Counted from the stretch's first letter, positions 1 through 64,000 are shown. The stretch: DNA of 64,000 nucleotides from Ahrensia sp. (GCA_002706335.1 PAKZ01000032.1:97466-161465); one strand, 5' to 3'. The notes: a model not told the origin generated them from the letters alone. A program made the numbers and translations.

Positions 1-62
1 GGCACGCCCTCCATGCGGGTCGCCGCGATCTCCGCGAAACAGGCTTCGAGCCTGCCAGCCAT
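1..62 (-). CDS. hupJ: Hydrogenase maturation protein HupJ/HoxT-like, 5' end only (runs off the window)
   Basis: Minus-strand ATG at 60-62, 18 nt after the hupI stop. It translates MAGRLEACFAEIAATRMEGVP. Its position directly after the rubredoxin gene matches hupSLCDFGHIJK-type clusters. Confidence 0.45.
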   Translation of the reverse strand, partial: MAGRLEACFAEIAATRMEGV

Positions 63-80
63 GTCGGCGCGCTCGTCCAA

Positions 81-305
81 TCAGCCCTCCTCGACGACCA
101 TGAACCCGGCCTTGCCGCTATCGCATTCGGGACATGTCCAGTGATCCGGCAAATCCGCGAAAGCCACGCCGGGCAGTATCTGCCAATAGGCATCGCCCAG
201 CGCAGGATCGTAGACATGCCAGCAGATCTTGCATTCGAGCCGGGTTGTCGGCCCGATCTTCGCTGCGTCTCCGCCATAGGAACCCGCGAAGAAATGATCG
301 CTCAT
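81..305 (-). CDS. hupI: Rubredoxin-type hydrogenase accessory protein HupI/HoxR
   Basis: 74 aa with two CxxC-type knuckles (CKICWHVYDP ... WTCPECD) typical of rubredoxin. ATGA overlap with the hupH stop. Confidence 0.85.
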   Translation of the reverse strand: MSDHFFAGSYGGDAAKIGPTTRLECKICWHVYDPALGDAYWQILPGVAFADLPDHWTCPECDSGKAGFMVVEEG

Positions 306-1132
306 CGGTAGATCTCCAGGATCTCGTCGAGCCGTTCGGAGGAATCGACGAGATCTTCATCCGACGCGCACGCCACCTCGGGAACCGACGCTATCTCGAT
401 CGTGTTGAGAATCATTGTGTCCTGCGAATTGTAGAACTGGACCCACCAGACTTTGCGCGTCGCCGTGGCGGTGATGCGGCAATTGCCATATCCGCGCGAA
501 AGGATAGTCAGTTCGCCACGCCCGAGAATGTCGTTCAGGAAAAGAAGGTCTTCCTCCGTATGTGGCAGCAGCGACAAATTGATCGCATGCGCAACCCCGT
601 TTGCCTTGTCGAGATGATCGTTGATTTCGGGCAGCAGCGGCGGAGCGTTGAAGATGTTCGGGCCGAAGCTGTCAGCGACCGGCACGGCATTGCGCGCGCC
701 CTCGAAAGCGCCGGCAAGGATGTTCGTCGGAAATGCGCCGACTTCGACATAGTCTCGCGTCACCGCGCCGTCATGCGCCGTCTCCCGCACCCGCCACACG
801 CCGGCCAGCACCGCTTCCTGCGCTTGCGCACGCGCACCGGCGATCACCGAGACTTCGCCTTCGCCGAGGACCTGCTCTACGAAATCGCGATTGGCCGCAT
901 CCAGTCCGCCGAGATCGATGCTTCCGCGCTTGTCGCCGGACTTCAGGATGGCAAGCACCTGTTCGAGAGCCGCCTTGCCGTCCCGATAGCCTTGCGCGTC
1001 CTCGGATTCGGGCAGGTTCGGCGTCGAGAATGTCATCATGCCCGAGGGCATGCGCATGTAGTCTAGCGCCGCCCCGTCTTCTTCACCGGGCTGCGAACCG
1101 GGACCGACGAGGGATGAAAGCGTATCGTTCAT
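302..1132 (-). CDS. hupH: Hydrogenase expression/formation protein HupH (HyaF/HoxQ family)
   Basis: 276-aa ORF between hupG and hupI. GAGGAGA ribosome-binding site upstream of the ATG at 1130-1132. Size and position fit HupH/HyaF. Confidence 0.75.
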   Translation of the reverse strand: MNDTLSSLVGPGSQPGEEDGAALDYMRMPSGMMTFSTPNLPESEDAQGYRDGKAALEQVLAILKSGDKRGSIDLGGLDAANRDFVEQVLGEGEVSVIAGARAQAQEAVLAGVWRVRETAHDGAVTRDYVEVGAFPTNILAGAFEGARNAVPVADSFGPNIFNAPPLLPEINDHLDKANGVAHAINLSLLPHTEEDLLFLNDILGRGELTILSRGYGNCRITATATRKVWWVQFYNSQDTMILNTIEIASVPEVACASDEDLVDSSERLDEILEIYR

Positions 1133-1155
1133 TATTGTCTCCTCGAATCGGGCTG

Positions 1156-1590
1156 TCAGTGGATCAGGCTCGGCTGCGGTGCGCTGCAGCCTTCGGGCAA
1201 TTCGAACCGCGGCGGATCGCTCGGTTCGCGCGACAGGATTTCGGGAATAACGCGAAGATAGTCCGTCCAGTCCTGGATGCGCTGAATGACGCCAAGATAT
1301 TCGCCGTTGCGCAGGAATATCAGCGCCGGGAACGCGTTGAAGCGGTAGCGCCGCTGGATGTCTCGCTCGCTTGCGCGGGCGGCGACCAGCGGCGTGACGG
1401 CACTGCCGAGCGCCCGGGCGAGCTCCGGCACCACGACGGCGACATCGTTGCTTTCGGCGATCCGCTCCGCGTCGCCCGCGACGAACAGCATGGTAAACGG
1501 CAGTTCGCTGGTAACGGCTTCGAGGTCTTCGTCGGTGACCACCGCGATACCTTCCCGGTCGATGATGGATTGCAGAAGTGGCGAGAACAT
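1156..1590 (-). CDS. hupG: Hydrogenase accessory protein HupG (HyaE/HoxO thioredoxin-like chaperone)
   Basis: Internal ATG at 1588-1590 (MFSPLLQSIIDREG...) preceded by GGAGAC. The 47 upstream codons of the track ORF overlap hupF and were discarded. Synteny after the HypC-like hupF. Confidence 0.7.
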   Translation of the reverse strand: MFSPLLQSIIDREGIAVVTDEDLEAVTSELPFTMLFVAGDAERIAESNDVAVVVPELARALGSAVTPLVAARASERDIQRRYRFNAFPALIFLRNGEYLGVIQRIQDWTDYLRVIPEILSREPSDPPRFELPEGCSAPQPSLIH

Positions 1591-1603
1591 CAGGGTCTCC
1601 TTT

Positions 1604-1918
1604 TCAATTGTCGTTCGACGCCGCGGGGCGCAGGAACTCGGGCAATTCCGGTTCGCGATCGATGAGGTCAGCAAAGAGGTGGTCAAAACCGCTCTCGCCT
1701 CGCATCGCCATTTCCAGAGCCTCGATCGCATCCGCGGAGCGGTGGGCGGTCTCTTCGGAAATCACCTCGCGGGCAGCGCCGAGAAACACCATGACCCAGG
1801 TGCCCTCGGGAATCTCGCCGACGAGGCTCATGTCGATCTCGTGGTCGCCGTCGCGCGCCCGGCATAGCGCCCGGATCGCGCCGGGTTCGACCACCTGCAT
1901 CGGAACTCCGAGACACAT
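1604..1918 (-). CDS. hupF: HypC-family hydrogenase chaperone HupF/HoxL
   Basis: Starts MCLGVPMQV, the hallmark N-terminal Cys motif of the HypC/HupF family. The ATG at 1916-1918 overlaps the hupD stop (ATGA). Confidence 0.85.
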   Translation of the reverse strand: MCLGVPMQVVEPGAIRALCRARDGDHEIDMSLVGEIPEGTWVMVFLGAAREVISEETAHRSADAIEALEMAMRGESGFDHLFADLIDREPELPEFLRPAASNDN

Positions 1919-2604
1919 CAGGTCGCCCTCGTCTTGACGAGACGTTCGATCTCGGCCTCGAAATCCTCCGGACCGCGCCATTCCTCCGATGCCAGCACGC
2001 GTGCATCGCCATGCCGGAACGCGTTTCGCTCGTCGGGTCGGCCGGCTTCGTATCGGCCAAGCGTCATTTCCAGAGACGCTATCGTGTCGTCCTCTCCGAG
2101 CGGCTCGGTCCTTGGCCTTGCCTCGACGCCATGCTCAGCAAGAAACTCCAGTGCCATTTCGATCGAAGGGGTGATCTGCGCCCGCACCTCGGGCCGCAGG
2201 CTGCCGCCATAATCTTCCAGTTCCACCGGCTGGACGCCGATCAGGAGAAGATGTTTGGGGTAGTCCCCCATCATCTCCGCCATGGCGAGGACTTCCTGGA
2301 AACCGGTCTGGTGTAGCGAGATCTTCTTGGCGCCCATGAATTTCGGCACCTCGTCGCCCTCGACGCGCTTCAGCGTGCCCGGCGGCAGGCCGTAATCGAC
2401 CGCGTCGAACACAATCAGGATATCGGCCTCGCGAACATGCTGGACGAGGTAGATGCCCTGCGTGCCGCCATCCATCACGCGCACATCGTCATCGAATTCA
2501 TAGGCGCGGTGCAGTTCCTCGACCGCGCGCACGCCGAAACCCTCATCGGCCCACAGCAGATTGCCGATGCCAAGAATGAGCACAGTGGTGCCGCGCGACC
2601 GCAT
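1918..2604 (-). CDS. hupD: [NiFe]-hydrogenase large-subunit C-terminal maturation endopeptidase HupD (HyaD/HoxM)
   Basis: VLILGIGNLLWADEGFGVRAV ... GGTQG ... SLHQTGFQEVL motifs of hydrogenase maturation proteases. Start chosen at MRSRGTTVL (2602-2604). Confidence 0.85.
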   Translation of the reverse strand: MRSRGTTVLILGIGNLLWADEGFGVRAVEELHRAYEFDDDVRVMDGGTQGIYLVQHVREADILIVFDAVDYGLPPGTLKRVEGDEVPKFMGAKKISLHQTGFQEVLAMAEMMGDYPKHLLLIGVQPVELEDYGGSLRPEVRAQITPSIEMALEFLAEHGVEARPRTEPLGEDDTIASLEMTLGRYEAGRPDERNAFRHGDARVLASEEWRGPEDFEAEIERLVKTRAT

Positions 2605-2659
2605 GCGCGTCTCCTCCCATATTCCTTGCCCTTTCGGGCCTCCCGATCTGAAGTCGATC

Positions 2660-2674
2660 GCAAGTGGCATGCCA
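2660..2674 (-). promoter_or_regulatory. Sigma54-type -24/-12 promoter element upstream of hupD
   Basis: The minus strand reads TGGCATGCCACTTGC (GG and GC in consensus TGGCAC-N5-TTGC spacing), about 56 nt upstream of the hupD ATG. An AT-rich block (2735-2780) and the inverted repeat GAATGC-N5-GCATTC (2790-2806) lie upstream at enhancer distance. Confidence 0.5.
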
Positions 2675-2844
2675 AACGTGAAAACAAGCGAGACCGCCCG
2701 GATTTCCGGACAAAAGACGGCCCGTCAATTTCCGCACTTGAAAAGATATATTCCAGTAAAGACGTAATATGGAAAGAAAGTTTGCACCTGAATGCCGGCA
2801 GCATTCTCGCCATGAAAAGCGTCCTGCCAGCCTGCAAACCGCCG

Positions 2845-2900
2845 CTTGCCACCCCAACGAAAACGGGGCCCGAAGGCCCCGTTTTCGTTGGGGTGGCAAG
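2845..2900 (-). terminator. 26-bp perfect stem-loop 10 nt downstream of hupC (terminator, attenuator or mRNA 3' stabiliser)
   Basis: cttgccaccccaacgaaaacggggcc / cgaa / ggccccgttttcgttggggtggcaag. On the transcribed minus strand the loop reads C(UUCG)G. There is no immediate U tract (CGGCGGUUUG follows). Confidence 0.6.
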
Positions 2901-2910
2901 ACAGGAAGGA

Positions 2911-3630
2911 TCAGTGTCCGTCATCCGCCGGCCTGCCGTCCCTGAAGGTGCGCCAGCCGGAAAACATCGACGACATGATCGATTGCCGCGACATGATATC
3001 CTCCCGGACCGCCGCATAGATATGGACGATCGCGAAGCAGACGATCAGCCACATGCCCAGATGGTGCCAGCTGTGCACGTCCTGGCTCTGCCCGAAGAGC
3101 GGGATGATCCAGGAAGAGAAGAGATCGTATTGCCACGAGCCCATCCCGGCACCTTCGCCATAGAGCGCCAGGCCGGTACAGATCATGAAGACGATGCCCC
3201 AGACGAACATCACATGCATGGTCAGCGTCGCCAGCGGGTTGTGCCCGGAATATTTCAGCGGCTCCTTGGCGATCATCGCGTACCACGTCAGTTCGTGGAA
3301 CAATTCCTTCCAGAACGAACCGCGCCAGACCGGCGGCAGGAAGATCTGTCGCGCATGCGTGTTGCCGACAAAGGCCCAGTAAACGCGGAAGACGAAGCCG
3401 ATGATCAGGATATAGGCCGCGGCAAAATGGAGATAGCGGATCCAGCCGAACAGGAAGGACGCGCTCGCCTCGCCGCCGACAGCCGGCGGCGGCGATCCGA
3501 TGAAATAGCCGGTGATGGCCAGCACGAGGATCGATCCGGCATTGGCCCAGTGCCAAAGCCGCACCGGTGCCTGGTAGACATAGACCGCCTCCTCGGAGTG
3601 GCTCGAAGCAACATCTGCACTCATGATCAT
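2911..3630 (-). CDS. hupC: Hydrogenase b-type cytochrome membrane subunit HupC (HyaC/HoxZ)
   Basis: Four predicted TM helices and conserved His residues (RLWHWANA, GHNPLA, HSWHHLGMW, IVHIY). GGGGAGGG ribosome-binding site before the ATG at 3628-3630. Follows hupL. Confidence 0.85.
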   Translation of the reverse strand: MIMSADVASSHSEEAVYVYQAPVRLWHWANAGSILVLAITGYFIGSPPPAVGGEASASFLFGWIRYLHFAAAYILIIGFVFRVYWAFVGNTHARQIFLPPVWRGSFWKELFHELTWYAMIAKEPLKYSGHNPLATLTMHVMFVWGIVFMICTGLALYGEGAGMGSWQYDLFSSWIIPLFGQSQDVHSWHHLGMWLIVCFAIVHIYAAVREDIMSRQSIMSSMFSGWRTFRDGRPADDGH

Positions 3631-3638
3631 GCCCTCCC

Positions 3639-5438
3639 CTAGCGCACCTTGATCTCGGCCATCTCCTGGCCGTCCGGACCCATCACATGGGTCGAGCAGG
3701 CGAGGCACGGGTCGAAGGAATGCAGCGTGCGCAGGATTTCCACCGGCTCCTCCGGACGCTCCATCTTCGTGTTCATCAGCGACGCCTCGAAGGCGCCGAT
3801 ATTGCCTTCATTGTCGCGCGGCGACCCGTTCCAGGTGGTCGGAACGACGCATTGGTAATTGTCGATCTTGGTGTCCTTGATCCGGATCCAGTGCGCCAGC
3901 GCCCCGCGCGGAGCCTCGGTGAAACCGACGCCCTTGACCTCGGTCGGCCAGGTCTGCGGATCGAACTTCTCGACATTCGCCGTCGCCGTATCGCCCGCCT
4001 TGATGTTGGCGATCAGCTTGTCGAAGAAATAGACCTGCATATCGGCCGCCCATTCCGCCTCCAGCGCGCGCGCGGCCGTCCGCCCGAGCGTCGAGAACAA
4101 GGCGTCGACCGGCACGTCGAGGGTCCTCAGCGTGCGGTTGATCTGATCTGTGAAATATTCATGGCCTTGCGCGTAGCCGACGATGTAGCGGGCAAGCGGC
4201 CCGACCTCCATCGCATGGCCGCGCCAGCGCGGTGCCTTGATCCATGAATACTTCGCGGCCTCGTCGAGCTCGATTATGTTCGTGCTCGTGCCCTTGGCGT
4301 TCGCACCGAGAACGTAGTTCGGCTCGGTAATGCCGTCCCACGGGTGCAGGCCCTTCTTTTCGTCCGGATAGGCGTACCAGCTGTGCGGGACGAATTCCTG
4401 GATCTGCTCCGGGTCGCGGAGATCGACCTCGTGGACCTCTTCGAGCTTGCCGTTGATGATGGCCCCGCGCGGCATCATCAAATTGCCTGGCGAGTAGTCG
4501 TTGGCCCTGTCCGGAATATCGCCATAGGCGAGCACGCTCGTGCTCGATAGCCCCCCGCCATAGAGCCATCCCTTGTAGAGCCCGCCGATTGCCAGAATGT
4601 CCGGAATGTAGACGTTCTTCACGAATTCAAGCGTACGATCGATAACGCCCTTCACATAGTTCAGGCGATCCATGTTAACGGGCGCGCCCGCGGCGAGTTC
4701 CCCGTCGATATTGATCGCGCAGGGCACACCGCCGACAAGCCAGTTCGGGTGAATGTCCTTGCCGCCGAAGATCGTGCGCGTCGTCATGATCTCCTTCTGG
4801 AAATCGAGCGCCTCCAGATAATGCGTCACCGCCATCAGGTCCGCTTCCGGCGGCAGCAGATAGGCCGGGTTCGTCCAGTATCCGTTCTTGAACGGACCAA
4901 GCTGACCGGATTCGACGAACTTTTTCAGGCGGCTCTGGATGTCGCGGAAATAACCAGGCGATGACTTCGGATGGCTCGGCGAGACCGTCTGCTGCAATTC
5001 GGACGTCGCTTTCGGATCCGCCTTCAACGCATTGACGGGATTCACCCAATCCAGCGCGTGCAGATGATAGAAATGCACGAGGTGGTCATGGATCTGCAGC
5101 GAAAGCTGCATGATGTTTCGGATCGAGTTTGCGTTCTCGGGAATGTCGATCCCGAGCGCGTCCTCTACGGCGCGCACAGAGGTCAGCGCATGCGTGCCCG
5201 TGCACACCCCGCAGATGCGCTGAGTGAACGCCCAGGCGTCACGCGGGTCGCGACCCTTCAGGATCACCTCCAGACCGCGCCACATCGTGCCGGTCGAGAC
5301 CGCGTTGCGTATAATGTTATTCTCGTCGACATTGACCTCGCAACGCATGTGCCCCTCGATCCGGGTAACCGGATCGACGACGACGCGCTGGCCGGATGTG
5401 TCGAGATTGAAGCCGTTGGGTGTCTGCATTGTAGCCAT
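3639..5438 (-). CDS. hupL: Uptake [NiFe]-hydrogenase large subunit HupL
   Basis: [10 protein letters not shown]... with N-terminal [10 protein letters not shown] and C-terminal DPCLACSTH Ni-binding motifs, followed by a 15-aa tail. The ATG at 5436-5438 overlaps the hupS stop. The 202 extra N-terminal codons of the track ORF overlap hupS and were rejected. Confidence 0.95.
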
Positions 5439-6514
5439 CAGTTTTCCCCTCCCTTTTGGCGGGCGCGCTTGATGGCGCTGACCCCGGCATGCGCGGCGGC
5501 GGCCACGCCGACGACCGCTGCGGCGGTGCCGCCGATCTTGTCCGCATCGGCCTCGATGCCGAAGCCATGAATGTCGGTCAGACGGTCGTAGAATGACCCC
5601 TTGTCCCAGAAGCCGTCTTCCGAGCAGCCGAAGCAGCCGTGGCCGGACTGGATCGGGAAGGACAGGCCGCCGGTCCAGCGCACAGTCGAACAGGCATTGT
5701 AGGTGGTCGGCCCCTTGCAACCCACCTTGTAGAGGCAGTAGCCCTTCCGCGCGCCCTCGTCGTCGAAATGCTCGACGAACTGGCCGGCGTCGAAATGCGG
5801 CCGACGATAGCACTTGTCGTGGATGCGCTGCGAATAGAACATCTTCGGCCGGCCCTGCCGGTCGAGTTCCGGAAACCGCTCGAAGGTCAGGATATACGTG
5901 ATCACCGCGGTCATCACCTCGGCGATCGGCGGGCAGCCGGGCACCTTGATGATCGGCTTTGGCGCCAGCCCGGGCACCTTGTGAATGGGGGTCGCCTGGG
6001 TCGGGTTCGGCCTTGCCGCCTGCACGCAACCCCACGACGCGCACGAGCCCCAGGAAATGATGGCCTTGCAGTGGTCGGCCGCATGTTTCAGCTGTTCCAG
6101 ATAGGGCCGGCCGCCGATGATGCAGGACATGCCTTCCTGGTTCAGCGGCGGATTGCCCTCGCAGGCGAGGATATAATTGCCGTCATATTTCTCGATCGTC
6201 TCTTCGATGATCGCCTCGGCCTGCTGGCCGGCCGCCGCCATGATCGTGTCGTCATAGTCGAGCGAGATCATCGACAGGATCACGTCCTTGGCCAGCGGAT
6301 GCGCCGACCGAATGAAGCTCTCCGAACAGCAGGTGCATTCGAGCCCGTGCAGCCATAGAACCGGAATGCGCGGCTTGGTTTCCATCGCATGGGCGATCTG
6401 CGGCGCAAATGTGGGACCAAGCCCCAGCGAAGCCGCCGTCAGACTGCAGAATTTCAGAAAGCTGCGCCGGGTGATCCCCTGCCGGCGCATGACCTCATAA
6501 AAGGTTTCGGTCAT
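5438..6514 (-). CDS. hupS: Uptake [NiFe]-hydrogenase small subunit HupS (Tat-exported, O2-tolerant group 1d signature)
   Basis: Twin-arginine leader (TRRSFLKF ... AHA). Cluster-binding motifs [21 protein letters not shown] and CxxC. C-terminal membrane anchor. Confidence 0.95.
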
Positions 6515-6572
6515 GTTTGGTCACTCCTCCGATCGTCGACGCATAACGCGCCCTCTTCCGGAGGAACCAAAC

Positions 6573-6588
6573 GCAACCTATGTGCCAA
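6573..6588 (-). promoter_or_regulatory. Sigma54 -24/-12 promoter of the hupSL operon
   Basis: The minus strand reads TTGGCACATAGGTTGC, an exact TGGCAC-N5-TTGC, about 59 nt upstream of the hupS ATG. An AT-rich tract (6589-6640, IHF-like) follows. A 9-bp direct repeat TTGGAAACC sits at 6664-6672 and 6684-6692, about 100-130 bp upstream of the predicted start. Confidence 0.8.
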
Positions 6589-6762
6589 TTCGATATTATT
6601 ATTTTTATTCAGATAGTTATCTTGATTTAAAGCCTCTACGACTCAATAAACTGAGAACATGAATTGGAAACCCGGCAACCGGTTTGGAAACCAGCTGACC
6701 GCCGGGGCGTTGCCGAATGAAAGGAAACGGGCGACAAACGGGCGTCTTTCTGGATTGCGCAA

Positions 6763-7713
6763 ATGACCCTCCTTCTCATCCACGCCGGCGGCACGATCGG
6801 CATGATACAAACATCGACCGGCTTTGCGCCCGCGCCTGGCGTCGTCGAGGATCACATCCGCGATCATATCGCGAGCGGTGAGCTACCGCCGGTGGATATC
6901 CGGCTGCTCGAGCCGCTGATCGACAGTGCTAACGCCACCCCCGAAGATTGGGACCGCATAGCCCGAATCGTCCATGCAGAGCACGACCGCTATGACGCTT
7001 TCGTCGTTACCCATGGCACCGACACGCTTGCCTACACCTCCGCTGCGCTTTGCTATGCGCTCGAAGGACTCGTGAAACCGGTGATCCTCACCGGATCGAT
7101 GTTGCCGCTGACGGTCGAGGGAAGCGACGGTCCCCGCAATTTGAGAGATGCTATGAAGCAGGCCGGCACCGCGCCGCCCGGCGTCCGGGTCCAGTTTGCC
7201 GGCCGGTTGCTGCACGGCGCGCGCACCCGCAAGACCCACTCGCGCAATCTCGACGCCTTCGCCGCCGATCCAAGCGACGTTGCGCCACGCCGGCCCGGCT
7301 CAACTCTTCAGCTGCACAGCCCGGCGGTCGCGGACATCGCCGTCCTGGCCGTCGCACCCGGCATGTCCGACACCTTGGTTCGTCATGCGGCTGCGCTTTG
7401 CGATGGTATCGTGCTCCGCTGCTACGGCTCCGGCACTGTCCCCCAATTGGAAGGCCTGCGCCAGGCGCTCGCAACGGCCTGGGAGCGGCAATGCCCGGTC
7501 GTCGCCGTCAGCCAGTGCCCCGAGGGCGGCCTAGCGCTTGGCACTTATTCCGCCGGAGAGATGCTGACCGAATTCAACGTCGTCGACGGCCGCGACATCA
7601 CCATCGAGGCCGCCTATGCGAAACTCGCCTATGTGCTTGCCGAAACCTGCGATTTCCCCGCCCGGCTCGAGAAGCTTCAACAGCCTCTCTGCGGCGAACT
7701 CACCCTCTCGTGA
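6763..7713 (+). CDS. ansA: L-asparaginase, type I (cytoplasmic AnsA family)
   Basis: N-terminal HAGGTIGM and HGTDTLAYTSAAL catalytic motifs. 316 aa with no signal peptide. Confidence 0.8.
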   Translation: MTLLLIHAGGTIGMIQTSTGFAPAPGVVEDHIRDHIASGELPPVDIRLLEPLIDSANATPEDWDRIARIVHAEHDRYDAFVVTHGTDTLAYTSAALCYALEGLVKPVILTGSMLPLTVEGSDGPRNLRDAMKQAGTAPPGVRVQFAGRLLHGARTRKTHSRNLDAFAADPSDVAPRRPGSTLQLHSPAVADIAVLAVAPGMSDTLVRHAAALCDGIVLRCYGSGTVPQLEGLRQALATAWERQCPVVAVSQCPEGGLALGTYSAGEMLTEFNVVDGRDITIEAAYAKLAYVLAETCDFPARLEKLQQPLCGELTLS

Positions 7714-7868
7714 GCCTTCCGCAAAGCAGTGCGATGACCGGCCTCTTAACGGATTACTGAAAGCGTACTGGTGTTTTCGGATTCCGATCAGCGTCGAGAA
7801 CAATGCAAGGCCGACCCTAGAGGGCACCTAATCGCCACAAAACAACTAAGAACACTTAACCAGACAGG

Positions 7869-7895
7869 AAATGGCCGCCTCTCGGGCGGCCATTT
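7869..7895 (+). terminator. Stem-loop between convergent ansA and dctM (probable intrinsic or bidirectional terminator)
   Basis: aaatggccgcc-tctcg-ggcggccattt followed by TTTGCCTTT. Confidence 0.5.
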
Positions 7896-7934
7896 GCCTT
7901 TACAACTCTGCAAATCGTCATGAATCGCCGAAGC

Positions 7935-9254
7935 CTAATTCATCGAATTCGGCAACCACAGCGAGATTTGCGGGAAAGCGAGGATCAGGAACATGATCAC
8001 CGCCTCGCAGGCGAGAAACCATCCTATACCCTTGAAAATCGTTTCCAGGGGAATTCGGTCGCCTACGACATTTTTGACGACATAGGCGTTGAACCCGACC
8101 GGCGGTGTCAGGAGCCCGATCTCGATATATTTGACCACGATCACGCCAAGCCAAATCGGATCGAGGCCGAGTGCGTGAAACATCGGCTGAACGATCGGCA
8201 AGGTGAGGAGCAGAACGCCAAGCGGATCGAGGAACATGCCGAGGATCAGATATATGATCGACACGGCGACCAGCATCAGCACCGGATCGACCGCCCAGTC
8301 ACCGACCATCGTGGCCATCATCGCCGGGACGCCGACAAGCGCCAGGAATTTGGTGTACATCACCGCCCCGTAGGCGACGAAGAACAGCTGTGCGGTCGTC
8401 TTGACCGCCTCCATGACACTGGTGCGGATGACCTCGAAAGTCAGGCGCCGCTGGACTGCAGCGATGACGCAGGAGAGAAAAGCTCCCGCCGCGCCGGCCT
8501 CGGTTGGGGTGAAGACGCCGCCATAAAGGCCACCGATCATGCCGATGATCAGAACCAGGAGCGGCCAAACAGGCGCCAGCGAACGCCAGCGCTCGCGCCA
8601 CAATTCATCCTTGTCCATGCCAAGGCCGATTGGAGGCGCGATCTTCGGGTTGAGCTTACACCGGGCGATGATCATCGCGGAATAGACCGCAGCGGTAAGA
8701 ATTCCGGGAAGAACGCCAGCTATAAGAAGCTTGGTGATCGAGACTTCGGCGAACACGCCATAGATCACGAACATGATGGATGGCGGGATCAGCGCGCCGA
8801 GCGTGCCCGAAGAGGCCACGACACCGGCCGCCAGGCTCGGCGCGTAACCGGCCTTCAGCATCTCCGGAATGGCGAGCCGGCCCATGGTCGCCGATGTCGC
8901 GACCGAAGAGCCCGAGGCGGCTGCAAAGCCGGCAGACGCCATATTTGTTGCCACGGCCAGCCCCCCGGGTAGAGACGAAAGCCACAGCCGGGCGGCCTTG
9001 AACAACGCCTCGGATATGCCGGCGCTATGCGCCACTGCACCCATCAGGATGAACATGGGAATTGCCGACAATCCCCAATTGGCGGCCACCTCGAACGGCG
9101 TGTTCTGCATTACCGCGAAAGCGACCCGCTCATTGCGCAGGAACCAGAATCCGAGGAATGCGACAACGCCGAGCGCCACTCCGATCGGCATGCGGATAGC
9201 GATCAGCAAAAGAACCAGCCCCAAGCTGCCGAAGCCGAGAAGTTCTGGACTCAC
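7935..9254 (-). CDS. dctM: TRAP transporter large permease subunit (DctM family)
   Basis: 439-aa polytopic membrane protein. GTG start at 9252-9254 overlaps the small-subunit stop. PQM gene order. Confidence 0.85.
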   Translation of the reverse strand: MSPELLGFGSLGLVLLLIAIRMPIGVALGVVAFLGFWFLRNERVAFAVMQNTPFEVAANWGLSAIPMFILMGAVAHSAGISEALFKAARLWLSSLPGGLAVATNMASAGFAAASGSSVATSATMGRLAIPEMLKAGYAPSLAAGVVASSGTLGALIPPSIMFVIYGVFAEVSITKLLIAGVLPGILTAAVYSAMIIARCKLNPKIAPPIGLGMDKDELWRERWRSLAPVWPLLVLIIGMIGGLYGGVFTPTEAGAAGAFLSCVIAAVQRRLTFEVIRTSVMEAVKTTAQLFFVAYGAVMYTKFLALVGVPAMMATMVGDWAVDPVLMLVAVSIIYLILGMFLDPLGVLLLTLPIVQPMFHALGLDPIWLGVIVVKYIEIGLLTPPVGFNAYVVKNVVGDRIPLETIFKGIGWFLACEAVIMFLILAFPQISLWLPNSMN

Positions 9255-9814
9255 AGCTGCTCCTCCCCCTGATTGATGTGGGTGGAAGAGACACCGCCGT
9301 GACGTTCCACGTCTTCCGGATGAATCTCTCCGGTAATGCCGGTCCTAAAATCACGCAGCATGAGGACGAGAACGTAAACGGCCATGAGACCGAACCCGAT
9401 TGCCACGATCCAGCGCGCCGGCCAGATCTCTACGAAACCGATGCCGGCTTCCTTGGCCTCCCGAATTTCAGTCTTGTCGATCGCGACCTCGATCGCCTTC
9501 CAAGTGAAGACGGAGGTGTAGACCAGCGTGATGATCGCCACGAACGCGTCGAGCAGGGTGCGCGGTCTCATCTTCATCCAGCCCGTGAAGAGCTCGACGA
9601 TGATGTGCCCGCGTTCGCGCGCAATTAGCGCAAGAGGCAGAAACGCCAGCGCGATCATGTTGTAGGCGGAGACGATTTCGACCGTACCCGTCAGAGGATG
9701 GCCGAAAAGCTGTCGCCCGGCCACGTCGATGGTGACGTGGAACATCATGATGATGGTGGCGATACCGGCTATCCAGCCAGCGCCGGTGACGACGGCGTCG
9801 AGGAGACGCTTCAT
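9251..9814 (-). CDS. dctQ: TRAP transporter small permease subunit (DctQ family)
   Basis: Start chosen at the ATG 9812-9814 (MKRLLDAVVTGAGW...). About 187 aa with 4 TM helices, between the dctP-like and dctM-like genes. The upstream 85 codons of the track ORF overlap dctP and were discarded. Confidence 0.8.
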   Translation of the reverse strand: MKRLLDAVVTGAGWIAGIATIIMMFHVTIDVAGRQLFGHPLTGTVEIVSAYNMIALAFLPLALIARERGHIIVELFTGWMKMRPRTLLDAFVAIITLVYTSVFTWKAIEVAIDKTEIREAKEAGIGFVEIWPARWIVAIGFGLMAVYVLVLMLRDFRTGITGEIHPEDVERHGGVSSTHINQGEEQL

Positions 9815-9881
9815 GTTGTTTACTCCCGGAAGAAAAGGGGCGGTTTCCGGCCGCCCCTCTCGTTTCAGATATACCGCCAGC

Positions 9882-11003
9882 TCACAGGCTTTCGGGATCG
9901 ACCTTGGAGTAGACCTCGCGCCACAGCGCCTCGCGGAACTTCTCCCGGTCGTTGCCGATCTCGTCTTTGACGAGTGCCTTCCACTTGTCATAGGCCTTGA
10001 GATAAGCGTCGAGGATGCGCTCCGGATCTTTAACGCCGGCGTTGCGCGCGTTGTCCGCGTTGATTCCATACTGGACTTCGTCGCGCTTTTTCATGATCGC
10101 GGCGAACGCGTCATTCCCCTCGACGAAGGGGATGCCTTTTTCCTTGGCCTTTGCGATCGCCGCATCGTCGGTGGCGATCTGTGCGTCGAAGGTTTCCAAG
10201 GTCACGAGATCGGGCGCGTGATCGATATGCGCCTGGCGTTGCTCCGGAGTCATACTCTCCCAGACATCGCGGTTGACATACATCATGATCGGAGGTCCGC
10301 CCATGCCCATCGGCGACTGGATGACGCTGTCGACAACATCGATATAGCCGAACGAGGTGAGCCAAGCGACAGACCCCAGGACGCAATCCAGCGTTCCGCG
10401 TTCAAGCGCGGACGTCGCGTCCGACGGAGGCATGGATACCGGCGTACCGCCCGCGATCTCGATGATGTTGACACCGCCGCCCGAGCCGCGGATTTTGAGC
10501 CCCTTCAAGTCCTCGACCGTCTTCACTTCGCCCCGGCAAAGGAACATATAGGGGGTCGTTCCATAGCCGATGAAACCGGCTGCATCATTCTTCTTGAACT
10601 CGGCCTGACATTCCGGGCAATCGAGCATGAGAAGTTCGTTCATCGCACCGACGGACGCCAGATAGTCGTCGCCAACGAGCGACTGGCTGAAGACGAGATT
10701 CGTCGCGGGAAGCATGCGTGGCTGATAAGGCGCCATGACGAGCCCGGCATCCATCAGGTTCGATCCAACCGCTTCAGGCGTCGCCGGGCCGTTGGCGAGC
10801 TGCGCACCGCCTACCATCTTCCATTCGATCTCGCCGTTTGTGGCTTCCTTGACCATGTCGAAGTAAGGCACCAAGGCATCGGTATTGGTCTTATTGTTCG
10901 TGCCAAGCCAGGAGCCGTAAATCAGTTCCTTTGCTGACGCCGGTGCGGCGGCCATCGCGCCGGTGGCGGCCAGCGCGCACAACGTCAATAGAAATCGTCT
11001 CAT
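9882..11003 (-). CDS. dctP: TRAP transporter periplasmic solute-binding protein (DctP family)
   Basis: Signal peptide MRRFLLTLCALAATGAMAAAPASA. 373 aa. GGAGGA ribosome-binding site. First gene of the P-Q-M unit. Confidence 0.8.
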   Translation of the reverse strand: MRRFLLTLCALAATGAMAAAPASAKELIYGSWLGTNNKTNTDALVPYFDMVKEATNGEIEWKMVGGAQLANGPATPEAVGSNLMDAGLVMAPYQPRMLPATNLVFSQSLVGDDYLASVGAMNELLMLDCPECQAEFKKNDAAGFIGYGTTPYMFLCRGEVKTVEDLKGLKIRGSGGGVNIIEIAGGTPVSMPPSDATSALERGTLDCVLGSVAWLTSFGYIDVVDSVIQSPMGMGGPPIMMYVNRDVWESMTPEQRQAHIDHAPDLVTLETFDAQIATDDAAIAKAKEKGIPFVEGNDAFAAIMKKRDEVQYGINADNARNAGVKDPERILDAYLKAYDKWKALVKDEIGNDREKFREALWREVYSKVDPESL

Positions 11004-11346
11004 GTAGTATTCCTCCGATGATTGATTTTTCCGTCCGGTCGATCCGGATTCTCAACGTGGATTGTATTGATCGTGCTTGAGAGTGCGCACGACAGCACTT
11101 TCAGCGATGTCCGGTCGGTGCGGTACACCGCTCATGATTCGTGACGCACCCAGAGCCCGCCCGGCTTTCTGCGTCGTTTGCTATCCGTCGATCGATGTCG
11201 CTGGGTGTCATTCCACTCCTCCCGGCCGAAACTTAGCCAAAAGCGTATCGTGGAGTAATGATATAATTCGCGCTTTGATCTTTCGCGTTTCGAGAAAGAA
11301 GGCGCAGACGCGCGGACCAACGCATCCATGGCTCGATTGGCGTTTT

Positions 11347-12537
11347 TTAGTCGCCGCCTTGCAGGTTCTCCGGCGCGAAAACGTTGCCAAATGGCGAAGC
11401 GGGCGCCTCTTCCTGTTCCGGTTGGCCCGGAGCCAGATTGCCGGGCGAAAAGACCCCTCCGCCTGTGTTGGCCGGTGGAGACGCCTGCTCAGCGGGTTCG
11501 CTCGCGGTAGCTGGCGTCCGATTGCGCTGCTGTTCGAGCTGTTCCTGTTGATACGCGCGCTTCATCTGTTCGACATTGGCTTCGCACACGCTGGAATCGT
11601 GTGTACCGACCCAAGTGACGAAACCGATCATGCAGACGAGCACGAAACCGATGATGACCAGCGGATTGGTTGCAAAACGCGCAACCGGCGGGACACTAGA
11701 GGCAGCCGCCGCCCTCGCCTCTTTTTGCGTGCGCAGGCGATTGTAGTTCTCGAAGATGATCGCGCCGACCAGCGTGATACCCACTATGATCACCGCCACC
11801 GCCGAAATCGAAGGATCGAGACCGTAGCGCACCTTCTGCGCCAGCACGGTCGTAAACGTGCTCTCGGCGACGATGGTAAAGACGGTCGTGTTGTAATTCT
11901 CCATCGACGCAAGAAAGGCGAGCACCGAAGCCGACAGGATGGCGGGCGTCATAAAAGGCAGCAGGACCTTGACGAAGGCCTGCGTCTGGCTTGCGCCCAT
12001 GTCGAGCGCGGCCTCGGTCAGCGTCGGGTCGAAACGCTGCAGGCGCGACAGAAAGACCAGCATCGAATAGGCCGAAATGAAAGTGACCTGGCCGGCTATC
12101 GTCAGGAACATGCCGCTATAGAAAAAGGAATCGTAGTCCGCGCCGAAGAAAGTGCCGAGACGATCCCAGAAAATCAGCGTCGAAAGGCCGATAACGACGC
12201 CGGGCATCAGGATCGGAGCGATGAAAACCGCATATATCACCGAGCGCAAATGCGGACCGACCTGGCTGAGCACGATCGCTGCGGCGAGGCCGACAGGAAC
12301 GGCCACCAGAACAACCCCGATGCCGATGACAAAGGAATTGCCGAGCCCTGCAATCAGTGTCTCGTCCTCGAACAACTTGAAGAACCAGTCCGAAGTCAGG
12401 CACTCCCAGGGAGAAATGCGCGGAAAGCTCGACGAATTGAAGGCCGTAACAATCATCACCGCCAGCGGGCCGAAAAGATATAGAAAGAACAGGAGGAGAT
12501 AGAGGCCGCCCGTCGGAAAGGCCTTCAGATTGCTCAT
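11347..12537 (-). CDS. ABC transporter permease (PotC/PotI-like) with a 128-aa C-terminal extension
   Basis: The ATG at 12535-12537 overlaps the upstream permease stop (ATGA). EAA-type loop LTEAALDMGASQTQAF. The extension holds an extra TM helix plus a Q/E/P-rich tail with repeated VF(S/A)P(G/E)NL. Confidence 0.8.
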   Translation of the reverse strand: MSNLKAFPTGGLYLLLFFLYLFGPLAVMIVTAFNSSSFPRISPWECLTSDWFFKLFEDETLIAGLGNSFVIGIGVVLVAVPVGLAAAIVLSQVGPHLRSVIYAVFIAPILMPGVVIGLSTLIFWDRLGTFFGADYDSFFYSGMFLTIAGQVTFISAYSMLVFLSRLQRFDPTLTEAALDMGASQTQAFVKVLLPFMTPAILSASVLAFLASMENYNTTVFTIVAESTFTTVLAQKVRYGLDPSISAVAVIIVGITLVGAIIFENYNRLRTQKEARAAAASSVPPVARFATNPLVIIGFVLVCMIGFVTWVGTHDSSVCEANVEQMKRAYQQEQLEQQRNRTPATASEPAEQASPPANTGGGVFSPGNLAPGQPEQEEAPASPFGNVFAPENLQGGD

Positions 12538-13475
12538 CGGCCGATCTCCCCGATGGAGACCTTGAAGACGCGCATGATCAGCAGCACGAACATGATGCAG
12601 ATCGCCAGCAGGATCACCGCATAAGCCGAACCGCGTGGCCAGTTGCCGCCCGAATTGAACCATTGATAGATGATCTGGGTGAACCACAGGCTCGATGGCC
12701 CGCCGAGGATCTGCGGCGCGGCAAGCGCGCCCGCGGTCAGCATGAACACCATGGTCGAGCCGGAGGCGATGCCGGGTTTGGCATAGGGAATGACCACGCG
12801 GCGATGCACCTGCGCCCAGCTCGCGCCCATGTCGCGCGCCGCCTCGATCTGGTTGCGGTCGAGGCTCTCGATCGCATTGTAGAGCGGGAAGATCATCAGC
12901 AGGATGTAAGCGTAGGCAAGCCCGGCATAGAGCGCGACATTCCCGCCGATGAAGTCGATCGGGGCATCCCAGAGGCCGAGTTGCATGCCGGCGCCGTTGA
13001 TCACGCCCGTAGCGCCGAACAGGATGCGGAAGGCGAAAGCGCGCAAGATCTCGTTGACCCAGAAGGGCACGATCAGCGCGAGAACGAGCAGCCGTTTGGC
13101 GCTGCCCTCGGAGGACTGCGCCAGCAGATAGGCCACCGGATAGCAGATCGCCAGATCGATGATCGTGACGAAGACGGCCGCGACGAGCGTCTTGAACAGG
13201 ACGGCGATATCAAGCGTGTTGACGCCGCCGCCCGTGATCTCGTTGCCCATCACGAAATAGCGATATTGCTCCAGCGTGTGGACGTCTTCCGGACCGCCGA
13301 TTTTCGGCGGCGGCAAATTATGCCGGAAGGAGAAGTCGAACATGGTGAGCTGGGGCAAAATCACCAGAACGAAAATCCAGGTCGAGACCGCGACGAGAAG
13401 GTAGATCGCAACCGGCAGGCCATTGCGATTGGCAAATCCGGAGAAGAAACGTCCAATCTCGCGCATGGCCGTCAT
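12534..13475 (-). CDS. ABC transporter permease (PotB/PotH-like)
   Basis: Start at MTAMREIGRFF (13473-13475), 2 nt after the ATPase stop. EAA loop QIEAARDMGASWAQV. Six TM helices. Confidence 0.8.
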   Translation of the reverse strand: MTAMREIGRFFSGFANRNGLPVAIYLLVAVSTWIFVLVILPQLTMFDFSFRHNLPPPKIGGPEDVHTLEQYRYFVMGNEITGGGVNTLDIAVLFKTLVAAVFVTIIDLAICYPVAYLLAQSSEGSAKRLLVLALIVPFWVNEILRAFAFRILFGATGVINGAGMQLGLWDAPIDFIGGNVALYAGLAYAYILLMIFPLYNAIESLDRNQIEAARDMGASWAQVHRRVVIPYAKPGIASGSTMVFMLTAGALAAPQILGGPSSLWFTQIIYQWFNSGGNWPRGSAYAVILLAICIMFVLLIMRVFKVSIGEIGR

Positions 13476-13477
13476 CC

Positions 13478-14572
13478 CTATGCGCTGGCCAGATGGCCGA
13501 TGGGGAGCGGGACCGCCAGTTCGGGCGCGAAGGACATCGCGACCGATGCCCCGGTTCCCGAAGCACCGTTTCCGTAGCCGACCTGGGTGACGCGCAACTC
13601 GGTCTCGCCGGATTTGACGATCAGATGGCGGACCTGCCCTTCGAACTCCTCGCGAATGACGGTCGCATTGAAGCGGTTGATATCCCCGTCCCCATTGATC
13701 GCAACGCTTTCCGGACGGACGAAGACATGGCACGCCTCGCCGACTTTCAGTTTTCGGCCGCGTCCCTTGCCGGCCGCCACGGTGACAGGCGCCGCGAGGC
13801 CGATATCGATCACCATGCGGCCATCGCCGCTTTCCAGAACTTTGCCCGGCAACGCATTGTTTTCACCAACGAAACTGGCGACGAAGCTGGAGGCCGGCTG
13901 ATCGTAGACGGTGCGCGGATCGGCGACTTGTTCAACCTTGCCACGGCTCATTACCGCGACCCTGTCGGACATGGTCAGTGCCTCGCCCTGGTCGTGGGTG
14001 ATGTAAATGAATGTGAGGCCGACCTGCTGCTGGATCGCGCGTAGCTCACGGCGCATGTGCTGGCGCAGTTTCAAGTCGAGTGCCGACAGCGGCTCGTCGA
14101 GCAGCAGGATGTCGGGTTCCACGGCGAGCGCGCGCGCGATCGCGACGCGCTGCTTCTGACCGCCGGACAATTCGCCAACCTTCTTGTCGCCCTGCCCTGG
14201 CAACGCGATCAGTTCGAGCAGCTCGTCGGCGCGTTTGCGCCGTGCCTTGCGGTCGATGCCGCGCACCTCAAGCGGAAAGGCGATGTTGTCGGCAACAGAC
14301 ATCAGCGGAAACAGTGCAAGGTTCTGGAAGATCAGGGCCGTCGGCCGCTTGTTCGGGCCGACGCCGGCCATGTTCTTTCCGCCAATGCGAACCTCGCCCC
14401 AACTGGGCTCCTGAAAGCCGGAGATGCAGCGCAACAGGGTCGTCTTGCCGCAGCCGGACGGACCGAGAAAGGAGAAGAACTCGCCGCCCGCAATGGTCAG
14501 ATGGGCGTCATCGACAGCAGTGTAGTCTCCGAAGGACACCGAGACATGATCCAGCGTTATGTCTTTCGTCAT
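13478..14572 (-). CDS. ABC transporter ATP-binding protein (PotA/PotG-like)
   Basis: Walker A GPSGCGKTT, signature LSGGQKQR, Walker B ILLLDEPLS. ATG at 14570-14572 with GGAG 5 nt upstream (the track's first codon is TTG). Confidence 0.9.
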   Translation of the reverse strand: MTKDITLDHVSVSFGDYTAVDDAHLTIAGGEFFSFLGPSGCGKTTLLRCISGFQEPSWGEVRIGGKNMAGVGPNKRPTALIFQNLALFPLMSVADNIAFPLEVRGIDRKARRKRADELLELIALPGQGDKKVGELSGGQKQRVAIARALAVEPDILLLDEPLSALDLKLRQHMRRELRAIQQQVGLTFIYITHDQGEALTMSDRVAVMSRGKVEQVADPRTVYDQPASSFVASFVGENNALPGKVLESGDGRMVIDIGLAAPVTVAAGKGRGRKLKVGEACHVFVRPESVAINGDGDINRFNATVIREEFEGQVRHLIVKSGETELRVTQVGYGNGASGTGASVAMSFAPELAVPLPIGHLASA

Positions 14573-14611
14573 CAATACTCCGGACCGTAACGGGCTGTAT
14601 TCGAATGAGAA

Positions 14612-14642
14612 AAGCCCCCGGGCCTTTTGGGACCGGGGGCTT
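14612..14642 (-). terminator. Intercistronic stem-loop between the binding-protein and ATPase genes (attenuator or partial terminator)
   Basis: aagcccccgg-N11-ccgggggctt. On the mRNA strand it is followed by UUCUCAUU. Confidence 0.4.
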
Positions 14643-14649
14643 GCGAGGA

Positions 14650-15792
14650 TCAGGCGCTAAGGAACTTGTTGACGAATTCCGTACGCGCGTCGGCATACCA
14701 TTGCGGTTCAGCCGGCCAGGGATTGAGGTTGGCCAGCGCGTCGCCCGGATAGGCTTCCGCGAAGTTCTTCGCATAGGTCTCGCCGGCGAACTTGTCGGCG
14801 CCGAGGACCGGCGAATTATAGCCGTGATGGTCTATCGCCTCGCCGGCGTATTCCGGCGTATAGGCGTATTTAAGAAACTCGTAGATCGCGTCGATATTCT
14901 CCGCGCCCGTCGGGATCGCCATGCCGTCGACCCAGGCCATCGCGCCTTCGACCGGAGCGGCATACATGACCGGCTCGCCGTCGTTCTTGAGCGCCAGCGG
15001 CGGGCCGTCCCAGGTCTGCCCAACAATGACGCCTTCGTTCAGGAGGCCGTTCTTCTGCGTGTCGGCATCGTTCCAGATCAACTTGACATTGCCCTTGCGC
15101 GCCACGCACCACTCGGTGATCTTGGTCCAGATCGGCTGCATCGCTTCCGGCGATTCATAGGCTTTCCAGACGGAACCCGGCTCCAGATCGCCAATCGTCT
15201 CCATGTAGAGGCCAGCGCCCAGCATCATCGAATGGCCGCGACCCATGGTCTTGCCGGCATTCTCTTCCTTCCAGACGTCGCCATAGCTCGGCAATTCGCC
15301 GCCGGGCGTGAACATGTCCGTGCGCCAGGCGATGCCTTCGGTGCCCCAGATATGCGGCACCCAGTAGATGTCGCCCTCGGTGAACGCCCATTCGGTGGAG
15401 CCGATCTTGGCCATCGCCGGATTGACCATGTCGATATCGACCTTGGACATGTCGAAAGGCTGGAGGATTTCCAGCGGGCCCCACTGCAGCGACCGGTTGT
15501 TGGTCGGCGACACGATATCGAAACCGCGGCCCTTGGTGGCCTTCATCTTGTTGATGATTTCTTCGTTGGAGCCGATGCCGGTGTAGTTCACCTTGATGCC
15601 GGTGCCGTCCTGGAAGGTCTTCAGGAAGGTTTCCGGCAGGTAGTCCGACCACATCAGGATGTTGATTTCGCCCGACGACGCGAGCGCTTTCGAGCTGATA
15701 ACCGCCGGCATCGCCAACGCACCGGCGACAGCCGCGCCGCCTTTCAGCACCTTGCGCCGGCTGTATGCGCCTTTCAGAATTCTCTTCGTCAT
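14650..15792 (-). CDS. ABC transporter periplasmic substrate-binding protein (PotD/PotF polyamine/amine family)
   Basis: Tat/Sec-like leader MTKRILKGAYSRRKVLKGGAAVAGALAMPAV...ALA. 380 aa. First gene of the four-gene ABC unit. Confidence 0.8.
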   Translation of the reverse strand: MTKRILKGAYSRRKVLKGGAAVAGALAMPAVISSKALASSGEINILMWSDYLPETFLKTFQDGTGIKVNYTGIGSNEEIINKMKATKGRGFDIVSPTNNRSLQWGPLEILQPFDMSKVDIDMVNPAMAKIGSTEWAFTEGDIYWVPHIWGTEGIAWRTDMFTPGGELPSYGDVWKEENAGKTMGRGHSMMLGAGLYMETIGDLEPGSVWKAYESPEAMQPIWTKITEWCVARKGNVKLIWNDADTQKNGLLNEGVIVGQTWDGPPLALKNDGEPVMYAAPVEGAMAWVDGMAIPTGAENIDAIYEFLKYAYTPEYAGEAIDHHGYNSPVLGADKFAGETYAKNFAEAYPGDALANLNPWPAEPQWYADARTEFVNKFLSA

Positions 15793-16099
15793 GTGAGTTT
15801 CCCTTTTTGGTTATTTCGGGCCTTTGCCACATCGCAGCGGGACACTGCGCCGAATGCGTATCGCGCCCCGCTCATCCCGCAGTGCACAATTAAACGGCAT
15901 GCCCAAAATTTGGCATAGAGCCAAGCCGGGTTTTTTAGGGTGCCAGTCTGCGCATTCCCCGGGCGGCGTGGCTCCATGGGTCGTTTCCGTTGGCCCTTTC
16001 TGGCCCGGAATTCGGCGCTTATGTCTGTGCCGTTACGACGATTCCCGCGACGGGCTTTCCGCCCTGCGCGGCACAGGAAGTTGAAGGGGAAGACGAACC

Positions 16100-16861
16100 A
16101 TGCCGAAAACCGCACTGATCACGGGAGCGACCTCCGGTTTCGGCGATGCCATCGCACGCCGTTTCGTGAAGGAAGGCTGGAACGTCGTCGTCGCCGGCCG
16201 CCGCGCGGATCGGCTCGACGCACTCGTCAAAGACCTCGGCGGTCCGCAGCGGGCCCATCCGCTTTGCTTCGATATCCGCGACGAAGAGGCAACCCGGGCA
16301 GCGCTTCAAGCGCTACCCGACGCCTTCGGCACGATCGACGCGCTGGTCAACAATGCCGGGCTGGCGCTCGGCACCGGTCCGATCCAGAACTGCGATCTGG
16401 AAGAATGGAAGACGATGATCGACACCAATGTCACCGGTCTCGTGACGATCACGCGTCTCCTCATCGACCAGCTGATCGAAAGCAAGGCGATCATCGTCAA
16501 TCTTGCATCGATCGCGGCAAGCTGGCCCTATCCCGGCGGCAACGTCTATGGCGGCACGAAAGCCTTTGTCCGCCAGTTCTCGCTGGGCCTTCGGTCCGAT
16601 CTCTTCGGAACCGGCGTGCGGGTCACGTCGATCGAGCCCGGCCTGTCGGAAAGCGAGTTCACGCTGGTGCGCACCGGCGGCAACAAAGACGCCTATGACA
16701 AGCTCTATGCCGGCGCCGATCCGCTGCAGCCGGAAGACATTGCCGAGAGCGTCTATTGGGCGGCGTCCCTGCCCCCGCATGTCAACATCAACGCCATCGA
16801 GATCATGCCGGTCAGCCAGTCCTGGGCGCCTTTCCAGGTCCACCGCAAACAGGTCTCGTGA
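16100..16861 (+). CDS. Short-chain dehydrogenase/reductase (YdfG-like NADP-dependent 3-hydroxy-acid / malonic-semialdehyde reductase type)
   Basis: TGATSGFG cofactor motif, NNAG, catalytic S...YxxxK (YGGTK). 253 aa. Confidence 0.8.
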   Translation: MPKTALITGATSGFGDAIARRFVKEGWNVVVAGRRADRLDALVKDLGGPQRAHPLCFDIRDEEATRAALQALPDAFGTIDALVNNAGLALGTGPIQNCDLEEWKTMIDTNVTGLVTITRLLIDQLIESKAIIVNLASIAASWPYPGGNVYGGTKAFVRQFSLGLRSDLFGTGVRVTSIEPGLSESEFTLVRTGGNKDAYDKLYAGADPLQPEDIAESVYWAASLPPHVNINAIEIMPVSQSWAPFQVHRKQVS

Positions 16862-16888
16862 CGGCGCGTGCAGCCGCGCCCCATCACC

Positions 16889-18271
16889 TCAGCCGAAGAC
16901 CTTGGTCAGGGCCTTGCCGATCGAAGCCGTAAGCGCATCGATATCGTCCTCGCCCGCGATCAAAGCGGGGCTCAGGCACAGCGTGTTGTTGAAGCCTGCG
17001 ATCGACCGGTTCGTGGCGCCAATGATCACGCCCTGGGCCATGCAGTCGGCGACAACCGCCTGAACCAACTTCTCGTCCGCCGGATGCTTCGTTCGGCGAT
17101 CGGCGACGAGTTCAACGCCGCAGAAGAGTCCGAGTCCGCGAACATCGCCGATTACAGCATGCCTCTCCTGCACCTCACGAAGATTGCCGAGAAGCCTCTC
17201 GCCCATCGCGGCGGTGTTTTCAAGAAGGTTCTCGTCCTCGATGATACGCATGTTCTCCAGCGCCGCCGCCGGACCGGCGACGCATCCGCCAAAGGTCGAG
17301 ATGTCGCGGAAATAGGACATCGGATCGGATGGGTCGTCCTTGAACATTTCGAAGACCTTCTCGGTCGTCGCCATGCAAGAGATCGCCGCATAGCCTGACG
17401 CCACGCCCTTCGCCATGGTCACGAAATCCGGCTCGATCCCGAAATGCTGGTAGCCGAACCATTTGCCGGTCCGCCCGACGCCGCAGACCACCTCATCGAT
17501 ATGCAAAAGAATATCGTAGCGCCGGCAGATCTCCTGAACGCGTTCCCAATAGCCCTTTGGCGGGGTGATGACGCCGCCGCCCGCAGTAACGGGCTCGAGA
17601 CAGATCGCGCCGATCGTATCCGGGCCTTCGCGCAGGATCACGTCCTCGATCGCGTCGGCGGCACGTTCGCCATAATTGCCGGTGTCGCCAAACTGGCCGC
17701 GATATTCGAGGCAGTGCGGCACTTCCACGAAACCTTCCGGAAGCGGACCGTACTGGTCCCTGCGCTCCGATTGCCCGCCGGCCGCAAGGCAGCCAAGCGT
17801 CGTGCCGTGATAGTCGCGGTCGCGATAAAGGATCTTGTATTTCCGCCCATCGTGATGGCGGTGAGAAATTTGGCGAACCATCTTGAAGACCTTCTCGTTC
17901 GCCTCGGATCCGGAATTGGAATAATAGATGCGGGTCAGCCCCGGCATCTTTTCGATCAGCCGCTCGGCAAACAGAGCGCCGGGAATGGAGCCGGCCGAGT
18001 TCGCGAAATAGTTCAGCTTGACGAGCTGGTCGCGCACTGCATCGGCGATGCTTTCCCGCCCATAGCCGACATTGACCGTCCAGACCCCGCCCGAGACGCC
18101 GTCGAGATATTCGCGCCCCGTCGCATCCCATAGCCGCATGCCCCTGCCCTCTACGAAAATGCGCGGATCCGCGCTTTCGAAAGGCTTGTGCTGGGTCAGA
18201 TGATGCCAGACATGTTCCCGGTCCGCTTCGACGACATGGCCGATGTCGTTCGGATTCTCGACGATGCCCAT
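16889..18271 (-). CDS. Class III (omega) PLP-dependent aminotransferase
   Basis: Start MGIVENPND (18269-18271) with an AAGGAGA ribosome-binding site. Motifs SGSEANE, DEVVCGVGRTG and the PLP lysine in TMAKG. 460 aa. Confidence 0.85.
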   Translation of the reverse strand: MGIVENPNDIGHVVEADREHVWHHLTQHKPFESADPRIFVEGRGMRLWDATGREYLDGVSGGVWTVNVGYGRESIADAVRDQLVKLNYFANSAGSIPGALFAERLIEKMPGLTRIYYSNSGSEANEKVFKMVRQISHRHHDGRKYKILYRDRDYHGTTLGCLAAGGQSERRDQYGPLPEGFVEVPHCLEYRGQFGDTGNYGERAADAIEDVILREGPDTIGAICLEPVTAGGGVITPPKGYWERVQEICRRYDILLHIDEVVCGVGRTGKWFGYQHFGIEPDFVTMAKGVASGYAAISCMATTEKVFEMFKDDPSDPMSYFRDISTFGGCVAGPAAALENMRIIEDENLLENTAAMGERLLGNLREVQERHAVIGDVRGLGLFCGVELVADRRTKHPADEKLVQAVVADCMAQGVIIGATNRSIAGFNNTLCLSPALIAGEDDIDALTASIGKALTKVFG

Positions 18272-18402
18272 GGGCGTTCTCCTTGGCGCGACAATCCCTC
18301 CGACGTAACATATTCGCCTCCTCGTGTGACGGGGCGAGAGCCGCTGGCACCATCGAATGCGGAAACTGGTCCAGTCTCTACCGGGGGGGGAAATTTCGCC
18401 GC

Positions 18403-19899
18403 TCAGCGGGACACGAGATCGCCGAGAAGACGAAGGCCCGCTTCGATCCGGGTTTCGCCGATGGCGGTGAAGCCGAGCCGGAAGAAACGGCGGCCTGTCT
18501 CGGGATCGGCAAAGAAGATATCGCCAGGTTCGATGAGCACGCCTTTCTCCCGCGCGGCGCGCGCCAGGCAACCGCTGTCGAAATCCGGTGGCCCCTCTAT
18601 CCAGAAGCTCTTCGCGCCTGCGTCCCTGCGCCAGCGGAAGCCCGGCAGCACCTCCGGCAGGAGGCCGGAGATCAGGTCGGCACGCCGACGCAGGATAGCG
18701 CCCGTCTTCTTCAGGTGCAGCCGATAGTGACCGAGCGCGATGAAGGTCGCCAGAATGCGCTGATTGTTGGTCGGCGGATGGCGCAGCATGATACGTCGGA
18801 GGACGCGCAATTCGGCAATGACCGAGCGCGGCGCGACGATGTAGCCGATGCGCAAACCCGGCGCGAGCGCCTTGGAAAAACTGCCGACATAGATCACCCG
18901 ACCATTTTCATCGAGGCTCTTGAGGCAGGGCAATTCCGCCTCGCCCTCCAGAAGCAAATCGGCCTCGTAATCGTCCTCGACGAGAATGACGTCGTCGCGC
19001 TCCGCCAGTTCCAGCAGTTCCCTGCGGCGCTGCAACGGCATGACCGCCGTTGTCGGACATTGATGGCCGATCGTTAGCAGCGCAATTTCGCATTCCGACA
19101 ATTCGGCGTCCGGCACGACGCCTCGATGGTCGACGGCGAGCATGCGGAGATTCGACGTCGCCATGCCCGCCATGTTGCGGATGTCCGTATAGCCCGGATC
19201 CTCAACCCCGACGACAGTCTTTGACCCAACGAAGAGCTGGACCAGCATCGAAAGCGCATGTTGGGAGCCGATGGTGACGATGATCTCGTCTGGCTCGGCG
19301 AATATTCCGCGCTTTGGGAGCACTTGCTGCCGGAGCTGCTCGACGAGATCTGGATCATCATCGTCGACGCGATCGCCGGCCCAGCCATATATCTCCTTGA
19401 CGCTGGATGTCGCCCGCATCGCCTCACGCCAGTTGTTGGTCGGAAAAATCGCCGGATCGAACTGCCCGAACAGGAACGGATAGGGGTAATCGAGCCAGTT
19501 GCGCGGCTTGTCGATCTGCCGCAAATCCGAGGGCCTGATGGCGAAGCGGCCTGCCCACTTGCCGTCACCGGCATCCTGACGATCCGGACCGACCGCGATA
19601 CGCGATGTAGACGCCGCAACGAAGATCCCGCTGCGTTCGCGCGAAGCGAGGAAGCCTTCATCGATCAGCAATTGATAGGCCGCGGTTACAGTGTTGCGGG
19701 CGACGCCCAGCAGGACCGCAAGCCGCCTGCTGGAAGGGAGGCGGGTTCCGTTCGTCAGCACTCCTTGCTCTATCGCGCAGACGATGGTTCGCCGGATCTG
19801 GATATTCAGGCCCTGCCCGTCGCGATCCAGATCGGCAAACAGCCGCTTCCAAACGATGTCTGGATAGAGTTTCTGCGCGGAAGCCGGTTGAAAATTCAT
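18403..19899 (-). CDS. MocR/GabR-type transcriptional regulator (GntR HTH fused to aminotransferase-like domain)
   Basis: N-terminal GntR wHTH (RLPSSRRLAVLLGVARNTVTAAYQLLIDEGFL) plus a fold-type-I domain with SFSKALAPGLRIGY. ATG at 19897-19899. Confidence 0.85.
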   Translation of the reverse strand: MNFQPASAQKLYPDIVWKRLFADLDRDGQGLNIQIRRTIVCAIEQGVLTNGTRLPSSRRLAVLLGVARNTVTAAYQLLIDEGFLASRERSGIFVAASTSRIAVGPDRQDAGDGKWAGRFAIRPSDLRQIDKPRNWLDYPYPFLFGQFDPAIFPTNNWREAMRATSSVKEIYGWAGDRVDDDDPDLVEQLRQQVLPKRGIFAEPDEIIVTIGSQHALSMLVQLFVGSKTVVGVEDPGYTDIRNMAGMATSNLRMLAVDHRGVVPDAELSECEIALLTIGHQCPTTAVMPLQRRRELLELAERDDVILVEDDYEADLLLEGEAELPCLKSLDENGRVIYVGSFSKALAPGLRIGYIVAPRSVIAELRVLRRIMLRHPPTNNQRILATFIALGHYRLHLKKTGAILRRRADLISGLLPEVLPGFRWRRDAGAKSFWIEGPPDFDSGCLARAAREKGVLIEPGDIFFADPETGRRFFRLGFTAIGETRIEAGLRLLGDLVSR

Positions 19900-20115
19900 G
19901 CGTCTAGCGAAGCAAGAAATGCGCCAACCGTCCTGCCGGAAAGGAATCGGCCCAATGTTCCGAGAAATACATCGGAATACAGCAGTCCGTGAGATACTCG
20001 GCTGAACATAAGTAACGGATTTGTCAGCGAGTAACCTTAAAAATGGGCAACTGGCCAATCTTTGGTCAACACTTCCCTCCCCGGACCGGCGAAATCCGGG
20101 CACAACGCTGCTCGG

Positions 20116-20820
20116 TCAGGCGGGAGGCAGGCAGACGCCCTCATAGCCACGCCCCATCGTTGTTCCCATTCTCGAAGGCCGCTCTGGCGGGCGGCAGGCG
20201 ACGACAGTGAGACCGCCGGGATTGGACGGCAAGGACGACAAGCGCGCGTCTCCCGGATCAAAATGCGCAACCTCGCCGGGCTGTAGAATTTCGCTCTGCG
20301 CGCAAGGCGCCGGATTGACCTCGCCGGGCAGACAAAGGCCGACGACAATCGGTTCGTCGCAGATATTCTCGATGTCACGAGGCTGGACCTGCCCGGTCAT
20401 GCCGCGCGTGCAGTGATTGATGTCCGCACGCAGAGAAGGGCGTTGATAGCTGCCCGTTGCCAGGAATAGAACAGGCGGCAGCGCGATCGCGACGACAGCT
20501 CCGCTCACCAGGCTCGCCCAAAGCGGCACCCCGAGCCTGCCGCCGGGGCGATGGCTGGTGGCGTAGACAAGGAGCGCCACCAAAGCGCCGATGAACACCT
20601 GATCGAAACTGACAAAGGGCAATTCGGGCGTCCCCGGCACCGACCGCCACGCCTGCGCCGATAGCGCAAGCGCCCAAGGAATGACAAAGGCAGCCACTAT
20701 TCCGATCAGAGCCAATTTCCAGAAAGACAAGCGCGATCTTCCGGCGCGGACGCGCCATACATTCACGAACAGGACTGTCATTATGCCGCTGAACGTGGCG
20801 CCGGGAAGAAATTCAGGCAT
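20116..20820 (-). CDS. Hypothetical membrane protein with Cys-containing C-terminal domain
   Basis: 234 aa with about 4 N-terminal TM helices, then a 110-aa domain with 6 Cys. I recognise no family motif. Confidence 0.5.
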   Translation of the reverse strand: MPEFLPGATFSGIMTVLFVNVWRVRAGRSRLSFWKLALIGIVAAFVIPWALALSAQAWRSVPGTPELPFVSFDQVFIGALVALLVYATSHRPGGRLGVPLWASLVSGAVVAIALPPVLFLATGSYQRPSLRADINHCTRGMTGQVQPRDIENICDEPIVVGLCLPGEVNPAPCAQSEILQPGEVAHFDPGDARLSSLPSNPGGLTVVACRPPERPSRMGTTMGRGYEGVCLPPA

Positions 20821-21038
20821 CGGGACTCTGTCGATTACAGATAGGCAACGCTATGCGCCCGCCACGGCCTTGTCCATATTTGCGGGTGCCAGCGGGGCCG
20901 GCGACGCCGCGAGATCTCGGTCGAAATACGGACCGGATTGCCTTTCGCCAACGGGGCCCATAGCTTCCGATCTCTGCGTTGCGCCCGGCACGTCTTTCAT
21001 CCGTCTTGTCCTTTAGAACCCGAAGCAGCACCGGTCTC

Positions 21039-21668
21039 ATGAACGAACTGACGAAGGAAAGAAAACGCTTCGCCTACAAACCCGCCCTTCTGGTTGGGCG
21101 TCAATTCGTGGAGTTGGGCGATACCCAATTCATTTGCGCCGACAGCGAAGGCACGGAGAAATGGCGCCTCGCAACGGCGGATATCGACCGGCTGGCCTTT
21201 ATCGAAAACCGCATTCGCGGTGTACAGATGAGCAGGCTCGACCTCCTAACGAAAGACCGCGCAGCGAGACGCTCGCTCATTTGCAACTCGACGGCGACGG
21301 ATCCGGAATCTGACCTGGACTATCTCGCTTTCCGCGACGCAGTTGCGGCCGTTCTGGACAGGCTCGCGGCAACAAGGCCGGACATCCCGGTCACGATCGG
21401 GGAATATGGACGTGCGCGGTTATCGATGTTCCTGGTCGGCGCGGTGGCGGCGCTCTTCGCGCTCGGCATGGCGATCGCCGCGGTCGCCAGCGGTCGGGGC
21501 GATAGGCTTGCGGGAGAGGGCCTGGTCCCGGTCGCGGCTCTCTTGCTCTTCGGCCTCTATTTCGCTTGGGCGTACGCGCCATGGCGGCGCGGGCTGCGCG
21601 TTCCAGTGAAACTGTTCGCGAAGATATTTTCGGTACTCAACGGAGACAAGGCGCCGGATAATTCCTGA
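21039..21668 (+). CDS. Hypothetical protein with two C-terminal TM helices
   Basis: ATG at 21039 (MNELTKERKRF...). Coding-like codon usage. No recognisable motifs. Confidence 0.5.
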   Translation: MNELTKERKRFAYKPALLVGRQFVELGDTQFICADSEGTEKWRLATADIDRLAFIENRIRGVQMSRLDLLTKDRAARRSLICNSTATDPESDLDYLAFRDAVAAVLDRLAATRPDIPVTIGEYGRARLSMFLVGAVAALFALGMAIAAVASGRGDRLAGEGLVPVAALLLFGLYFAWAYAPWRRGLRVPVKLFAKIFSVLNGDKAPDNS

Positions 21669-21688
21669 TCCGGCAAGGACAAATGGCA

Positions 21689-22123
21689 TCAGCCGATCAG
21701 CTGTCCCGTTTTCACACTGCGCAGTTCGGGGAAAACCTGGATCAGTGCAGGCGGGCTCCACGGCGTAAAACGAATGCGGTCGCCACTAATCTTCACAGTA
21801 TAGCACGCCCCGCCATCGGCCTCCTCGCGAGGGTTGCCCGAAGTGCAGTACCGCCGATCCTCAATCCACCAATAGCCAGAGCCTTTGGACAAGCTTTCGG
21901 GGAAAAGCCACGGGCGAAACATGCGAGTGATCGTGCCGTCCGCGTTATAGGTCTCGCGTTCTGCCGGCAGCCCCTCCGGCGGGGCGAACACGACGGTATG
22001 GCCAGTAAGCCTCTCTTCCAGGCTCTGGCCGGACAAGTCGAGACCGTTCACGCAGCCGGAGAGAGCAAGACAAGCGAATAGCATCACGCCGGCGACGCGC
22101 ACTGTTTGGGCCAGACTTTTCAA
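21689..22123 (-). CDS. Hypothetical lipoprotein
   Basis: Lipobox LALSGC after a hydrophobic leader. TTG start with a GGAGGAGA ribosome-binding site 5 nt upstream. Confidence 0.55.
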   Translation of the reverse strand: MKSLAQTVRVAGVMLFACLALSGCVNGLDLSGQSLEERLTGHTVVFAPPEGLPAERETYNADGTITRMFRPWLFPESLSKGSGYWWIEDRRYCTSGNPREEADGGACYTVKISGDRIRFTPWSPPALIQVFPELRSVKTGQLIG

Positions 22124-22228
22124 ACGGCTCTCCTCCGAAGAACATCCACTTTCAAGCAGACAGCATGGTTGCTCCGCGAGGCAATATTGACAGGATTCCC
22201 CGCTTCTGCCGCATAAAAATCGGGACTG

Positions 22229-23179
22229 CTACTCCGTCAGCACGACCGTACCGTCTGCAGCCTGCCAGGAAATGGTGATCCGGTCTTGGCCGGCTTCGCG
22301 CATTTCGCCGCGAATTCGGCCCGCCAACGCCGCCGCCTGCTCGAAATGTGCGGCCTTCTGCTCCTCGGTCCAGACCGGCGCCATCTCAAATTCATTGTGC
22401 TCGCAAATCGCATCATACGCGCTCTGCCATGCGTCGAGTTCCCGCCCAAGCGCGTCCGAAAGTCCGATCTGCCGGTGCGTCAGAAAACCTGGTTCGCCAT
22501 CGGCAAAAAACGCCATCACCGGAAGCTCGTACCACTCCGCGCAGAGCCGGAGGGCGTCGACTTTCGCCAGATCGACCGGTTCCTCGTCGGCATCATCGAT
22601 GTCGGGCAGACCATGCACACCGGGTCTGTTCGGCATACGCAACCGAAGGAGCATCCAGACCGCGAAAGCCAATGTGAGCGCCACCGACAGGAAAAGAGGC
22701 GGCAAGCCCGCGCCGGACAGGGGCAGCAGGTTTCCATTAGTCGCCGCAGCGACAACCGCAAGCGTCATCGCACCGAAGAGGATCGTCGCATTCGTCGATT
22801 GGCGCCGACCGGCATGATCAGGCTCGTTCTCCGCATCGAAGTACCGCGGTGCCACCCATGTCAGATAAAGCACCTGCTGCAGCAGGGCGGCGACGAACAA
22901 CCAGACCGCCAGCCGGGAAAGGCAAAACAACGTCGCGCCGGCGGCGAAGATGAGGATTGCGCTGACAGTCATCCAAACCCGTTGAAGCGTCTCGACGCGG
23001 CTTTGCTTCTCAAGGGAGATCATTTCGATGGCGCGCGACAGCATCCGATCGATCAACATCTGGCGCGCCAACACCAGGCCGGCAAAGACGTAGAAAGCTC
23101 CAATCGTGGCAAGGATGATGCCTGGAAAGCCTAACAAGCCGGAAATATAAGTGTCGAACATGGCGGTGAGACTTGCCAT
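22229..23179 (-). CDS. Hypothetical polytopic membrane protein with soluble C-terminal domain
   Basis: 316 aa, about 6 TM helices, then a 130-aa acidic domain. No recognisable motifs. Confidence 0.5.
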   Translation of the reverse strand: MASLTAMFDTYISGLLGFPGIILATIGAFYVFAGLVLARQMLIDRMLSRAIEMISLEKQSRVETLQRVWMTVSAILIFAAGATLFCLSRLAVWLFVAALLQQVLYLTWVAPRYFDAENEPDHAGRRQSTNATILFGAMTLAVVAAATNGNLLPLSGAGLPPLFLSVALTLAFAVWMLLRLRMPNRPGVHGLPDIDDADEEPVDLAKVDALRLCAEWYELPVMAFFADGEPGFLTHRQIGLSDALGRELDAWQSAYDAICEHNEFEMAPVWTEEQKAAHFEQAAALAGRIRGEMREAGQDRITISWQAADGTVVLTE

Positions 23180-23618
23180 CGAGATTTAGTCCTTAGCCCC
23201 GATTTATCGCCATCCGATCGCTATTTGCGCAAGCGATTTAACGTTGGAACACCTCCGAATCCTCCGGGCCGGCCGCCCGTTTTCTGCCACAAACGCGAAT
23301 TCCCGCGGGTCTGAAATTAGCCCGCACCGGGCTGTACGGGAAAAATATTACAGCGAAATTTTCCTCTTTCGAGGTTGCATGACGCGGCGTCGCCGCTAAC
23401 GTGCAAATGCCAAGATTTCAGGGGGTTGGGAGGCTGGAATTGAACCATCGCGTTTGCCGCGGACCGACGGGAATCCATTCGCCCGACACTCACTGTACGT
23501 TACTCCCTGAAAGAATTTGCGAGCGTCGCCCAATTTTTTCCACGCTTGCAGCGATGCTTTCTGCCATGTCCGTGTGGTTCGCTATGACCGGAACGCCGGC
23601 CAAAACTGAGGGTGTGGG

Positions 23619-25736
23619 ATGAAAAACAATTTTCTTCGCAAGCGCGGCGTCGTACTTGCCGCGAACATGGCGTTCGGCGCGTTGCTGGCGTTTCCAGCGC
23701 TCGCGCAAAACAATTATGCGCTCGTGGTCGCCGTATCGAAATACGACAACCTTGACGAAACCCTGTGGCTCGCCGGTCCGGTGAACGACGCGAAGCTGGT
23801 GCATGAATATTTGCTCGACGGCGCTCCGATAGACTTCACCGAAGACAGGATCACCCTGCTCGCCGACGGTATTGACGGCGCTACCGCCCCTACCAACGCC
23901 CACATCCACGAAGCGTTTGCCGCGCTCGCGGAAAAGGCGGAACCCGGCGATTTCGTCTTCCTGCATTTTTCCGGCCATGGCTCGCAGTCGCCGGCCCGCG
24001 TCGAAGGGCAGGAACAGGACGGACTAGACGAACTCTTCCTGCCGTCGGACATTTCCAATTGGGACATGAGTACCGGCACGATACCGAATGCTCTTGTCGA
24101 TGATGATCTGGGCCAGATGATCAACCGGATAATCGACAAGGGTGCCAATGTCTGGGCCGTGTTCGACAGTTGCCACTCCGGCACCGTCACTCGCGCCGGC
24201 CCATCCGGCGATCCTTTGGACATCGAAAAATCGCGCAAGCTCGGCCCCGCCACACTCGGCATCCCCGAAGACGTGATGGACGCGGTTGAGCCGGTCCGCA
24301 CCCGCTCTGGGTCGCCTGCGCCGGAAGCGGCGACGATAGAAACGTCCGGAAAGGGCGAAGGCCAGTTCGTCTATTTCTACGCGGCGCAGACCAATCAGAC
24401 GACGCCGGAGATGCGCCTGCCCCAAGGCGATCCTGACCGTGTCTCACACGGCCTGTTCACCTTCACCCTGTTCGAGGCGCTGAGCCAGAACCCGGCTCTG
24501 ACCTACCGACAGCTCGGCGAAGAAATCCTGCGCCGTTACACCGCAGGCTACCGTGTCCAGCCGACGCCGCTCTTCGAGGGCGCGCTCGACAACCCGGTCT
24601 TTGGAGCCGACATCGGCCATGGCGGCCGGGTCCAGCAGTGGCCGGTCAAGCAGGAAAGCGGCAAGCGCGTCTTCTCCGGCGGCAGACTTCACGGACTATC
24701 GGTCGGAGACGAACTGTCCCTCCTGCCCGGCCCCGCGGCAAGCGATGACGAAAAGATGGCGACGATCCGCGTGACCAGCACCGACGATTTCCAGTCGGAA
24801 TTCGAAATAGTCGACGGCGGCTTCGTGATGATAGAGCCGGGCTTCTATGCCCGCAAAGCCGCCGACGAGATGAGTTTCGGCGTGACCGTCGCCATGCCGG
24901 ACCCGAAAACAATTAGCGATGACCAGCGCGAAGCCGTCCAGTCGGTTATGGAAGGCCTTCAGGCCGCCGACCGCGAAGGCCTGAGGCTCGAACTGGTTCC
25001 GGCCGAGGACCGCGCCGACATCTATCTCCAGGTGGCCAACGGATCGCTTTGGCTGGTGCCGGCCGGAGCAGAGCGCATCGAGGAAGGCACCGACAAGACG
25101 ATCTCGATTTCCTATACGACCCGCGACAGCAGCGAGACCGTGAACATCCTTGCCGAGAGCCTTGCACGCATCGCCCGCGTCGCCAATCTGCTCAAGCTCG
25201 GGGATTCCTTTTCGAGCAGCGACGGCGGGCTGAACGTAACCTATTACATACAGTCTGCCGCAACCGGAGAGCGCACACCGGTGGCTCCGCCTGCTATCCC
25301 GCGGCTGGAACCGGGCGACGAGATGTATCTGGAAGCGAAGAACACATCCAACCGCCCGCTTGATCTCAACATCCTCTATGTCGGCGTCAGCTATTCGATC
25401 GACTTCATGTATAACGGGCGCATCAATCCCGGCGAGACGCTTCGGGACGGCCTGCTCGAAATCATCGAGGGTGAGTACGGACGCGAGAGGCTGATCAGCA
25501 TAGTCACGCCTGCCGAGCCGCAGACGGCGCTCGCCGATTTCTCATGGCTGGCCCCGCCGGCAATCGGGCGGACTCGTGCCGCCGGCGCCTCTCGCGGTGG
25601 ATTCCAGGATATGCTGGCCGAGGCGGGCTTCGGCGAGAAGACACGCGCGGCCCGGCGCAAGACAAAGGATGACGACGGCTCCGGCATCGCGCAGGTAGCC
25701 CTCGACATCCTGCCGCCAGGCTCGACCGCCGAGTAA
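23619..25736 (+). CDS. Exported caspase-like cysteine protease (peptidase C14 domain) with large C-terminal beta-rich region
   Basis: Signal peptide ...LLAFPALA/QN. Caspase-fold dyad FLHFSGHG (His120, 23976-23978) and VFDSCHSG (Cys185, 24171-24173). The C-terminal 400 aa is uncharacterised and resembles the accessory domains often appended to bacterial caspases. Confidence 0.85.
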   Translation: MKNNFLRKRGVVLAANMAFGALLAFPALAQNNYALVVAVSKYDNLDETLWLAGPVNDAKLVHEYLLDGAPIDFTEDRITLLADGIDGATAPTNAHIHEAFAALAEKAEPGDFVFLHFSGHGSQSPARVEGQEQDGLDELFLPSDISNWDMSTGTIPNALVDDDLGQMINRIIDKGANVWAVFDSCHSGTVTRAGPSGDPLDIEKSRKLGPATLGIPEDVMDAVEPVRTRSGSPAPEAATIETSGKGEGQFVYFYAAQTNQTTPEMRLPQGDPDRVSHGLFTFTLFEALSQNPALTYRQLGEEILRRYTAGYRVQPTPLFEGALDNPVFGADIGHGGRVQQWPVKQESGKRVFSGGRLHGLSVGDELSLLPGPAASDDEKMATIRVTSTDDFQSEFEIVDGGFVMIEPGFYARKAADEMSFGVTVAMPDPKTISDDQREAVQSVMEGLQAADREGLRLELVPAEDRADIYLQVANGSLWLVPAGAERIEEGTDKTISISYTTRDSSETVNILAESLARIARVANLLKLGDSFSSSDGGLNVTYYIQSAATGERTPVAPPAIPRLEPGDEMYLEAKNTSNRPLDLNILYVGVSYSIDFMYNGRINPGETLRDGLLEIIEGEYGRERLISIVTPAEPQTALADFSWLAPPAIGRTRAAGASRGGFQDMLAEAGFGEKTRAARRKTKDDDGSGIAQVALDILPPGSTAE

Positions 25737-25757
25737 GGCGTCCCGGAGGTTGATCTG

Positions 25758-28586
25758 ATGAAGACGACACTCGCATCAGCAATTGCGCTATTGGCCATCG
25801 CCCTGGCTGACCCTGCCCCGGCGCAGGAGACGGAGGGCAAAGCGCCGATAGACCAGACGCTCCTCAAATCCGCCGAGAGCGGCGATCCAAGCGCGCTTTA
25901 CGATCTCGGCTGGGCCTATCTAGAGCGCAAGGAAGTGGAGGCCGCATCGACCACGTTCCTCAAGGCAGCTGATGCATTCGAAGTCTCTACTGGAGAAGAC
26001 AGTCTCAAGTGGAAAGCCGAGAGTTTTTCCGCCCTCGGCTACGCTCATATGCAGCAAGGCGCCGACGGCTACGACCAGGCGGCCGACTATTACCGCCGCG
26101 CGGTCGAGACCTACGGTCTGACGGACGGCGAGGATATGGGCGGCCTGAAGCCAGCACTCTACAATCTCGGCTGGATATATAGGGCCAAGGGCGGCGCGGA
26201 GAATCTGGAATCAGCGCGCAAATATCTGCGCATGGCACTGGACCTTTACGCGAATGCAGAAGGTGACAATCTTAAATGGAAGGGTGCCGTATTCAGCATG
26301 CTGGGCGACGCACATCTTGACTCGGCCCACTTCACCGACGCGATGACGTCCTACGATTCCGCCATGTCTATCTATGCGCAGATTGGCAACATGCCCGCTC
26401 TTGCTGCCAGCCTGGAGAGCAAGGGCATGGCACTCCAGGGCCTGTCGAAGTACGAAGCGGCAATCGCGCTTTTCGGGCAGGCCCGCCAGATCCGTATCCG
26501 CGAATTTGGCGACACGAGCCGCGAGGTTGCCGACACCTGGCTCGACGAGGGCATCAGTCTTGAAGGGCTGCATCGCTACGATGAGGCGCTCGACGCTTAC
26601 ACCGAGGCGCTCCTGCGCTACACGAAGGCTCTCGGCCCCGACGCCGCCGAAATAGGATGGGCAACCAACAATATCGGTTGGGTGCATCGCCGCCTCGAAA
26701 ATTACGAAGTCTCGAAACGCTGGTTCCTGAAAGCGGAACCGATCATTGTCCGCCATGAGGGGCGCTATTCGCGCAACGCCGGCAAGGTCGCGATCAATAT
26801 CGGCATCATCGAGCACTATCTCGGCAACCAGGATTCGGCGATCCGCTGGACCATGAAGTCGATGCCTTACATCAAGGCCAACCACGAGATCACGCTGGAG
26901 GAACAACGCTGGGCCTTCGATACATTTGCCCGCGCCTTCCGCGCGAAGGGGGATCCGAAGCGCGCGATCGCCTTCGCCAAACTCGCGGTCAATGCGCAAC
27001 AATCCATTCGCTCGGCGAACAAGTCGCTGTCGGAAGGTGAAAGCAAGGAACTGAAGGACGAATGGCGGTGGCTCTACCAGCATCTCGCCGACATGCTGAT
27101 CGAGCAAGGCCGTTTCACCGAAGCGCAAGCCGTGCTCAATATGGAAAAAGAGCAGGAAGTGTTCGAATTCCTGCGCCGCGACGCCTCGGCCGACCTTCGC
27201 GACACACGCGCCCTGCTCAATGACGCAGAACAGGACGAGGAGGTCAAGATCGCCGCCCTTTCGGAATTTCCGCTCGCCGCGGCGCGCGAGCTCGATCAAC
27301 TCATCGGAAAGATCGAGCGCGACGAGGCGACCGATGAGGATATCGAGAAGATCGATGTCCTGCAGGCGAGCATTGACCGGGCGGCTGAGAATTTCGACCA
27401 GCAGGTCGACGCCTTCCTCGCCGATGTCGAGGAGGACCGCAAACAATCTTTCGAGAGCCAGTTCGATGCCGTTGGAAGCCAGCAGGCGATCCTCGAGGAA
27501 TTCGAGCAGAAGACGGCGATCCTGCAGGTCGCAGCGATCGACAAGGCGACGCATATCTTCGTCACGATGCCCAGTGTCACGCTGCACAAACAGTCCGACG
27601 TCTCGAAGGTCGAACTGTCGCGCATGACCTTCGATGCACTGGTCGCCATCGAGGCGCGCAGCGCCGACACGACCGAGAAGCTGAAGGCGCTTTATGACGT
27701 GGTTGTCAGACCCGTTTCACAAGACCTGAAGGAGGCGGGCGTAGAGGTTGTCATGCTCAATCTCGACGGCTTCCTCCGATATCTCCCCTTCGCGGCGCTT
27801 TATGACGGCGAGCATTACTTCGTCGAGGATTACGCGGTGGCGCTCTACACGCCCTCCGTGCCGACGCAGTTTCGCCGCGGCGACCGGCTTGCCGCAAAAA
27901 GCGCCGGCTTCGGCGTTACCGCCGCGCATCCCGGCTTCTCTCCGCTGCCCGGCGTGAAGCGCGAGATCGAGCAAATCTTCGCTGGCGAGGACAACAATGG
28001 CATACTTGAGGGCCCGGCCGAATTCGATGATGCTTTTTCGGAAAAGAGCCTGCGCCTGACCCTTCTGAAAAAGCCGGAAATCCTGCATATCGCCAGCCAT
28101 TTCAACCTGATGCCGGGCCAGATCGACAACTCGTTCCTTCTCCTCGGCGATGGCGCGCATCTTCCGCTTTCGGATATCCGCAACAAGCGGGCGCTCTCTT
28201 TCAAGGGCATCGACCTCGTGACCCTCTCTGCCTGCCAGACCGCCATGGGCGGCGGTGGCGACGGGTCAGAGATCGAAGGGTTCGGAACGACGGCGCAGAT
28301 GAGCGGGGCCTCCGCAGTCATGGCGTCGCTGTGGCCTGTCGCCGATGAAGCGACAGCGAAGCTGATGGAGGATTTCTACGACAACATGATGCGCGGCGGC
28401 ATGTCGAAAGCTGACGCGCTGCGCGCCGCCCAAATAACCATGATGCGCGGCAGCGAAACACTCGCAGCCTCCGAAGGGGGCGAACGCGCCGCAATGTCGA
28501 AACAAAAACGCAAGGCCGACGCGTCAACGGGATTTTCCCATCCCTATTTCTGGTCGTCTTTCATACTGATCGGAAACTGGCTGTGA
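25758..28586 (+). CDS. Exported TPR-repeat CHAT-domain protease
   Basis: Signal peptide MKTTLASAIALLAIALADPAPA/Q. Multiple TPR-like repeats (YDLGWAYL, YNLGWIY, ALSFSMLGDA...). C-terminal CHAT motifs ILHIASHF and LVTLSACQTA, then SLWPVADEAT and HPYFWSSFILIGNW. GGAGG ribosome-binding site. 21 nt after the caspase gene. Confidence 0.85.
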   Translation: MKTTLASAIALLAIALADPAPAQETEGKAPIDQTLLKSAESGDPSALYDLGWAYLERKEVEAASTTFLKAADAFEVSTGEDSLKWKAESFSALGYAHMQQGADGYDQAADYYRRAVETYGLTDGEDMGGLKPALYNLGWIYRAKGGAENLESARKYLRMALDLYANAEGDNLKWKGAVFSMLGDAHLDSAHFTDAMTSYDSAMSIYAQIGNMPALAASLESKGMALQGLSKYEAAIALFGQARQIRIREFGDTSREVADTWLDEGISLEGLHRYDEALDAYTEALLRYTKALGPDAAEIGWATNNIGWVHRRLENYEVSKRWFLKAEPIIVRHEGRYSRNAGKVAINIGIIEHYLGNQDSAIRWTMKSMPYIKANHEITLEEQRWAFDTFARAFRAKGDPKRAIAFAKLAVNAQQSIRSANKSLSEGESKELKDEWRWLYQHLADMLIEQGRFTEAQAVLNMEKEQEVFEFLRRDASADLRDTRALLNDAEQDEEVKIAALSEFPLAAARELDQLIGKIERDEATDEDIEKIDVLQASIDRAAENFDQQVDAFLADVEEDRKQSFESQFDAVGSQQAILEEFEQKTAILQVAAIDKATHIFVTMPSVTLHKQSDVSKVELSRMTFDALVAIEARSADTTEKLKALYDVVVRPVSQDLKEAGVEVVMLNLDGFLRYLPFAALYDGEHYFVEDYAVALYTPSVPTQFRRGDRLAAKSAGFGVTAAHPGFSPLPGVKREIEQIFAGEDNNGILEGPAEFDDAFSEKSLRLTLLKKPEILHIASHFNLMPGQIDNSFLLLGDGAHLPLSDIRNKRALSFKGIDLVTLSACQTAMGGGGDGSEIEGFGTTAQMSGASAVMASLWPVADEATAKLMEDFYDNMMRGGMSKADALRAAQITMMRGSETLAASEGGERAAMSKQKRKADASTGFSHPYFWSSFILIGNWL

Positions 28587-28641
28587 CAGTTTCCGGATAC
28601 CCGCTAGAGGCAACACAATCGCAACACTGAAAGGACTGATT

Positions 28642-29691
28642 ATGAGGAAAATACTGAGCAAGATCGCCGGCGCCGCGGCGATCGCCCTTGTTTTGCAGGC
28701 GATGGCGTCGGCGGAACCGATGTGGGAGAAAAAGGAAGGGTCGCCGGACATGCCGTTCAACTTCGCGGCGAGCCCGGAAAAGGCCGCGATGCTGGAAGGC
28801 AGCTCCGAAGAAGAACGCTCTCGCGTCCTGAACGGCAAGATCGCCGCAGACGGTGCCTGGCCGTGGCAGGTCGCCCTTATGCGCGTCGACGTCGAACGCG
28901 ATCTTCTCTCGCAATTCTGCGGCGGCTCGATGATCCAGAACGACTGGGTACTGACGGCGGCCCACTGCGTGGTCGAGCAGCGCCAGGACGGCTACTACAT
29001 CATCGATCCGGCCAAGACCCGCATCATGGTCGGGACGAACCGCATTTCCAATGAGGGCGATTTCGTTGAAGTTCAGCAAATCATCGTCAACGAAAACTAC
29101 GATCCCAACGGTTTCGACAACGACATCGCGTTGATCAAGCTTGCACGCGTGCCCAACGCGAATTTCAAGACGATCACGATTCCCACGGGCGAATATGCCG
29201 ATATCCTCGAAAAGCCGAACACCGAAACGATCGTGACCGGCTGGGGTCGAACTGAAGCTGGCACGCCGTCGCGCGAACTCCGCGAGGGCCGTATCGAGAT
29301 TATCGATCGCAATATCTGCAACGCGGCCCTTCTCGCAGGCCCGATGAAGGCGGCGGCCGGCTACTTCCAGCAGGCGGCCGATGCGCTTGCCCTGTCCGGC
29401 AACGACGCCAACACGCTCTGGGATGAGATGCTGGACAGGGTTCCGGTGCCGCTCACCGAGAACATGATCTGTTCGGGCACGCCGGAAGGCCCGCGCGGCG
29501 CATGCGACGGCGACAGCGGCGGACCGCTTGTCATCGGCGTCGGCGAAGGCAAATACATACAGGCGGGTATCGTCAGCTGGGGCCTCGCCTCGACAGATGG
29601 TGTCGGTTGCAATCGCGACGCCAAATTCTCCGCCTATACCCGCACCGGCAACTATGCCGACTGGGTTCTCACGAAGCTCGGCTACAAGTAA
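28642..29691 (+). CDS. Exported chymotrypsin-fold (S1A) serine protease, apparent zymogen
   Basis: Signal peptide ...QAMASA/E. Triad LTAAHC (His108), DNDIALIKL (Asp161), GDSGGP (Ser292). SR/VLNGKIAADGAWPWQVAL resembles the R/IVGG activation junction. Gly occupies the position equivalent to trypsin Asp189. Confidence 0.9.
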   Translation: MRKILSKIAGAAAIALVLQAMASAEPMWEKKEGSPDMPFNFAASPEKAAMLEGSSEEERSRVLNGKIAADGAWPWQVALMRVDVERDLLSQFCGGSMIQNDWVLTAAHCVVEQRQDGYYIIDPAKTRIMVGTNRISNEGDFVEVQQIIVNENYDPNGFDNDIALIKLARVPNANFKTITIPTGEYADILEKPNTETIVTGWGRTEAGTPSRELREGRIEIIDRNICNAALLAGPMKAAAGYFQQAADALALSGNDANTLWDEMLDRVPVPLTENMICSGTPEGPRGACDGDSGGPLVIGVGEGKYIQAGIVSWGLASTDGVGCNRDAKFSAYTRTGNYADWVLTKLGYK

Positions 29692-29717
29692 GCTGGCTCT
29701 TCGCGAAACCGGTTTTG

Positions 29718-29746
29718 AAGGCGGCGGATTTTCCGCCGCTTTTTTT
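29718..29746 (+). terminator. Rho-independent terminator after the S1 protease gene
   Basis: aaggcggcgga-ttt-tccgccgc followed by TTTTTTT. Confidence 0.8.
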
Positions 29747-29749
29747 ACG

Positions 29750-31195
29750 TCAGTCCGGCGAAATACGGCGTTTGCCCTTGGACGAAATCCCCTCATAGGA
29801 GCGCAGGAAATTGCGGAAGACCGGGTGCTGGCGCAACGCCAGGCGACCTGCCTCAATCGACAGATCAACCTGCTCGCCCGGCAGTTTGAGCCGCGTGGGA
29901 ACCTGGTTCAGTTTCGCCTCCATCTGGCTATCGAGCTGGTCGAAGCGCAGTTCGGCGACATAGAGTTTCAGGTTGCGGCAATTCCATTTGCGCGGATCGC
30001 CGCCGAATTTCCTGACCTCCGCACTGCTCAGCGAGCAGCGATAGGCAATCAGATCCTGCTGCCAGCTTTCCATCGCGGCCTTGAACGCGTCGAAGCCCTC
30101 GCGCGTCGCCGACGCCATTGCCGTATCCGCGATCGCCGACACAAGTTCGAGACCGCCCGGACCGGCGACCTCGTTCGCCCAGTCGCCATCGAGTTCGCGG
30201 CCCGCATTCGAGACGATGAAAACCATGCGTTCCAGCGCCACCGCCTCTTCCTCGCTGAAAGGAGCGTGTCGGGTCTGCGCGCGACCCCGCGCGATCGAGA
30301 TACCGGTCAGGCCGAAATTGTCGGTCACTGCGCCATCGAGCAGCTTGACGTAGCGCATCTTCTCCGGATCCCGGTAATTGCGCAGCGCCCGCGCATAGGC
30401 GCGCAGCGAGGCCGAAGCCTCAGTATTGTAGGCCGCCGTGGTCAGCCATGCCGGCGGCTCGTAACTGCAGCGCGGCCCGTAGGCTTCGAGAACGATCGGC
30501 GAGAAGACGATGGGCACGGCCGCCGACGCCGCGACAGCCTCGGCGACCGGAAGCCTGTTCAGGTCGCTGCAAAGGGCGCGGAAAGTCTCCGGCTCGAAGG
30601 TGAACGGCGTCCGGTTGTAGATGTCCGACGCGTTGATCCAGGTGGTGATCTGTTTGTTACGATAGAGGTCTGCGAACGTCGCGCCCTTGAACAGGTTCTC
30701 GTCCAGCCAGCGCCCGAACCCTTCCCGGCTGTTGACGCCGCCGCTCGCCGCACGAAGCAGATTGACCGGATCGAGCTTCGAAGTGCGCATATATTCCTCG
30801 CCGTTCCTGACGAGGAAATGCTGTTTGAAGTCGGAAAAACCGCGCGCTCCCTTGAGACCGAAATAGGCTGCGGTCACCGATCCGCCGGATACTCCGGAAA
30901 GGAACCGTATTTCATCGAAAGCCGATATACCTTTCTTTCCGGGGATCGCGGTCTCCTGCATTTCGCTCAATATTCCGTAGGCGAAGGCCGCGGCGCGCGT
31001 GCCGCCGCCTGAAAAAGCCAGCGCCACAAAATCGCTGTCAGCGCTCATGCCGTCGTCTTGCGCCGTCAACCCCGGCGCTTGCTCGACCTGGATTTCCGAG
31101 AAAGAGTTCAGCGTATCATTGACCGAGACACAGCCTGCCAGCATGGCAGCTGCGGTCAAGCCGGCAATGCGGCGCAAAATCGTCGATCGCGACAT
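29750..31195 (-). CDS. Patatin-like phospholipase, lipoprotein
   Basis: Lipobox AAAMLAGC. Oxyanion FSGGGTRAAAF. Nucleophile elbow GVSGG (Ser codon 30887-30889). Asp motif DGAVTDNFG. Start taken at the ATG 31193-31195 (the track ORF starts 10 codons earlier). Confidence 0.85.
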   Translation of the reverse strand: MSRSTILRRIAGLTAAAMLAGCVSVNDTLNSFSEIQVEQAPGLTAQDDGMSADSDFVALAFSGGGTRAAAFAYGILSEMQETAIPGKKGISAFDEIRFLSGVSGGSVTAAYFGLKGARGFSDFKQHFLVRNGEEYMRTSKLDPVNLLRAASGGVNSREGFGRWLDENLFKGATFADLYRNKQITTWINASDIYNRTPFTFEPETFRALCSDLNRLPVAEAVAASAAVPIVFSPIVLEAYGPRCSYEPPAWLTTAAYNTEASASLRAYARALRNYRDPEKMRYVKLLDGAVTDNFGLTGISIARGRAQTRHAPFSEEEAVALERMVFIVSNAGRELDGDWANEVAGPGGLELVSAIADTAMASATREGFDAFKAAMESWQQDLIAYRCSLSSAEVRKFGGDPRKWNCRNLKLYVAELRFDQLDSQMEAKLNQVPTRLKLPGEQVDLSIEAGRLALRQHPVFRNFLRSYEGISSKGKRRISPD

Positions 31196-31339
31196 GCGGT
31201 TTCCAACTCCCCTGCGGCCCCGCAACTTTTCTAGGCCAAAGCATGTCGGCTGCCAACCGGTTGCGTTCTCTGCCCTTTTAGTGCCGAATTCTGGCTGATG
31301 ATTGATCGTCGGGGCAAGTGAAGGCTGGAGCCACAGATT

Positions 31340-32011
31340 ATGAAAATTTCCTTGCGCGCGGTTGGCGTTTCCGCGTTGATCCTTGCGAGCGCCGTCGCAA
31401 CAACGAGCTACGGCCAGTCGGCCGCGGAAGACCCGCAGGCGGCCGCACTGAAACTGATCCGGATGTCGCGTACATTACACGACCGGGCAATCGAGACCTC
31501 CGATCCAGTCCTCATGCTTTCAGCGGCAAGGTTGCGCAAGGATTCCGGCATGAAAGCTGGCGCGCTTGGCACGCTGGAAAATAGCGGCGAAGACGCTGGC
31601 GACATTTCGGGGGAGACATTCAGCTGGGAACGCTGGCTTGAAGAAGCCGTGCGGCTTTCGGGCGGCAGCGATGTGATCGCCGGGCTCGCCACCGATATCC
31701 GGACATCCGGATCCAAGGGCCTCGCAGGCCAGGCAGTCTATACCGAAGGCCGCCTCGCGGCGCATTCCAGCCATAGATACAGCGATCTGAATTTCGTCGG
31801 CGGCGAGTTCGCCGAAGTCTATTCCGAAGGTCTCGGCAAGGCGGATATCGATCTGTTCGTGCGCGACTCGCGCGGCGCGATCGTCTGCTCACAGACGGAT
31901 TCGAGCAATATCAACCAATGCGGCTGGACGCCGGGCGCGACCGGTCCCTTCGAGGTCACGCTGGAAAACAAGAGCGATTTCGCAGACACGTACGCGCTGA
32001 CCACAAACTGA
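31340..32011 (+). CDS. Small secreted protein: helical N-domain plus PPC-like (pre-peptidase C-terminal type) beta-sandwich
   Basis: Signal peptide. The N-domain is paralogous to ORF 35755-36147. The C-terminal pattern YSDLNFVGGEFAEVY...GKADIDLFVRDSRGAIVCSQ...GPFEVTLEN...YALT fits the DxDLYxxD-type PPC signature. Confidence 0.65.
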   Translation: MKISLRAVGVSALILASAVATTSYGQSAAEDPQAAALKLIRMSRTLHDRAIETSDPVLMLSAARLRKDSGMKAGALGTLENSGEDAGDISGETFSWERWLEEAVRLSGGSDVIAGLATDIRTSGSKGLAGQAVYTEGRLAAHSSHRYSDLNFVGGEFAEVYSEGLGKADIDLFVRDSRGAIVCSQTDSSNINQCGWTPGATGPFEVTLENKSDFADTYALTTN

Positions 32012-32027
32012 TCAGCACCTGACAGCG

Positions 32028-32495
32028 CTACTTGCAACCGGTCAGATACCAGATCTCGGTCGGGATCATGACCGGATTGTCAGTTCCGTTGGTGCCGTAC
32101 CACAGCCCGCTTCCAAGCATTGGCAGGAAGATCGCGTCGGGTGCGGGCGAGCCCGAGGCCGGCAAGTCCTCATAGGACGCCAGCCGCTCGCCCTGCTGCC
32201 GGAAGAAGAAGACGATCATCCCGCTTTCCGAGACCGCCTCGTCATCGGCGATCGCGTAATAATTCCCGTAGCCGTTCGAGGCCGTGAGATAGAAGCTGAA
32301 TCGGTTCGGATTGCCCTCCGCCCTGACCGTAATTTCCAGATCGGAATAGCCCGCAGGCTCGGCACGTTTTTCCAGCGTCAGCCGCGCCTCTCTACTTGTT
32401 GCCATCTCGTATGAGGCGTTCTCGGCAATGCATTGTGCCGCAAGCGCGCTGCCGGACATGAAGAAGAACCCAAGGACGGAGAGAATGTACTTCAT
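32028..32495 (-). CDS. Small secreted hypothetical protein downstream of TPR-CHAT 2
   Basis: Signal peptide MKYILSVLGFFFMSGSALA/AQC. 155 aa. 24 nt after the CHAT gene stop. Terminal Cys pair. Confidence 0.6.
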   Translation of the reverse strand: MKYILSVLGFFFMSGSALAAQCIAENASYEMATSREARLTLEKRAEPAGYSDLEITVRAEGNPNRFSFYLTASNGYGNYYAIADDEAVSESGMIVFFFRQQGERLASYEDLPASGSPAPDAIFLPMLGSGLWYGTNGTDNPVMIPTEIWYLTGCK

Positions 32496-32519
32496 AGCGT
32501 ATCTATACCTCTCATTGGT

Positions 32520-35500
32520 CTAGTTCGATCCGACAACGACAAACGGCGCCCAGACAGAGGGATGCGAACCGCCCGGCAAATCGGGATCCTCGAGCAAGGA
32601 TAGCATCGAGCGCCGCAGGCTTTCGGCATGGCCGATGATTGCGTCCTTCGCCCGCGCCGCTATCGCGCCTTGCGTCAGCAAGGCAGCGGCATCGTCTCGC
32701 ACCGGCCAGTGCGACACAAGCAGCGAACGCGCGCCGGCATAAAGGAAGGCGCTGGCGAGCCCCGACAGCCCCTCGCCGCCCGGCGTCCCGTCCGGCGCCG
32801 CGGTGTTGCAAGCTGACAGGATCACCCAGTCGGCAGCCAGATCGAGTTCCGCAGCTTCCGAGGCCGTGAGCAATCCGTCGTCGAGATCGCTTGGGGTTTG
32901 CGGGGCCGAAAAGGCAAGCGCCGGCTCGGCAAGGCCGTCGAGATCGCCGGCGACCAACCCATGCGTGGCGAAGGTGACGATGGCAGCTTTCGAGACAAGC
33001 TGCGAATTCTTCACCGCCTCCTCGGTCGCCTGCCCACCAAAGCGAATCGCATCGTCGGAAACGCCGAGCAGCTTCGCCAGTCCCTCGACCTCGCGACGCG
33101 TTCCCGGCAGCGGCGGCAATGACCGCACCGCGCGCGTATCCGCAACTCCGCGGTTGAAGTAGCCTGCGATCTGCACCGGCTGCTCCGTCTCCTCGCTACC
33201 AGAGAAATCCGGATCGCCGAACGCAGCGAAGACCGCCTCGGCCTGGCGCGGATTGGAAAAGCGGCGCAGCGTCTGCAGGCTCATCGCAGAGGGTAGCGCC
33301 GCGAAAGCATGATGACGAACGAGCCAGTCGGTGTCGCGAAGCGCCAGAGGATCGGAATCCGCCCCGTTGGGCGGCGAAGCGACCAGCACGGACAAAGGCA
33401 GGCCGGCGAGCGCCCCTTCCTTAACGACGAGCACCGTGCCGCGCCCGTCCAGCACGTCAGCGATCGGGGCGATCAGCTTCCCATAGAGATCATACGCCGT
33501 CGCCCTGTCGAATGTCGGGCCGCTGACGGCCTGCGGTTGCTTCAGGCGCTTGGCGGCGCGGGCAGCCCCAAGCGGATCGAGATCCTTGCGTAGCGCCCGG
33601 ATCTTCCCGTCGAGATCCTGTTCCGACAGCGGCGTCCGCGCCCATCTCGCGTCGTCGCGGTTCATCGCGAACACATAGGTCTCGTCCGATGTCGTCACCG
33701 GCATTAGCAGAGCCTCGTCCGGCTCGAGCAGGGCCTGGATATCGGCCACCGAAAGCACGTCGGGTTGTGTCAGCCGGGCGTAATCGGGAAAACGCGCCCC
33801 GATCTCGTCGTCGAGCGTCCTGATTTCCGCGGTGATCGTATCGATGCGGCCCTGCAGACTGACCGAAACCTCATTCGAGGCCCCGGAGGTGCCGACAGCG
33901 TTCAGGAACTGCCTGTCCGCCGCCCGCCAGTCATTGACCAGATCCTGTTTTCGCCGCGCCAAGTCGGCGATTTCGCCCTCACCGGCCGCAAATCGCGCCG
34001 CGACCCGACGGACCACTTGCGCCGCCGTCGATGACTGCGCCCATTGCGCAGAACGGAAGGCTTCGTCGATCCCTGTCACAGGGTCGGTCTCCCATAGCGC
34101 GGCGACCATCGCCATCACCTGCCGGCGCTTTTCACGCAGTCCCGCCGCGCCGATCGTCTCGTCCGCGCCAAGCCGCGCTGTATTGAGCTTGTATAGATCG
34201 AGCGCCTTGCGGGCGACATCACGCGCAGGCTCCGCCTCCCCGGCGCTTAGTTGCAACCAAGCAAGATTGAAAAGCGACGTAACAACATCAGAATGCCCTG
34301 TCGGCCGGTTCTTCTCGAAGATTACACTTGCCTCGCGCGAAACGCCTATCGCTTCTTGGGAACGTCCCAGGAGAAAATAGGCGGTAGCGAGGTTTGACTC
34401 CGCCCGGGCGAGCCGCAGGATATCGCCGGTCGCGCGCTGGATGGCCACCGCTTTCTCCAGCGAGGCCACTGCATATTCGGTCTGGCCCGCGCGCAACAAT
34501 GTCAGACCGATATTGGAGAAAGAAACCCCGATCTCCGCGTGCGGCGACTGGAAAATGGCAAGGCGAATATCGAGTGCCTTGCGCTGCGTATCGAAGGCCT
34601 CCTGAAACAGAAACTGCCCGCGATAGACCTCGCCAAGCCCATCGAAAATCGTGGCGGCGAGCGGCGTTTGTCCGAGCCCTGCTTCCGACAGGACCCGTGC
34701 GCCGTCTTCGAACAGGCCCTCGGCATCCGCCAAACGTCCTTGTTGAGACAGGAGCGCGCCGAGATTGTTGAGGAGCGTCGCATCGTCCTGCGCGGTCCAG
34801 TCCTTTGTTCGCGGCAGGCCCGCCGCCTGCGATAGCGCCTCCCGGTAAAAGGTCTCCGCATTGGCCGTTTCACCACCCAGCGACGCGATCCGGCCGGCGA
34901 CATTGAGCACCTGCGCTCGATCGTAGGCGGAGAGATCCGGCAACATCGGGGTCAACTGGCCGAGCAACTGTTTGGCCGAGCCGAGATCGCCGTTCTCAGC
35001 CTGCAGCGCCGCAAGCGTCGCCGCATTCCTGATCAGATCGGTGCGGTCTACATCAGAACCGTTCAGCGTTCGCTCGACCGCTTTGGCCGCCATCTCCTCG
35101 GCCTCCGCCAGTCGACCGCTATCCTTCAGGATGGAGGCCAGCAATTGCCAGGACTGCACAAGCGCATTGTCAAGCGCGCTATTGGCCTCGCGCATCGCCA
35201 GCGCATCGCGCGCCATGGGTTCCGCCTCGGCGATCCGGCCCTGTCGGGCCACCACGGCGGCCAGATTATGGAGCGCAGAAGCCACAGAGAGCGGCGACGG
35301 CGTCGCCGCCTGGCGCTGCATCTCCAGCACCTCGCGAAACAGGCGTTCGGCCTCCGCAAAATTGCCGGAATCGACAAAGGCGCGCCCTTGCATCGTCAGG
35401 TCGAAGGTCTTTCTTATCAGATCGTCTTCGGAAAGTGTTTGGGCACTCGCGGTCAGCCAAGGAGCACCGACCAGACAGAACAACAGCAGGGCCGCCCGCG

Positions 35501-35540
35501 CCCCCTTCGCGCATACGAAAACCAAAGGCACCTCCCCCAA
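32520..35540 (-). CDS. Exported TPR-repeat CHAT-domain protease (second copy)
   Basis: Leader ...LLLFCLVGAPWLTASA/Q. At least 8 TPR-like repeats. CHAT motifs IVTFATHG and WVILSACNTA, then LLVSHWPVRDDAA and HPSVWAPFVVVGSN. Non-ATG start (TTG/GTG between 35525 and 35540), so the exact start is uncertain. Confidence 0.8.
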   Translation of the reverse strand: MGEVPLVFVCAKGARAALLLFCLVGAPWLTASAQTLSEDDLIRKTFDLTMQGRAFVDSGNFAEAERLFREVLEMQRQAATPSPLSVASALHNLAAVVARQGRIAEAEPMARDALAMREANSALDNALVQSWQLLASILKDSGRLAEAEEMAAKAVERTLNGSDVDRTDLIRNAATLAALQAENGDLGSAKQLLGQLTPMLPDLSAYDRAQVLNVAGRIASLGGETANAETFYREALSQAAGLPRTKDWTAQDDATLLNNLGALLSQQGRLADAEGLFEDGARVLSEAGLGQTPLAATIFDGLGEVYRGQFLFQEAFDTQRKALDIRLAIFQSPHAEIGVSFSNIGLTLLRAGQTEYAVASLEKAVAIQRATGDILRLARAESNLATAYFLLGRSQEAIGVSREASVIFEKNRPTGHSDVVTSLFNLAWLQLSAGEAEPARDVARKALDLYKLNTARLGADETIGAAGLREKRRQVMAMVAALWETDPVTGIDEAFRSAQWAQSSTAAQVVRRVAARFAAGEGEIADLARRKQDLVNDWRAADRQFLNAVGTSGASNEVSVSLQGRIDTITAEIRTLDDEIGARFPDYARLTQPDVLSVADIQALLEPDEALLMPVTTSDETYVFAMNRDDARWARTPLSEQDLDGKIRALRKDLDPLGAARAAKRLKQPQAVSGPTFDRATAYDLYGKLIAPIADVLDGRGTVLVVKEGALAGLPLSVLVASPPNGADSDPLALRDTDWLVRHHAFAALPSAMSLQTLRRFSNPRQAEAVFAAFGDPDFSGSEETEQPVQIAGYFNRGVADTRAVRSLPPLPGTRREVEGLAKLLGVSDDAIRFGGQATEEAVKNSQLVSKAAIVTFATHGLVAGDLDGLAEPALAFSAPQTPSDLDDGLLTASEAAELDLAADWVILSACNTAAPDGTPGGEGLSGLASAFLYAGARSLLVSHWPVRDDAAALLTQGAIAARAKDAIIGHAESLRRSMLSLLEDPDLPGGSHPSVWAPFVVVGSN

Positions 35541-35754
35541 CCCTGACGTAGCAGAATGTTAGACGATTGCCGAGGATATTCCAGTACTTGCGCCGCTTTG
35601 TCGTCGCAATCTTGTGCCCGGCGCCGAAAAGGCCCGAAAATTGCCCAACATACTGGAATTGAAGCCACTTTTATGGCTGGATCGCAAAGTAACGTTTCCG
35701 GGGGCGGTGCCGTGCCGTCCCGTCTTCAGATCATGAACGAGGAGGAACCCGAAT

Positions 35755-36147
35755 ATGATCTCAGCAAGGAATATCGCATTGGCAGCCTGCATCGTCGGCA
35801 TGATGGCCCCACAGGCTTTTGCCGCCGACGAAATGTCGGAAGGCGCGAAACAGCAGATGGAGCTTTCCAATCAGCTGATCGCCCTCGGCCGCGAACGCAA
35901 GGATGCCATTCTCGTCCTCGCCGGTGCGCATCTGCGCAACAACATCCCCAATGATCCGATCGGCGAGGCCGGCGACATTCCGGACAAGGCCGATCTGATG
36001 GAAGAGGCCAAGATGCTCGCCGGAGACCGGGACGATCTGAAAGGCATCGCCGACGACATCGACGCTGCGAGTTCGCGCGGCTGCTACAACTGGAACGGCG
36101 GCACCGGATCCTTCTCCTGCCCGCCCGGCTCGCAATTCGCGAAGTGA
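35755..36147 (+). CDS. Small secreted protein, paralogue of the N-domain of ORF 31340-32011
   Basis: Signal peptide ...MMAPQAFA/A. GAGGAGGA ribosome-binding site. Shared blocks: LIALGRERKDAILVLAGAHLR vs LIRMSRTLHDRAIETSDPVLMLSAARLR, and EEAKMLAGDRDDLKGIADDIDAASSRG vs EEAVRLSGGSDVIAGLATDIRTSGSKG. Confidence 0.65.
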   Translation: MISARNIALAACIVGMMAPQAFAADEMSEGAKQQMELSNQLIALGRERKDAILVLAGAHLRNNIPNDPIGEAGDIPDKADLMEEAKMLAGDRDDLKGIADDIDAASSRGCYNWNGGTGSFSCPPGSQFAK

Positions 36148-36205
36148 ACTGAAACCCGGACCTGAGGCGTCAAGCCTGGCCGCCTCGCCTATCCGCAAAA
36201 TCCAC

Positions 36206-36240
36206 GCCGCATCGGCTCAGCCGGTGCGGCTTTCTTCTCT
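36206..36240 (+). terminator. Stem-loop plus T-rich tract between convergent genes
   Basis: gccgca-t-cggc-tca-gccg-g-tgcggc followed by TTTCTTCTCT. Confidence 0.55.
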
Positions 36241-36254
36241 GGTTCGGCGGTAGT

Positions 36255-36569
36255 CTAACGGCCTGAGAGAATGCCGAGAACATCCTCGTCCCCGGCCGGA
36301 CGAAACGCGCGCAACTGGCGGTGACCGTTGTCCATGTAGAGCATGCCGCAGGCATCGCATTGCCACACCGTGCGGGACATCTCGTTGAGAAGAACGCGCA
36401 TGCGCATCGCAGCGGCTTCGCGATGCCGGGGCGTCTCTCCTGTCTCTATGGCGGCATCGATCGCATCGGCCAGTTCGTCCCAGCGCCGGTCCGGAATCAG
36501 ATGCCCCTTGTGACCGAGTCCGTCGGTACCATCATGGATCATGTGGCCGCATTCGCACTGGATCTTCAT
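36255..36569 (-). CDS. Small Cys-rich (zinc-ribbon-like) hypothetical protein
   Basis: MKIQCECGH ... WQCDACG (CxC ... CxxC). ATG at 36567-36569 with a GAGGA ribosome-binding site. Confidence 0.5.
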   Translation of the reverse strand: MKIQCECGHMIHDGTDGLGHKGHLIPDRRWDELADAIDAAIETGETPRHREAAAMRMRVLLNEMSRTVWQCDACGMLYMDNGHRQLRAFRPAGDEDVLGILSGR

Positions 36570-36660
36570 ATGTCCTCGCAATCGCCCCGAACGATGCCCG
36601 AGGCCTCATCTTAAGCCGTTTTCCGCGTGGGAAAAGGCAACGGCTGGCCGGACCATCTTT

Positions 36661-37140
36661 TCAGGCGGAGAGGTTCCGCCGCCTCGCCCATAGCGTGACG
36701 AGCACGGCCCCCGCCATTCCGAGAGGAATCGTGATCCAGCCGAAAAAGATGTTTGTGAGGAGCGCGAAGTAGAGCGATACGCCGGCCCCGCGCCATATCG
36801 CGCCGAACAGCGAGACGTCGGCATCGAACCCGTCGCCCAGAAGCAGGATTAACGCCGCCGGCCACATCAGGATGGAGGCCGAGATCGCAGACAAGGCGCC
36901 GGCAAAAACGGAGCGGACCATGCCGAAACCGCCCTGCACCGGAACCAGCCAGCGCCAGAATAGCGGCATGGTCAGCGTGTCGCCGGCGATGGCGCCGGAC
37001 GCCAGCATCGTCATCTCGGAGTTCTCGAGGATATCCTCGTTGACGAACAGGACGGCCAGCGTGCTCGCGCCGAAACCGGCCAGCGGGGCAAGCCACGTCG
37101 CTTCGCGAACGATACGCTCATGGTGATCTGGACCCGGCAT
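36661..37140 (-). CDS. Hypothetical integral membrane protein
   Basis: 159 aa with about 4 TM helices. 11 nt after the upstream gene. Confidence 0.5.
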   Translation of the reverse strand: MPGPDHHERIVREATWLAPLAGFGASTLAVLFVNEDILENSEMTMLASGAIAGDTLTMPLFWRWLVPVQGGFGMVRSVFAGALSAISASILMWPAALILLLGDGFDADVSLFGAIWRGAGVSLYFALLTNIFFGWITIPLGMAGAVLVTLWARRRNLSA

Positions 37141-37151
37141 TTTGACAGCCC

Positions 37152-38138
37152 CTAGCCGAAGGCCAATCGGAAGGCGAACAGGCCGATTGGCACCATGATC
37201 AGACCCAGCGGGATGATGATAATCGCCAGGAAATCGGCGAACCGCCAGCGCACGACATAGAGCTTGCCGTCCGGCGACTGCATCGCGCGGACCGTCTCGC
37301 CCGGAAGGTAGCGGGATTCGCGCAACTTCTCCGCCTCGGGGATCGAGATCCAGCCCCAGGTGATGCCCTCGAGAGGAACGCCGCCATTGTCCACGCGGTC
37401 GGAGGAGGTCACCATCACATCCACATAGGCGGCGACCGTACCGTTGCCGACCTGATGACGCCGAACCGTGGACGATGCCACCGTCATGTCAGATCGCGGC
37501 CAGGCGATCGAATAGGGTGGCGGGTCGCCGAAGGTCCAGAAGAAATAGGCCAGCACCAGCGGGATGCCAGTGAAGGCGAGCCCGAACAAAAACGCGATCG
37601 GTCTGAACGAAAGCCCGGCATTCTTGCGCGCGGCTTCGCCGCCCTGGGCCTTCCAACGCTTCTCATGGAAGGGCCTGAACACAATAAACGCCAGGACGAC
37701 GAGAATAATCGTCAGCGCAACGGCGGGGATTATCATGAAGGGGCGCCTGAACGACGGATAGGCAACGTCCCCGCCCGGCGATACGCGGACAGAAACCGTC
37801 AGCCCCACCGGCCATTGAGCGATAGCGGCGTCCCTGTCGCCAACCGCGTCCTCGACGATCAGACGTATCGGCCTGCGCTGGTTGGCGCCGCCCATCACCT
37901 CGATGATCGGGTCGGTACGCTGGACGATACCCAGCCCGTCATAGACCTCGCGCGTTTCATGCGTCGCAACGATGGCGTCCGCTCTCTCCCAGAACATGGA
38001 GATTGCGGGCGGTTGGCCGATAAGCCAAACGGCCAGCCAAATGATCAGCGCGATGCCGCCAAAGAGCACTCTTCCTATCAGTTGCACGGTCCGGCCTCGG
38101 CGAAAACGGTCGGGCGGCTCAAGACGCGACACCCGCAA
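37152..38138 (-). CDS. Membrane protein with two tandem DUF3592-like modules (TM, beta domain, TM, twice)
   Basis: Internal duplication: WPVGLTVSVRVSPGGDVAYP and YLPGETVRAMQSPDGKLYVV, each flanked by TM helices. The annotated start is TTG. The true start may be an internal GTG (for example 38087). Confidence 0.5.
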   Translation of the reverse strand: MRVSRLEPPDRFRRGRTVQLIGRVLFGGIALIIWLAVWLIGQPPAISMFWERADAIVATHETREVYDGLGIVQRTDPIIEVMGGANQRRPIRLIVEDAVGDRDAAIAQWPVGLTVSVRVSPGGDVAYPSFRRPFMIIPAVALTIILVVLAFIVFRPFHEKRWKAQGGEAARKNAGLSFRPIAFLFGLAFTGIPLVLAYFFWTFGDPPPYSIAWPRSDMTVASSTVRRHQVGNGTVAAYVDVMVTSSDRVDNGGVPLEGITWGWISIPEAEKLRESRYLPGETVRAMQSPDGKLYVVRWRFADFLAIIIIPLGLIMVPIGLFAFRLAFG

Positions 38139-38403
38139 GAATTACGAAAGGAAAGAAGATCACCGCGCCGGCCAGCCCCGCCCCGTGCAGCATGACGCCT
38201 CTCCTGGCGGCGCGGCGTCGGGATTCGGGTTCGATCGCGTCGAGATACCGGTTCGACCAGAAGAAACCGGGACGTATGCCTTCCTTCCGGCAATAGGCCA
38301 CATAGGCCGGCCAGGGCCGGACGGCCATCATGAAGCCGATAATCCCGATGACGAAACTGACAACGAGACCGGCAATGCCGGCATAGGCGAGGATCCCCAC
38401 CAT
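38119..38403 (-). CDS. Small hypothetical membrane protein
   Basis: MVGILAYAGIAGLVVSFVIGIIGFMM... with 2-3 TM helices. GGAAG 8 nt upstream of the ATG at 38401-38403. Weak call. Confidence 0.35.
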   Translation of the reverse strand: MVGILAYAGIAGLVVSFVIGIIGFMMAVRPWPAYVAYCRKEGIRPGFFWSNRYLDAIEPESRRRAARRGVMLHGAGLAGAVIFFPFVILAGVAS

Positions 38404-38613
38404 CGGCGTCACTTCCGCCGCGCGGCGATGCCGCCAGGATATCGATATTCCAAGAAGGTCCCTCCGGGCATGGTCGCCGAAATCCGGATATCCATGATTT
38501 TGGCCATTGGAATCAAGAGCAAGCAAGACTTGTCAGTTTGCACGCCCCCTCATAGACATCAATTAATCGCAAATTACGGCCAAGCGGATCGCGGATTGAT
38601 GTTTGGAGGCCCA

Positions 38614-39015
38614 ATGAGACCTTTCCTTCTGGCAGCCCTGTCCGGGTTGCTCGCCATATCGAGCCACAATGCTTTCGCGGAATGCTATGTCTGCGACGAT
38701 CTCGTCGTCCTCGACAGACAGGCGGCGACCTGCTTCCTGGAGAAATTCGACTCCTTCGCCGCTGCGTCGTCGCAAGCAGACGGCAAGCGCATCGAATTCG
38801 ACACCACCAGCTGCGTCGATCCCGACGCGGAAAAGCCGCGCGGCGGCCTGTCGCTGATGCCCACGATCGGCGGCATGGCGAACGCGGCTCCGAAAGCCAA
38901 GGCGCGATACACGCTGGATGATCAGACGGCCACCTGCCTGAAGGGGCTTCTCGAAACCTATGACGGCCCGTTCGATCCCGACGCGCAATTCGATCTCTCC
39001 AAGAACTGTCCGTAA
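38614..39015 (+). CDS. Small secreted Cys-containing protein with internal repeat
   Basis: GGAGG ribosome-binding site, signal peptide MRPFLLAALSGLLAISSHNAFA/E. Repeats: LDRQAATCFLEKFDSF...FDTTSC and LDDQTATCLKGLLETY...FDLSKNC. Confidence 0.6.
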   Translation: MRPFLLAALSGLLAISSHNAFAECYVCDDLVVLDRQAATCFLEKFDSFAAASSQADGKRIEFDTTSCVDPDAEKPRGGLSLMPTIGGMANAAPKAKARYTLDDQTATCLKGLLETYDGPFDPDAQFDLSKNCP

Positions 39016-39605
39016 TGAGCGACGAGACCGAAAACACGTCCGGCGATCAGGCCAAGGGCGAACGGGAGCACCGCTTTCTCTTCATCGACGTCTGGTGGTG
39101 GGACGCGCTCGGCGGGTTCTTCTCTGTGCTCGGCGTCCTCGCCGCACTTTTCGGCATCTATGAATACAAGCAGCGCGTCGAGGCGTCGAAAGCCAGCGAA
39201 ACACTGGCCCTGATCGATGTCTGGGAGACCCGTGGGGCTCGTGAGGCCTATGAAAAGCTGTCGAACGAGATCGCATCCGGCTTCGCGCAGGTGCCAGCCG
39301 CCGACATGACCGCCGCGGCAGACGATCCGGCGCTCGCCCGCGTGGTCAGCAACAAGGTCGCGGCAATCGTCCTTCGCAAGAAGGAAAACGCCGACGCCTT
39401 CGGAGAAGTGGTCTATTTCTTCAATCGCTTGGGCCTCTGCGTCGAAGCGAGCCTCTGTTCGCAGAAAGCGGCAGAGATCTTCTTCCAGGACACGCTCGAC
39501 ACCTTCATCGACGTCTTCGGCGATCAGATCAGCCGGATCCGCGAAAACCGCCCGCGATATGCCGAAGCCATGCTCCAACTGCATGAGGAAACGACGCGTG
39601 ACTAG
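39015..39605 (+). CDS. Hypothetical membrane-anchored protein
   Basis: The start overlaps the upstream stop (TAATG). One TM helix (ALGGFFSVLGVLAALFGIY) followed by a 140-aa helical domain. Confidence 0.55.
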   Translation: MSDETENTSGDQAKGEREHRFLFIDVWWWDALGGFFSVLGVLAALFGIYEYKQRVEASKASETLALIDVWETRGAREAYEKLSNEIASGFAQVPAADMTAAADDPALARVVSNKVAAIVLRKKENADAFGEVVYFFNRLGLCVEASLCSQKAAEIFFQDTLDTFIDVFGDQISRIRENRPRYAEAMLQLHEETTRD

Positions 39606-39617
39606 GGTCCCGTGCGA

Positions 39618-42600
39618 TCACTGCAGGGTGAACTGGCTATATTGCGGCTCGCTGCGCACGGATGGCATCTGACGGCCCCCGGAGAGTTCCAGCACATTGG
39701 CGCTGACATATCGGAACAGCTCGCTGAGCTCCACCGCATCGTCGCCATTGCTGTCCGCCTTCCTTGATCGCAACCCGTCGAGAAGCACATGGGTGAAGAG
39801 ACCGTTGGCGACATCGGGAGTTTCGAAGGCGAACTGGAAGCCGCCGGAGGCGGAGATGATATTCGCTCCGGAGCGCGATTTCGTGTCGAGGAAATTCGCC
39901 CTCAGGACCTCGTAACTGTCCTCCAGCGAAACCGTGTTCTTCCTGCGAGCCAACGGTACCGCGCCACGCGCATCGCGCGCGACCACCGCCCCGGTCGTGA
40001 AGGCGACCCGCTTGTCGGTCTTCAGGCTGGGGTCGATGACGCCGGAATGGCAGGCGTCGATCAGCATGACGCGGTGAAGCGAGTTCGTATCGTCGAAAAT
40101 CGATTCGAGCCTTCGAAACGGGATCGCACTGTTCGCGAGGTCGTCCAGATCCGTTTCGTGACTTCCCAGATAGTAGCCGTAGTCGTCGTCGAGCAGGCCA
40201 TGGCCGGCGAAGAAGAAGAGCGTCTTGTCCTGCGGCCGGGCCTGCGCGAAAAACCGCCGCGCCTCGTCGACCAGATCGGCGGTCGACTCGCCATCGGTGG
40301 CGACATGCACGACCGCATCGGCGGTGCCGCCGAAATAGGCGCCGATATCGCGCGCATCCTTGGCCGCATAGGTCAGATCGAGCGCATCGTCGCTGTAATC
40401 CGAGACGCCGACGGCAAACACATAGAGTTTGGGCGGAGCGATGCCCTCCGGCGGCGCGCGGCGAATGGTCGTCCTGAACAGTGTCCGCTGCACGCCCCGC
40501 GGATCGGTTTCGGTGAACCGGATCCGGTTCAATCCCGGCTCCAGCGGAACATGCAGGGCTTGCCCGTCCGATGCTGCGGAAATGCCGAGCCTTTCCAGAA
40601 CGATCCCGTTATTGCGCAATTCCACCGTCCGCAGGCCCGCCTGCCCGTCGGAAGACAAGGTGAATTCCGCGCTGTCCGATCCGGTGATCGCATCGGTCTC
40701 CTGCACGACCGTCAACTCCGCCGCCGCGGAGAGCGTCATGGGCGACGGCCTGCCGCTGCCGGTTTCGAGAAGCCTCTTTTCGTGCAGCCGGGCCAGCAGG
40801 AGTTCGCGGTCGGGCGTGATCAGCCCTGCCCGCGACAGGGCAATATCGGGCCGGTTGCGAAAAATATCGGCCTCGAAGAGATCGACGCTGCCGCCCCACG
40901 TATCGATGAAGCTCAGCCGCCGGAGCCGGTTCTTGTCGCCCGCATAATAGCCGTCCGAGGTCAGGACCACACTGCCCTCGAAATTCTTCGAGCGTGCGCC
41001 GTAGAGAGGGTCGAAGATCGCGGCGACCATCTGGTCGTTGGCCGGCATGCCAAAGGCGATGTCGTATAACCGGTCGCCATAGACCGGCGTGGCATAGTCT
41101 AGGTCGATGTCGGCGGTTTCCCATATCCGGATCACGCCCTCACGCCCGCGCGTGACGAGACCGCTCCCGTTCCAGGACAACGACCCGACCGCGGCGTCAT
41201 GCGCCTGCAAGGTCTGGCGGACGGCCCCGGATTGCAGATCCTCCAGGACCACGCTGCCGCTATCCGTTCCGATCCCCAGCATCCGGCCCGAGGCATCGAA
41301 TTCCATCGCTGTGACATTCCCCTGCCAGCCGGGGAAAATCTCGGCGGTGCGCTTGCCATCTGCGAGGTCCACGATGAAGACCAGCGAGACATTCTCCGAC
41401 CACCGTCCATTGTCCGGCGCCCGCATGTTCGCCACCGCGGCGTAACGCCCGTCCGGGCTGATGGCGAGCGGCGTATCGCTGGTGAAGTTCCAGCGGTCGG
41501 GCGCATGCAGCGGAAAGCTCCTTTCCAACGTCACCGCATCACCATCGATACGACCGATCGCGAGGCTGACGGTCTGGAGAGACCCTTCCGGATCGGTATT
41601 CCGGATGAAGATCGGGCGGCCTTGCCACGGCCCTCGCCCGGCTTTCACATCGGTGATTTCCGCCGGAACGATATCCGCCGAAAGCTTGCGGAGCGCGACG
41701 CCTTCGCCATCCAGAACCACGAGTCCGTCGCTTGCGAGAAGAAACACCTGTCCATCGTCCACGGCGAGCGCACGCGACAGCGGCAGTGAAGGTGCTTCGA
41801 AATCGCCGAGATGCCGCCACCCGCGCCCTGTCATCCGCGCCAGATGTGTCCGGTCGCCGTCCGACCCGCTGACCGTGTAGGCCAGAAGGATGTCCCGTCC
41901 CTGCCACCGGATATCGGCATCGATCAGACGAGCATCGGCGGCGTTCACGCCCGCAAGCGCGAGAAGGTCCTGATATTCGGTCCTGTTCGTCTCGGGCTGT
42001 TCGGCGATCAATATCCCGTTGGCGGTGACGGACCAGAGACGCTTGTCGGCAACCGCCCGCGCCAGGATGGCGGAGACATCCTCATAGCCCGTCTCCGCAA
42101 CCAGATCGCCGAGAACGGAACGCGTCTTGAGATCGACCATGAAGACGGAGTCGCCGCCCGCAAGGACGAATGCCAGCGCGGCATCGTCCGCCACGATCAG
42201 CTTTTTCGCACCGTCGATCGCGCGATCGAACGCTTCGACTTGCGGATCGCCCGCTCCCAGCCCGTAAACGCCCGCATCGGTGACCAGACTTGCACTGTCT
42301 TTGGAAAATGCGAAGGCCGTCCCTTCGACCGTGCGCCGCAGGCCCGATTCCAGGGTCTCGATAGTGATCCGCCCGCTCGGACGGCAGTCCGGGGTGGCAT
42401 CCGGCTCAGCCCATGCCAGCATAGCGCCGTCGGGGGAGAGACGCAGGCTTTGCGAGCTCACCTCTAGGCACTGCGTTGAGCCGAGTTTCTTTTCGACCAA
42501 CCGGTCCCCGAGCGAAATCCGGCCGTCCTTGCAGTATGCCGACAGGAAGTCCGTTGTGCCGCACCGATCCGGGAAATCCAGCGCATCGACCCTAAGGACA

Positions 42601-44081
42601 CCGGCCCGATCGAGGCTGGCGATACGTTTCGTCGCCTCCGACGCGGAGATGGCGATGATCGACTCTGGTGAAATGTCGGATAGCCCCATCTCTTCGTCAT
42701 AGCCCACATTCACGAATCCGATTTGTCCGAGATTGGTCCCGACCGCCGCGTAGACCCCGAGAACATCCATCGCCGTGAAATTCTGTTCGCTCGAAAACCT
42801 CAGAAAATGGCCGAACCCTTCGAAGCCATCCTTCTGGATGATGAAGCCCTTGATCGAGAGATCGTCATCGGCCTGTAGCAGCGCCGAGGAACTGGAGGAA
42901 CCGAAGATGCGGCCGCCGAAGTCCGAATGAATGACCTTCGTCACCTTCTGGCTTCTGACATTCCAGATCCCGAGCGTCTGCCGGCTCTTGCCAGCCCCGC
43001 CCGGCGCCGGCTGCTCCAGGAGGATCAAAGACCCGCTCGATGGGACGAAAGCGATATCGGTGACCCGGTCGCCGCCGGGCGCCATGAATGACGGGTTGAC
43101 CACCTCGAATGTCGAGCGATCGACAGGCACCGACGCATGACGATACTGCGTGTCGAATTGCCAGGCGACATGCAGCAACGAAGTGCTTCCATCGGCCCGC
43201 TGCATGGGAGACGGCTTGTCGGAGGAAATTTCGCGGCTGACACGCACGGCGAGCCCGGTTTCGACATCGACATCGGCGGTCCATCGCACGGAGAGCGGCA
43301 CGCTGCCCTGAGCGCCGGCCTCGATGGAGAACCGCGCAATTTCCCGCCCCCAGCGCGTGCCGACATCCTTCAGGGTGATCGTTCGCCAGGTCGTGTTGTC
43401 GCCAAGGACATCGTTGAAGGATGGTCCCGGATCGACCGCCTCCCCGACAATGAAGATCTTGCCGTCAAGATAGCGCCCGAACCGCGCATAGAACGGCGCC
43501 CCGTCCAGAAACACCAACGCCTTTGCGGCCTCGTCCTCCGGAAGACCGGTTTCGACAAACGTCCCCTCCGCGTCCTTCTCGAAATAACGAAGCGATCGTT
43601 CGCCCGTGTCCCCGTCTTCGATCCTGTATCGGCCGGTCCTTACCGGATAGAACGGGTCCATCGTCTCGCTTTCAGGGCTCGATCCCCGCGAAACGCTTTG
43701 CCGGTTGACGTCGATGTCCGTAACGAGCGCGCCGGCTTCGCTTCTCTGAACAGAACCGTATCGCGCGACCGCGGTCGTCACATCGGGAGCGGCGGAGAAA
43801 TCGGCTTCGGTCTTCGCGTTGATGAAGCGCCGAACGGCCCGGAGATAGATCACGACCTCATCGTTTTCGGCGTCACCGACATAGCGGAAGCTAACGGACG
43901 ATCCGCTACTCCCGTCAGCGGACGCAGCCGGCACATCGGCCGCGAAGACGCAAAGCGCCACGACCGCGACGGCAATCGACTTTGCCGTCAGGCTACGAAA
44001 GACGTCCGCAAGGGAAAGGATCGGGGAGAATACCTGCATCGCTTGCCGGAACTCAGCATCCTCCGAAAGCATAGGTGGCAT
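39618..44081 (-). CDS. Exported WD40/beta-propeller repeat protein with C-terminal caspase-like (C14) protease domain
   Basis: Leader ...SIAVAVVALCVFAADVPAASA/D. WD40-type repeats (for example VTAMEFDASGRMLGIGTDSGSVVLEDL..., HDAAVGSLSWNGSGLVTRGREGVIRIWE). Caspase dyad LFFFAGHG and VMLIDACHSG. The start is ambiguous (44081, 44072 or 44039). Confidence 0.85.
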   Translation of the reverse strand: MPPMLSEDAEFRQAMQVFSPILSLADVFRSLTAKSIAVAVVALCVFAADVPAASADGSSGSSVSFRYVGDAENDEVVIYLRAVRRFINAKTEADFSAAPDVTTAVARYGSVQRSEAGALVTDIDVNRQSVSRGSSPESETMDPFYPVRTGRYRIEDGDTGERSLRYFEKDAEGTFVETGLPEDEAAKALVFLDGAPFYARFGRYLDGKIFIVGEAVDPGPSFNDVLGDNTTWRTITLKDVGTRWGREIARFSIEAGAQGSVPLSVRWTADVDVETGLAVRVSREISSDKPSPMQRADGSTSLLHVAWQFDTQYRHASVPVDRSTFEVVNPSFMAPGGDRVTDIAFVPSSGSLILLEQPAPGGAGKSRQTLGIWNVRSQKVTKVIHSDFGGRIFGSSSSSALLQADDDLSIKGFIIQKDGFEGFGHFLRFSSEQNFTAMDVLGVYAAVGTNLGQIGFVNVGYDEEMGLSDISPESIIAISASEATKRIASLDRAGVLRVDALDFPDRCGTTDFLSAYCKDGRISLGDRLVEKKLGSTQCLEVSSQSLRLSPDGAMLAWAEPDATPDCRPSGRITIETLESGLRRTVEGTAFAFSKDSASLVTDAGVYGLGAGDPQVEAFDRAIDGAKKLIVADDAALAFVLAGGDSVFMVDLKTRSVLGDLVAETGYEDVSAILARAVADKRLWSVTANGILIAEQPETNRTEYQDLLALAGVNAADARLIDADIRWQGRDILLAYTVSGSDGDRTHLARMTGRGWRHLGDFEAPSLPLSRALAVDDGQVFLLASDGLVVLDGEGVALRKLSADIVPAEITDVKAGRGPWQGRPIFIRNTDPEGSLQTVSLAIGRIDGDAVTLERSFPLHAPDRWNFTSDTPLAISPDGRYAAVANMRAPDNGRWSENVSLVFIVDLADGKRTAEIFPGWQGNVTAMEFDASGRMLGIGTDSGSVVLEDLQSGAVRQTLQAHDAAVGSLSWNGSGLVTRGREGVIRIWETADIDLDYATPVYGDRLYDIAFGMPANDQMVAAIFDPLYGARSKNFEGSVVLTSDGYYAGDKNRLRRLSFIDTWGGSVDLFEADIFRNRPDIALSRAGLITPDRELLLARLHEKRLLETGSGRPSPMTLSAAAELTVVQETDAITGSDSAEFTLSSDGQAGLRTVELRNNGIVLERLGISAASDGQALHVPLEPGLNRIRFTETDPRGVQRTLFRTTIRRAPPEGIAPPKLYVFAVGVSDYSDDALDLTYAAKDARDIGAYFGGTADAVVHVATDGESTADLVDEARRFFAQARPQDKTLFFFAGHGLLDDDYGYYLGSHETDLDDLANSAIPFRRLESIFDDTNSLHRVMLIDACHSGVIDPSLKTDKRVAFTTGAVVARDARGAVPLARRKNTVSLEDSYEVLRANFLDTKSRSGANIISASGGFQFAFETPDVANGLFTHVLLDGLRSRKADSNGDDAVELSELFRYVSANVLELSGGRQMPSVRSEPQYSQFTLQ

Positions 44082-44736
44082 GAACGCCGATGAGCGCCAA
44101 CAGGTCGCGATCCGTCTTGCCTGTCGGTTCGACGCCGATTTCGCTCTGGAACAGCTTCACGGCTTCCGCTGTTTCCGCCGTGTAGTACCAGTCCGGCGCA
44201 TCGGCGAAATAGCCGCCCACCAGCAGATACTTCTCCAGCCGTTTGACGGCGGGATAGAGATCGCCGGGTTCCATCAGAAGCGGTTGGGCAAGCTTGTCGG
44301 AGGCTTGGCATACCGCATCAGGCGCCGGTTTCAGGAAGAAGCTGCCGTCGATCACGGCGCCATCCGCTTCCATGGCACCAAGTGCGGTAACGACGCTTTC
44401 CATGCGGACCGATTCCACGCGCCGGTTCGAAAACTCGGCGAGCAATCCATCGCGCACCCGCATCAGCGTGATGCGCCCGCCGTCGCATTCGAGCGAACAC
44501 GTGACCGACCCGTTTTCGGGAAATTCGCAGGAGTCTGTGTAGGGCGCGTAAGGATTGACGGTCTTCGCATAGGTGATCGACCCGCTTCGGTCGATGGTCA
44601 TTATGCCGACGCCGGAATCGGGCGTTGCTTTCTCCAGCGTGTAGCAGCTGGCCGGTTCCGCTCCGAACGCGGGGCCGCTCACAAGCGCAACCGAAATGGT
44701 GGCCGTGGCAAGCCCCGAGGCGATACGAGACATCAT
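44053..44736 (-). CDS. Secreted protein with C-terminal peptidoglycan-binding-like domain
   Basis: Signal peptide ...VALVSGPAFG/A. The C-terminal VKRLEKYLLVGGYF...TAETAEAVKLFQSEIGVEPTGKTDRDLLALI fits the PG_binding_1 helix pattern. The ATG overlaps the upstream CHAT gene stop. Confidence 0.65.
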   Translation of the reverse strand: MMSRIASGLATATISVALVSGPAFGAEPASCYTLEKATPDSGVGIMTIDRSGSITYAKTVNPYAPYTDSCEFPENGSVTCSLECDGGRITLMRVRDGLLAEFSNRRVESVRMESVVTALGAMEADGAVIDGSFFLKPAPDAVCQASDKLAQPLLMEPGDLYPAVKRLEKYLLVGGYFADAPDWYYTAETAEAVKLFQSEIGVEPTGKTDRDLLALIGVHATYAFGGC

Positions 44737-47700
44737 GATGTGCCCTCCAGTACGACAATCGGTGCCCAGTAATAGGGATGTCTCTCGTCCGGTACGGTCA
44801 TGCCGGCGCCCTTCTGTTTGGATTTGGCGGAACGGAAGTCGGTGCTCGCCCCCTTGTGCTCGCCGCGCAGGAACTGCCGCTGCACCTGTGCGAGCGCGCT
44901 GGCGACGGACAGGCCCTTGTCGATCTGATGCTTGTAGAACTCCTGCATGAAGACTGCCGTCGAACGGTCGTTGATCGGCCAGAGCGTGGCGACGATTTCA
45001 AGCGCGCCTTTCTGCTGCGCGACGGCGGCAAAGCTCTCCAGTTCGCGGCCGTCAGCCTCCCGCCGGCCATACGCGGTCTCGCAGGCCGACAGGGTCAGCA
45101 CACCGACCTCGGCGAAATCGAGATCCATCCCGAAACTGTCCTTGATGTCGGCGACGGTCAGCCGGTCACCATCGCCAAGCAGCAGGTAGGAATCGTCCTC
45201 CGAACTGCCGAGGATGAAATGCGAGGCGAGATGAACGATGCCAAGCGTCGGCTCGTCCGGCTCCCCGAATATCAAAGCGCTCGCCATCGTATCGCGGGTG
45301 AAATCCGCGTCGGCATGGATCGTGCCGTCGACCACCCCCTGCGCGTCCTCGCCGCCCTCGCGCACAATCGCGGAGAGTTCGTCGGCAACGCCGGGAAGCG
45401 GCGATAGACCGTACCAGGAATTGGTCGTTCCGAACCCCGCGATACGGTCAGGCGATGCCCCGCCCCCTCCGACCGACCGCGTTTCGGTCGCATGCGTCAG
45501 GTCGAAATCCTCGACCAGATAGTGCTCGCCATCATGGAGCGCGGCGAAGGGCACGTAACGCAGCCGGCGATCCAGCGACAAGATCAGCGTTTGCGTACCG
45601 GCATCCTCCAGTTCGCGCATCAACTCCCCTGGGAGAACCAGATCGTGCAAGGCCTTGGAGGCGGGCTTCGGATCGGTGCCCGGATTCTGCAGCGCCTTTC
45701 GCAAGGATTCGATTCCGGCGTTCAGCCGCTCTTCCGTGAACGGCGCGCCCTCCCATTCGGTCCAGCTGAACACCCTTTCGGAGACCGCGGTCGTAAGGAT
45801 TGCGCCGACCCGGTCCGGCAGGACGACATACTGGATCGCCGCCGCCTTTCCGTCAAAGGCGCGGCGCAAATGCGCCCGTACCGAGCTGACATTGCGCGCC
45901 AGATCCTCGACGACAGTGCTGTGCACGGCGTCAGAGGCCGCGATCAGCCCTTCCAGTTCCTTTTCCATCTCTTCGCGCGAAGCGACGAGCGTGTCAGTCA
46001 AGGAGGCAAGTTCGGTCTCTTCCGCGCCGGTCAACTCGCCGCTCTTGCGTTGCAACAGCAATTCGCGCCGCCGGATTTTCAAGGCTGTCACGGTCGGACG
46101 AACCGCATCGATCTTGGCGGACAGCGCCTCTTCTGCGGGGTTCATCTCCAGCGTGGCAAAGGCATCGCCCGCGAAATCCGTGTCGCGACCGAGAAATTCG
46201 AAGGTCTCGAAGGATTTGAGCATGCCGAGAACGGTCGACGCCTCGGCCGGCCGGTCCTGGCTGATGAAGAGATCGGCCAGCCAGCGATAGTGATCGGAGA
46301 TCGTGTCGCGGAAACACATTTGCAGATGTTCCGGCAGCCCGGAAATGCGCCGACGCACATCCTGCAGTTCATTGACGGCGCGCTTCGCCAGCGTCAGCGC
46401 CATCGCCGCCTCGTCGAGCGCGTAAAGGCGCTCGCTCGCCTTGGAAAGCGTACAGACCCGCCCGAGCGATGCCTCGATATTGCCGTTCCAGACAGCGGTC
46501 ATGGCGTGGCGCGCCATGTCGGCGGTCAGCGCGACCAGTTCCAGCTCGACGGCGCGCAGTCTGTTGCCGGCGTCCGCTTCCAGCTTCGCCAGTTGCCGGG
46601 CGGACAGCGCCAACCCCATACTGTTGCCCGAGAGACCTTCGGCCAAGGCAAAGCGTTCGCGAGCTGCACCGATGTCGACCGAGACATCCGGTCTCGGCTC
46701 GTCAGCGGTCGACGCCAGTTCGAGCAGGGCGCGTGCCGCCTCGTCTCCCCGTTGGGCGAGCATCTGAAGAACACGTTCGAGCGGATCCCACGCCTCATCA
46801 GGTCCGCCCTCTAGGTGGCGGGCAAGTGCACGGCGGAACGCGGCTCCACGCGACGCGCCGACCTCGCCATCTGCGGGAAGGGCACGCACCAGGCGTAGCG
46901 ACTCCAGCGCCCCGGCATAGTCGCCGTAATAGGAGAGGACATCCACCCAGCCGGCGATGGCATAGGCGGGACGCGTCCTAGTCGACTCGTTATAGGGGGG
47001 CAGCCGCCCCTGTTCGCGCAGTTCGGCCTCCTCGGACGCTGCCGCCTGCGCCAACCATTCATATGCATAGGCGACGATATCCGGTTCGCCCCCCCCAAGA
47101 GCCGCAACCCGATGGAACTCGACGCAATCGGCGAAGCCCTGTACGGCAGGCTGGCAGATTTCGTCCGCCGCCGCCTTGAATGCCTCGGTTCCCGGCGCGT
47201 AGCGATAAAGGCCCAGCAGCGTGCCCTTCGTCAGTCGGGCAAGCTCGTTTTCGTCCGCCTGCAATTCCGGCTGCGCCAGCAGGATACGTGTCAGCTTGCC
47301 ATTCGCGTCCTCGTCATCCGCAAGGCGATACCACGCCGCGGCCTTACCGAGATCGACGGTCGGTCCGCCATCAAGCCCCGCAAAGGCGTCGCCGAGAGTA
47401 ATCGCGAACTCGACATAGGCCGCCCGCGTGGTCCAGTCCTGCTCCTCGCCGGCGGACGCCCCGATGATCTTGCCGGCATCGTCGAGCAGAGCGCGCCCCG
47501 GCCCTTCGGAAAAGAACTCGCTGCCATTCAGCAGGCGCCCCTGGAACACGCCTGCCGCGCCGTTGGTCAGACGGCCGATTTCACCGTCGAGGCGGAGACC
47601 AGCCCGGTAATAGGCAAGCGCCTTGTCCCAGTCGCGCGGCACATGCTTGCCGGTCTCGTGGAACCGTGCCAGCGCGAGACTTGCGGCCGTCTGCCCCAGC

Positions 47701-49400
47701 TTCGCCGCGCCGCGGTAATACTTCAGCGACGCCGCAATATTCTGCGGCACGCCGTAGCCCTGCTCGTTCATCTGAGCGAGCCTCAGAAGAGCGAAGCTGC
47801 TGCCCTTGTCCGCCGCCGCCTGGAAGTGCTGCAGCGCGAGCGGCAGGTCTTTGCGTCCGTCGACGAACCCTTCCAGCAATAGCGTCGCAACAATCGCATT
47901 GGCCTGATGGCTGCCGTCGGCACGCAGTTGCGCGGAAACGGCCGGGTCGTCCGCCACCGCCTGCGCAAGCCCGACCGCCCTGTCGGCAAGGCTGATCGGG
48001 ACGCTGAAGTCGAGTGCGATCTGCTCGACAGTCGCCTTGTTGCCCTCCCCGGCCCACCACGGCTCGATATAGGTGTTCGCACCCAGCCCGCCTTCCGCCT
48101 CGGGAAAAAGCGATCCGTCGTCCCTTTCGCCCTCAGACTGAAGCAGGCCGGCCAGCGCCTCGCCCATGCCTTCCGGCAGTGTATCGGGAAGAACGCCGGC
48201 CACCGCAGCGCGCACCAGGGCGACATCGCCGCCGATCCAGCGTTCGGCGCGCTCATTGCCGAGGCCAACCAGATAGATGCCGACATCCGGCCGGCGCGGC
48301 AAGCCTTCGCCGTTGTAATAGTCGAGGCCGAGCCGGCTCAGCGCGGTCTTCCAGCGGCCTTCCTCATCGTCTTCGGGTATACCAGTCGCGGACCAAACTG
48401 CCTTGCGGGTCGCCGAAGCGATCGCCTCGATCGAAGCCAGATCCCCCGGCCAATCGGGAAGCGCTGCAAACACGGTTTTCAGAAACAGATAGATTTGATC
48501 GGGACCACTTTTACCGTCGTTTCCGTCCATCGCCGCCAATTGCCCTGAGCACGCGCCGAAGATCTCAGCGAGGCCGGCTTTCAGACGATCCAAATCGATA
48601 GTGTCCTCCGCACTCGCCAGCGCCGCAATTTGCCATCCGACCGGCGCCCAGACGGTTTCCGGAGCCTTGCCCGCCTGACAGGCCGCAAGCGTACGCAGCA
48701 ATATCTGCCCATCGAACGGTTTCGCCCGCGCCAGATCCGCAGCGCATAACGGGCCGCCCTGCCCGGCCGCTGCCAGCGCAAGAACATCGCCCGGCATCGG
48801 AAGCGTGCCCTCGTCCTTGGGTGCAAGGTCGGCCCGATCCGCCGCGCGGTTCCACGCCGTGACGCTACCCTTTCCGAAAAGCCCGTCAGCTTCGCCTGCT
48901 TCGCAGCCATGCAAATTGAGCATCGCCTGCGCCAAGCGCGATTGCGGCTGGTAATAGGCCCGAACCTCGACCTGCTTGCGCGTAATCTCGCCGAGCCCTT
49001 CGGATTCGATAACATCGATGAGCGGGCACACACCGTCGCCATACCGTTCGATATCGGCGCGAAGCCTCTGCAGCGCCGCCGCATTGGCCGCAAGCATGCG
49101 GTTGGCAAAGCCTAGCCCATCCTGCGCCTGTCCGATGGTCGAGCCAGACATCAGATAGTCGACAACATTCACGCCGGCCCGCCCGGCGAAATCGCCCACG
49201 CTGGATGTCGAATAGCTCGCCGCCACTGCGATGATCGTGTCGAGGTCGTAACTGGCGGCTTGGCCATAGTCGCCGGGACAGACAGCCGATTCCAGTGCCG
49301 CCCTCCAGTCTCCGACAGCATCCTGCGCTTGTCCCCGGAGCGTCGCGGCCCCCAAGACGAGAACCGCCACAGCGACGATGCCGACCAAACGCAAGAGCAT
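44733..49400 (-). CDS. Exported giant PG-binding / Sel1-TPR repeat CHAT-domain protease (third copy)
   Basis: Leader MLLRLVGIVAVAVLVLGAATLRGQA/Q. PG-binding-like LAQAMLNLHGCEAGEADGLFGKGSVTAWNRA. Sel1 repeats (AADKGSSFALLRLAQMNEQGYGVPQNIAASLKYYRGAAKLG...). CHAT motifs IVHLASHF and VLTLSACETA, then TLWPINDRST and HPYYWAPIVVLEG. Confidence 0.85.
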   Translation of the reverse strand: MLLRLVGIVAVAVLVLGAATLRGQAQDAVGDWRAALESAVCPGDYGQAASYDLDTIIAVAASYSTSSVGDFAGRAGVNVVDYLMSGSTIGQAQDGLGFANRMLAANAAALQRLRADIERYGDGVCPLIDVIESEGLGEITRKQVEVRAYYQPQSRLAQAMLNLHGCEAGEADGLFGKGSVTAWNRAADRADLAPKDEGTLPMPGDVLALAAAGQGGPLCAADLARAKPFDGQILLRTLAACQAGKAPETVWAPVGWQIAALASAEDTIDLDRLKAGLAEIFGACSGQLAAMDGNDGKSGPDQIYLFLKTVFAALPDWPGDLASIEAIASATRKAVWSATGIPEDDEEGRWKTALSRLGLDYYNGEGLPRRPDVGIYLVGLGNERAERWIGGDVALVRAAVAGVLPDTLPEGMGEALAGLLQSEGERDDGSLFPEAEGGLGANTYIEPWWAGEGNKATVEQIALDFSVPISLADRAVGLAQAVADDPAVSAQLRADGSHQANAIVATLLLEGFVDGRKDLPLALQHFQAAADKGSSFALLRLAQMNEQGYGVPQNIAASLKYYRGAAKLGQTAASLALARFHETGKHVPRDWDKALAYYRAGLRLDGEIGRLTNGAAGVFQGRLLNGSEFFSEGPGRALLDDAGKIIGASAGEEQDWTTRAAYVEFAITLGDAFAGLDGGPTVDLGKAAAWYRLADDEDANGKLTRILLAQPELQADENELARLTKGTLLGLYRYAPGTEAFKAAADEICQPAVQGFADCVEFHRVAALGGGEPDIVAYAYEWLAQAAASEEAELREQGRLPPYNESTRTRPAYAIAGWVDVLSYYGDYAGALESLRLVRALPADGEVGASRGAAFRRALARHLEGGPDEAWDPLERVLQMLAQRGDEAARALLELASTADEPRPDVSVDIGAARERFALAEGLSGNSMGLALSARQLAKLEADAGNRLRAVELELVALTADMARHAMTAVWNGNIEASLGRVCTLSKASERLYALDEAAMALTLAKRAVNELQDVRRRISGLPEHLQMCFRDTISDHYRWLADLFISQDRPAEASTVLGMLKSFETFEFLGRDTDFAGDAFATLEMNPAEEALSAKIDAVRPTVTALKIRRRELLLQRKSGELTGAEETELASLTDTLVASREEMEKELEGLIAASDAVHSTVVEDLARNVSSVRAHLRRAFDGKAAAIQYVVLPDRVGAILTTAVSERVFSWTEWEGAPFTEERLNAGIESLRKALQNPGTDPKPASKALHDLVLPGELMRELEDAGTQTLILSLDRRLRYVPFAALHDGEHYLVEDFDLTHATETRSVGGGGASPDRIAGFGTTNSWYGLSPLPGVADELSAIVREGGEDAQGVVDGTIHADADFTRDTMASALIFGEPDEPTLGIVHLASHFILGSSEDDSYLLLGDGDRLTVADIKDSFGMDLDFAEVGVLTLSACETAYGRREADGRELESFAAVAQQKGALEIVATLWPINDRSTAVFMQEFYKHQIDKGLSVASALAQVQRQFLRGEHKGASTDFRSAKSKQKGAGMTVPDERHPYYWAPIVVLEGTS

Positions 49401-49592
49401 GAACAGACCCCCGAATATTCACCGAGGCAATCTAGCAGCCAAAGCGGCAATGAAAAGGCGGTTCGCCACTCCCGATCCACGATCCTCCGTCCAATCCGGC
49501 ACCGGAACGCGCATGACGCCTCGAAACCGCGGCAAGACGACTTATCAGGATCGTTACCTTGATCGCGAGTAACCACATTCGCACATAAGTCC

Positions 49593-50525
49593 GTGAACAT
49601 TGCAGCGAAACGGCGGTGCGTCTTGAGTCTGTCCCAAAGCTTCACTCGGTGGCTTCTGTCGTTCAGAAGCAACAATTTCAAAACCGAAGCCATTCTCAGG
49701 AAACACGTTCAGGACATCGGCACACAAAACGTGCCGAACATCCCGGCGTCGTTGCGGTCCATGTGCGATGTGGAGGAGTTCCTGCTCCAGGACCAGAAGG
49801 TCGTCCAGCTGACGCCCAAGGGAAAGGCGTCACAAGACCATATCCTCTACATCCACGGCGGCGGCTATATTCACGAGTTGGCCTACGCCCATTGGTTGAT
49901 CATCACGCAGCTGGTGAAGCATACGAATGCGGCCGTAACGGTGCCCCTCTATGCCCTTGCGCCAGAACATGATCACACCAAAGCGACGCCCATGATGGAT
50001 GCGCTTTACGATCGGATCGCCGCCGGCCGCGAGCGAAAGAAGACCTTTGTCGCAGGCGACAGCGCGGGCGGCAACTTCGCCCTCGGTCTGGCGCTCCGCC
50101 GGCGCGATGCCGGCAAATCACTCCCGGACGGGCTTATTCTTTATTCTCCCTGGCTGGATTTCGAGCTCAAGGATAAAGCGATCCGTGACGTCGAACCTAA
50201 GGATGTCATGCTGGGTGTGGAGGGTGTTCTCTTATGCGGTAAGTGGTGGGCAGGCGATGCCGATCCCGCATCGCCGTATTTCAGCGTGATAAACGCAGAC
50301 CCGAAGGGTCTTCCCCCCATTGCCATCTTCCATGGGGATCTCGATCTCTTGGTTGTCGACGCACGCCGATTTGCGGGTCTTTGCATGTCGGCCGGGGTCA
50401 AGACCACCTATAGGGAATATCCAGGCGGGTTTCACGTCTTCATGGCGGCAACGTTCACGCCCGAGGCCCGTGATGTGTACCATCAGACAGAAGACTTCAT
50501 AAATCACGCAAATCTGCCAACGTAA
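49593..50525 (+). CDS. Alpha/beta hydrolase, hormone-sensitive-lipase (family IV) esterase type
   Basis: HGGGY oxyanion motif, GDSAGGN nucleophile elbow, C-terminal GGFHVF His. GTG start in the track, so the exact start is uncertain. Confidence 0.75.
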   Translation: MNIAAKRRCVLSLSQSFTRWLLSFRSNNFKTEAILRKHVQDIGTQNVPNIPASLRSMCDVEEFLLQDQKVVQLTPKGKASQDHILYIHGGGYIHELAYAHWLIITQLVKHTNAAVTVPLYALAPEHDHTKATPMMDALYDRIAAGRERKKTFVAGDSAGGNFALGLALRRRDAGKSLPDGLILYSPWLDFELKDKAIRDVEPKDVMLGVEGVLLCGKWWAGDADPASPYFSVINADPKGLPPIAIFHGDLDLLVVDARRFAGLCMSAGVKTTYREYPGGFHVFMAATFTPEARDVYHQTEDFINHANLPT

Positions 50526-51083
50526 ACTTCTGACAGATATAGGCAAACCCAAGGGGTGATCCAACAAAATGCCCGGATGAATGTCTAGTCGTATAGAGCA
50601 GCCTTGCCGATTTTACTCGGCGCTCGGATACCGGTTACCCATAGCCCATGAAAGGAAACTGGCTGAACGGCTGAACTTTGCCGGCGTGTGACCATCCACG
50701 AAAGAGGCAGAGTGCATGTCTCAAGTTGCGTGGACGGATTGGATCACGGCATATGTGACCTCAAATCTGTTCCAAAGTACGATCGTTCCTTCACGCGCCT
50801 TGTCCTGTAAGGCAAAGGAACGCCCTCACGCATCCAAGGAATGTGGACCCGGCAGATTGCGACTCCATCTGCGCGTTCGGCTTTACCAAACCCCTTCCCC
50901 AGGAAGACCCCACGGATCGTCCGACATGCCCTGCCGACTTCACCCAGTCGACGTATATGTCGGCAATCGGGGCATTAACCCAGTTTCAAAGGACGAATTT
51001 CCATCCGGCAACATTTCGCATAGTTCATGACGAAATAAGGGAGCGCTTCCCTCGAGGCCAATTTGCAACAGCGAAGAAACGCC

Positions 51084-52460
51084 ATGATGATCTTGGCATT
51101 AGCGCGTGTGCGCTTTCAGTCGATCTTTCCGTTGCTAATTGCCTACAGCACGTCTGGAGGCAGTCTGGTCGTCAGTTCTGCGGCCCAACTGCTGACATTC
51201 GCCATACTGGCAAAAACGCTGGGCGCGAACGAGTTCAGTCTCTTCGTCGGAATCATGGCCGTGTCTAGCATCGCGATTCACCTTTGCGGACTTGGCGGTG
51301 CCGAATCTCTTGTCCGACGCGTCGCCCGCGATCTGCAAATCTACCCAGCGCTTCTCGGACACAACATCATCCTGATCATAGCCAGCGGATCGGTTCTCGT
51401 TATTGGAGGATCAGTTGCGCTGAATTTCTTCTTCACATTGGCAGATAGCGTAGGGACGAACCTCGCCATCATCGCGGTGATGATGGTCACCAATGTTGTC
51501 CTGACCCGCTTCATCCTGCTGACCGAGCAGATTTTCATAGCGCATTCCGACTTCATTTCCGCCAACAAGGTCGTGGTCGGGTACGCAATGACCCGAACGG
51601 CTGCGGCTGCACTCGGCTGCCTGGTCTTCGGTGTGTCCAGCGTGGCTGAGTGGGCAGCCTGGCAGTTCGTCGCTCATGTTGTTGTTCTGCTAGCCTGTAT
51701 CCGCGCCATACGGCCGCTTGGTAAGCCGGAATTCCGGATTGTCCGGGAAGAGGTTCCGCTGGGCTTGTATTTCAGCGTACCTTTCATCCTTCGCGCGGTT
51801 CGGCAGAATGCCGACCTGCTTGTTCTCAGTCTCATGACGTCTGCAGAAATCGTAGCCAGCTATGGTATCGCGCGCCGCATGCTGGAAAGCAGCTATCTTG
51901 CTGTCGAAGCCGTTCACCGGCTGGTTTACCCTGGGTCCGCAAGGGCTGCGAAGTCAGGGCTGCATAATGCAATCCAGAGGGTCCGCAAGATCCTGCTCGC
52001 GGTATCGTCCATCAGTGTTGCCGCTGCGGTAACAGTATTCGTCTGCGCGCCGATCTTGCCCTATCTGTTCGGAGCCGAATACGTGTCCCTGGTCACTTTC
52101 GTGCGGTATCTGTGCTGGCTCGTTGTTCCGATTGCGCTTTGGTCGATCCCCATGGAGGCTGTCGGCGCGTCCGGTCATCAATCCGCGCGTGCGCTTGTCA
52201 TGGGAGTGGGCAGCGTTGCCGGTGCGGCGATTGCCGCATGCGCGACATGGTACGCTCCACCCACCGGCACGTTCGTCTCATTCTACTTCATTGAAATAGC
52301 GATGGTGATCGCGGCCTGGAGCATGTTCTTCAGGTTGGTGCGCCACGACAGGCGCGCAGAAGGTTTGCGGCAGCAGCCTCAGGAGGGCACACGATCAGAG
52401 GATGACACCCGAAATCACGCCGAAAAACGAGAAATGGAAATCGATCGGAAGATAAGATGA
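51084..52460 (+). CDS. Polysaccharide/oligosaccharide flippase (MOP superfamily, Wzx-like)
   Basis: About 458 aa with at least 12 TM helices. First ATG at 51084 (the track starts at TTG 51063). Heads a run of sugar-modification and glycosyltransferase genes. Confidence 0.6.
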   Translation: MMILALARVRFQSIFPLLIAYSTSGGSLVVSSAAQLLTFAILAKTLGANEFSLFVGIMAVSSIAIHLCGLGGAESLVRRVARDLQIYPALLGHNIILIIASGSVLVIGGSVALNFFFTLADSVGTNLAIIAVMMVTNVVLTRFILLTEQIFIAHSDFISANKVVVGYAMTRTAAAALGCLVFGVSSVAEWAAWQFVAHVVVLLACIRAIRPLGKPEFRIVREEVPLGLYFSVPFILRAVRQNADLLVLSLMTSAEIVASYGIARRMLESSYLAVEAVHRLVYPGSARAAKSGLHNAIQRVRKILLAVSSISVAAAVTVFVCAPILPYLFGAEYVSLVTFVRYLCWLVVPIALWSIPMEAVGASGHQSARALVMGVGSVAGAAIAACATWYAPPTGTFVSFYFIEIAMVIAAWSMFFRLVRHDRRAEGLRQQPQEGTRSEDDTRNHAEKREMEIDRKIR

Positions 52461-53176
52461 CAAATCTTGCTACAGAATCCGGCGACGCCGAGATCGGAAG
52501 CACCGCGAAGCTGCATCGTTTCATGGACATCGAACTTGAACTCGCGCCGGACGTTCTCATTCCGCGTCAGGAGACCGAGTTGTTGGGAAGGCGTGCCACG
52601 GACATCCTTCTCTCGAGCCCCAATCCACATCCGAAAGTCATCGATCTTTGTTGCGGATCCGGTAATCTCGCGCTTGCCATCGCCTCTCTGGTCCCGACAG
52701 CCCGTATGTGGGCATCAGACTACACGGAGCATTGTGTCGCTTTAGCAAAGCGCAATGCTGACAGACTGGGACTGGCAGACAGGATCACGGTCATGCAGGG
52801 GGACATGTTTTCCGCGCTAGCCGAGGAAGGTCTGCTTGGATGTGTCGACATGATTGTCTGCAATCCTCCCTATATTTCCACGTCTCGGCTTGAGGGTGAA
52901 AGCGCCCACCTGCTGGAAGAAGAGCCGCGCGAGGCATTTGATGGCGGACCATACGGCATCTCCATTCATCAAAGGCTGTTGACCGATGCAATACCATTCC
53001 TCAAGCCGGATGGCTGGCTCTTGTTCGAGTTCGGCGAAGGACAGGATCGACAAATCAAGGCGCTGGTGGCGCGGGCGCGGCGCTACGCACCGGTTTCATT
53101 CGCTTGCGATGGTGGTGGCCGGCCGCGCGTGGCGATCACGCGTATGCTGAACCGCAGCAGCGACGTACAGGGTTAA
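52457..53176 (+). CDS. HemK/PrmC-like class I SAM-dependent methyltransferase
   Basis: Motif I VIDLCCGSGNLA and motif IV CNPPYIS (NPPY). ATGA overlap with the flippase gene. Confidence 0.75.
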   Translation: MTNLATESGDAEIGSTAKLHRFMDIELELAPDVLIPRQETELLGRRATDILLSSPNPHPKVIDLCCGSGNLALAIASLVPTARMWASDYTEHCVALAKRNADRLGLADRITVMQGDMFSALAEEGLLGCVDMIVCNPPYISTSRLEGESAHLLEEEPREAFDGGPYGISIHQRLLTDAIPFLKPDGWLLFEFGEGQDRQIKALVARARRYAPVSFACDGGGRPRVAITRMLNRSSDVQG

Positions 53177-53186
53177 TTGCAAAGCC

Positions 53187-54299
53187 ATGAGCACGATCCG
53201 CGGCTTTATACACGCAGACGTCGAGCCGGTTGCACGCATGTTCATGCGTATCTATCGCCATTCCGACGCTGCAGCACCGGCACATCTCATCGACTATTTC
53301 CGGCTGCACTTCGTCGACGCGCCGGTATGCGATTCCGAGGTCCCGTCTCTTGTCCACGTCGAAGATGACGAGACCATTTCCGGCTTTCTTGGCGTAAACG
53401 TAATTACCATGCTCTGCGGCGCGAAGTCCCACCGGGCCGCGATCTGCGGCACCTTTATGGTCGAATCCCCCGAGAAGCGTCCGATGGCGGCCGCTCGCCT
53501 GATGAAGACCTTGATGGAGGGAAAGCAGGACCTCACTCTCAGCGAAACCACCAGCGAGAAGACCTCGCGGATGGTTACGCGTCTGGGAGCGGCTATCTTG
53601 CCGCAGTACAGCCTTGACTGGTTTCGCGTAATTCGGCCAGCCGGATTGCTGATCGAAACCGCATCGCAAAAACTCCCCCCGGCGCGCTGGCTTTCTCCGG
53701 CCGCCAAAGGCGTCGATGGCTTACTGCGAGGACGAGGGAGGGAAAGCGATCTGCGCTGGTCGATGGTAGGCGAAAGCGCACTCCCTACCAAGGGTTTCGA
53801 ACTCGCCGAAATCGACGTTTCCAAGTTCGTGGAGCACTTGGAACGCTTCACAAGACAATACGACATAAGGCCGGATTTTGCGGGCGACGGATTCGCCCAT
53901 GTAATCGGCGAAGGATTGGAAAAGCCGGACTACGGTAAACCCGTTGTCGCGGAGATCAACGCGCGCGGCGGCAAGCCGGTCGGAGCGGTCTTCTACCATG
54001 TTCGTCCGGGCGCCACCGCCCATGTTCTGCAGGTACTCGTGCAACCGGGCCAGGAAGGCGCAGTCCTCGACGCCCTCGTTCGCGATGCGGCTGAGCGAGG
54101 GGCCGTCGCCTTGCGCGGTCGCCTTCAACCGGCCTTGCTTGAACCGATGCTCGTGCGGCGCATTGCCTTGCTTCCGATCGCCTCGAGCATCGTTCAGTCG
54201 CGGACTCCGGCCTTCGTTAACGCATTCACGGAATCAAAAGGCTTCTTCAACGGCCTTGTCGGTGAAAAGTGGAGCCGCTTCTACGGCGGAAGCCTCTGA
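53187..54299 (+). CDS. Hypothetical protein, possibly a GNAT-fold acyltransferase
   Basis: 370 aa. The N-terminal IRGFIHADVEPVARMF... and an alternating beta/alpha pattern are reminiscent of GNAT/Eis-like proteins, but the canonical Q/RxxGxG motif is not evident. Confidence 0.35.
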   Translation: MSTIRGFIHADVEPVARMFMRIYRHSDAAAPAHLIDYFRLHFVDAPVCDSEVPSLVHVEDDETISGFLGVNVITMLCGAKSHRAAICGTFMVESPEKRPMAAARLMKTLMEGKQDLTLSETTSEKTSRMVTRLGAAILPQYSLDWFRVIRPAGLLIETASQKLPPARWLSPAAKGVDGLLRGRGRESDLRWSMVGESALPTKGFELAEIDVSKFVEHLERFTRQYDIRPDFAGDGFAHVIGEGLEKPDYGKPVVAEINARGGKPVGAVFYHVRPGATAHVLQVLVQPGQEGAVLDALVRDAAERGAVALRGRLQPALLEPMLVRRIALLPIASSIVQSRTPAFVNAFTESKGFFNGLVGEKWSRFYGGSL

Positions 54300-54488
54300 T
54301 GGGGTGGAAACAGGCCTTATAAAATCTTCCAACAATCATTCAAATTTGACTCACAACTTAAATAATAAAATTTTATATATTCACTATGATTTCCGTTATC
54401 CTAAGTTGAAATCAATATTTGTTTGTTTGTCGCTGTTTTAATGCCTTAATTGAGATACATGAAGCCTTTCTCATGCAGGGCGAAGTGA

Positions 54489-56426
54489 ATGTGCGGAATC
54501 GCAGGTTACTATGGAGGTGTCCCGGAAGCGAACAGTCTGCTTTCGGCGATGGCGTTCGCGCTCGGCCATCGTGGACCGGACGCGCACGGCACATTCGCCG
54601 TGCCCGAAGGCGGGCTCGCCCATACGAGACTTGCGATCGTTGGTCTGGAAGACGGTCAGCAACCGATGTCGAATGCCGCTGGCGACGTTACAATCGTCTT
54701 CAACGGCGAAATCTTCAATTATGTCGAACTGCGTGACGAACTCCGCGCTCAGGGGCGTCGGTTCCGTTCCGGAAGCGATACGGAAGTTATCCTGCACCTC
54801 TACGACAAGTTCGGCGAGGATTGTGTGTCCCGACTGAACGGCGATTTCGCGTTTGCCATCCTCGATCGGTCGCGTGGTCGCATGGTCTTGGCGCGCGATC
54901 GCATGGGCGTGCGCCCGCTTTACTACACTGAGAAACAAGGCACGTTCTACTTCGCCTCTGAGGTCAAGGCGTTGCTGCAGGTCCCCGGTGTGGAAGCCGA
55001 GATAGATCCGGTCGCGCTCGATCAGATATTCACCGTCTGGTCGCCGATCGCTCCGCGAACACCGTTCCGCGGCATATCCGAGCTCGAACCGGCGAGCGTC
55101 ATGGTGGTCGAATCGGGGCGGCAGACCATCCGATCCTATTGGAGCCTTGACTATCCGGACCGAAGCGAAGCTCCGCATCATATCAGCGAGGAAGCGGCTA
55201 CGGAAGAAATCCTCGCACTTCTGACCGACGCGACCCGGATTCGCATGCGCGCGGACGTGCCCGTCGGGTCCTATCTGTCCGGCGGTCTCGATTCTTCCGT
55301 GATCGCGGCGCTCGGCGCCGGCATGGCGCCGGACGGGCTCAAGACATTCTCGGTTACGTTTGACAGTGCCGAACACGACGAAAGCGCCTTTCAGGAGGAA
55401 ATGGCCAAGGCGCTTGGAACCGAGCATCGTAAAGTTTCATGTAACGAGGGCGATATCGCCTCGATCTTCCCGGAAGTGATCCGCTTTACGGAAAAGCCGA
55501 TCATTCGCACCGCGCCTGCTCCCCTGTTCAAGCTATCCCGGCTCGTCCGCGACTCCGGCCTAAAGGTAGTCCTGACGGGCGAAGGTGCCGACGAGGTGTT
55601 TGCCGGTTACGACATTTTCAAGGAAGCACGGGTCCGGCGCTTTTGCGCCCGTCAGCCAGAATCAGCGATCCGGCCGCATCTTTTCCGCAAGCTCTACCCC
55701 TATCTACCGGGATTGCAGCGGCAATCAGCCGATTACTTGGCCAGTTTCTTCGGCGCCGATGCCGCTCCGCTGGATGATCCACTGTTTTCCCATCGACCGC
55801 GCATGCGCGGCACCGCGGCCTCTAAGATATTCTTTTCCGGCGACCTAAGGGCGCAACTCGCCGGATACAACGCCGCGGATGAACTCGTTTCACGGCTTCC
55901 TCAGAATTTTGCGCGCTGGCATCCTTTGCATCAGGCCCAATACCTCGAAAGCCGCTTTCTCCTTCCGGGCTACATTTTGTCCAGTCAGGGAGACCGCATG
56001 GCTATGGCGCACGGTATCGAGGGCCGTTTTCCATTCCTTGACCACCGTCTGGTGGAACTGGCGACGAGCCTGCCCCCGGAAATGAAACTGAAGGGACTTG
56101 TCGAGAAATACATTCTGAAAAGGGCTGCGCGCGACCTGGTTCCGCAAAACATCGCCAAGCGCGCCAAGCAACCCTATCGGGCGCCGGACAGCAGTTCGTT
56201 CACCGGCGCCGGCGATCTGGACTATGTCCGGTCCGCACTTGGCGAGACCGCAGTCGCCGATAACGGTCTTTTCAATCCCAAAGCTGTCGAGAAACTTCGC
56301 GCGAAGTGCTTGACCGGTTCTGTTCACGGTTTCCGAGACAACGCAGCCTTCGTCGGGATTTTGTCAACACAGTTGTGGCTTCAGCAGTTTTCAACTTCCA
56401 AGAACCGCGCCGCCAAGGCGGCCTAA
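54489..56426 (+). CDS. Asparagine synthetase family glutamine amidotransferase (AsnB-like)
   Basis: Starts MCGIAGYYGG (Ntn Cys2). PP-loop SYLSGGLDSS. 645 aa. Confidence 0.9.
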   Translation: MCGIAGYYGGVPEANSLLSAMAFALGHRGPDAHGTFAVPEGGLAHTRLAIVGLEDGQQPMSNAAGDVTIVFNGEIFNYVELRDELRAQGRRFRSGSDTEVILHLYDKFGEDCVSRLNGDFAFAILDRSRGRMVLARDRMGVRPLYYTEKQGTFYFASEVKALLQVPGVEAEIDPVALDQIFTVWSPIAPRTPFRGISELEPASVMVVESGRQTIRSYWSLDYPDRSEAPHHISEEAATEEILALLTDATRIRMRADVPVGSYLSGGLDSSVIAALGAGMAPDGLKTFSVTFDSAEHDESAFQEEMAKALGTEHRKVSCNEGDIASIFPEVIRFTEKPIIRTAPAPLFKLSRLVRDSGLKVVLTGEGADEVFAGYDIFKEARVRRFCARQPESAIRPHLFRKLYPYLPGLQRQSADYLASFFGADAAPLDDPLFSHRPRMRGTAASKIFFSGDLRAQLAGYNAADELVSRLPQNFARWHPLHQAQYLESRFLLPGYILSSQGDRMAMAHGIEGRFPFLDHRLVELATSLPPEMKLKGLVEKYILKRAARDLVPQNIAKRAKQPYRAPDSSSFTGAGDLDYVRSALGETAVADNGLFNPKAVEKLRAKCLTGSVHGFRDNAAFVGILSTQLWLQQFSTSKNRAAKAA

Positions 56427-56445
56427 TAGTAACAAGGAGATCATC

Positions 56446-56712
56446 GTGAGCTCATCTGTCAAAGACGCAGTGAGGGCATTCATTAGGGAAAACTACCTGT
56501 TCGGGGACGAAACCGTTGAACTGGCGGACGACGCATCGCTGATTGAGAACGATATCATCGACTCGACCGGAGTGCTCGAACTCGTCGCTTTCGTCGAGGA
56601 GCACTTTGGCGTGGTGATGGATGACGCCGAAATCGTCCCGGCGAACCTCGACTCGGTCGACCGCATCGTCGCTTACGTCGGATCGAAAACGAGCCAGGCC
56701 ATCGCAGTCTGA
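56446..56712 (+). CDS. Acyl/peptidyl carrier protein
   Basis: 88 aa. Phosphopantetheine attachment motif IIDSTGVLEL. GTG start with an AAGGAGA ribosome-binding site. Confidence 0.8.
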   Translation: MSSSVKDAVRAFIRENYLFGDETVELADDASLIENDIIDSTGVLELVAFVEEHFGVVMDDAEIVPANLDSVDRIVAYVGSKTSQAIAV

Positions 56713-56736
56713 TTGCAGCACCGGAGAGCGCGCATC

Positions 56737-58284
56737 ATGAGGTTCGAACAATTCCTTTCGCAGCAGGCAAGCAACCGGTTCTCCAAAACCGCCCTGGTTA
56801 CCAGTTCGTTGCGCCTGACCTATGGCGACTTCGAAGAGCTGTCGAACCGACTGGCGAACAGCCTTGTCGCCAACGGCGTCAAACGTGGCGACCGCGTTCT
56901 CGTCTTCATGGACAATTGTTGGGAAGCCGCGATTTCGATCTTCGCCATCATGAAGACCGGTGCGGTTTTCAGCCCGATAAATGCATCGACGAAGGCTGAC
57001 AAGCTCGCCTTTATCGCCGAGAACTGCGAAGCCTCCGCGATCCTTACGCAGGCCAAGCTGATGCCTGTCGTGATGGGCGCGAGCGAAACCACATCGCATG
57101 AGATTGGGTTCATCGCGTCGGCACAATCGGTAGACGGCGAAGTTCCGGAAGGCGCGGCCGATTTCGAGGCATGCCTTAAGGCGGAGAATGCGACAATCGA
57201 CCATGGCGGGATTGATACGGATCTTGCGATGCTGATCTACACGTCGGGCTCCACGGGGCGCCCCAAAGGCGTGATGATGACCCATCGGAACATTGATGCG
57301 GCCTCCGAATCGATTACCACCTACCTACGGAACTCGGCCGACGACGTTATTTTGAACGTACTCCCCATGGCGTTCGACTATGGACTTTATCAGCTCCTGA
57401 TGAGCGTCCGTATGGGTGCAACTCTGGTCCTCGAAAAGTCCTTTGCGTTTCCGCAAGCGATTTTTGATCGGATCAACGAAGAGCACGTCACCGGCTTTCC
57501 GCTTGTACCTACAATGGCGGCCATGATTCTTAAGATGCGCGGTTTGGAACCGGGCTTCTTGCCGAGCGTTCGCTATCTTTCCAACACAGCGGCCGCGTTG
57601 CCTGCAGAGCACATCACGCGCTTGCGAGATCTCTTTCCCGGTGCGGACTTGTATTCGATGTATGGGCTGACCGAGTGCAAGCGGTGCACCTATCTGCCGC
57701 CGGAGGAACTCGACCGGCGTCCGCATTCGGTCGGCATTGCCATACCCAATACGGAAGCGTTCGTTGTCGACGATAGCGGCAGGCAGGTCCCTGCCGGGGT
57801 TACAGGTGAACTGGTTATCCGTGGCCCACACGTAATGCAGGGATACTGGCGCAACGAAGCGGCGACCGAACAAATGCTGCGGCCGGGAGCCCACCCATGG
57901 GAGAAGGTCCTTCACACTGGAGACCTTTTTCGCAAGGACGACGAAGGGTTTTTGTATTTCGTAGGACGCAAGGACGATATCATCAAGACACGCGGCGAAA
58001 AGGTCGCGCCGAAGGAAGTCGAAGCCGTTTTACATGCGCATCCCGCGGTCGCCGAAGCTGTCGTGATCGGTGTTGCGGATCCGGTTTTGGGCCAAGCGAT
58101 CGGAGCGCTCGTGGTGCTTTCCGGCCAAGCGGTTACGGAAAGGGAACTGATCCGGCACTGCGCGACGCACCTTGAGGATTTCATGGTGCCGAAGATCATA
58201 GAATTTCGCGATTCCTTGCCGATGACTGACACGGGCAAGGTAAGCAGACGTTTCGCATCCGAGACGATGGAGATGGCAAAATGA
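56737..58284 (+). CDS. AMP-dependent synthetase/ligase (acyl-CoA or acyl-ACP ligase type adenylating enzyme)
   Basis: AMP-binding motif LIYTSGSTGRPKGV, YGLTE, GDLFRKDDEGFLYFVGRKDD, and the terminal K in TGKVSR. First ATG at 56737. Confidence 0.85.
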   Translation: MRFEQFLSQQASNRFSKTALVTSSLRLTYGDFEELSNRLANSLVANGVKRGDRVLVFMDNCWEAAISIFAIMKTGAVFSPINASTKADKLAFIAENCEASAILTQAKLMPVVMGASETTSHEIGFIASAQSVDGEVPEGAADFEACLKAENATIDHGGIDTDLAMLIYTSGSTGRPKGVMMTHRNIDAASESITTYLRNSADDVILNVLPMAFDYGLYQLLMSVRMGATLVLEKSFAFPQAIFDRINEEHVTGFPLVPTMAAMILKMRGLEPGFLPSVRYLSNTAAALPAEHITRLRDLFPGADLYSMYGLTECKRCTYLPPEELDRRPHSVGIAIPNTEAFVVDDSGRQVPAGVTGELVIRGPHVMQGYWRNEAATEQMLRPGAHPWEKVLHTGDLFRKDDEGFLYFVGRKDDIIKTRGEKVAPKEVEAVLHAHPAVAEAVVIGVADPVLGQAIGALVVLSGQAVTERELIRHCATHLEDFMVPKIIEFRDSLPMTDTGKVSRRFASETMEMAK

Positions 58285-59288
58285 ACCTACGCCCCGATAT
58301 TCCGGCCTCGGTTGCTTCCGATGAATGGTTGAAGATCGACAGGGAAGCCGAGGTACATCGCATTGTGTCTGCACTTCGTGATCAATTGCGGGGCATCCGC
58401 AAGCGCGGGCTCGTGCTTGGCCTTTCCGGGGGCATTGATTCAAGCGTTTCCGTTGCTCTTGCTGTTCGGGCGGTAGGCGCGAAGAATGTCCTGGCGCTGT
58501 TCATGCCTGAAAACGACTCCGATCCCGAGAGTCTCGTGCTCGGTCGCGAGGTCGCTGACCATTTTGGCGTCGAGGCCGTGGTGGAGGACATCGGTCCGAC
58601 GTTGCAGGCTATGGGCTGTTACGAGCGGCGCGATGCATTCATTCGCGAGCTTGTCCCGGAATATGGGCCCGACTGGTGTTCCAAGGTGGTGATTGCCAGT
58701 TCCCTGGAAGGCGAAGGCTACAATATCTCGTCGCTCGTCGTTCAGGATCCGGATGGCAAGCTGACGAAACGGCGCATGTCGCCGTCGGCCTATCTCGGGA
58801 TTGTCGCCGCCACCAATATGAAGCAGCGTACCCGCAAGCAAATTGAGTATTACCACGCCGACCGCCTGAACTATGCGGTACTCGGCACGCCGAACCGGCT
58901 CGAATATGACCAGGGCTTTTTCGTCAAGAACGGTGACGGCGCCGCCGACGTCAAGCCGATCGCTCATCTCTACAAGACACAGGTATATGAGCTTGCCGAA
59001 TATCTCGGCGTCCCGGAGAAGATTCGTTCGAGACCGCCGACAACCGACACTTACTCGCTCGAGCAGACGCAGGAGGAATTTTATTTCTCACTGCCCTATG
59101 ACCGCATGGATATCTGCCTCTATGGCCTGAACCATGGGGTGCCAGCCAGCGAAGTCGCGGTTGCATGCGGGCTGACGGCGGAACAGGTTGATCGTGTCTG
59201 GGCCGATATCGCGGCGAAGCGCAAGGCGACACGCTACCTGCATCTCGCCCCGCTACTGGCTGCTCCGGTTGAGGAAATCGCCGATTAA
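58281..59288 (+). CDS. nadE: NAD+ synthetase family PP-loop ATP-pyrophosphatase (NadE-like amidating enzyme)
   Basis: PP-loop GLSGGIDSS plus FVKNGDGAADVKPIAHLYKTQVYELAEYLGVP, typical of NadE. ATGA overlap with the ligase gene. 335 aa. Confidence 0.7.
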   Translation: MNLRPDIPASVASDEWLKIDREAEVHRIVSALRDQLRGIRKRGLVLGLSGGIDSSVSVALAVRAVGAKNVLALFMPENDSDPESLVLGREVADHFGVEAVVEDIGPTLQAMGCYERRDAFIRELVPEYGPDWCSKVVIASSLEGEGYNISSLVVQDPDGKLTKRRMSPSAYLGIVAATNMKQRTRKQIEYYHADRLNYAVLGTPNRLEYDQGFFVKNGDGAADVKPIAHLYKTQVYELAEYLGVPEKIRSRPPTTDTYSLEQTQEEFYFSLPYDRMDICLYGLNHGVPASEVAVACGLTAEQVDRVWADIAAKRKATRYLHLAPLLAAPVEEIAD

Positions 59289-59308
59289 CCGATCCCTCCG
59301 GCGCGTCA

Positions 59309-61483
59309 CTACTCCGTCAGTTCGAGGAGAAAATAGGTTGTCGGGCCACTGGGCGTATCGTTCGACAGTCGGAACGAGATCTGCCCCGATCCCTGATCAA
59401 CAGGCGGATGAACCATCCCGTCGAGCCCGACCGGCGACAGCGTCCAGCGCCGGGCGCTCTTGTCCAGACTGAGATCGACCGCCCCGCGACGGATTAGGAC
59501 CGGCAAGCGCCCGTAATCTGCGATGACCTTTTCCTCGCGGTCGCGGAACCGCATGCCCGTATTACGGGCATCGGTCGCGAAAACCAGCAGGAAACGGTGG
59601 CCTGTCTCCAGCGATGGCTCCGCGTCGATCGACGCCAGCGCGATGGCTCCCGGCCCATCGGCGTTCTCCACCGTCATTATCCCGAGATCCACCGGTGCGC
59701 GCAGCGAAGAATGAGCAAGCGCCTCCATTGCAAGCGTCGATACTCGAAGCTGTCCATTTCTGCGATCCAACAGGATCTGACCCGTTTCGCTTTCGATCAA
59801 TCCGGCATCGATGTCGGTTACGTTCGACGTCGGCAGTTCCCGATTTGCCCGCAGGGTCTCGAGAATTACATTGAGGTCGTTTGTTCCGCGCGGCTGTTTC
59901 ACGGAAATGCCCTCGATCACGGATTGGTCCTGGAGGCCGATCTTGCCGATCAACGCCAGTTCCGTCAGCCAAGGAGGTTCGACTGCTTGCATATCCTCTG
60001 ACAGGTCTTCCTCGCCGCGGACAGCAAATGGCACTGTGACGTCGGATGTTGCTACATCGCCGCGCCTGAAAAGGAGCGCTGCAATGGTCTCGCCCGCCCG
60101 CGCCACGGGGTCGAGCGCGATGGCATAGGGAAGCATGGCACGTTTGTGCGAATAGGGCTCGCCATAGGCAAGAACGATCGGCCCATGCGCATGCCGACAC
60201 AATGCATCCCAGCCCTGAAGGGCAGCGAAAGCCGGGACAGCGATGCCGGCCTCGTAGCGGAACCGGTTCCAGAAGAGATGGTCATATTCGCTAACCATAA
60301 AAGGTTTGCCGAGCCATCGGGTCGCGGCGATCATCCGCAGGTAGTTGAGGTCATCGGCCAGGGAACTGACCTGTTCGATGCGCCCCCCGGCTTGATATCC
60401 GCCAATCCAGTCATGGTAGGTGTTCATCGTCACGACATCGAGGCCGCGCCTGCTTAGCCCGGTCTGGATGGTGGGCCAATTGTTGTATGAGCTGATCAAT
60501 CCGCGATAGCCGAGATCGCGCAAGACGCGGCTCATACGCTCGGCGGTGGAGATTTCGGTATCCGAGAAGAACGCCTGCAGGTCGCGCAGCCGCGCGGTGT
60601 CCACATAGCGATCAAGCGGCAGCGCAACCGTGCCGTCTTCAAGACGCTCACTACGGTGAAGGTCGGGCCAGACTTTCGCAAGAGCTGCTGTCGAGCCGTA
60701 GCGTTCCTTCAGCCACCGATTGAAGGGTGCCCCGATCATCGGATCGTAGGGCGGCTTTCCGGGTTTGTCGTGCACAACGCTCTCGAACTCGATCGCGTTC
60801 TCGTTGACGAGGATGATCAGCGCCAATGCGTCATCGTGAATCGTGGCGGTTCCCGTATAGGGATTGATCCGCGCCAGGAGTTCCTCCTGCAGGCGTTTCC
60901 AATGGGCAAACGCCTTATCGTCGAAATAGAGCGCTGTCTTCAGATTTCCCGATGGGTCCCAGCGGTCGTCGTATCCGCCATAGGCGCCCCGCCATGAGGT
61001 CAGGCCGTCCATGATCCAGTGGATCCCGTTGCGTTTCAGCGCGGCGAGCAGATAGTGGAAGCGATCGAGGATTTCGGGATCAAAATCCAAATCCTTTTTG
61101 CGCCCGAACATCAGATTGGCATCGACGAAATGCAGGCGCGCGACATTGTAACCGTGGCGCGCCAATTGCTCGGCATAGCGATCGGCCTCTGCATGATCTG
61201 GAAAGCCGCCGGAAGCAGGGCTCCAGGCCAGTGATGCGCACAACAGCCTTTGCGGCCGCTCGGGCGCGTCGGCGAAGACCAGCCGGCCGCCTCGCCCCGC
61301 GATCAGTCGATGGCCTGAATCTATCGCCGGATTCGTCAAAATCCCAGAGAAATCCAGCGGACTACCCGCCTGCACCTCCAACGAGATTTCGCGAACCGGC
61401 AACCACTCGTCGGCCGCGATGGCTTGAGCGGCGGCTGCGCCCAGCGCGAAAGCGATCATGGCGACTCGATAAATCGCTTTCAT
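59309..61483 (-). CDS. Secreted glycoside hydrolase, clan GH-A (TIM-barrel) type
   Basis: Signal peptide MKAIYRVAMIAFALGAAAAQAIA/A. Acid/base-like LVNENAIE and nucleophile-like MVSEYD motifs. The ATG at 61481-61483 overlaps the GT2 stop. The track's 88 extra N-terminal codons were discarded. Confidence 0.65.
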   Translation of the reverse strand: MKAIYRVAMIAFALGAAAAQAIAADEWLPVREISLEVQAGSPLDFSGILTNPAIDSGHRLIAGRGGRLVFADAPERPQRLLCASLAWSPASGGFPDHAEADRYAEQLARHGYNVARLHFVDANLMFGRKKDLDFDPEILDRFHYLLAALKRNGIHWIMDGLTSWRGAYGGYDDRWDPSGNLKTALYFDDKAFAHWKRLQEELLARINPYTGTATIHDDALALIILVNENAIEFESVVHDKPGKPPYDPMIGAPFNRWLKERYGSTAALAKVWPDLHRSERLEDGTVALPLDRYVDTARLRDLQAFFSDTEISTAERMSRVLRDLGYRGLISSYNNWPTIQTGLSRRGLDVVTMNTYHDWIGGYQAGGRIEQVSSLADDLNYLRMIAATRWLGKPFMVSEYDHLFWNRFRYEAGIAVPAFAALQGWDALCRHAHGPIVLAYGEPYSHKRAMLPYAIALDPVARAGETIAALLFRRGDVATSDVTVPFAVRGEEDLSEDMQAVEPPWLTELALIGKIGLQDQSVIEGISVKQPRGTNDLNVILETLRANRELPTSNVTDIDAGLIESETGQILLDRRNGQLRVSTLAMEALAHSSLRAPVDLGIMTVENADGPGAIALASIDAEPSLETGHRFLLVFATDARNTGMRFRDREEKVIADYGRLPVLIRRGAVDLSLDKSARRWTLSPVGLDGMVHPPVDQGSGQISFRLSNDTPSGPTTYFLLELTE

Positions 61484-62583
61484 TCGTTTGCTCCCGCGAC
61501 GATCCGGCTCTCGACGCGAGACTCCGGATTGCGCCGTGGTGCCAGGAAACCGACAGGCAGGGCAGCGGCGTGGAAGAACCACGCGACGACCGTGTAGAGG
61601 CCCATCGACAGGCTTCGCTTGGCCAGGCTTGCCAACAACAGAACGCCGCCGAGGCTCGCTGCGGCCAGAAGAAGCGCCCAGAGCTTGTCGGGCACGAATA
61701 TCAGGATGGCGAAGACCGCGATCCACCATGCATAGACAACAGCCCACAGCCGCAGTTCGGGCAATTCCCGCAAAGCTCTGAAAAAGTAGGGCTTTCCGAC
61801 TGAAGCTCGAAGAAATTCCCCGATGCCGAAGAGATATTTGCTTCTCCAGCGGCGCACCAGCAGACGATAGGAATTGACCGTGTGACCGAAATGCTGGACG
61901 AACCGCCGGTCGAGGCGGTGCAGCGTCCAGCCAGCGTCGCGCAAGCGAATGCCGAGATCGAATTCTTCGTATCCGTGCAGATTCCGGTCGGAAATATACC
62001 CGACAGAGTCAATAGCTGCGCGACGATAAAGGCCGCCACCATTCATCCGGTCGATATCGCCGATCCGGTTTTCCGGCGCGTTGCGTGTTACTCTTCGGGC
62101 ATATTCGAGGCTTGTAACCAGTTTCTCGTCAACATGGCCGGTCACCCCGCCCGCCTGCGGATTGGCGTTCAGATAGGCGATTGCGTCGGGGAGGAATTCC
62201 GGATCGAGCAACATGTCGCCGTCCAGCAGGCAGAGATAGGCGTGGCTCGAGTATTGGAAGCCCAACTGCGGCCCGATCCCGCAACTCGGCCGCGCCGGCG
62301 GCAGCAATTGGGCGATGGTGACCGGGTATTGGGAGGCGATCTCCAAGGTACGATCGGAGGAACCGCTGTCGGCGATAATAACTTCGCCACCGAGTTGTTT
62401 AATTGCATCGAGCGCGCTTTCGATCGTCGCGGCAATTCGCTGTTCCTCATTCAGGGTCTTGATGATCACGGAAACGGGCACGGCATCCACTTTCTGAAAG
62501 TGCGGGTCAGGACTTGGAGGCCGTTCGCGTCCACGAACGTTCGACAGCTTCAGCGTAGATACGAGCTGTCCGGTCCGCGACAT
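61480..62583 (-). CDS. Family 2 glycosyltransferase with C-terminal TM helices
   Basis: VSVIIKTLNEE...IIADSGSSDRT...LLDGDM (DxD) motifs, and 4 C-terminal TM helices. The ATG at 62583 would overlap the upstream gene by 77 nt. An alternative GTG at 62490 avoids the overlap. Confidence 0.8.
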   Translation of the reverse strand: MSRTGQLVSTLKLSNVRGRERPPSPDPHFQKVDAVPVSVIIKTLNEEQRIAATIESALDAIKQLGGEVIIADSGSSDRTLEIASQYPVTIAQLLPPARPSCGIGPQLGFQYSSHAYLCLLDGDMLLDPEFLPDAIAYLNANPQAGGVTGHVDEKLVTSLEYARRVTRNAPENRIGDIDRMNGGGLYRRAAIDSVGYISDRNLHGYEEFDLGIRLRDAGWTLHRLDRRFVQHFGHTVNSYRLLVRRWRSKYLFGIGEFLRASVGKPYFFRALRELPELRLWAVVYAWWIAVFAILIFVPDKLWALLLAAASLGGVLLLASLAKRSLSMGLYTVVAWFFHAAALPVGFLAPRRNPESRVESRIVAGANE

Positions 62584-63736
62584 GGTGCCAGTTGTAGGTC
62601 TGCGCGGTATGGAGAATTCTGGCAGCGATATCGTCTTCTGTCGGCGGATTGGACAATTTCGCATCGAGCGCGACTGTCAGCGCCTCGATGTCACCTAGAG
62701 GAAAGTACTCGTCGGACCCGAGGCCTAGCGCCAGATTTGGTTGTATATCGCTCGCCAGGACCGGGAGGCCATGGGCCATCGCCTCCAGCAACGCGATCGG
62801 CATGCCCTCGTGGCTCGACGGCAGAACGAAAAGGGAGGCATTGGAAAACAATGCGTCGAGCCGCTCGCCGGTTTGGAACCCGGTCATGACCACACCCGGC
62901 ACGCTTTTCGCAAGCTCATGAACTTCTGCGGAATAAGAGGATTCGAAATCGGCCCCTCCCGCCACAACAAGCTTCACGTCCTTGTTCTCTCGCCGGGCGA
63001 ATGCGCGGATCAGGTCGGTCTGGCGTTTTTCCGGGACGAGCCGAGCGGCCATCAGTACGTAACGCCTGGGCGAAAGATCGAACTCCGCGAGAACCTGCCT
63101 GTTCTCGGAACGCCGGGTCACAGCGACGCCGTTGGGAATATGGGCTACGGGCACATCGTAGCGTTGATGCATTGTCTGAACGATATCCTCGGAAATGCCG
63201 ATGCGCCGATTTGCGTATCGCATACCGAGGCTTTCGCCGAGACGGAGCATGAATCTCGCCGCCCTGCCCCATTTCTGTCTGTCGTAGTCGAAGCCGTGAT
63301 GCGTGACGACGACAGACAATCCGGCGAGCCGCGCGAGCGGCACGGCGAGCGACGGGCCAACCGCGTGTATATGGACGACATCCGGACGGCGTATCGCTGC
63401 GAGGCCGACGCCGGCGAAGGTGTGGATCAGAGCCTCAAAGGCTACGTGACGCGGCGACCACAGGGATCGGATTTGCACGCCGTTCCAATCGGTCTCGGTG
63501 CCTTCGGTCATATAAGCACGGCGACCGACGACCTCGACGCGCCAGCCGAGTTTGACGAGTTCGAGAGCGAGCATTTCGACGTGCTTCTCGACACCGCCCT
63601 GGATATTCGGGATGCCGCGCAGTCCGAGCATCATCACGCTGCGCGCATCTCGCCGTCCGGTGTACGCCACACCGTTTCTGCACGGAGCCGAGCCGCCGTC
63701 ATAAGGCAGATCGGGCCGCTTTTGAGAATCGTGCAT
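62507..63736 (-). CDS. Family 4 (GT-B) glycosyltransferase
   Basis: N-terminal LGLRGIPNIQGGVEKHVE, and C-terminal LPSSHEGMPIALLEAMAHGLPVLASD (EX7E-type). The start is ambiguous (ATG at 63736, 63634 or 63808). Confidence 0.8.
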   Translation of the reverse strand: MHDSQKRPDLPYDGGSAPCRNGVAYTGRRDARSVMMLGLRGIPNIQGGVEKHVEMLALELVKLGWRVEVVGRRAYMTEGTETDWNGVQIRSLWSPRHVAFEALIHTFAGVGLAAIRRPDVVHIHAVGPSLAVPLARLAGLSVVVTHHGFDYDRQKWGRAARFMLRLGESLGMRYANRRIGISEDIVQTMHQRYDVPVAHIPNGVAVTRRSENRQVLAEFDLSPRRYVLMAARLVPEKRQTDLIRAFARRENKDVKLVVAGGADFESSYSAEVHELAKSVPGVVMTGFQTGERLDALFSNASLFVLPSSHEGMPIALLEAMAHGLPVLASDIQPNLALGLGSDEYFPLGDIEALTVALDAKLSNPPTEDDIAARILHTAQTYNWHHVADRTARIYAEAVERSWTRTASKS

Positions 63737-64000
63737 CGTTGAAGGAGACTGGTCCATTGGCCAAACCGTTTTCTTTTGACTGCCGTGTCGCGGATAACTG
63801 GCTGGCAAGCGGGGCGACTTTCAGATGGTCGACCCGGTACAGCGCCCGTCGTTGCTCTATGGCTCGTCAATGCCGTTTCTTACATGCGAGAGAGGCTTTC
63901 CGGGAGACGAAGCGACCTGGAATCCGGCAATCCGCGGCGAGTTTCTTTACGGACGGTTAACGTGCGAGGCCGCTTCTGTATCGATTTGAAACGGGCGGTT

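Follow-up and report, generated by a model that had tools for sequence, protein, structure and literature searches.

Organization of the locus

The window analysed here, a 64,000-nucleotide stretch of an Ahrensia sp. contig, carries three open reading frames on its minus strand, at 44733-49400 (gene 1, 1555 aa), 44053-44736 (gene 2, 227 aa), and 39618-44081 (gene 3, up to 1487 aa). ORF calls thus reproduced the three genes and the lengths given in the initial annotation. The features to which we refer are as follows, with positions counted from the first letter of the window.

44733..49400 (-), gene 1, Sel1-CHAT protease, apparently exported, 1555 aa (ORF, Pfam, orthologues of like architecture)
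49323..49400 (-), gene 1 signal peptide, residues 1-26, ...LRGQAQ/DA (read by eye from sequence)
48843..48932 (-), gene 1 motif AQxxLNLHGCxAGxxDGLFGxGSxxAWN, residues 157-186, PG_binding_1-like and below all thresholds (7 orthologues)
47532..47960 (-), gene 1 Sel1-repeat region, residues ~481-623 (Pfam Sel1, PDB Sel1-repeat matches)
45666..46400 (-), gene 1 helical pre-CHAT module, residues 1001-1245 (common to CHAT1 and unrelated TPR-CHATs)
46182-46232 (-), block VLGMLKSFETFEFLGRD, residues 1057-1073, inside the pre-CHAT module
44751..45665 (-), gene 1 CHAT protease domain, residues 1246-1550 (Pfam; His1394 in 45216-45230, Cys1440 in 45075-45092)
44733..44736 (-), ATGA stop/start overlap of genes 1 and 2 (sequence read directly; like overlaps in other lineages)
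44053..44736 (-), gene 2, partner, 227 aa, with signal peptide, Cys-rich beta domain, PG_binding_1, and C-terminal GGC (ORF, Pfam, alignment, AF2)
44287..44661 (-), partner N-terminal beta domain, residues 26-150 (alignments A4/A5, AF2)
44356-44391 (-), partner loop (E/D)ADG, conserved and flexible (alignments A4/A5, AF2)
44092..44253 (-), partner PG_binding_1 domain, residues 162-215 (Pfam, Foldseek)
39618..44039 (-), gene 3, WD40-caspase, apparently exported, 1473 aa, a lineage-specific addition (ORF, gene callers, orthologues)
43917..44039 (-), gene 3 signal peptide, residues 1-41, ...PAASA/DG (read by eye from sequence)
41040..41474 (-), gene 3 WD40-type blades, the only detectable ones, residues ~856-1000 (Pfam WD40-family, PDB)
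39648..40412 (-), gene 3 Peptidase_C14 domain, caspase/metacaspase (Pfam; His1280 in 40197-40211, Cys1330 of DACHSG in 40041-40058)

The ATGA at 44733-44736, which had been noted before, joins the stop codon of gene 1 to the start codon of gene 2, and a GGAGGG lies ~10 nt upstream of this start. The CHAT gene and its partner also overlap by 4 nt in loci L005, L011-13, and L022 and by 1 nt in L004, L008, L009, L018, L019, and L021. Altogether, 4-nt or 1-nt stop/start overlaps are present in 10 locus groups, while a gap is found only in L010 and in the disrupted L007. The sequences indicate translational coupling of gene 1 with gene 2, which is conserved in distant lineages.

The coupling had been proposed for all three genes, and for gene 3 the overlap on which it rested is not confirmed. 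The 29-nt overlap of gene 3 with gene 2 needs an upstream ATG that is missing in the L015 orthologue. Gene callers and all orthologues place the start at the conserved ATG 44039 (MQVFSP...), 13 nt past the gene 2 stop, and the gene callers give a product of 1473-1475 aa. A consensus scan found no promoter- or terminator-like site at either junction, though its counts were at or below shuffle expectation, which makes the scan uninformative. The data support an operon-like, tightly packed cluster of three genes, in which gene 3 is probably co-transcribed with the CHAT-partner pair.

All three proteins begin with n-h-c regions that end in AQA/AFG/ASA-type sites (read by eye), and orthologues of the CHAT protein keep the hydrophobic N-terminus followed by an AQAQ-type site. 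These signal peptides, together with the conserved cysteines described below, suggest that the three proteins are exported by Sec to the periplasm.

The Sel1-CHAT protease

The Pfam domains of protein 1 are Sel1 and CHAT only. The CHAT domain (PF12770, clan CD) scores 163.4 bits against a cut-off of 24 and spans profile positions 2-286 of 289. With the His/Cys dyad intact (LASH1394F and SAC1440, in LSACET) and both residues invariant in 8 aligned family members, the protein is a predicted protease. Sel1 (PF08238) reaches 44.9 bits (cut-off 30.7) in two stretches, and PDB Sel1-repeat proteins match residues 481-623 with E values down to 1e-13. Orthologues have the same architecture at 32-83% identity, and their alignment contains two invariant Cys pairs, C749/C759 and C983/C1029.

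A PG_binding_1 domain had been assigned to both of the first two proteins. The assignment stands for protein 2, which scores 35.5 bits against the Pfam cut-off of 23. It fails HMM and profile thresholds for protein 1, where PG_binding_1 (PF01471) gave no match at E≤1 with the full protein or at E≤10 with fragments 1-200 and 101-500. All that remains of the PG-binding signal in the CHAT protein is the conserved DG-FG-like motif at residues 157-186. Its single PDB profile match, to the SleB PG-binding domain, is weak (E 1.4), and the alignment with the partner's PG-binding profile by hhalign is in register and also weak (E 0.095, probability 0.6%).

The partner protein

The family alignment of the partner shows six conserved cysteines and a terminal GGC; C70, C80, and C84-D-G-G are invariant in the N-terminal domain. 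AF2 prediction was run with two alignments, one of 13 close homologues, which gave a pLDDT of 41, and one of 23 sequences including distant members, which raised it to 81. The N-terminal domain is modelled as an all-beta unit with strands at pLDDT 83-94, while loop residues 116-122 are below 50; such low values for the (E/D)ADG loop are what an interaction or cleavage loop would show. A Foldseek search with the AF2 model yielded no confident PDB fold match for this domain, the FABP/lipocalin-like matches having TM ~0.4 and probability ~0.5. In the same kind of search the C-terminal domain superimposed on the N-terminal domain of SleB (6tci) with a TM of 0.80, normalised to the target, and an rmsd of 1.3 Å; its other matches were phiKZ gp144, the AP3 endolysin, and the Zn DD-peptidase 1lbu. 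The PG_binding_1 domain is thus a predicted tether of the partner to the sacculus. Domains of this family also occur on enzymes that act on the walls of other cells, and tethering to the producing cell's own sacculus is thus unproven.

The WD40-caspase

Peptidase_C14 is detected in protein 3 at 49.1 bits (Pfam cut-off 21.4), and the sequence, read directly, has an intact His/Cys dyad (FAGH1280G and DAC1330HSG, 1473-aa numbering). The NCBIfam model caspase_w_EACC1 (NF047832) scores 85.3 bits, under its cut-off of 140. The caspase of the initial annotation is confirmed in this way; of the WD40 array to which it was said to be joined, only ~2-3 blades are detectable. PF00400 scores 22.6, under its cut-off of 27, ANAPC4_WD40 scores 23.9 against 22.9, and all whole-propeller Pfam models are far under their cut-offs. 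The Pfam WD40-family matches are at residues 870-990 (1487-aa numbering). PDB WD40 proteins match with E values down to 4e-20, all inside residues 884-1000. Homologues of the WD40-caspase were found only at 76% identity or above.

The CHAT-partner pair in other genomes

In 22/22 related loci that we fetched (L001-L022) a CHAT gene lies directly upstream of the partner gene. The partners in these loci range from 100% down to ~29% identity, and the loci belong to Hyphomicrobiales and Rhodobacterales and have unrelated genomic contexts. When 1.84 billion representatives were searched by HMMER with the partner N-terminal domain, 16 clusters were found, 15 of them genuine. The genuine clusters are 214-254 aa long, and all ten sequences that were read (10/10) have the same architecture. 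The top match of the search, P0036 (1893 aa), was rejected as an artefact, having 20 near-identical repeats that each match weakly. A scan of species-representative genomes returned one locus, in Parasedimentitalea denitrificans, whose strain CY04 carries the pair, and a metagenome scan with the narrower alignment A3 returned seven more. Transposases and a ParA-like gene adjoin the pair in L005/L006, and an autotransporter adjoins it in L022.

The distribution of the third gene is different. The WD40-caspase was found only at loci where the partner gene is at least 81% identical; no such gene follows the pair in L004-L008, L016, L018, L019, L021, and L022. In Parasedimentitalea another caspase, with a signal peptide at its start, is encoded upstream of the pair, at a distance of 1.6 kb. 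Since the sister loci L004 and L019 do not have it, this caspase was ruled out as a conserved neighbour. The dedicated partner family, the strict synteny, and the coupling mark the pair as the conserved core, and the restriction of the caspase to one lineage marks it as an add-on. As judged from these loci, the conserved unit is the two-gene CHAT + partner pair, its partner family is rare and phylogenetically narrow, and the WD40-caspase is a lineage-specific extra outside the core. A 155-aa exported protein encoded downstream of CHAT2 (32028-32495) was considered as a relative of the partner and rejected (hhalign probability 0.8%).

Comparison with known protease systems

The closest known systems are the periplasmic TPR-CHAT protein DdvA, separase-securin, and Csx29-Csx30. 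We regard the CHAT-partner locus as an uncommon variant within known protease families rather than as a three-part machine. Model scores, neighbour scans, and Pfam place it outside the type III-E Craspase, gasdermin, and DdvA-like anti-sigma systems. Among the papers of the collection searched, none has "CHAT domain" and "peptidoglycan-binding" together.

Protein 1 resembles DdvA, the Myxococcus xanthus anti-sigma factor, in that a large region of helical repeats precedes a CHAT domain bearing a His/Cys dyad. DdvA is periplasmic, rests inactive, and is proposed to be activated by a signal (PMC11506125); protein 1 is likewise presumed to rest until a signal arrives, in a periplasmic location that the signal peptide suggests. 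On the other hand, DdvA has a membrane anchor, a zinc-binding anti-sigma domain in the cytoplasm, and a cognate ECF sigma factor, whereas protein 1 appears soluble and exported, carries Sel1 rather than canonical TPR repeats, is without a sigma/anti-sigma partner, and is accompanied by a dedicated gene for a PG-binding partner.

Separase-securin and Craspase Csx29-Csx30 also combine a CHAT protease and a long helical N-terminal region with a specific small partner that is targeted or restraining; securin inhibition of separase and the allosteric activation of Craspase are summarised in PMC11506125. The Craspase partner gene lies beside that of its protease, as gene 2 does here. These systems are, however, cytoplasmic or nuclear, and the present partner is unrelated to theirs in sequence and carries PG_binding_1; the likeness of the partner relation is put forward as an analogy. 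The Csx29 model (NF041237) scores 12.7 bits on protein 1, against a cut-off of 300.

Small antiparallel beta-barrel inhibitors that are encoded beside their protease and co-expressed with it are found in periplasmic protease/inhibitor pairs such as AprA-AprI/Inh (serralysin-type) and staphopain-staphostatin. To our knowledge, these inhibitors are without PG-binding domains and their targets are metallo- or papain-like proteases. We found no sequence similarity or significant structural similarity between them and the partner, whose N-terminal domain gives only weak FABP/lipocalin-like matches, and the comparison is a tentative one.

Protein 3 is like the bacterial metacaspases/orthocaspases in its C14 domain, DxCHSG-type active site, and WD40-type blades. 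The joining of two repeat sensors to two cysteine proteases at the cell wall had been called unusual. The domain combinations as such are not, since bacterial metacaspases are most often combined with WD40, TPR, and Sel1, WD40 leading with 10.9%, and PG-binding fusions are known (1.6%) (Asplund-Samuelsson et al. 2012, PMC3501461). Many of the surveyed metacaspases start with a helix that probably serves as a signal peptide (PMC3501461). Protein 3 differs from them in that its C14 domain stands at the C-terminus, behind ~1200 residues in which only ~150 can be recognised as WD40, and in that it is confined to one narrow clade, behind a CHAT-partner pair.

A model for the CHAT-partner pair

In the reading that we favour, with a probability of roughly one half, the conserved unit would be a CHAT protease that is tethered to the wall in the periplasm and has the partner as its regulator or substrate. 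In gene 1, ~1000 residues of helical, Sel1-containing "sensor" are followed by the helical pre-CHAT module and then by the CHAT domain. The partner, of a family of 215-255 aa, would be tethered to the sacculus by its C-terminal PG_binding_1 domain, while its disulfide-rich N-terminal domain, with the (E/D)ADG loop, would dock on the protease as a regulator. It could act as a tether and an inhibitor or pseudo-substrate, as securin does for separase, or else as a cleavable substrate, as Csx30 is for Csx29. A ligand, be it an envelope, wall-derived, or invader protein, would be sensed by the helical domain and would switch on the CHAT dyad; active CHAT would then cleave the partner and/or other periplasmic targets. 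We infer export, a physical complex of the two proteins, tethering to the wall, and the parts given here to the partner, the trigger, and the targets. The inhibitor or substrate role of the partner N-terminal domain is suggested by analogy, and the domain has no significant structural neighbour. Points against this reading are that the scans showed no sigma, anti-sigma, or other signalling output gene close by, that PADLOC gave no defence match for the two proteins, and that the other island hydrolases (trypsin, patatin, two further CHATs, a further caspase), all apparently exported, would fit an offensive or digestive secretome just as well.

From its N-terminus on, the gene 3 product has a region without an assigned domain, blades of the WD40 type, and a C14 domain of the metacaspase type (DACHSG). 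In the Ahrensia-like lineage this third exported protease, added 13 nt downstream, might act as a second effector, or else as a zymogen downstream of the pair. A more specific version of the model is quite doubtful: the wall-bound partner, through the (E/D)ADG loop of its disulfide-locked beta domain, would keep the protease inactive on the sacculus, as in a securin-like switch, and wall damage or an invading protein (phage, predator, toxin) would release the partner or trigger its cleavage and so free CHAT in the envelope, in this lineage together with activation of the WD40-metacaspase zymogen. If true, it would amount to a caspase-type proteolytic cascade outside the cytoplasm.

Bacterial CHAT/caspase proteases are now seen almost wholly as cytoplasmic death/defence switches (Craspase, gasdermin activators), and the only characterised periplasmic CHAT protein is DdvA, a membrane-bound anti-sigma factor. 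A soluble exported CHAT protease with a dedicated PG-binding partner would, if confirmed, be a second way of using the fold in the envelope. The pair would offer a simple two-protein system for the restraint and triggering of CHAT; its immediate value lies in a defined hypothesis and not in a new principle.

Alternative readings

It is unlikely that the locus belongs to an offensive or digestive secretome, with hydrolases acting beyond the outer membrane on cells, host tissue, or protein and with the partner targeting the protease to foreign walls. The island at 23.6-49.4 kb does contain seven clustered, apparently exported hydrolases (C14, TPR-CHAT, trypsin, patatin with a lipobox, a second TPR-CHAT, and this operon), and by eye nearly every hydrolase in it has a Sec-type signal peptide. 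This reading would also account for the structural proximity of the partner PG-binding domain to endolysins and lytic enzymes and for the transposases, ParA-like gene, and autotransporter beside the pair, and Sel1 proteins often mediate host interaction. However, the parts of the window that were scanned contain no T1SS, T2SS, T6SS, or two-partner secretion genes, and a partner that is strictly coupled 1:1 accords better with regulation than with targeting. Moreover, clan CD proteases that carry sensor regions of ~1000 residues are, as a general rule, specific switches rather than bulk enzymes (see also PMC11506125).

The initial annotation envisaged an obligate three-protein complex, in which two cysteine proteases receive their input from two repeat sensors, Sel1/TPR and WD40, and the assembly is pinned to the wall by PG-binding domains of proteins 1 and 2, the whole having arisen by duplication of another CHAT + caspase module of the window, module A, into the present one, module C. 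The three genes are on one strand, with a 4-nt overlap and a 13-nt gap and no terminator- or promoter-like site at the junctions; the arrangement is kept at loci with an 81-100% identical partner gene, and in Parasedimentitalea a signal-peptide caspase is encoded 1.6 kb upstream of the pair. Against this, none of the more distant CHAT-partner loci has the WD40-caspase, sister loci do not keep the Parasedimentitalea caspase, and the PG-binding assignment in protein 1 fails thresholds. A three-protein functional unit is decidedly improbable, because the WD40-caspase disappears below 81% partner identity and the CHAT-partner pair is always kept.

The duplication part of that proposal fares similarly. 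Protein 1 (CHAT3) and CHAT1 of module A are 33% identical over 559 aa (E 3e-67), so that the relationship extends well beyond the core domain, as the initial annotation had required of it. A block before the protease domain was said to be distinctive of the two. The block VLGMLKSFETFEFLGRD and its CHAT1 counterpart exist, but the block is generic to the subfamily since it recurs in unrelated TPR-CHATs, for example as VLGLLKTQELSEFLQR and VARLLKAEELYDFSFRD. The pre-CHAT module as a whole is common to CHAT1 and the unrelated TPR-CHATs P0022, P0023, P0025, and P0026 and is absent from CHAT2. Scores of CHAT1 against TPR-CHATs from unrelated metagenomes (192-208 bits) are about the same as those against the CHAT3 clade (186-233 bits), and the two caspases of modules A and C match only with E 0.013 over 164 aa, which is a relationship at the family level. 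Modules A and C are thus not borne out as paralogous CHAT + caspase pairs.

Very unlikely is a signalling protease of the DdvA type, where CHAT would act as a site-1 protease on a membrane regulator encoded elsewhere (an anti-sigma factor or a sensor) and the partner would merely localise it. DdvA is the one characterised periplasmic TPR-CHAT, with signal-induced proteolysis proposed upstream of RseP (PMC11506125), and protein 1 has the analogous order of helical repeats and CHAT. However, a zinc-binding anti-sigma domain is not among the Pfam matches of protein 1, which is also without a transmembrane anchor beyond its cleavable signal peptide, and the neighbourhoods scanned, in the window and in the related loci, contain no ECF sigma or anti-sigma gene. 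The scanned neighbourhood likewise contains no sigma, anti-sigma, or other signalling output gene nearby.

A hallmark of anti-phage abortive-infection systems is the fusion of CHAT and C14 proteases to TPR/WD40 sensors. The PADLOC generic "caspase" model matches protein 3 (E 1.4e-12). It was the only PADLOC model with a match, and a gasdermin or known defence system was rejected, as PADLOC gave no match for the CHAT protein, the partner, or seven unassigned neighbouring proteins. That the locus is a cytoplasmic system of this type, of the gasdermin/caspase or Craspase kind, is extremely improbable in view of the low Csx29 score given above and of the EACC1-type caspase score (85 against 140), of the lack of a gasdermin or other PADLOC component among ten neighbouring proteins and of CRISPR-associated or NTPase genes (scanned parts of the window for CRISPR), and of the signal peptides on the proteins. 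The signal peptides, which had been missed in the initial annotation, would place the system in the envelope and set it apart from cytoplasmic defence proteases.

An Operon-Like Cluster of Three Genes

Three long ORFs on the minus strand, spanning 39618-49400, form an operon-like cluster between a divergent and a convergent neighbor. Their GC3 (0.73-0.76) is similar to that of the window's other likely genes, and the bulk GC of the cluster equals that of the window from 1 to 50 kb.

44733-49400 (-), gene 1, Sel1-CHAT protease (CHAT3), 1555 aa
44053-44736 (-), gene 2, partner, 227 aa
39618-44039 (-), gene 3, WD40-caspase (C14), 1473 aa
49593-50525, divergent, alpha/beta-hydrolase gene, upstream border
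39015-39605 (+), convergent, DUF4760-like protein gene, downstream border

As initially annotated, genes 1 and 2 overlap by the ATGA at 44733-44736, which holds the stop of the first and the start of the second, with a GGAGGG about 10 nt upstream. The 29-nt overlap proposed between genes 2 and 3, on the other hand, needs the longest ORF's start at 44081, and this start lacks conservation: the orthologous locus L015 has CAC...TAC in place of the two upstream in-frame ATGs. The gene callers (three independent assemblies) place the start at ATG 44039 (MQVFSP...), and all orthologues are 1427-1479 aa. Since 44039 is the conserved start, 13 nt separate genes 2 and 3. Neither junction showed a promoter-like or terminator-like site in a consensus scan, which is weak evidence.

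The DUF4760-like membrane protein is also encoded near genes 1 and 2 in a related locus, L005 (11230-11820, 66% identity). Because it lies there on the same strand as the pair with no caspase gene in between, the difference suggests a rearrangement at the point of caspase gene insertion.

The CHAT-Partner Pair

The partner's family is very small: a word-indexed search found 14 proteins. Exhaustive HMMER searching with the partner's N-domain alone gave 16 clusters among 1.84 billion representatives, one being a repeat artefact. All 15 genuine clusters fall at 214-254 aa, and in the members whose sequences were read a signal peptide is followed by a beta-rich domain bearing an invariant C...C...C-D-G-G, then by PG_binding_1 and, at the C-terminus, GGC. 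Partner and CHAT family members are named only "hypothetical protein" in the databases. Among 185,579 species-representative genomes scanned, the family turned up at a single locus, that of Parasedimentitalea denitrificans, a member of the order Rhodobacterales; the nearest named relatives of the proteins in the window belong to a MAG of Ahrensia sp. (Hyphomicrobiales), and the exact partner protein is present in many marine metagenome assemblies.

In all 22 loci fetched for comparison, a CHAT gene of the same subfamily lies directly upstream of the partner gene, with partner identity ranging from 100% down to about 29% and in unrelated contexts (transposases, a ParA-like gene, an autotransporter, housekeeping genes). 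The pair is strictly conserved and translationally coupled, and CHAT plus partner is the conserved unit.

Junction between the CHAT and partner genes
4-nt overlap (ATGA): window, L005, L011-13, L022
1-nt overlap: L004, L008, L009, L018, L019, L021
Gap: L010 (22 nt); L007 (disrupted CHAT gene)

The CHAT gene is interrupted in L007 (2800-6650, frame shift near 6485), and in L019 (3292-7938) the ORF is split at about 7272-7303 despite a continuous tblastn alignment; both cases are pseudogenes or errors of assembly. In a lineage with 67% identity (L005 12178-12849; L006 2747-5065) Mutator-type and IS66 transposase genes border the pair, with a ParA/VirC1-like gene upstream, surroundings that hint at a horizontally mobile or plasmid-borne pair. 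The most divergent pair, in L022, is convergent with a gene (7791-12359, minus strand) for a glycine-rich autotransporter-like protein of more than 1500 aa with GGxGG repeats and a C-terminal beta-barrel-like tail.

Predicted Structure of the Partner

The peptidoglycan-binding assignment of protein 2 was borne out by Pfam (PG_binding_1, 35.5 bits, residues 162-215). AF2 modeling with 13 close homologues failed (pLDDT 41); with 23 sequences including distant members it reached pLDDT 81 and pTM 0.64, in a model whose all-beta N-domain (residues ~30-138) precedes a helical C-domain. Foldseek searches of the PDB matched the C-domain to the SleB N-domain (6tci; TM 0.80 normalised to target, rmsd 1.3 A) and further to the phiKZ gp144 and AP3 endolysins, the Zn DD-peptidase 1lbu, SleC and CtpB. 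The whole model had no PDB match at E <= 0.001, as expected with a 60-residue domain. The modeled C-domain is a bona fide peptidoglycan-binding fold. The N-domain gave only weak FABP/lipocalin-like barrel matches (Foldseek probability ~0.5, TM ~0.4), and we take its predicted structure as a small antiparallel beta domain without known relative.

Loop 116-122 of the model (pLDDT <50) leads into a family-conserved (E/D)ADG at 123-126. Because the sequence here is conserved and the structure flexible, this may be a partner-binding or cleavage loop. The M-E-A-D-G within the loop at residues 116-127 (window 44356-44391) resembles a caspase-type P4-P1/P1' site (xExD|G), which is only a lead.

Proteins 1 and 3

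By Pfam, protein 1 has a CHAT domain (163 bits, residues 1246-1550) and Sel1 repeats (44.9 bits), and its residues 481-623 match Sel1-repeat proteins in a PDB sequence search. Protein 3 has a Peptidase_C14 domain (49.1 bits), and its DACHSG motif is of the metacaspase type. Both catalytic dyads are complete (H1394/C1440 in protein 1, H1280/C1330 in protein 3).

The WD40 signal of protein 3 lies on one stretch only. Many sub-threshold propeller matches all fall at 870-990 (1487-aa numbering), ANAPC4_WD40 being the sole model to pass its cut-off, and that barely, and the PDB sequence search matched WD40 proteins only over residues 884-1000. Some 850 N-terminal residues are without domain assignment, so that a propeller array is no more than plausible.

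The second peptidoglycan anchor, placed in protein 1, had no Pfam match, with limits of E<=1 for the full-length protein and E<=10 for N-terminal fragments. A motif at residues 157-186, AQxxLNLHGCxAGxxDGLFGxGSxxAWN, is kept in all seven orthologues covering the region and resembles the helix-loop-DGxFG-helix core of that family. Its profile matched only the SleB peptidoglycan-binding domain in the PDB, but at E 1.4, and hhalign aligned it in register with the peptidoglycan-binding profile of the partner family, but at E 0.095 and a probability of 0.6%. By the HMM test that the initial annotation itself had set, the assignment falls for protein 1 and stands for protein 2.

Export and the Neighboring Hydrolases

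The initial annotation overlooked signal peptides on all three proteins. Read from the sequence, each has at its N-terminus an n-region with charged residues, then a hydrophobic core, then a site of the AxA-like kind (AQAQ|D, AFG|A and ASA|D for proteins 1-3), so that all are apparently exported. The six conserved cysteines of the partner and the invariant Cys pairs of the CHAT protein fit an oxidising compartment. Nearly all hydrolases at 23.6-35.5 kb also begin with readable signal peptides.

23619-25736, C14 caspase, 705 aa, signal peptide
25758-28586, TPR-CHAT 1, 942 aa, signal peptide
28642-29691, trypsin-family protease, 349 aa, signal peptide
29750-31225, patatin-like lipase with lipobox (LAGC), signal peptide
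32520-35540, TPR-CHAT 2, 1006 aa, signal peptide
Within 23619-35540, several small proteins with signal peptides, without Pfam matches

This island and the operon together place three CHATs, two caspases, one trypsin and one patatin within 26 kb. An offensive or digestive secretome would accord with this inventory; we consider it unlikely.

The caspase-CHAT1 pair of the island (module A) and genes 1-3 (module C) had been proposed as duplicated CHAT-caspase cassettes. CHAT1 and CHAT3 are indeed similar (33% identity over 559 aa, E 3e-67) across a helical pre-CHAT module of ~245 residues and the CHAT domain, CHAT2 being merely a distant relative of both. The block thought distinctive of them also occurs, however, in TPR-CHATs of unrelated metagenomes (P0022, P0023, P0025, P0026); against the CHAT3 clade the C-terminal 560 residues of CHAT1 score 186-233 bits, against the foreign TPR-CHATs 192-208 bits, and the alignment of the two caspases, over 164 residues, gets no better than E 0.013. 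Modules A and C thus have a CHAT subfamily in common without being a duplicated CHAT-caspase cassette.

Distribution of the WD40-Caspase

Homologues of the WD40-caspase were found only at >=76% identity. Only the window, L001-3 (identical partner protein), L014 (partner 87%) and L015 (partner 81%) carry it after the pair; it is absent downstream of the pair in L004-L008, L016, L018, L019, L021 and L022. Since the pair is kept in all loci fetched and the caspase occurs in few of them, CHAT and partner form the unit to which the caspase was added later, a recent, lineage-specific addition. An obligate three-protein complex, as initially proposed, would suit the window's cluster; with the caspase missing from distant loci while CHAT and partner are always paired, it is quite improbable. 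Two peptidoglycan anchors, the three-part complex and module duplication, which make up most of the more striking earlier claims, do not stand.

Parasedimentitalea has a different caspase 1.6 kb upstream of its pair (L008 1743-3782), of C14-TPR-Sel1 architecture and bearing a signal peptide; the sister loci L004 and L019 do not have it. Directly downstream of the same pair is a second PG_binding_1 protein (L008 10801-12264, 487 aa), which recurs in L016.

A Possible Mechanism

We infer that CHAT protein and partner would form a ~1:1 complex in the periplasm, tethered to the sacculus by the partner, whose beta domain would regulate the CHAT protease or be cleaved by it; the ~1000-residue helical region of protein 1 may be a ligand sensor. 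In the window's lineage the WD40-metacaspase is probably co-transcribed with the pair and could serve as an extra effector or as a zymogen acting downstream of the CHAT protease.

CHAT proteases controlled by a partner or activated by a signal have precedents in separase-securin, Csx29-Csx30 and the periplasmic TPR-CHAT of DdvA, with its dyad in a resting state (PMC11506125). We give a slim chance to a DdvA-like signaling protease that would act on a regulator encoded elsewhere. A cytoplasmic abortive-infection system is scarcely credible for proteins with signal peptides.

As to known systems, protein 1 does not belong to the Craspase Csx29 family (12.7 bits, cut-off 300), nor protein 3 to the EACC1-associated caspases (85 bits, cut-off 140). 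The cluster belongs neither to the gasdermin-protease systems nor to the DdvA-type anti-sigma factors, protein 1 having no anti-sigma domain and the scanned neighbors including no sigma gene.

Each single domain clearly belongs to a known family, and a 2012 catalogue covers bacterial metacaspases fused to WD40, Sel1, TPR and PG-binding domains (PMC3501461). In the library searched, no paper named both "CHAT domain" and "peptidoglycan-binding", and it appears undescribed that a peptidoglycan-binding partner family is dedicated to, and obligately paired with, a Sel1-CHAT protease that is soluble and apparently exported. The family is rare; its clean synteny makes it a testable two-protein system.

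Other Features of the Window

GC falls to 0.56-0.58 at 50001-58000, compared with 0.60-0.66 in the protease island. This stretch carries polysaccharide-biosynthesis genes adjoining the operon (Polysacc_synt flippase, methyltransferase, asparagine synthase, AMP-binding enzyme). At 3639-6044 (minus strand) lies a NiFe-hydrogenase large-subunit homologue (738 bits), whose true start is probably internal, the listed ORF being ~255 residues too long at the N-terminus.
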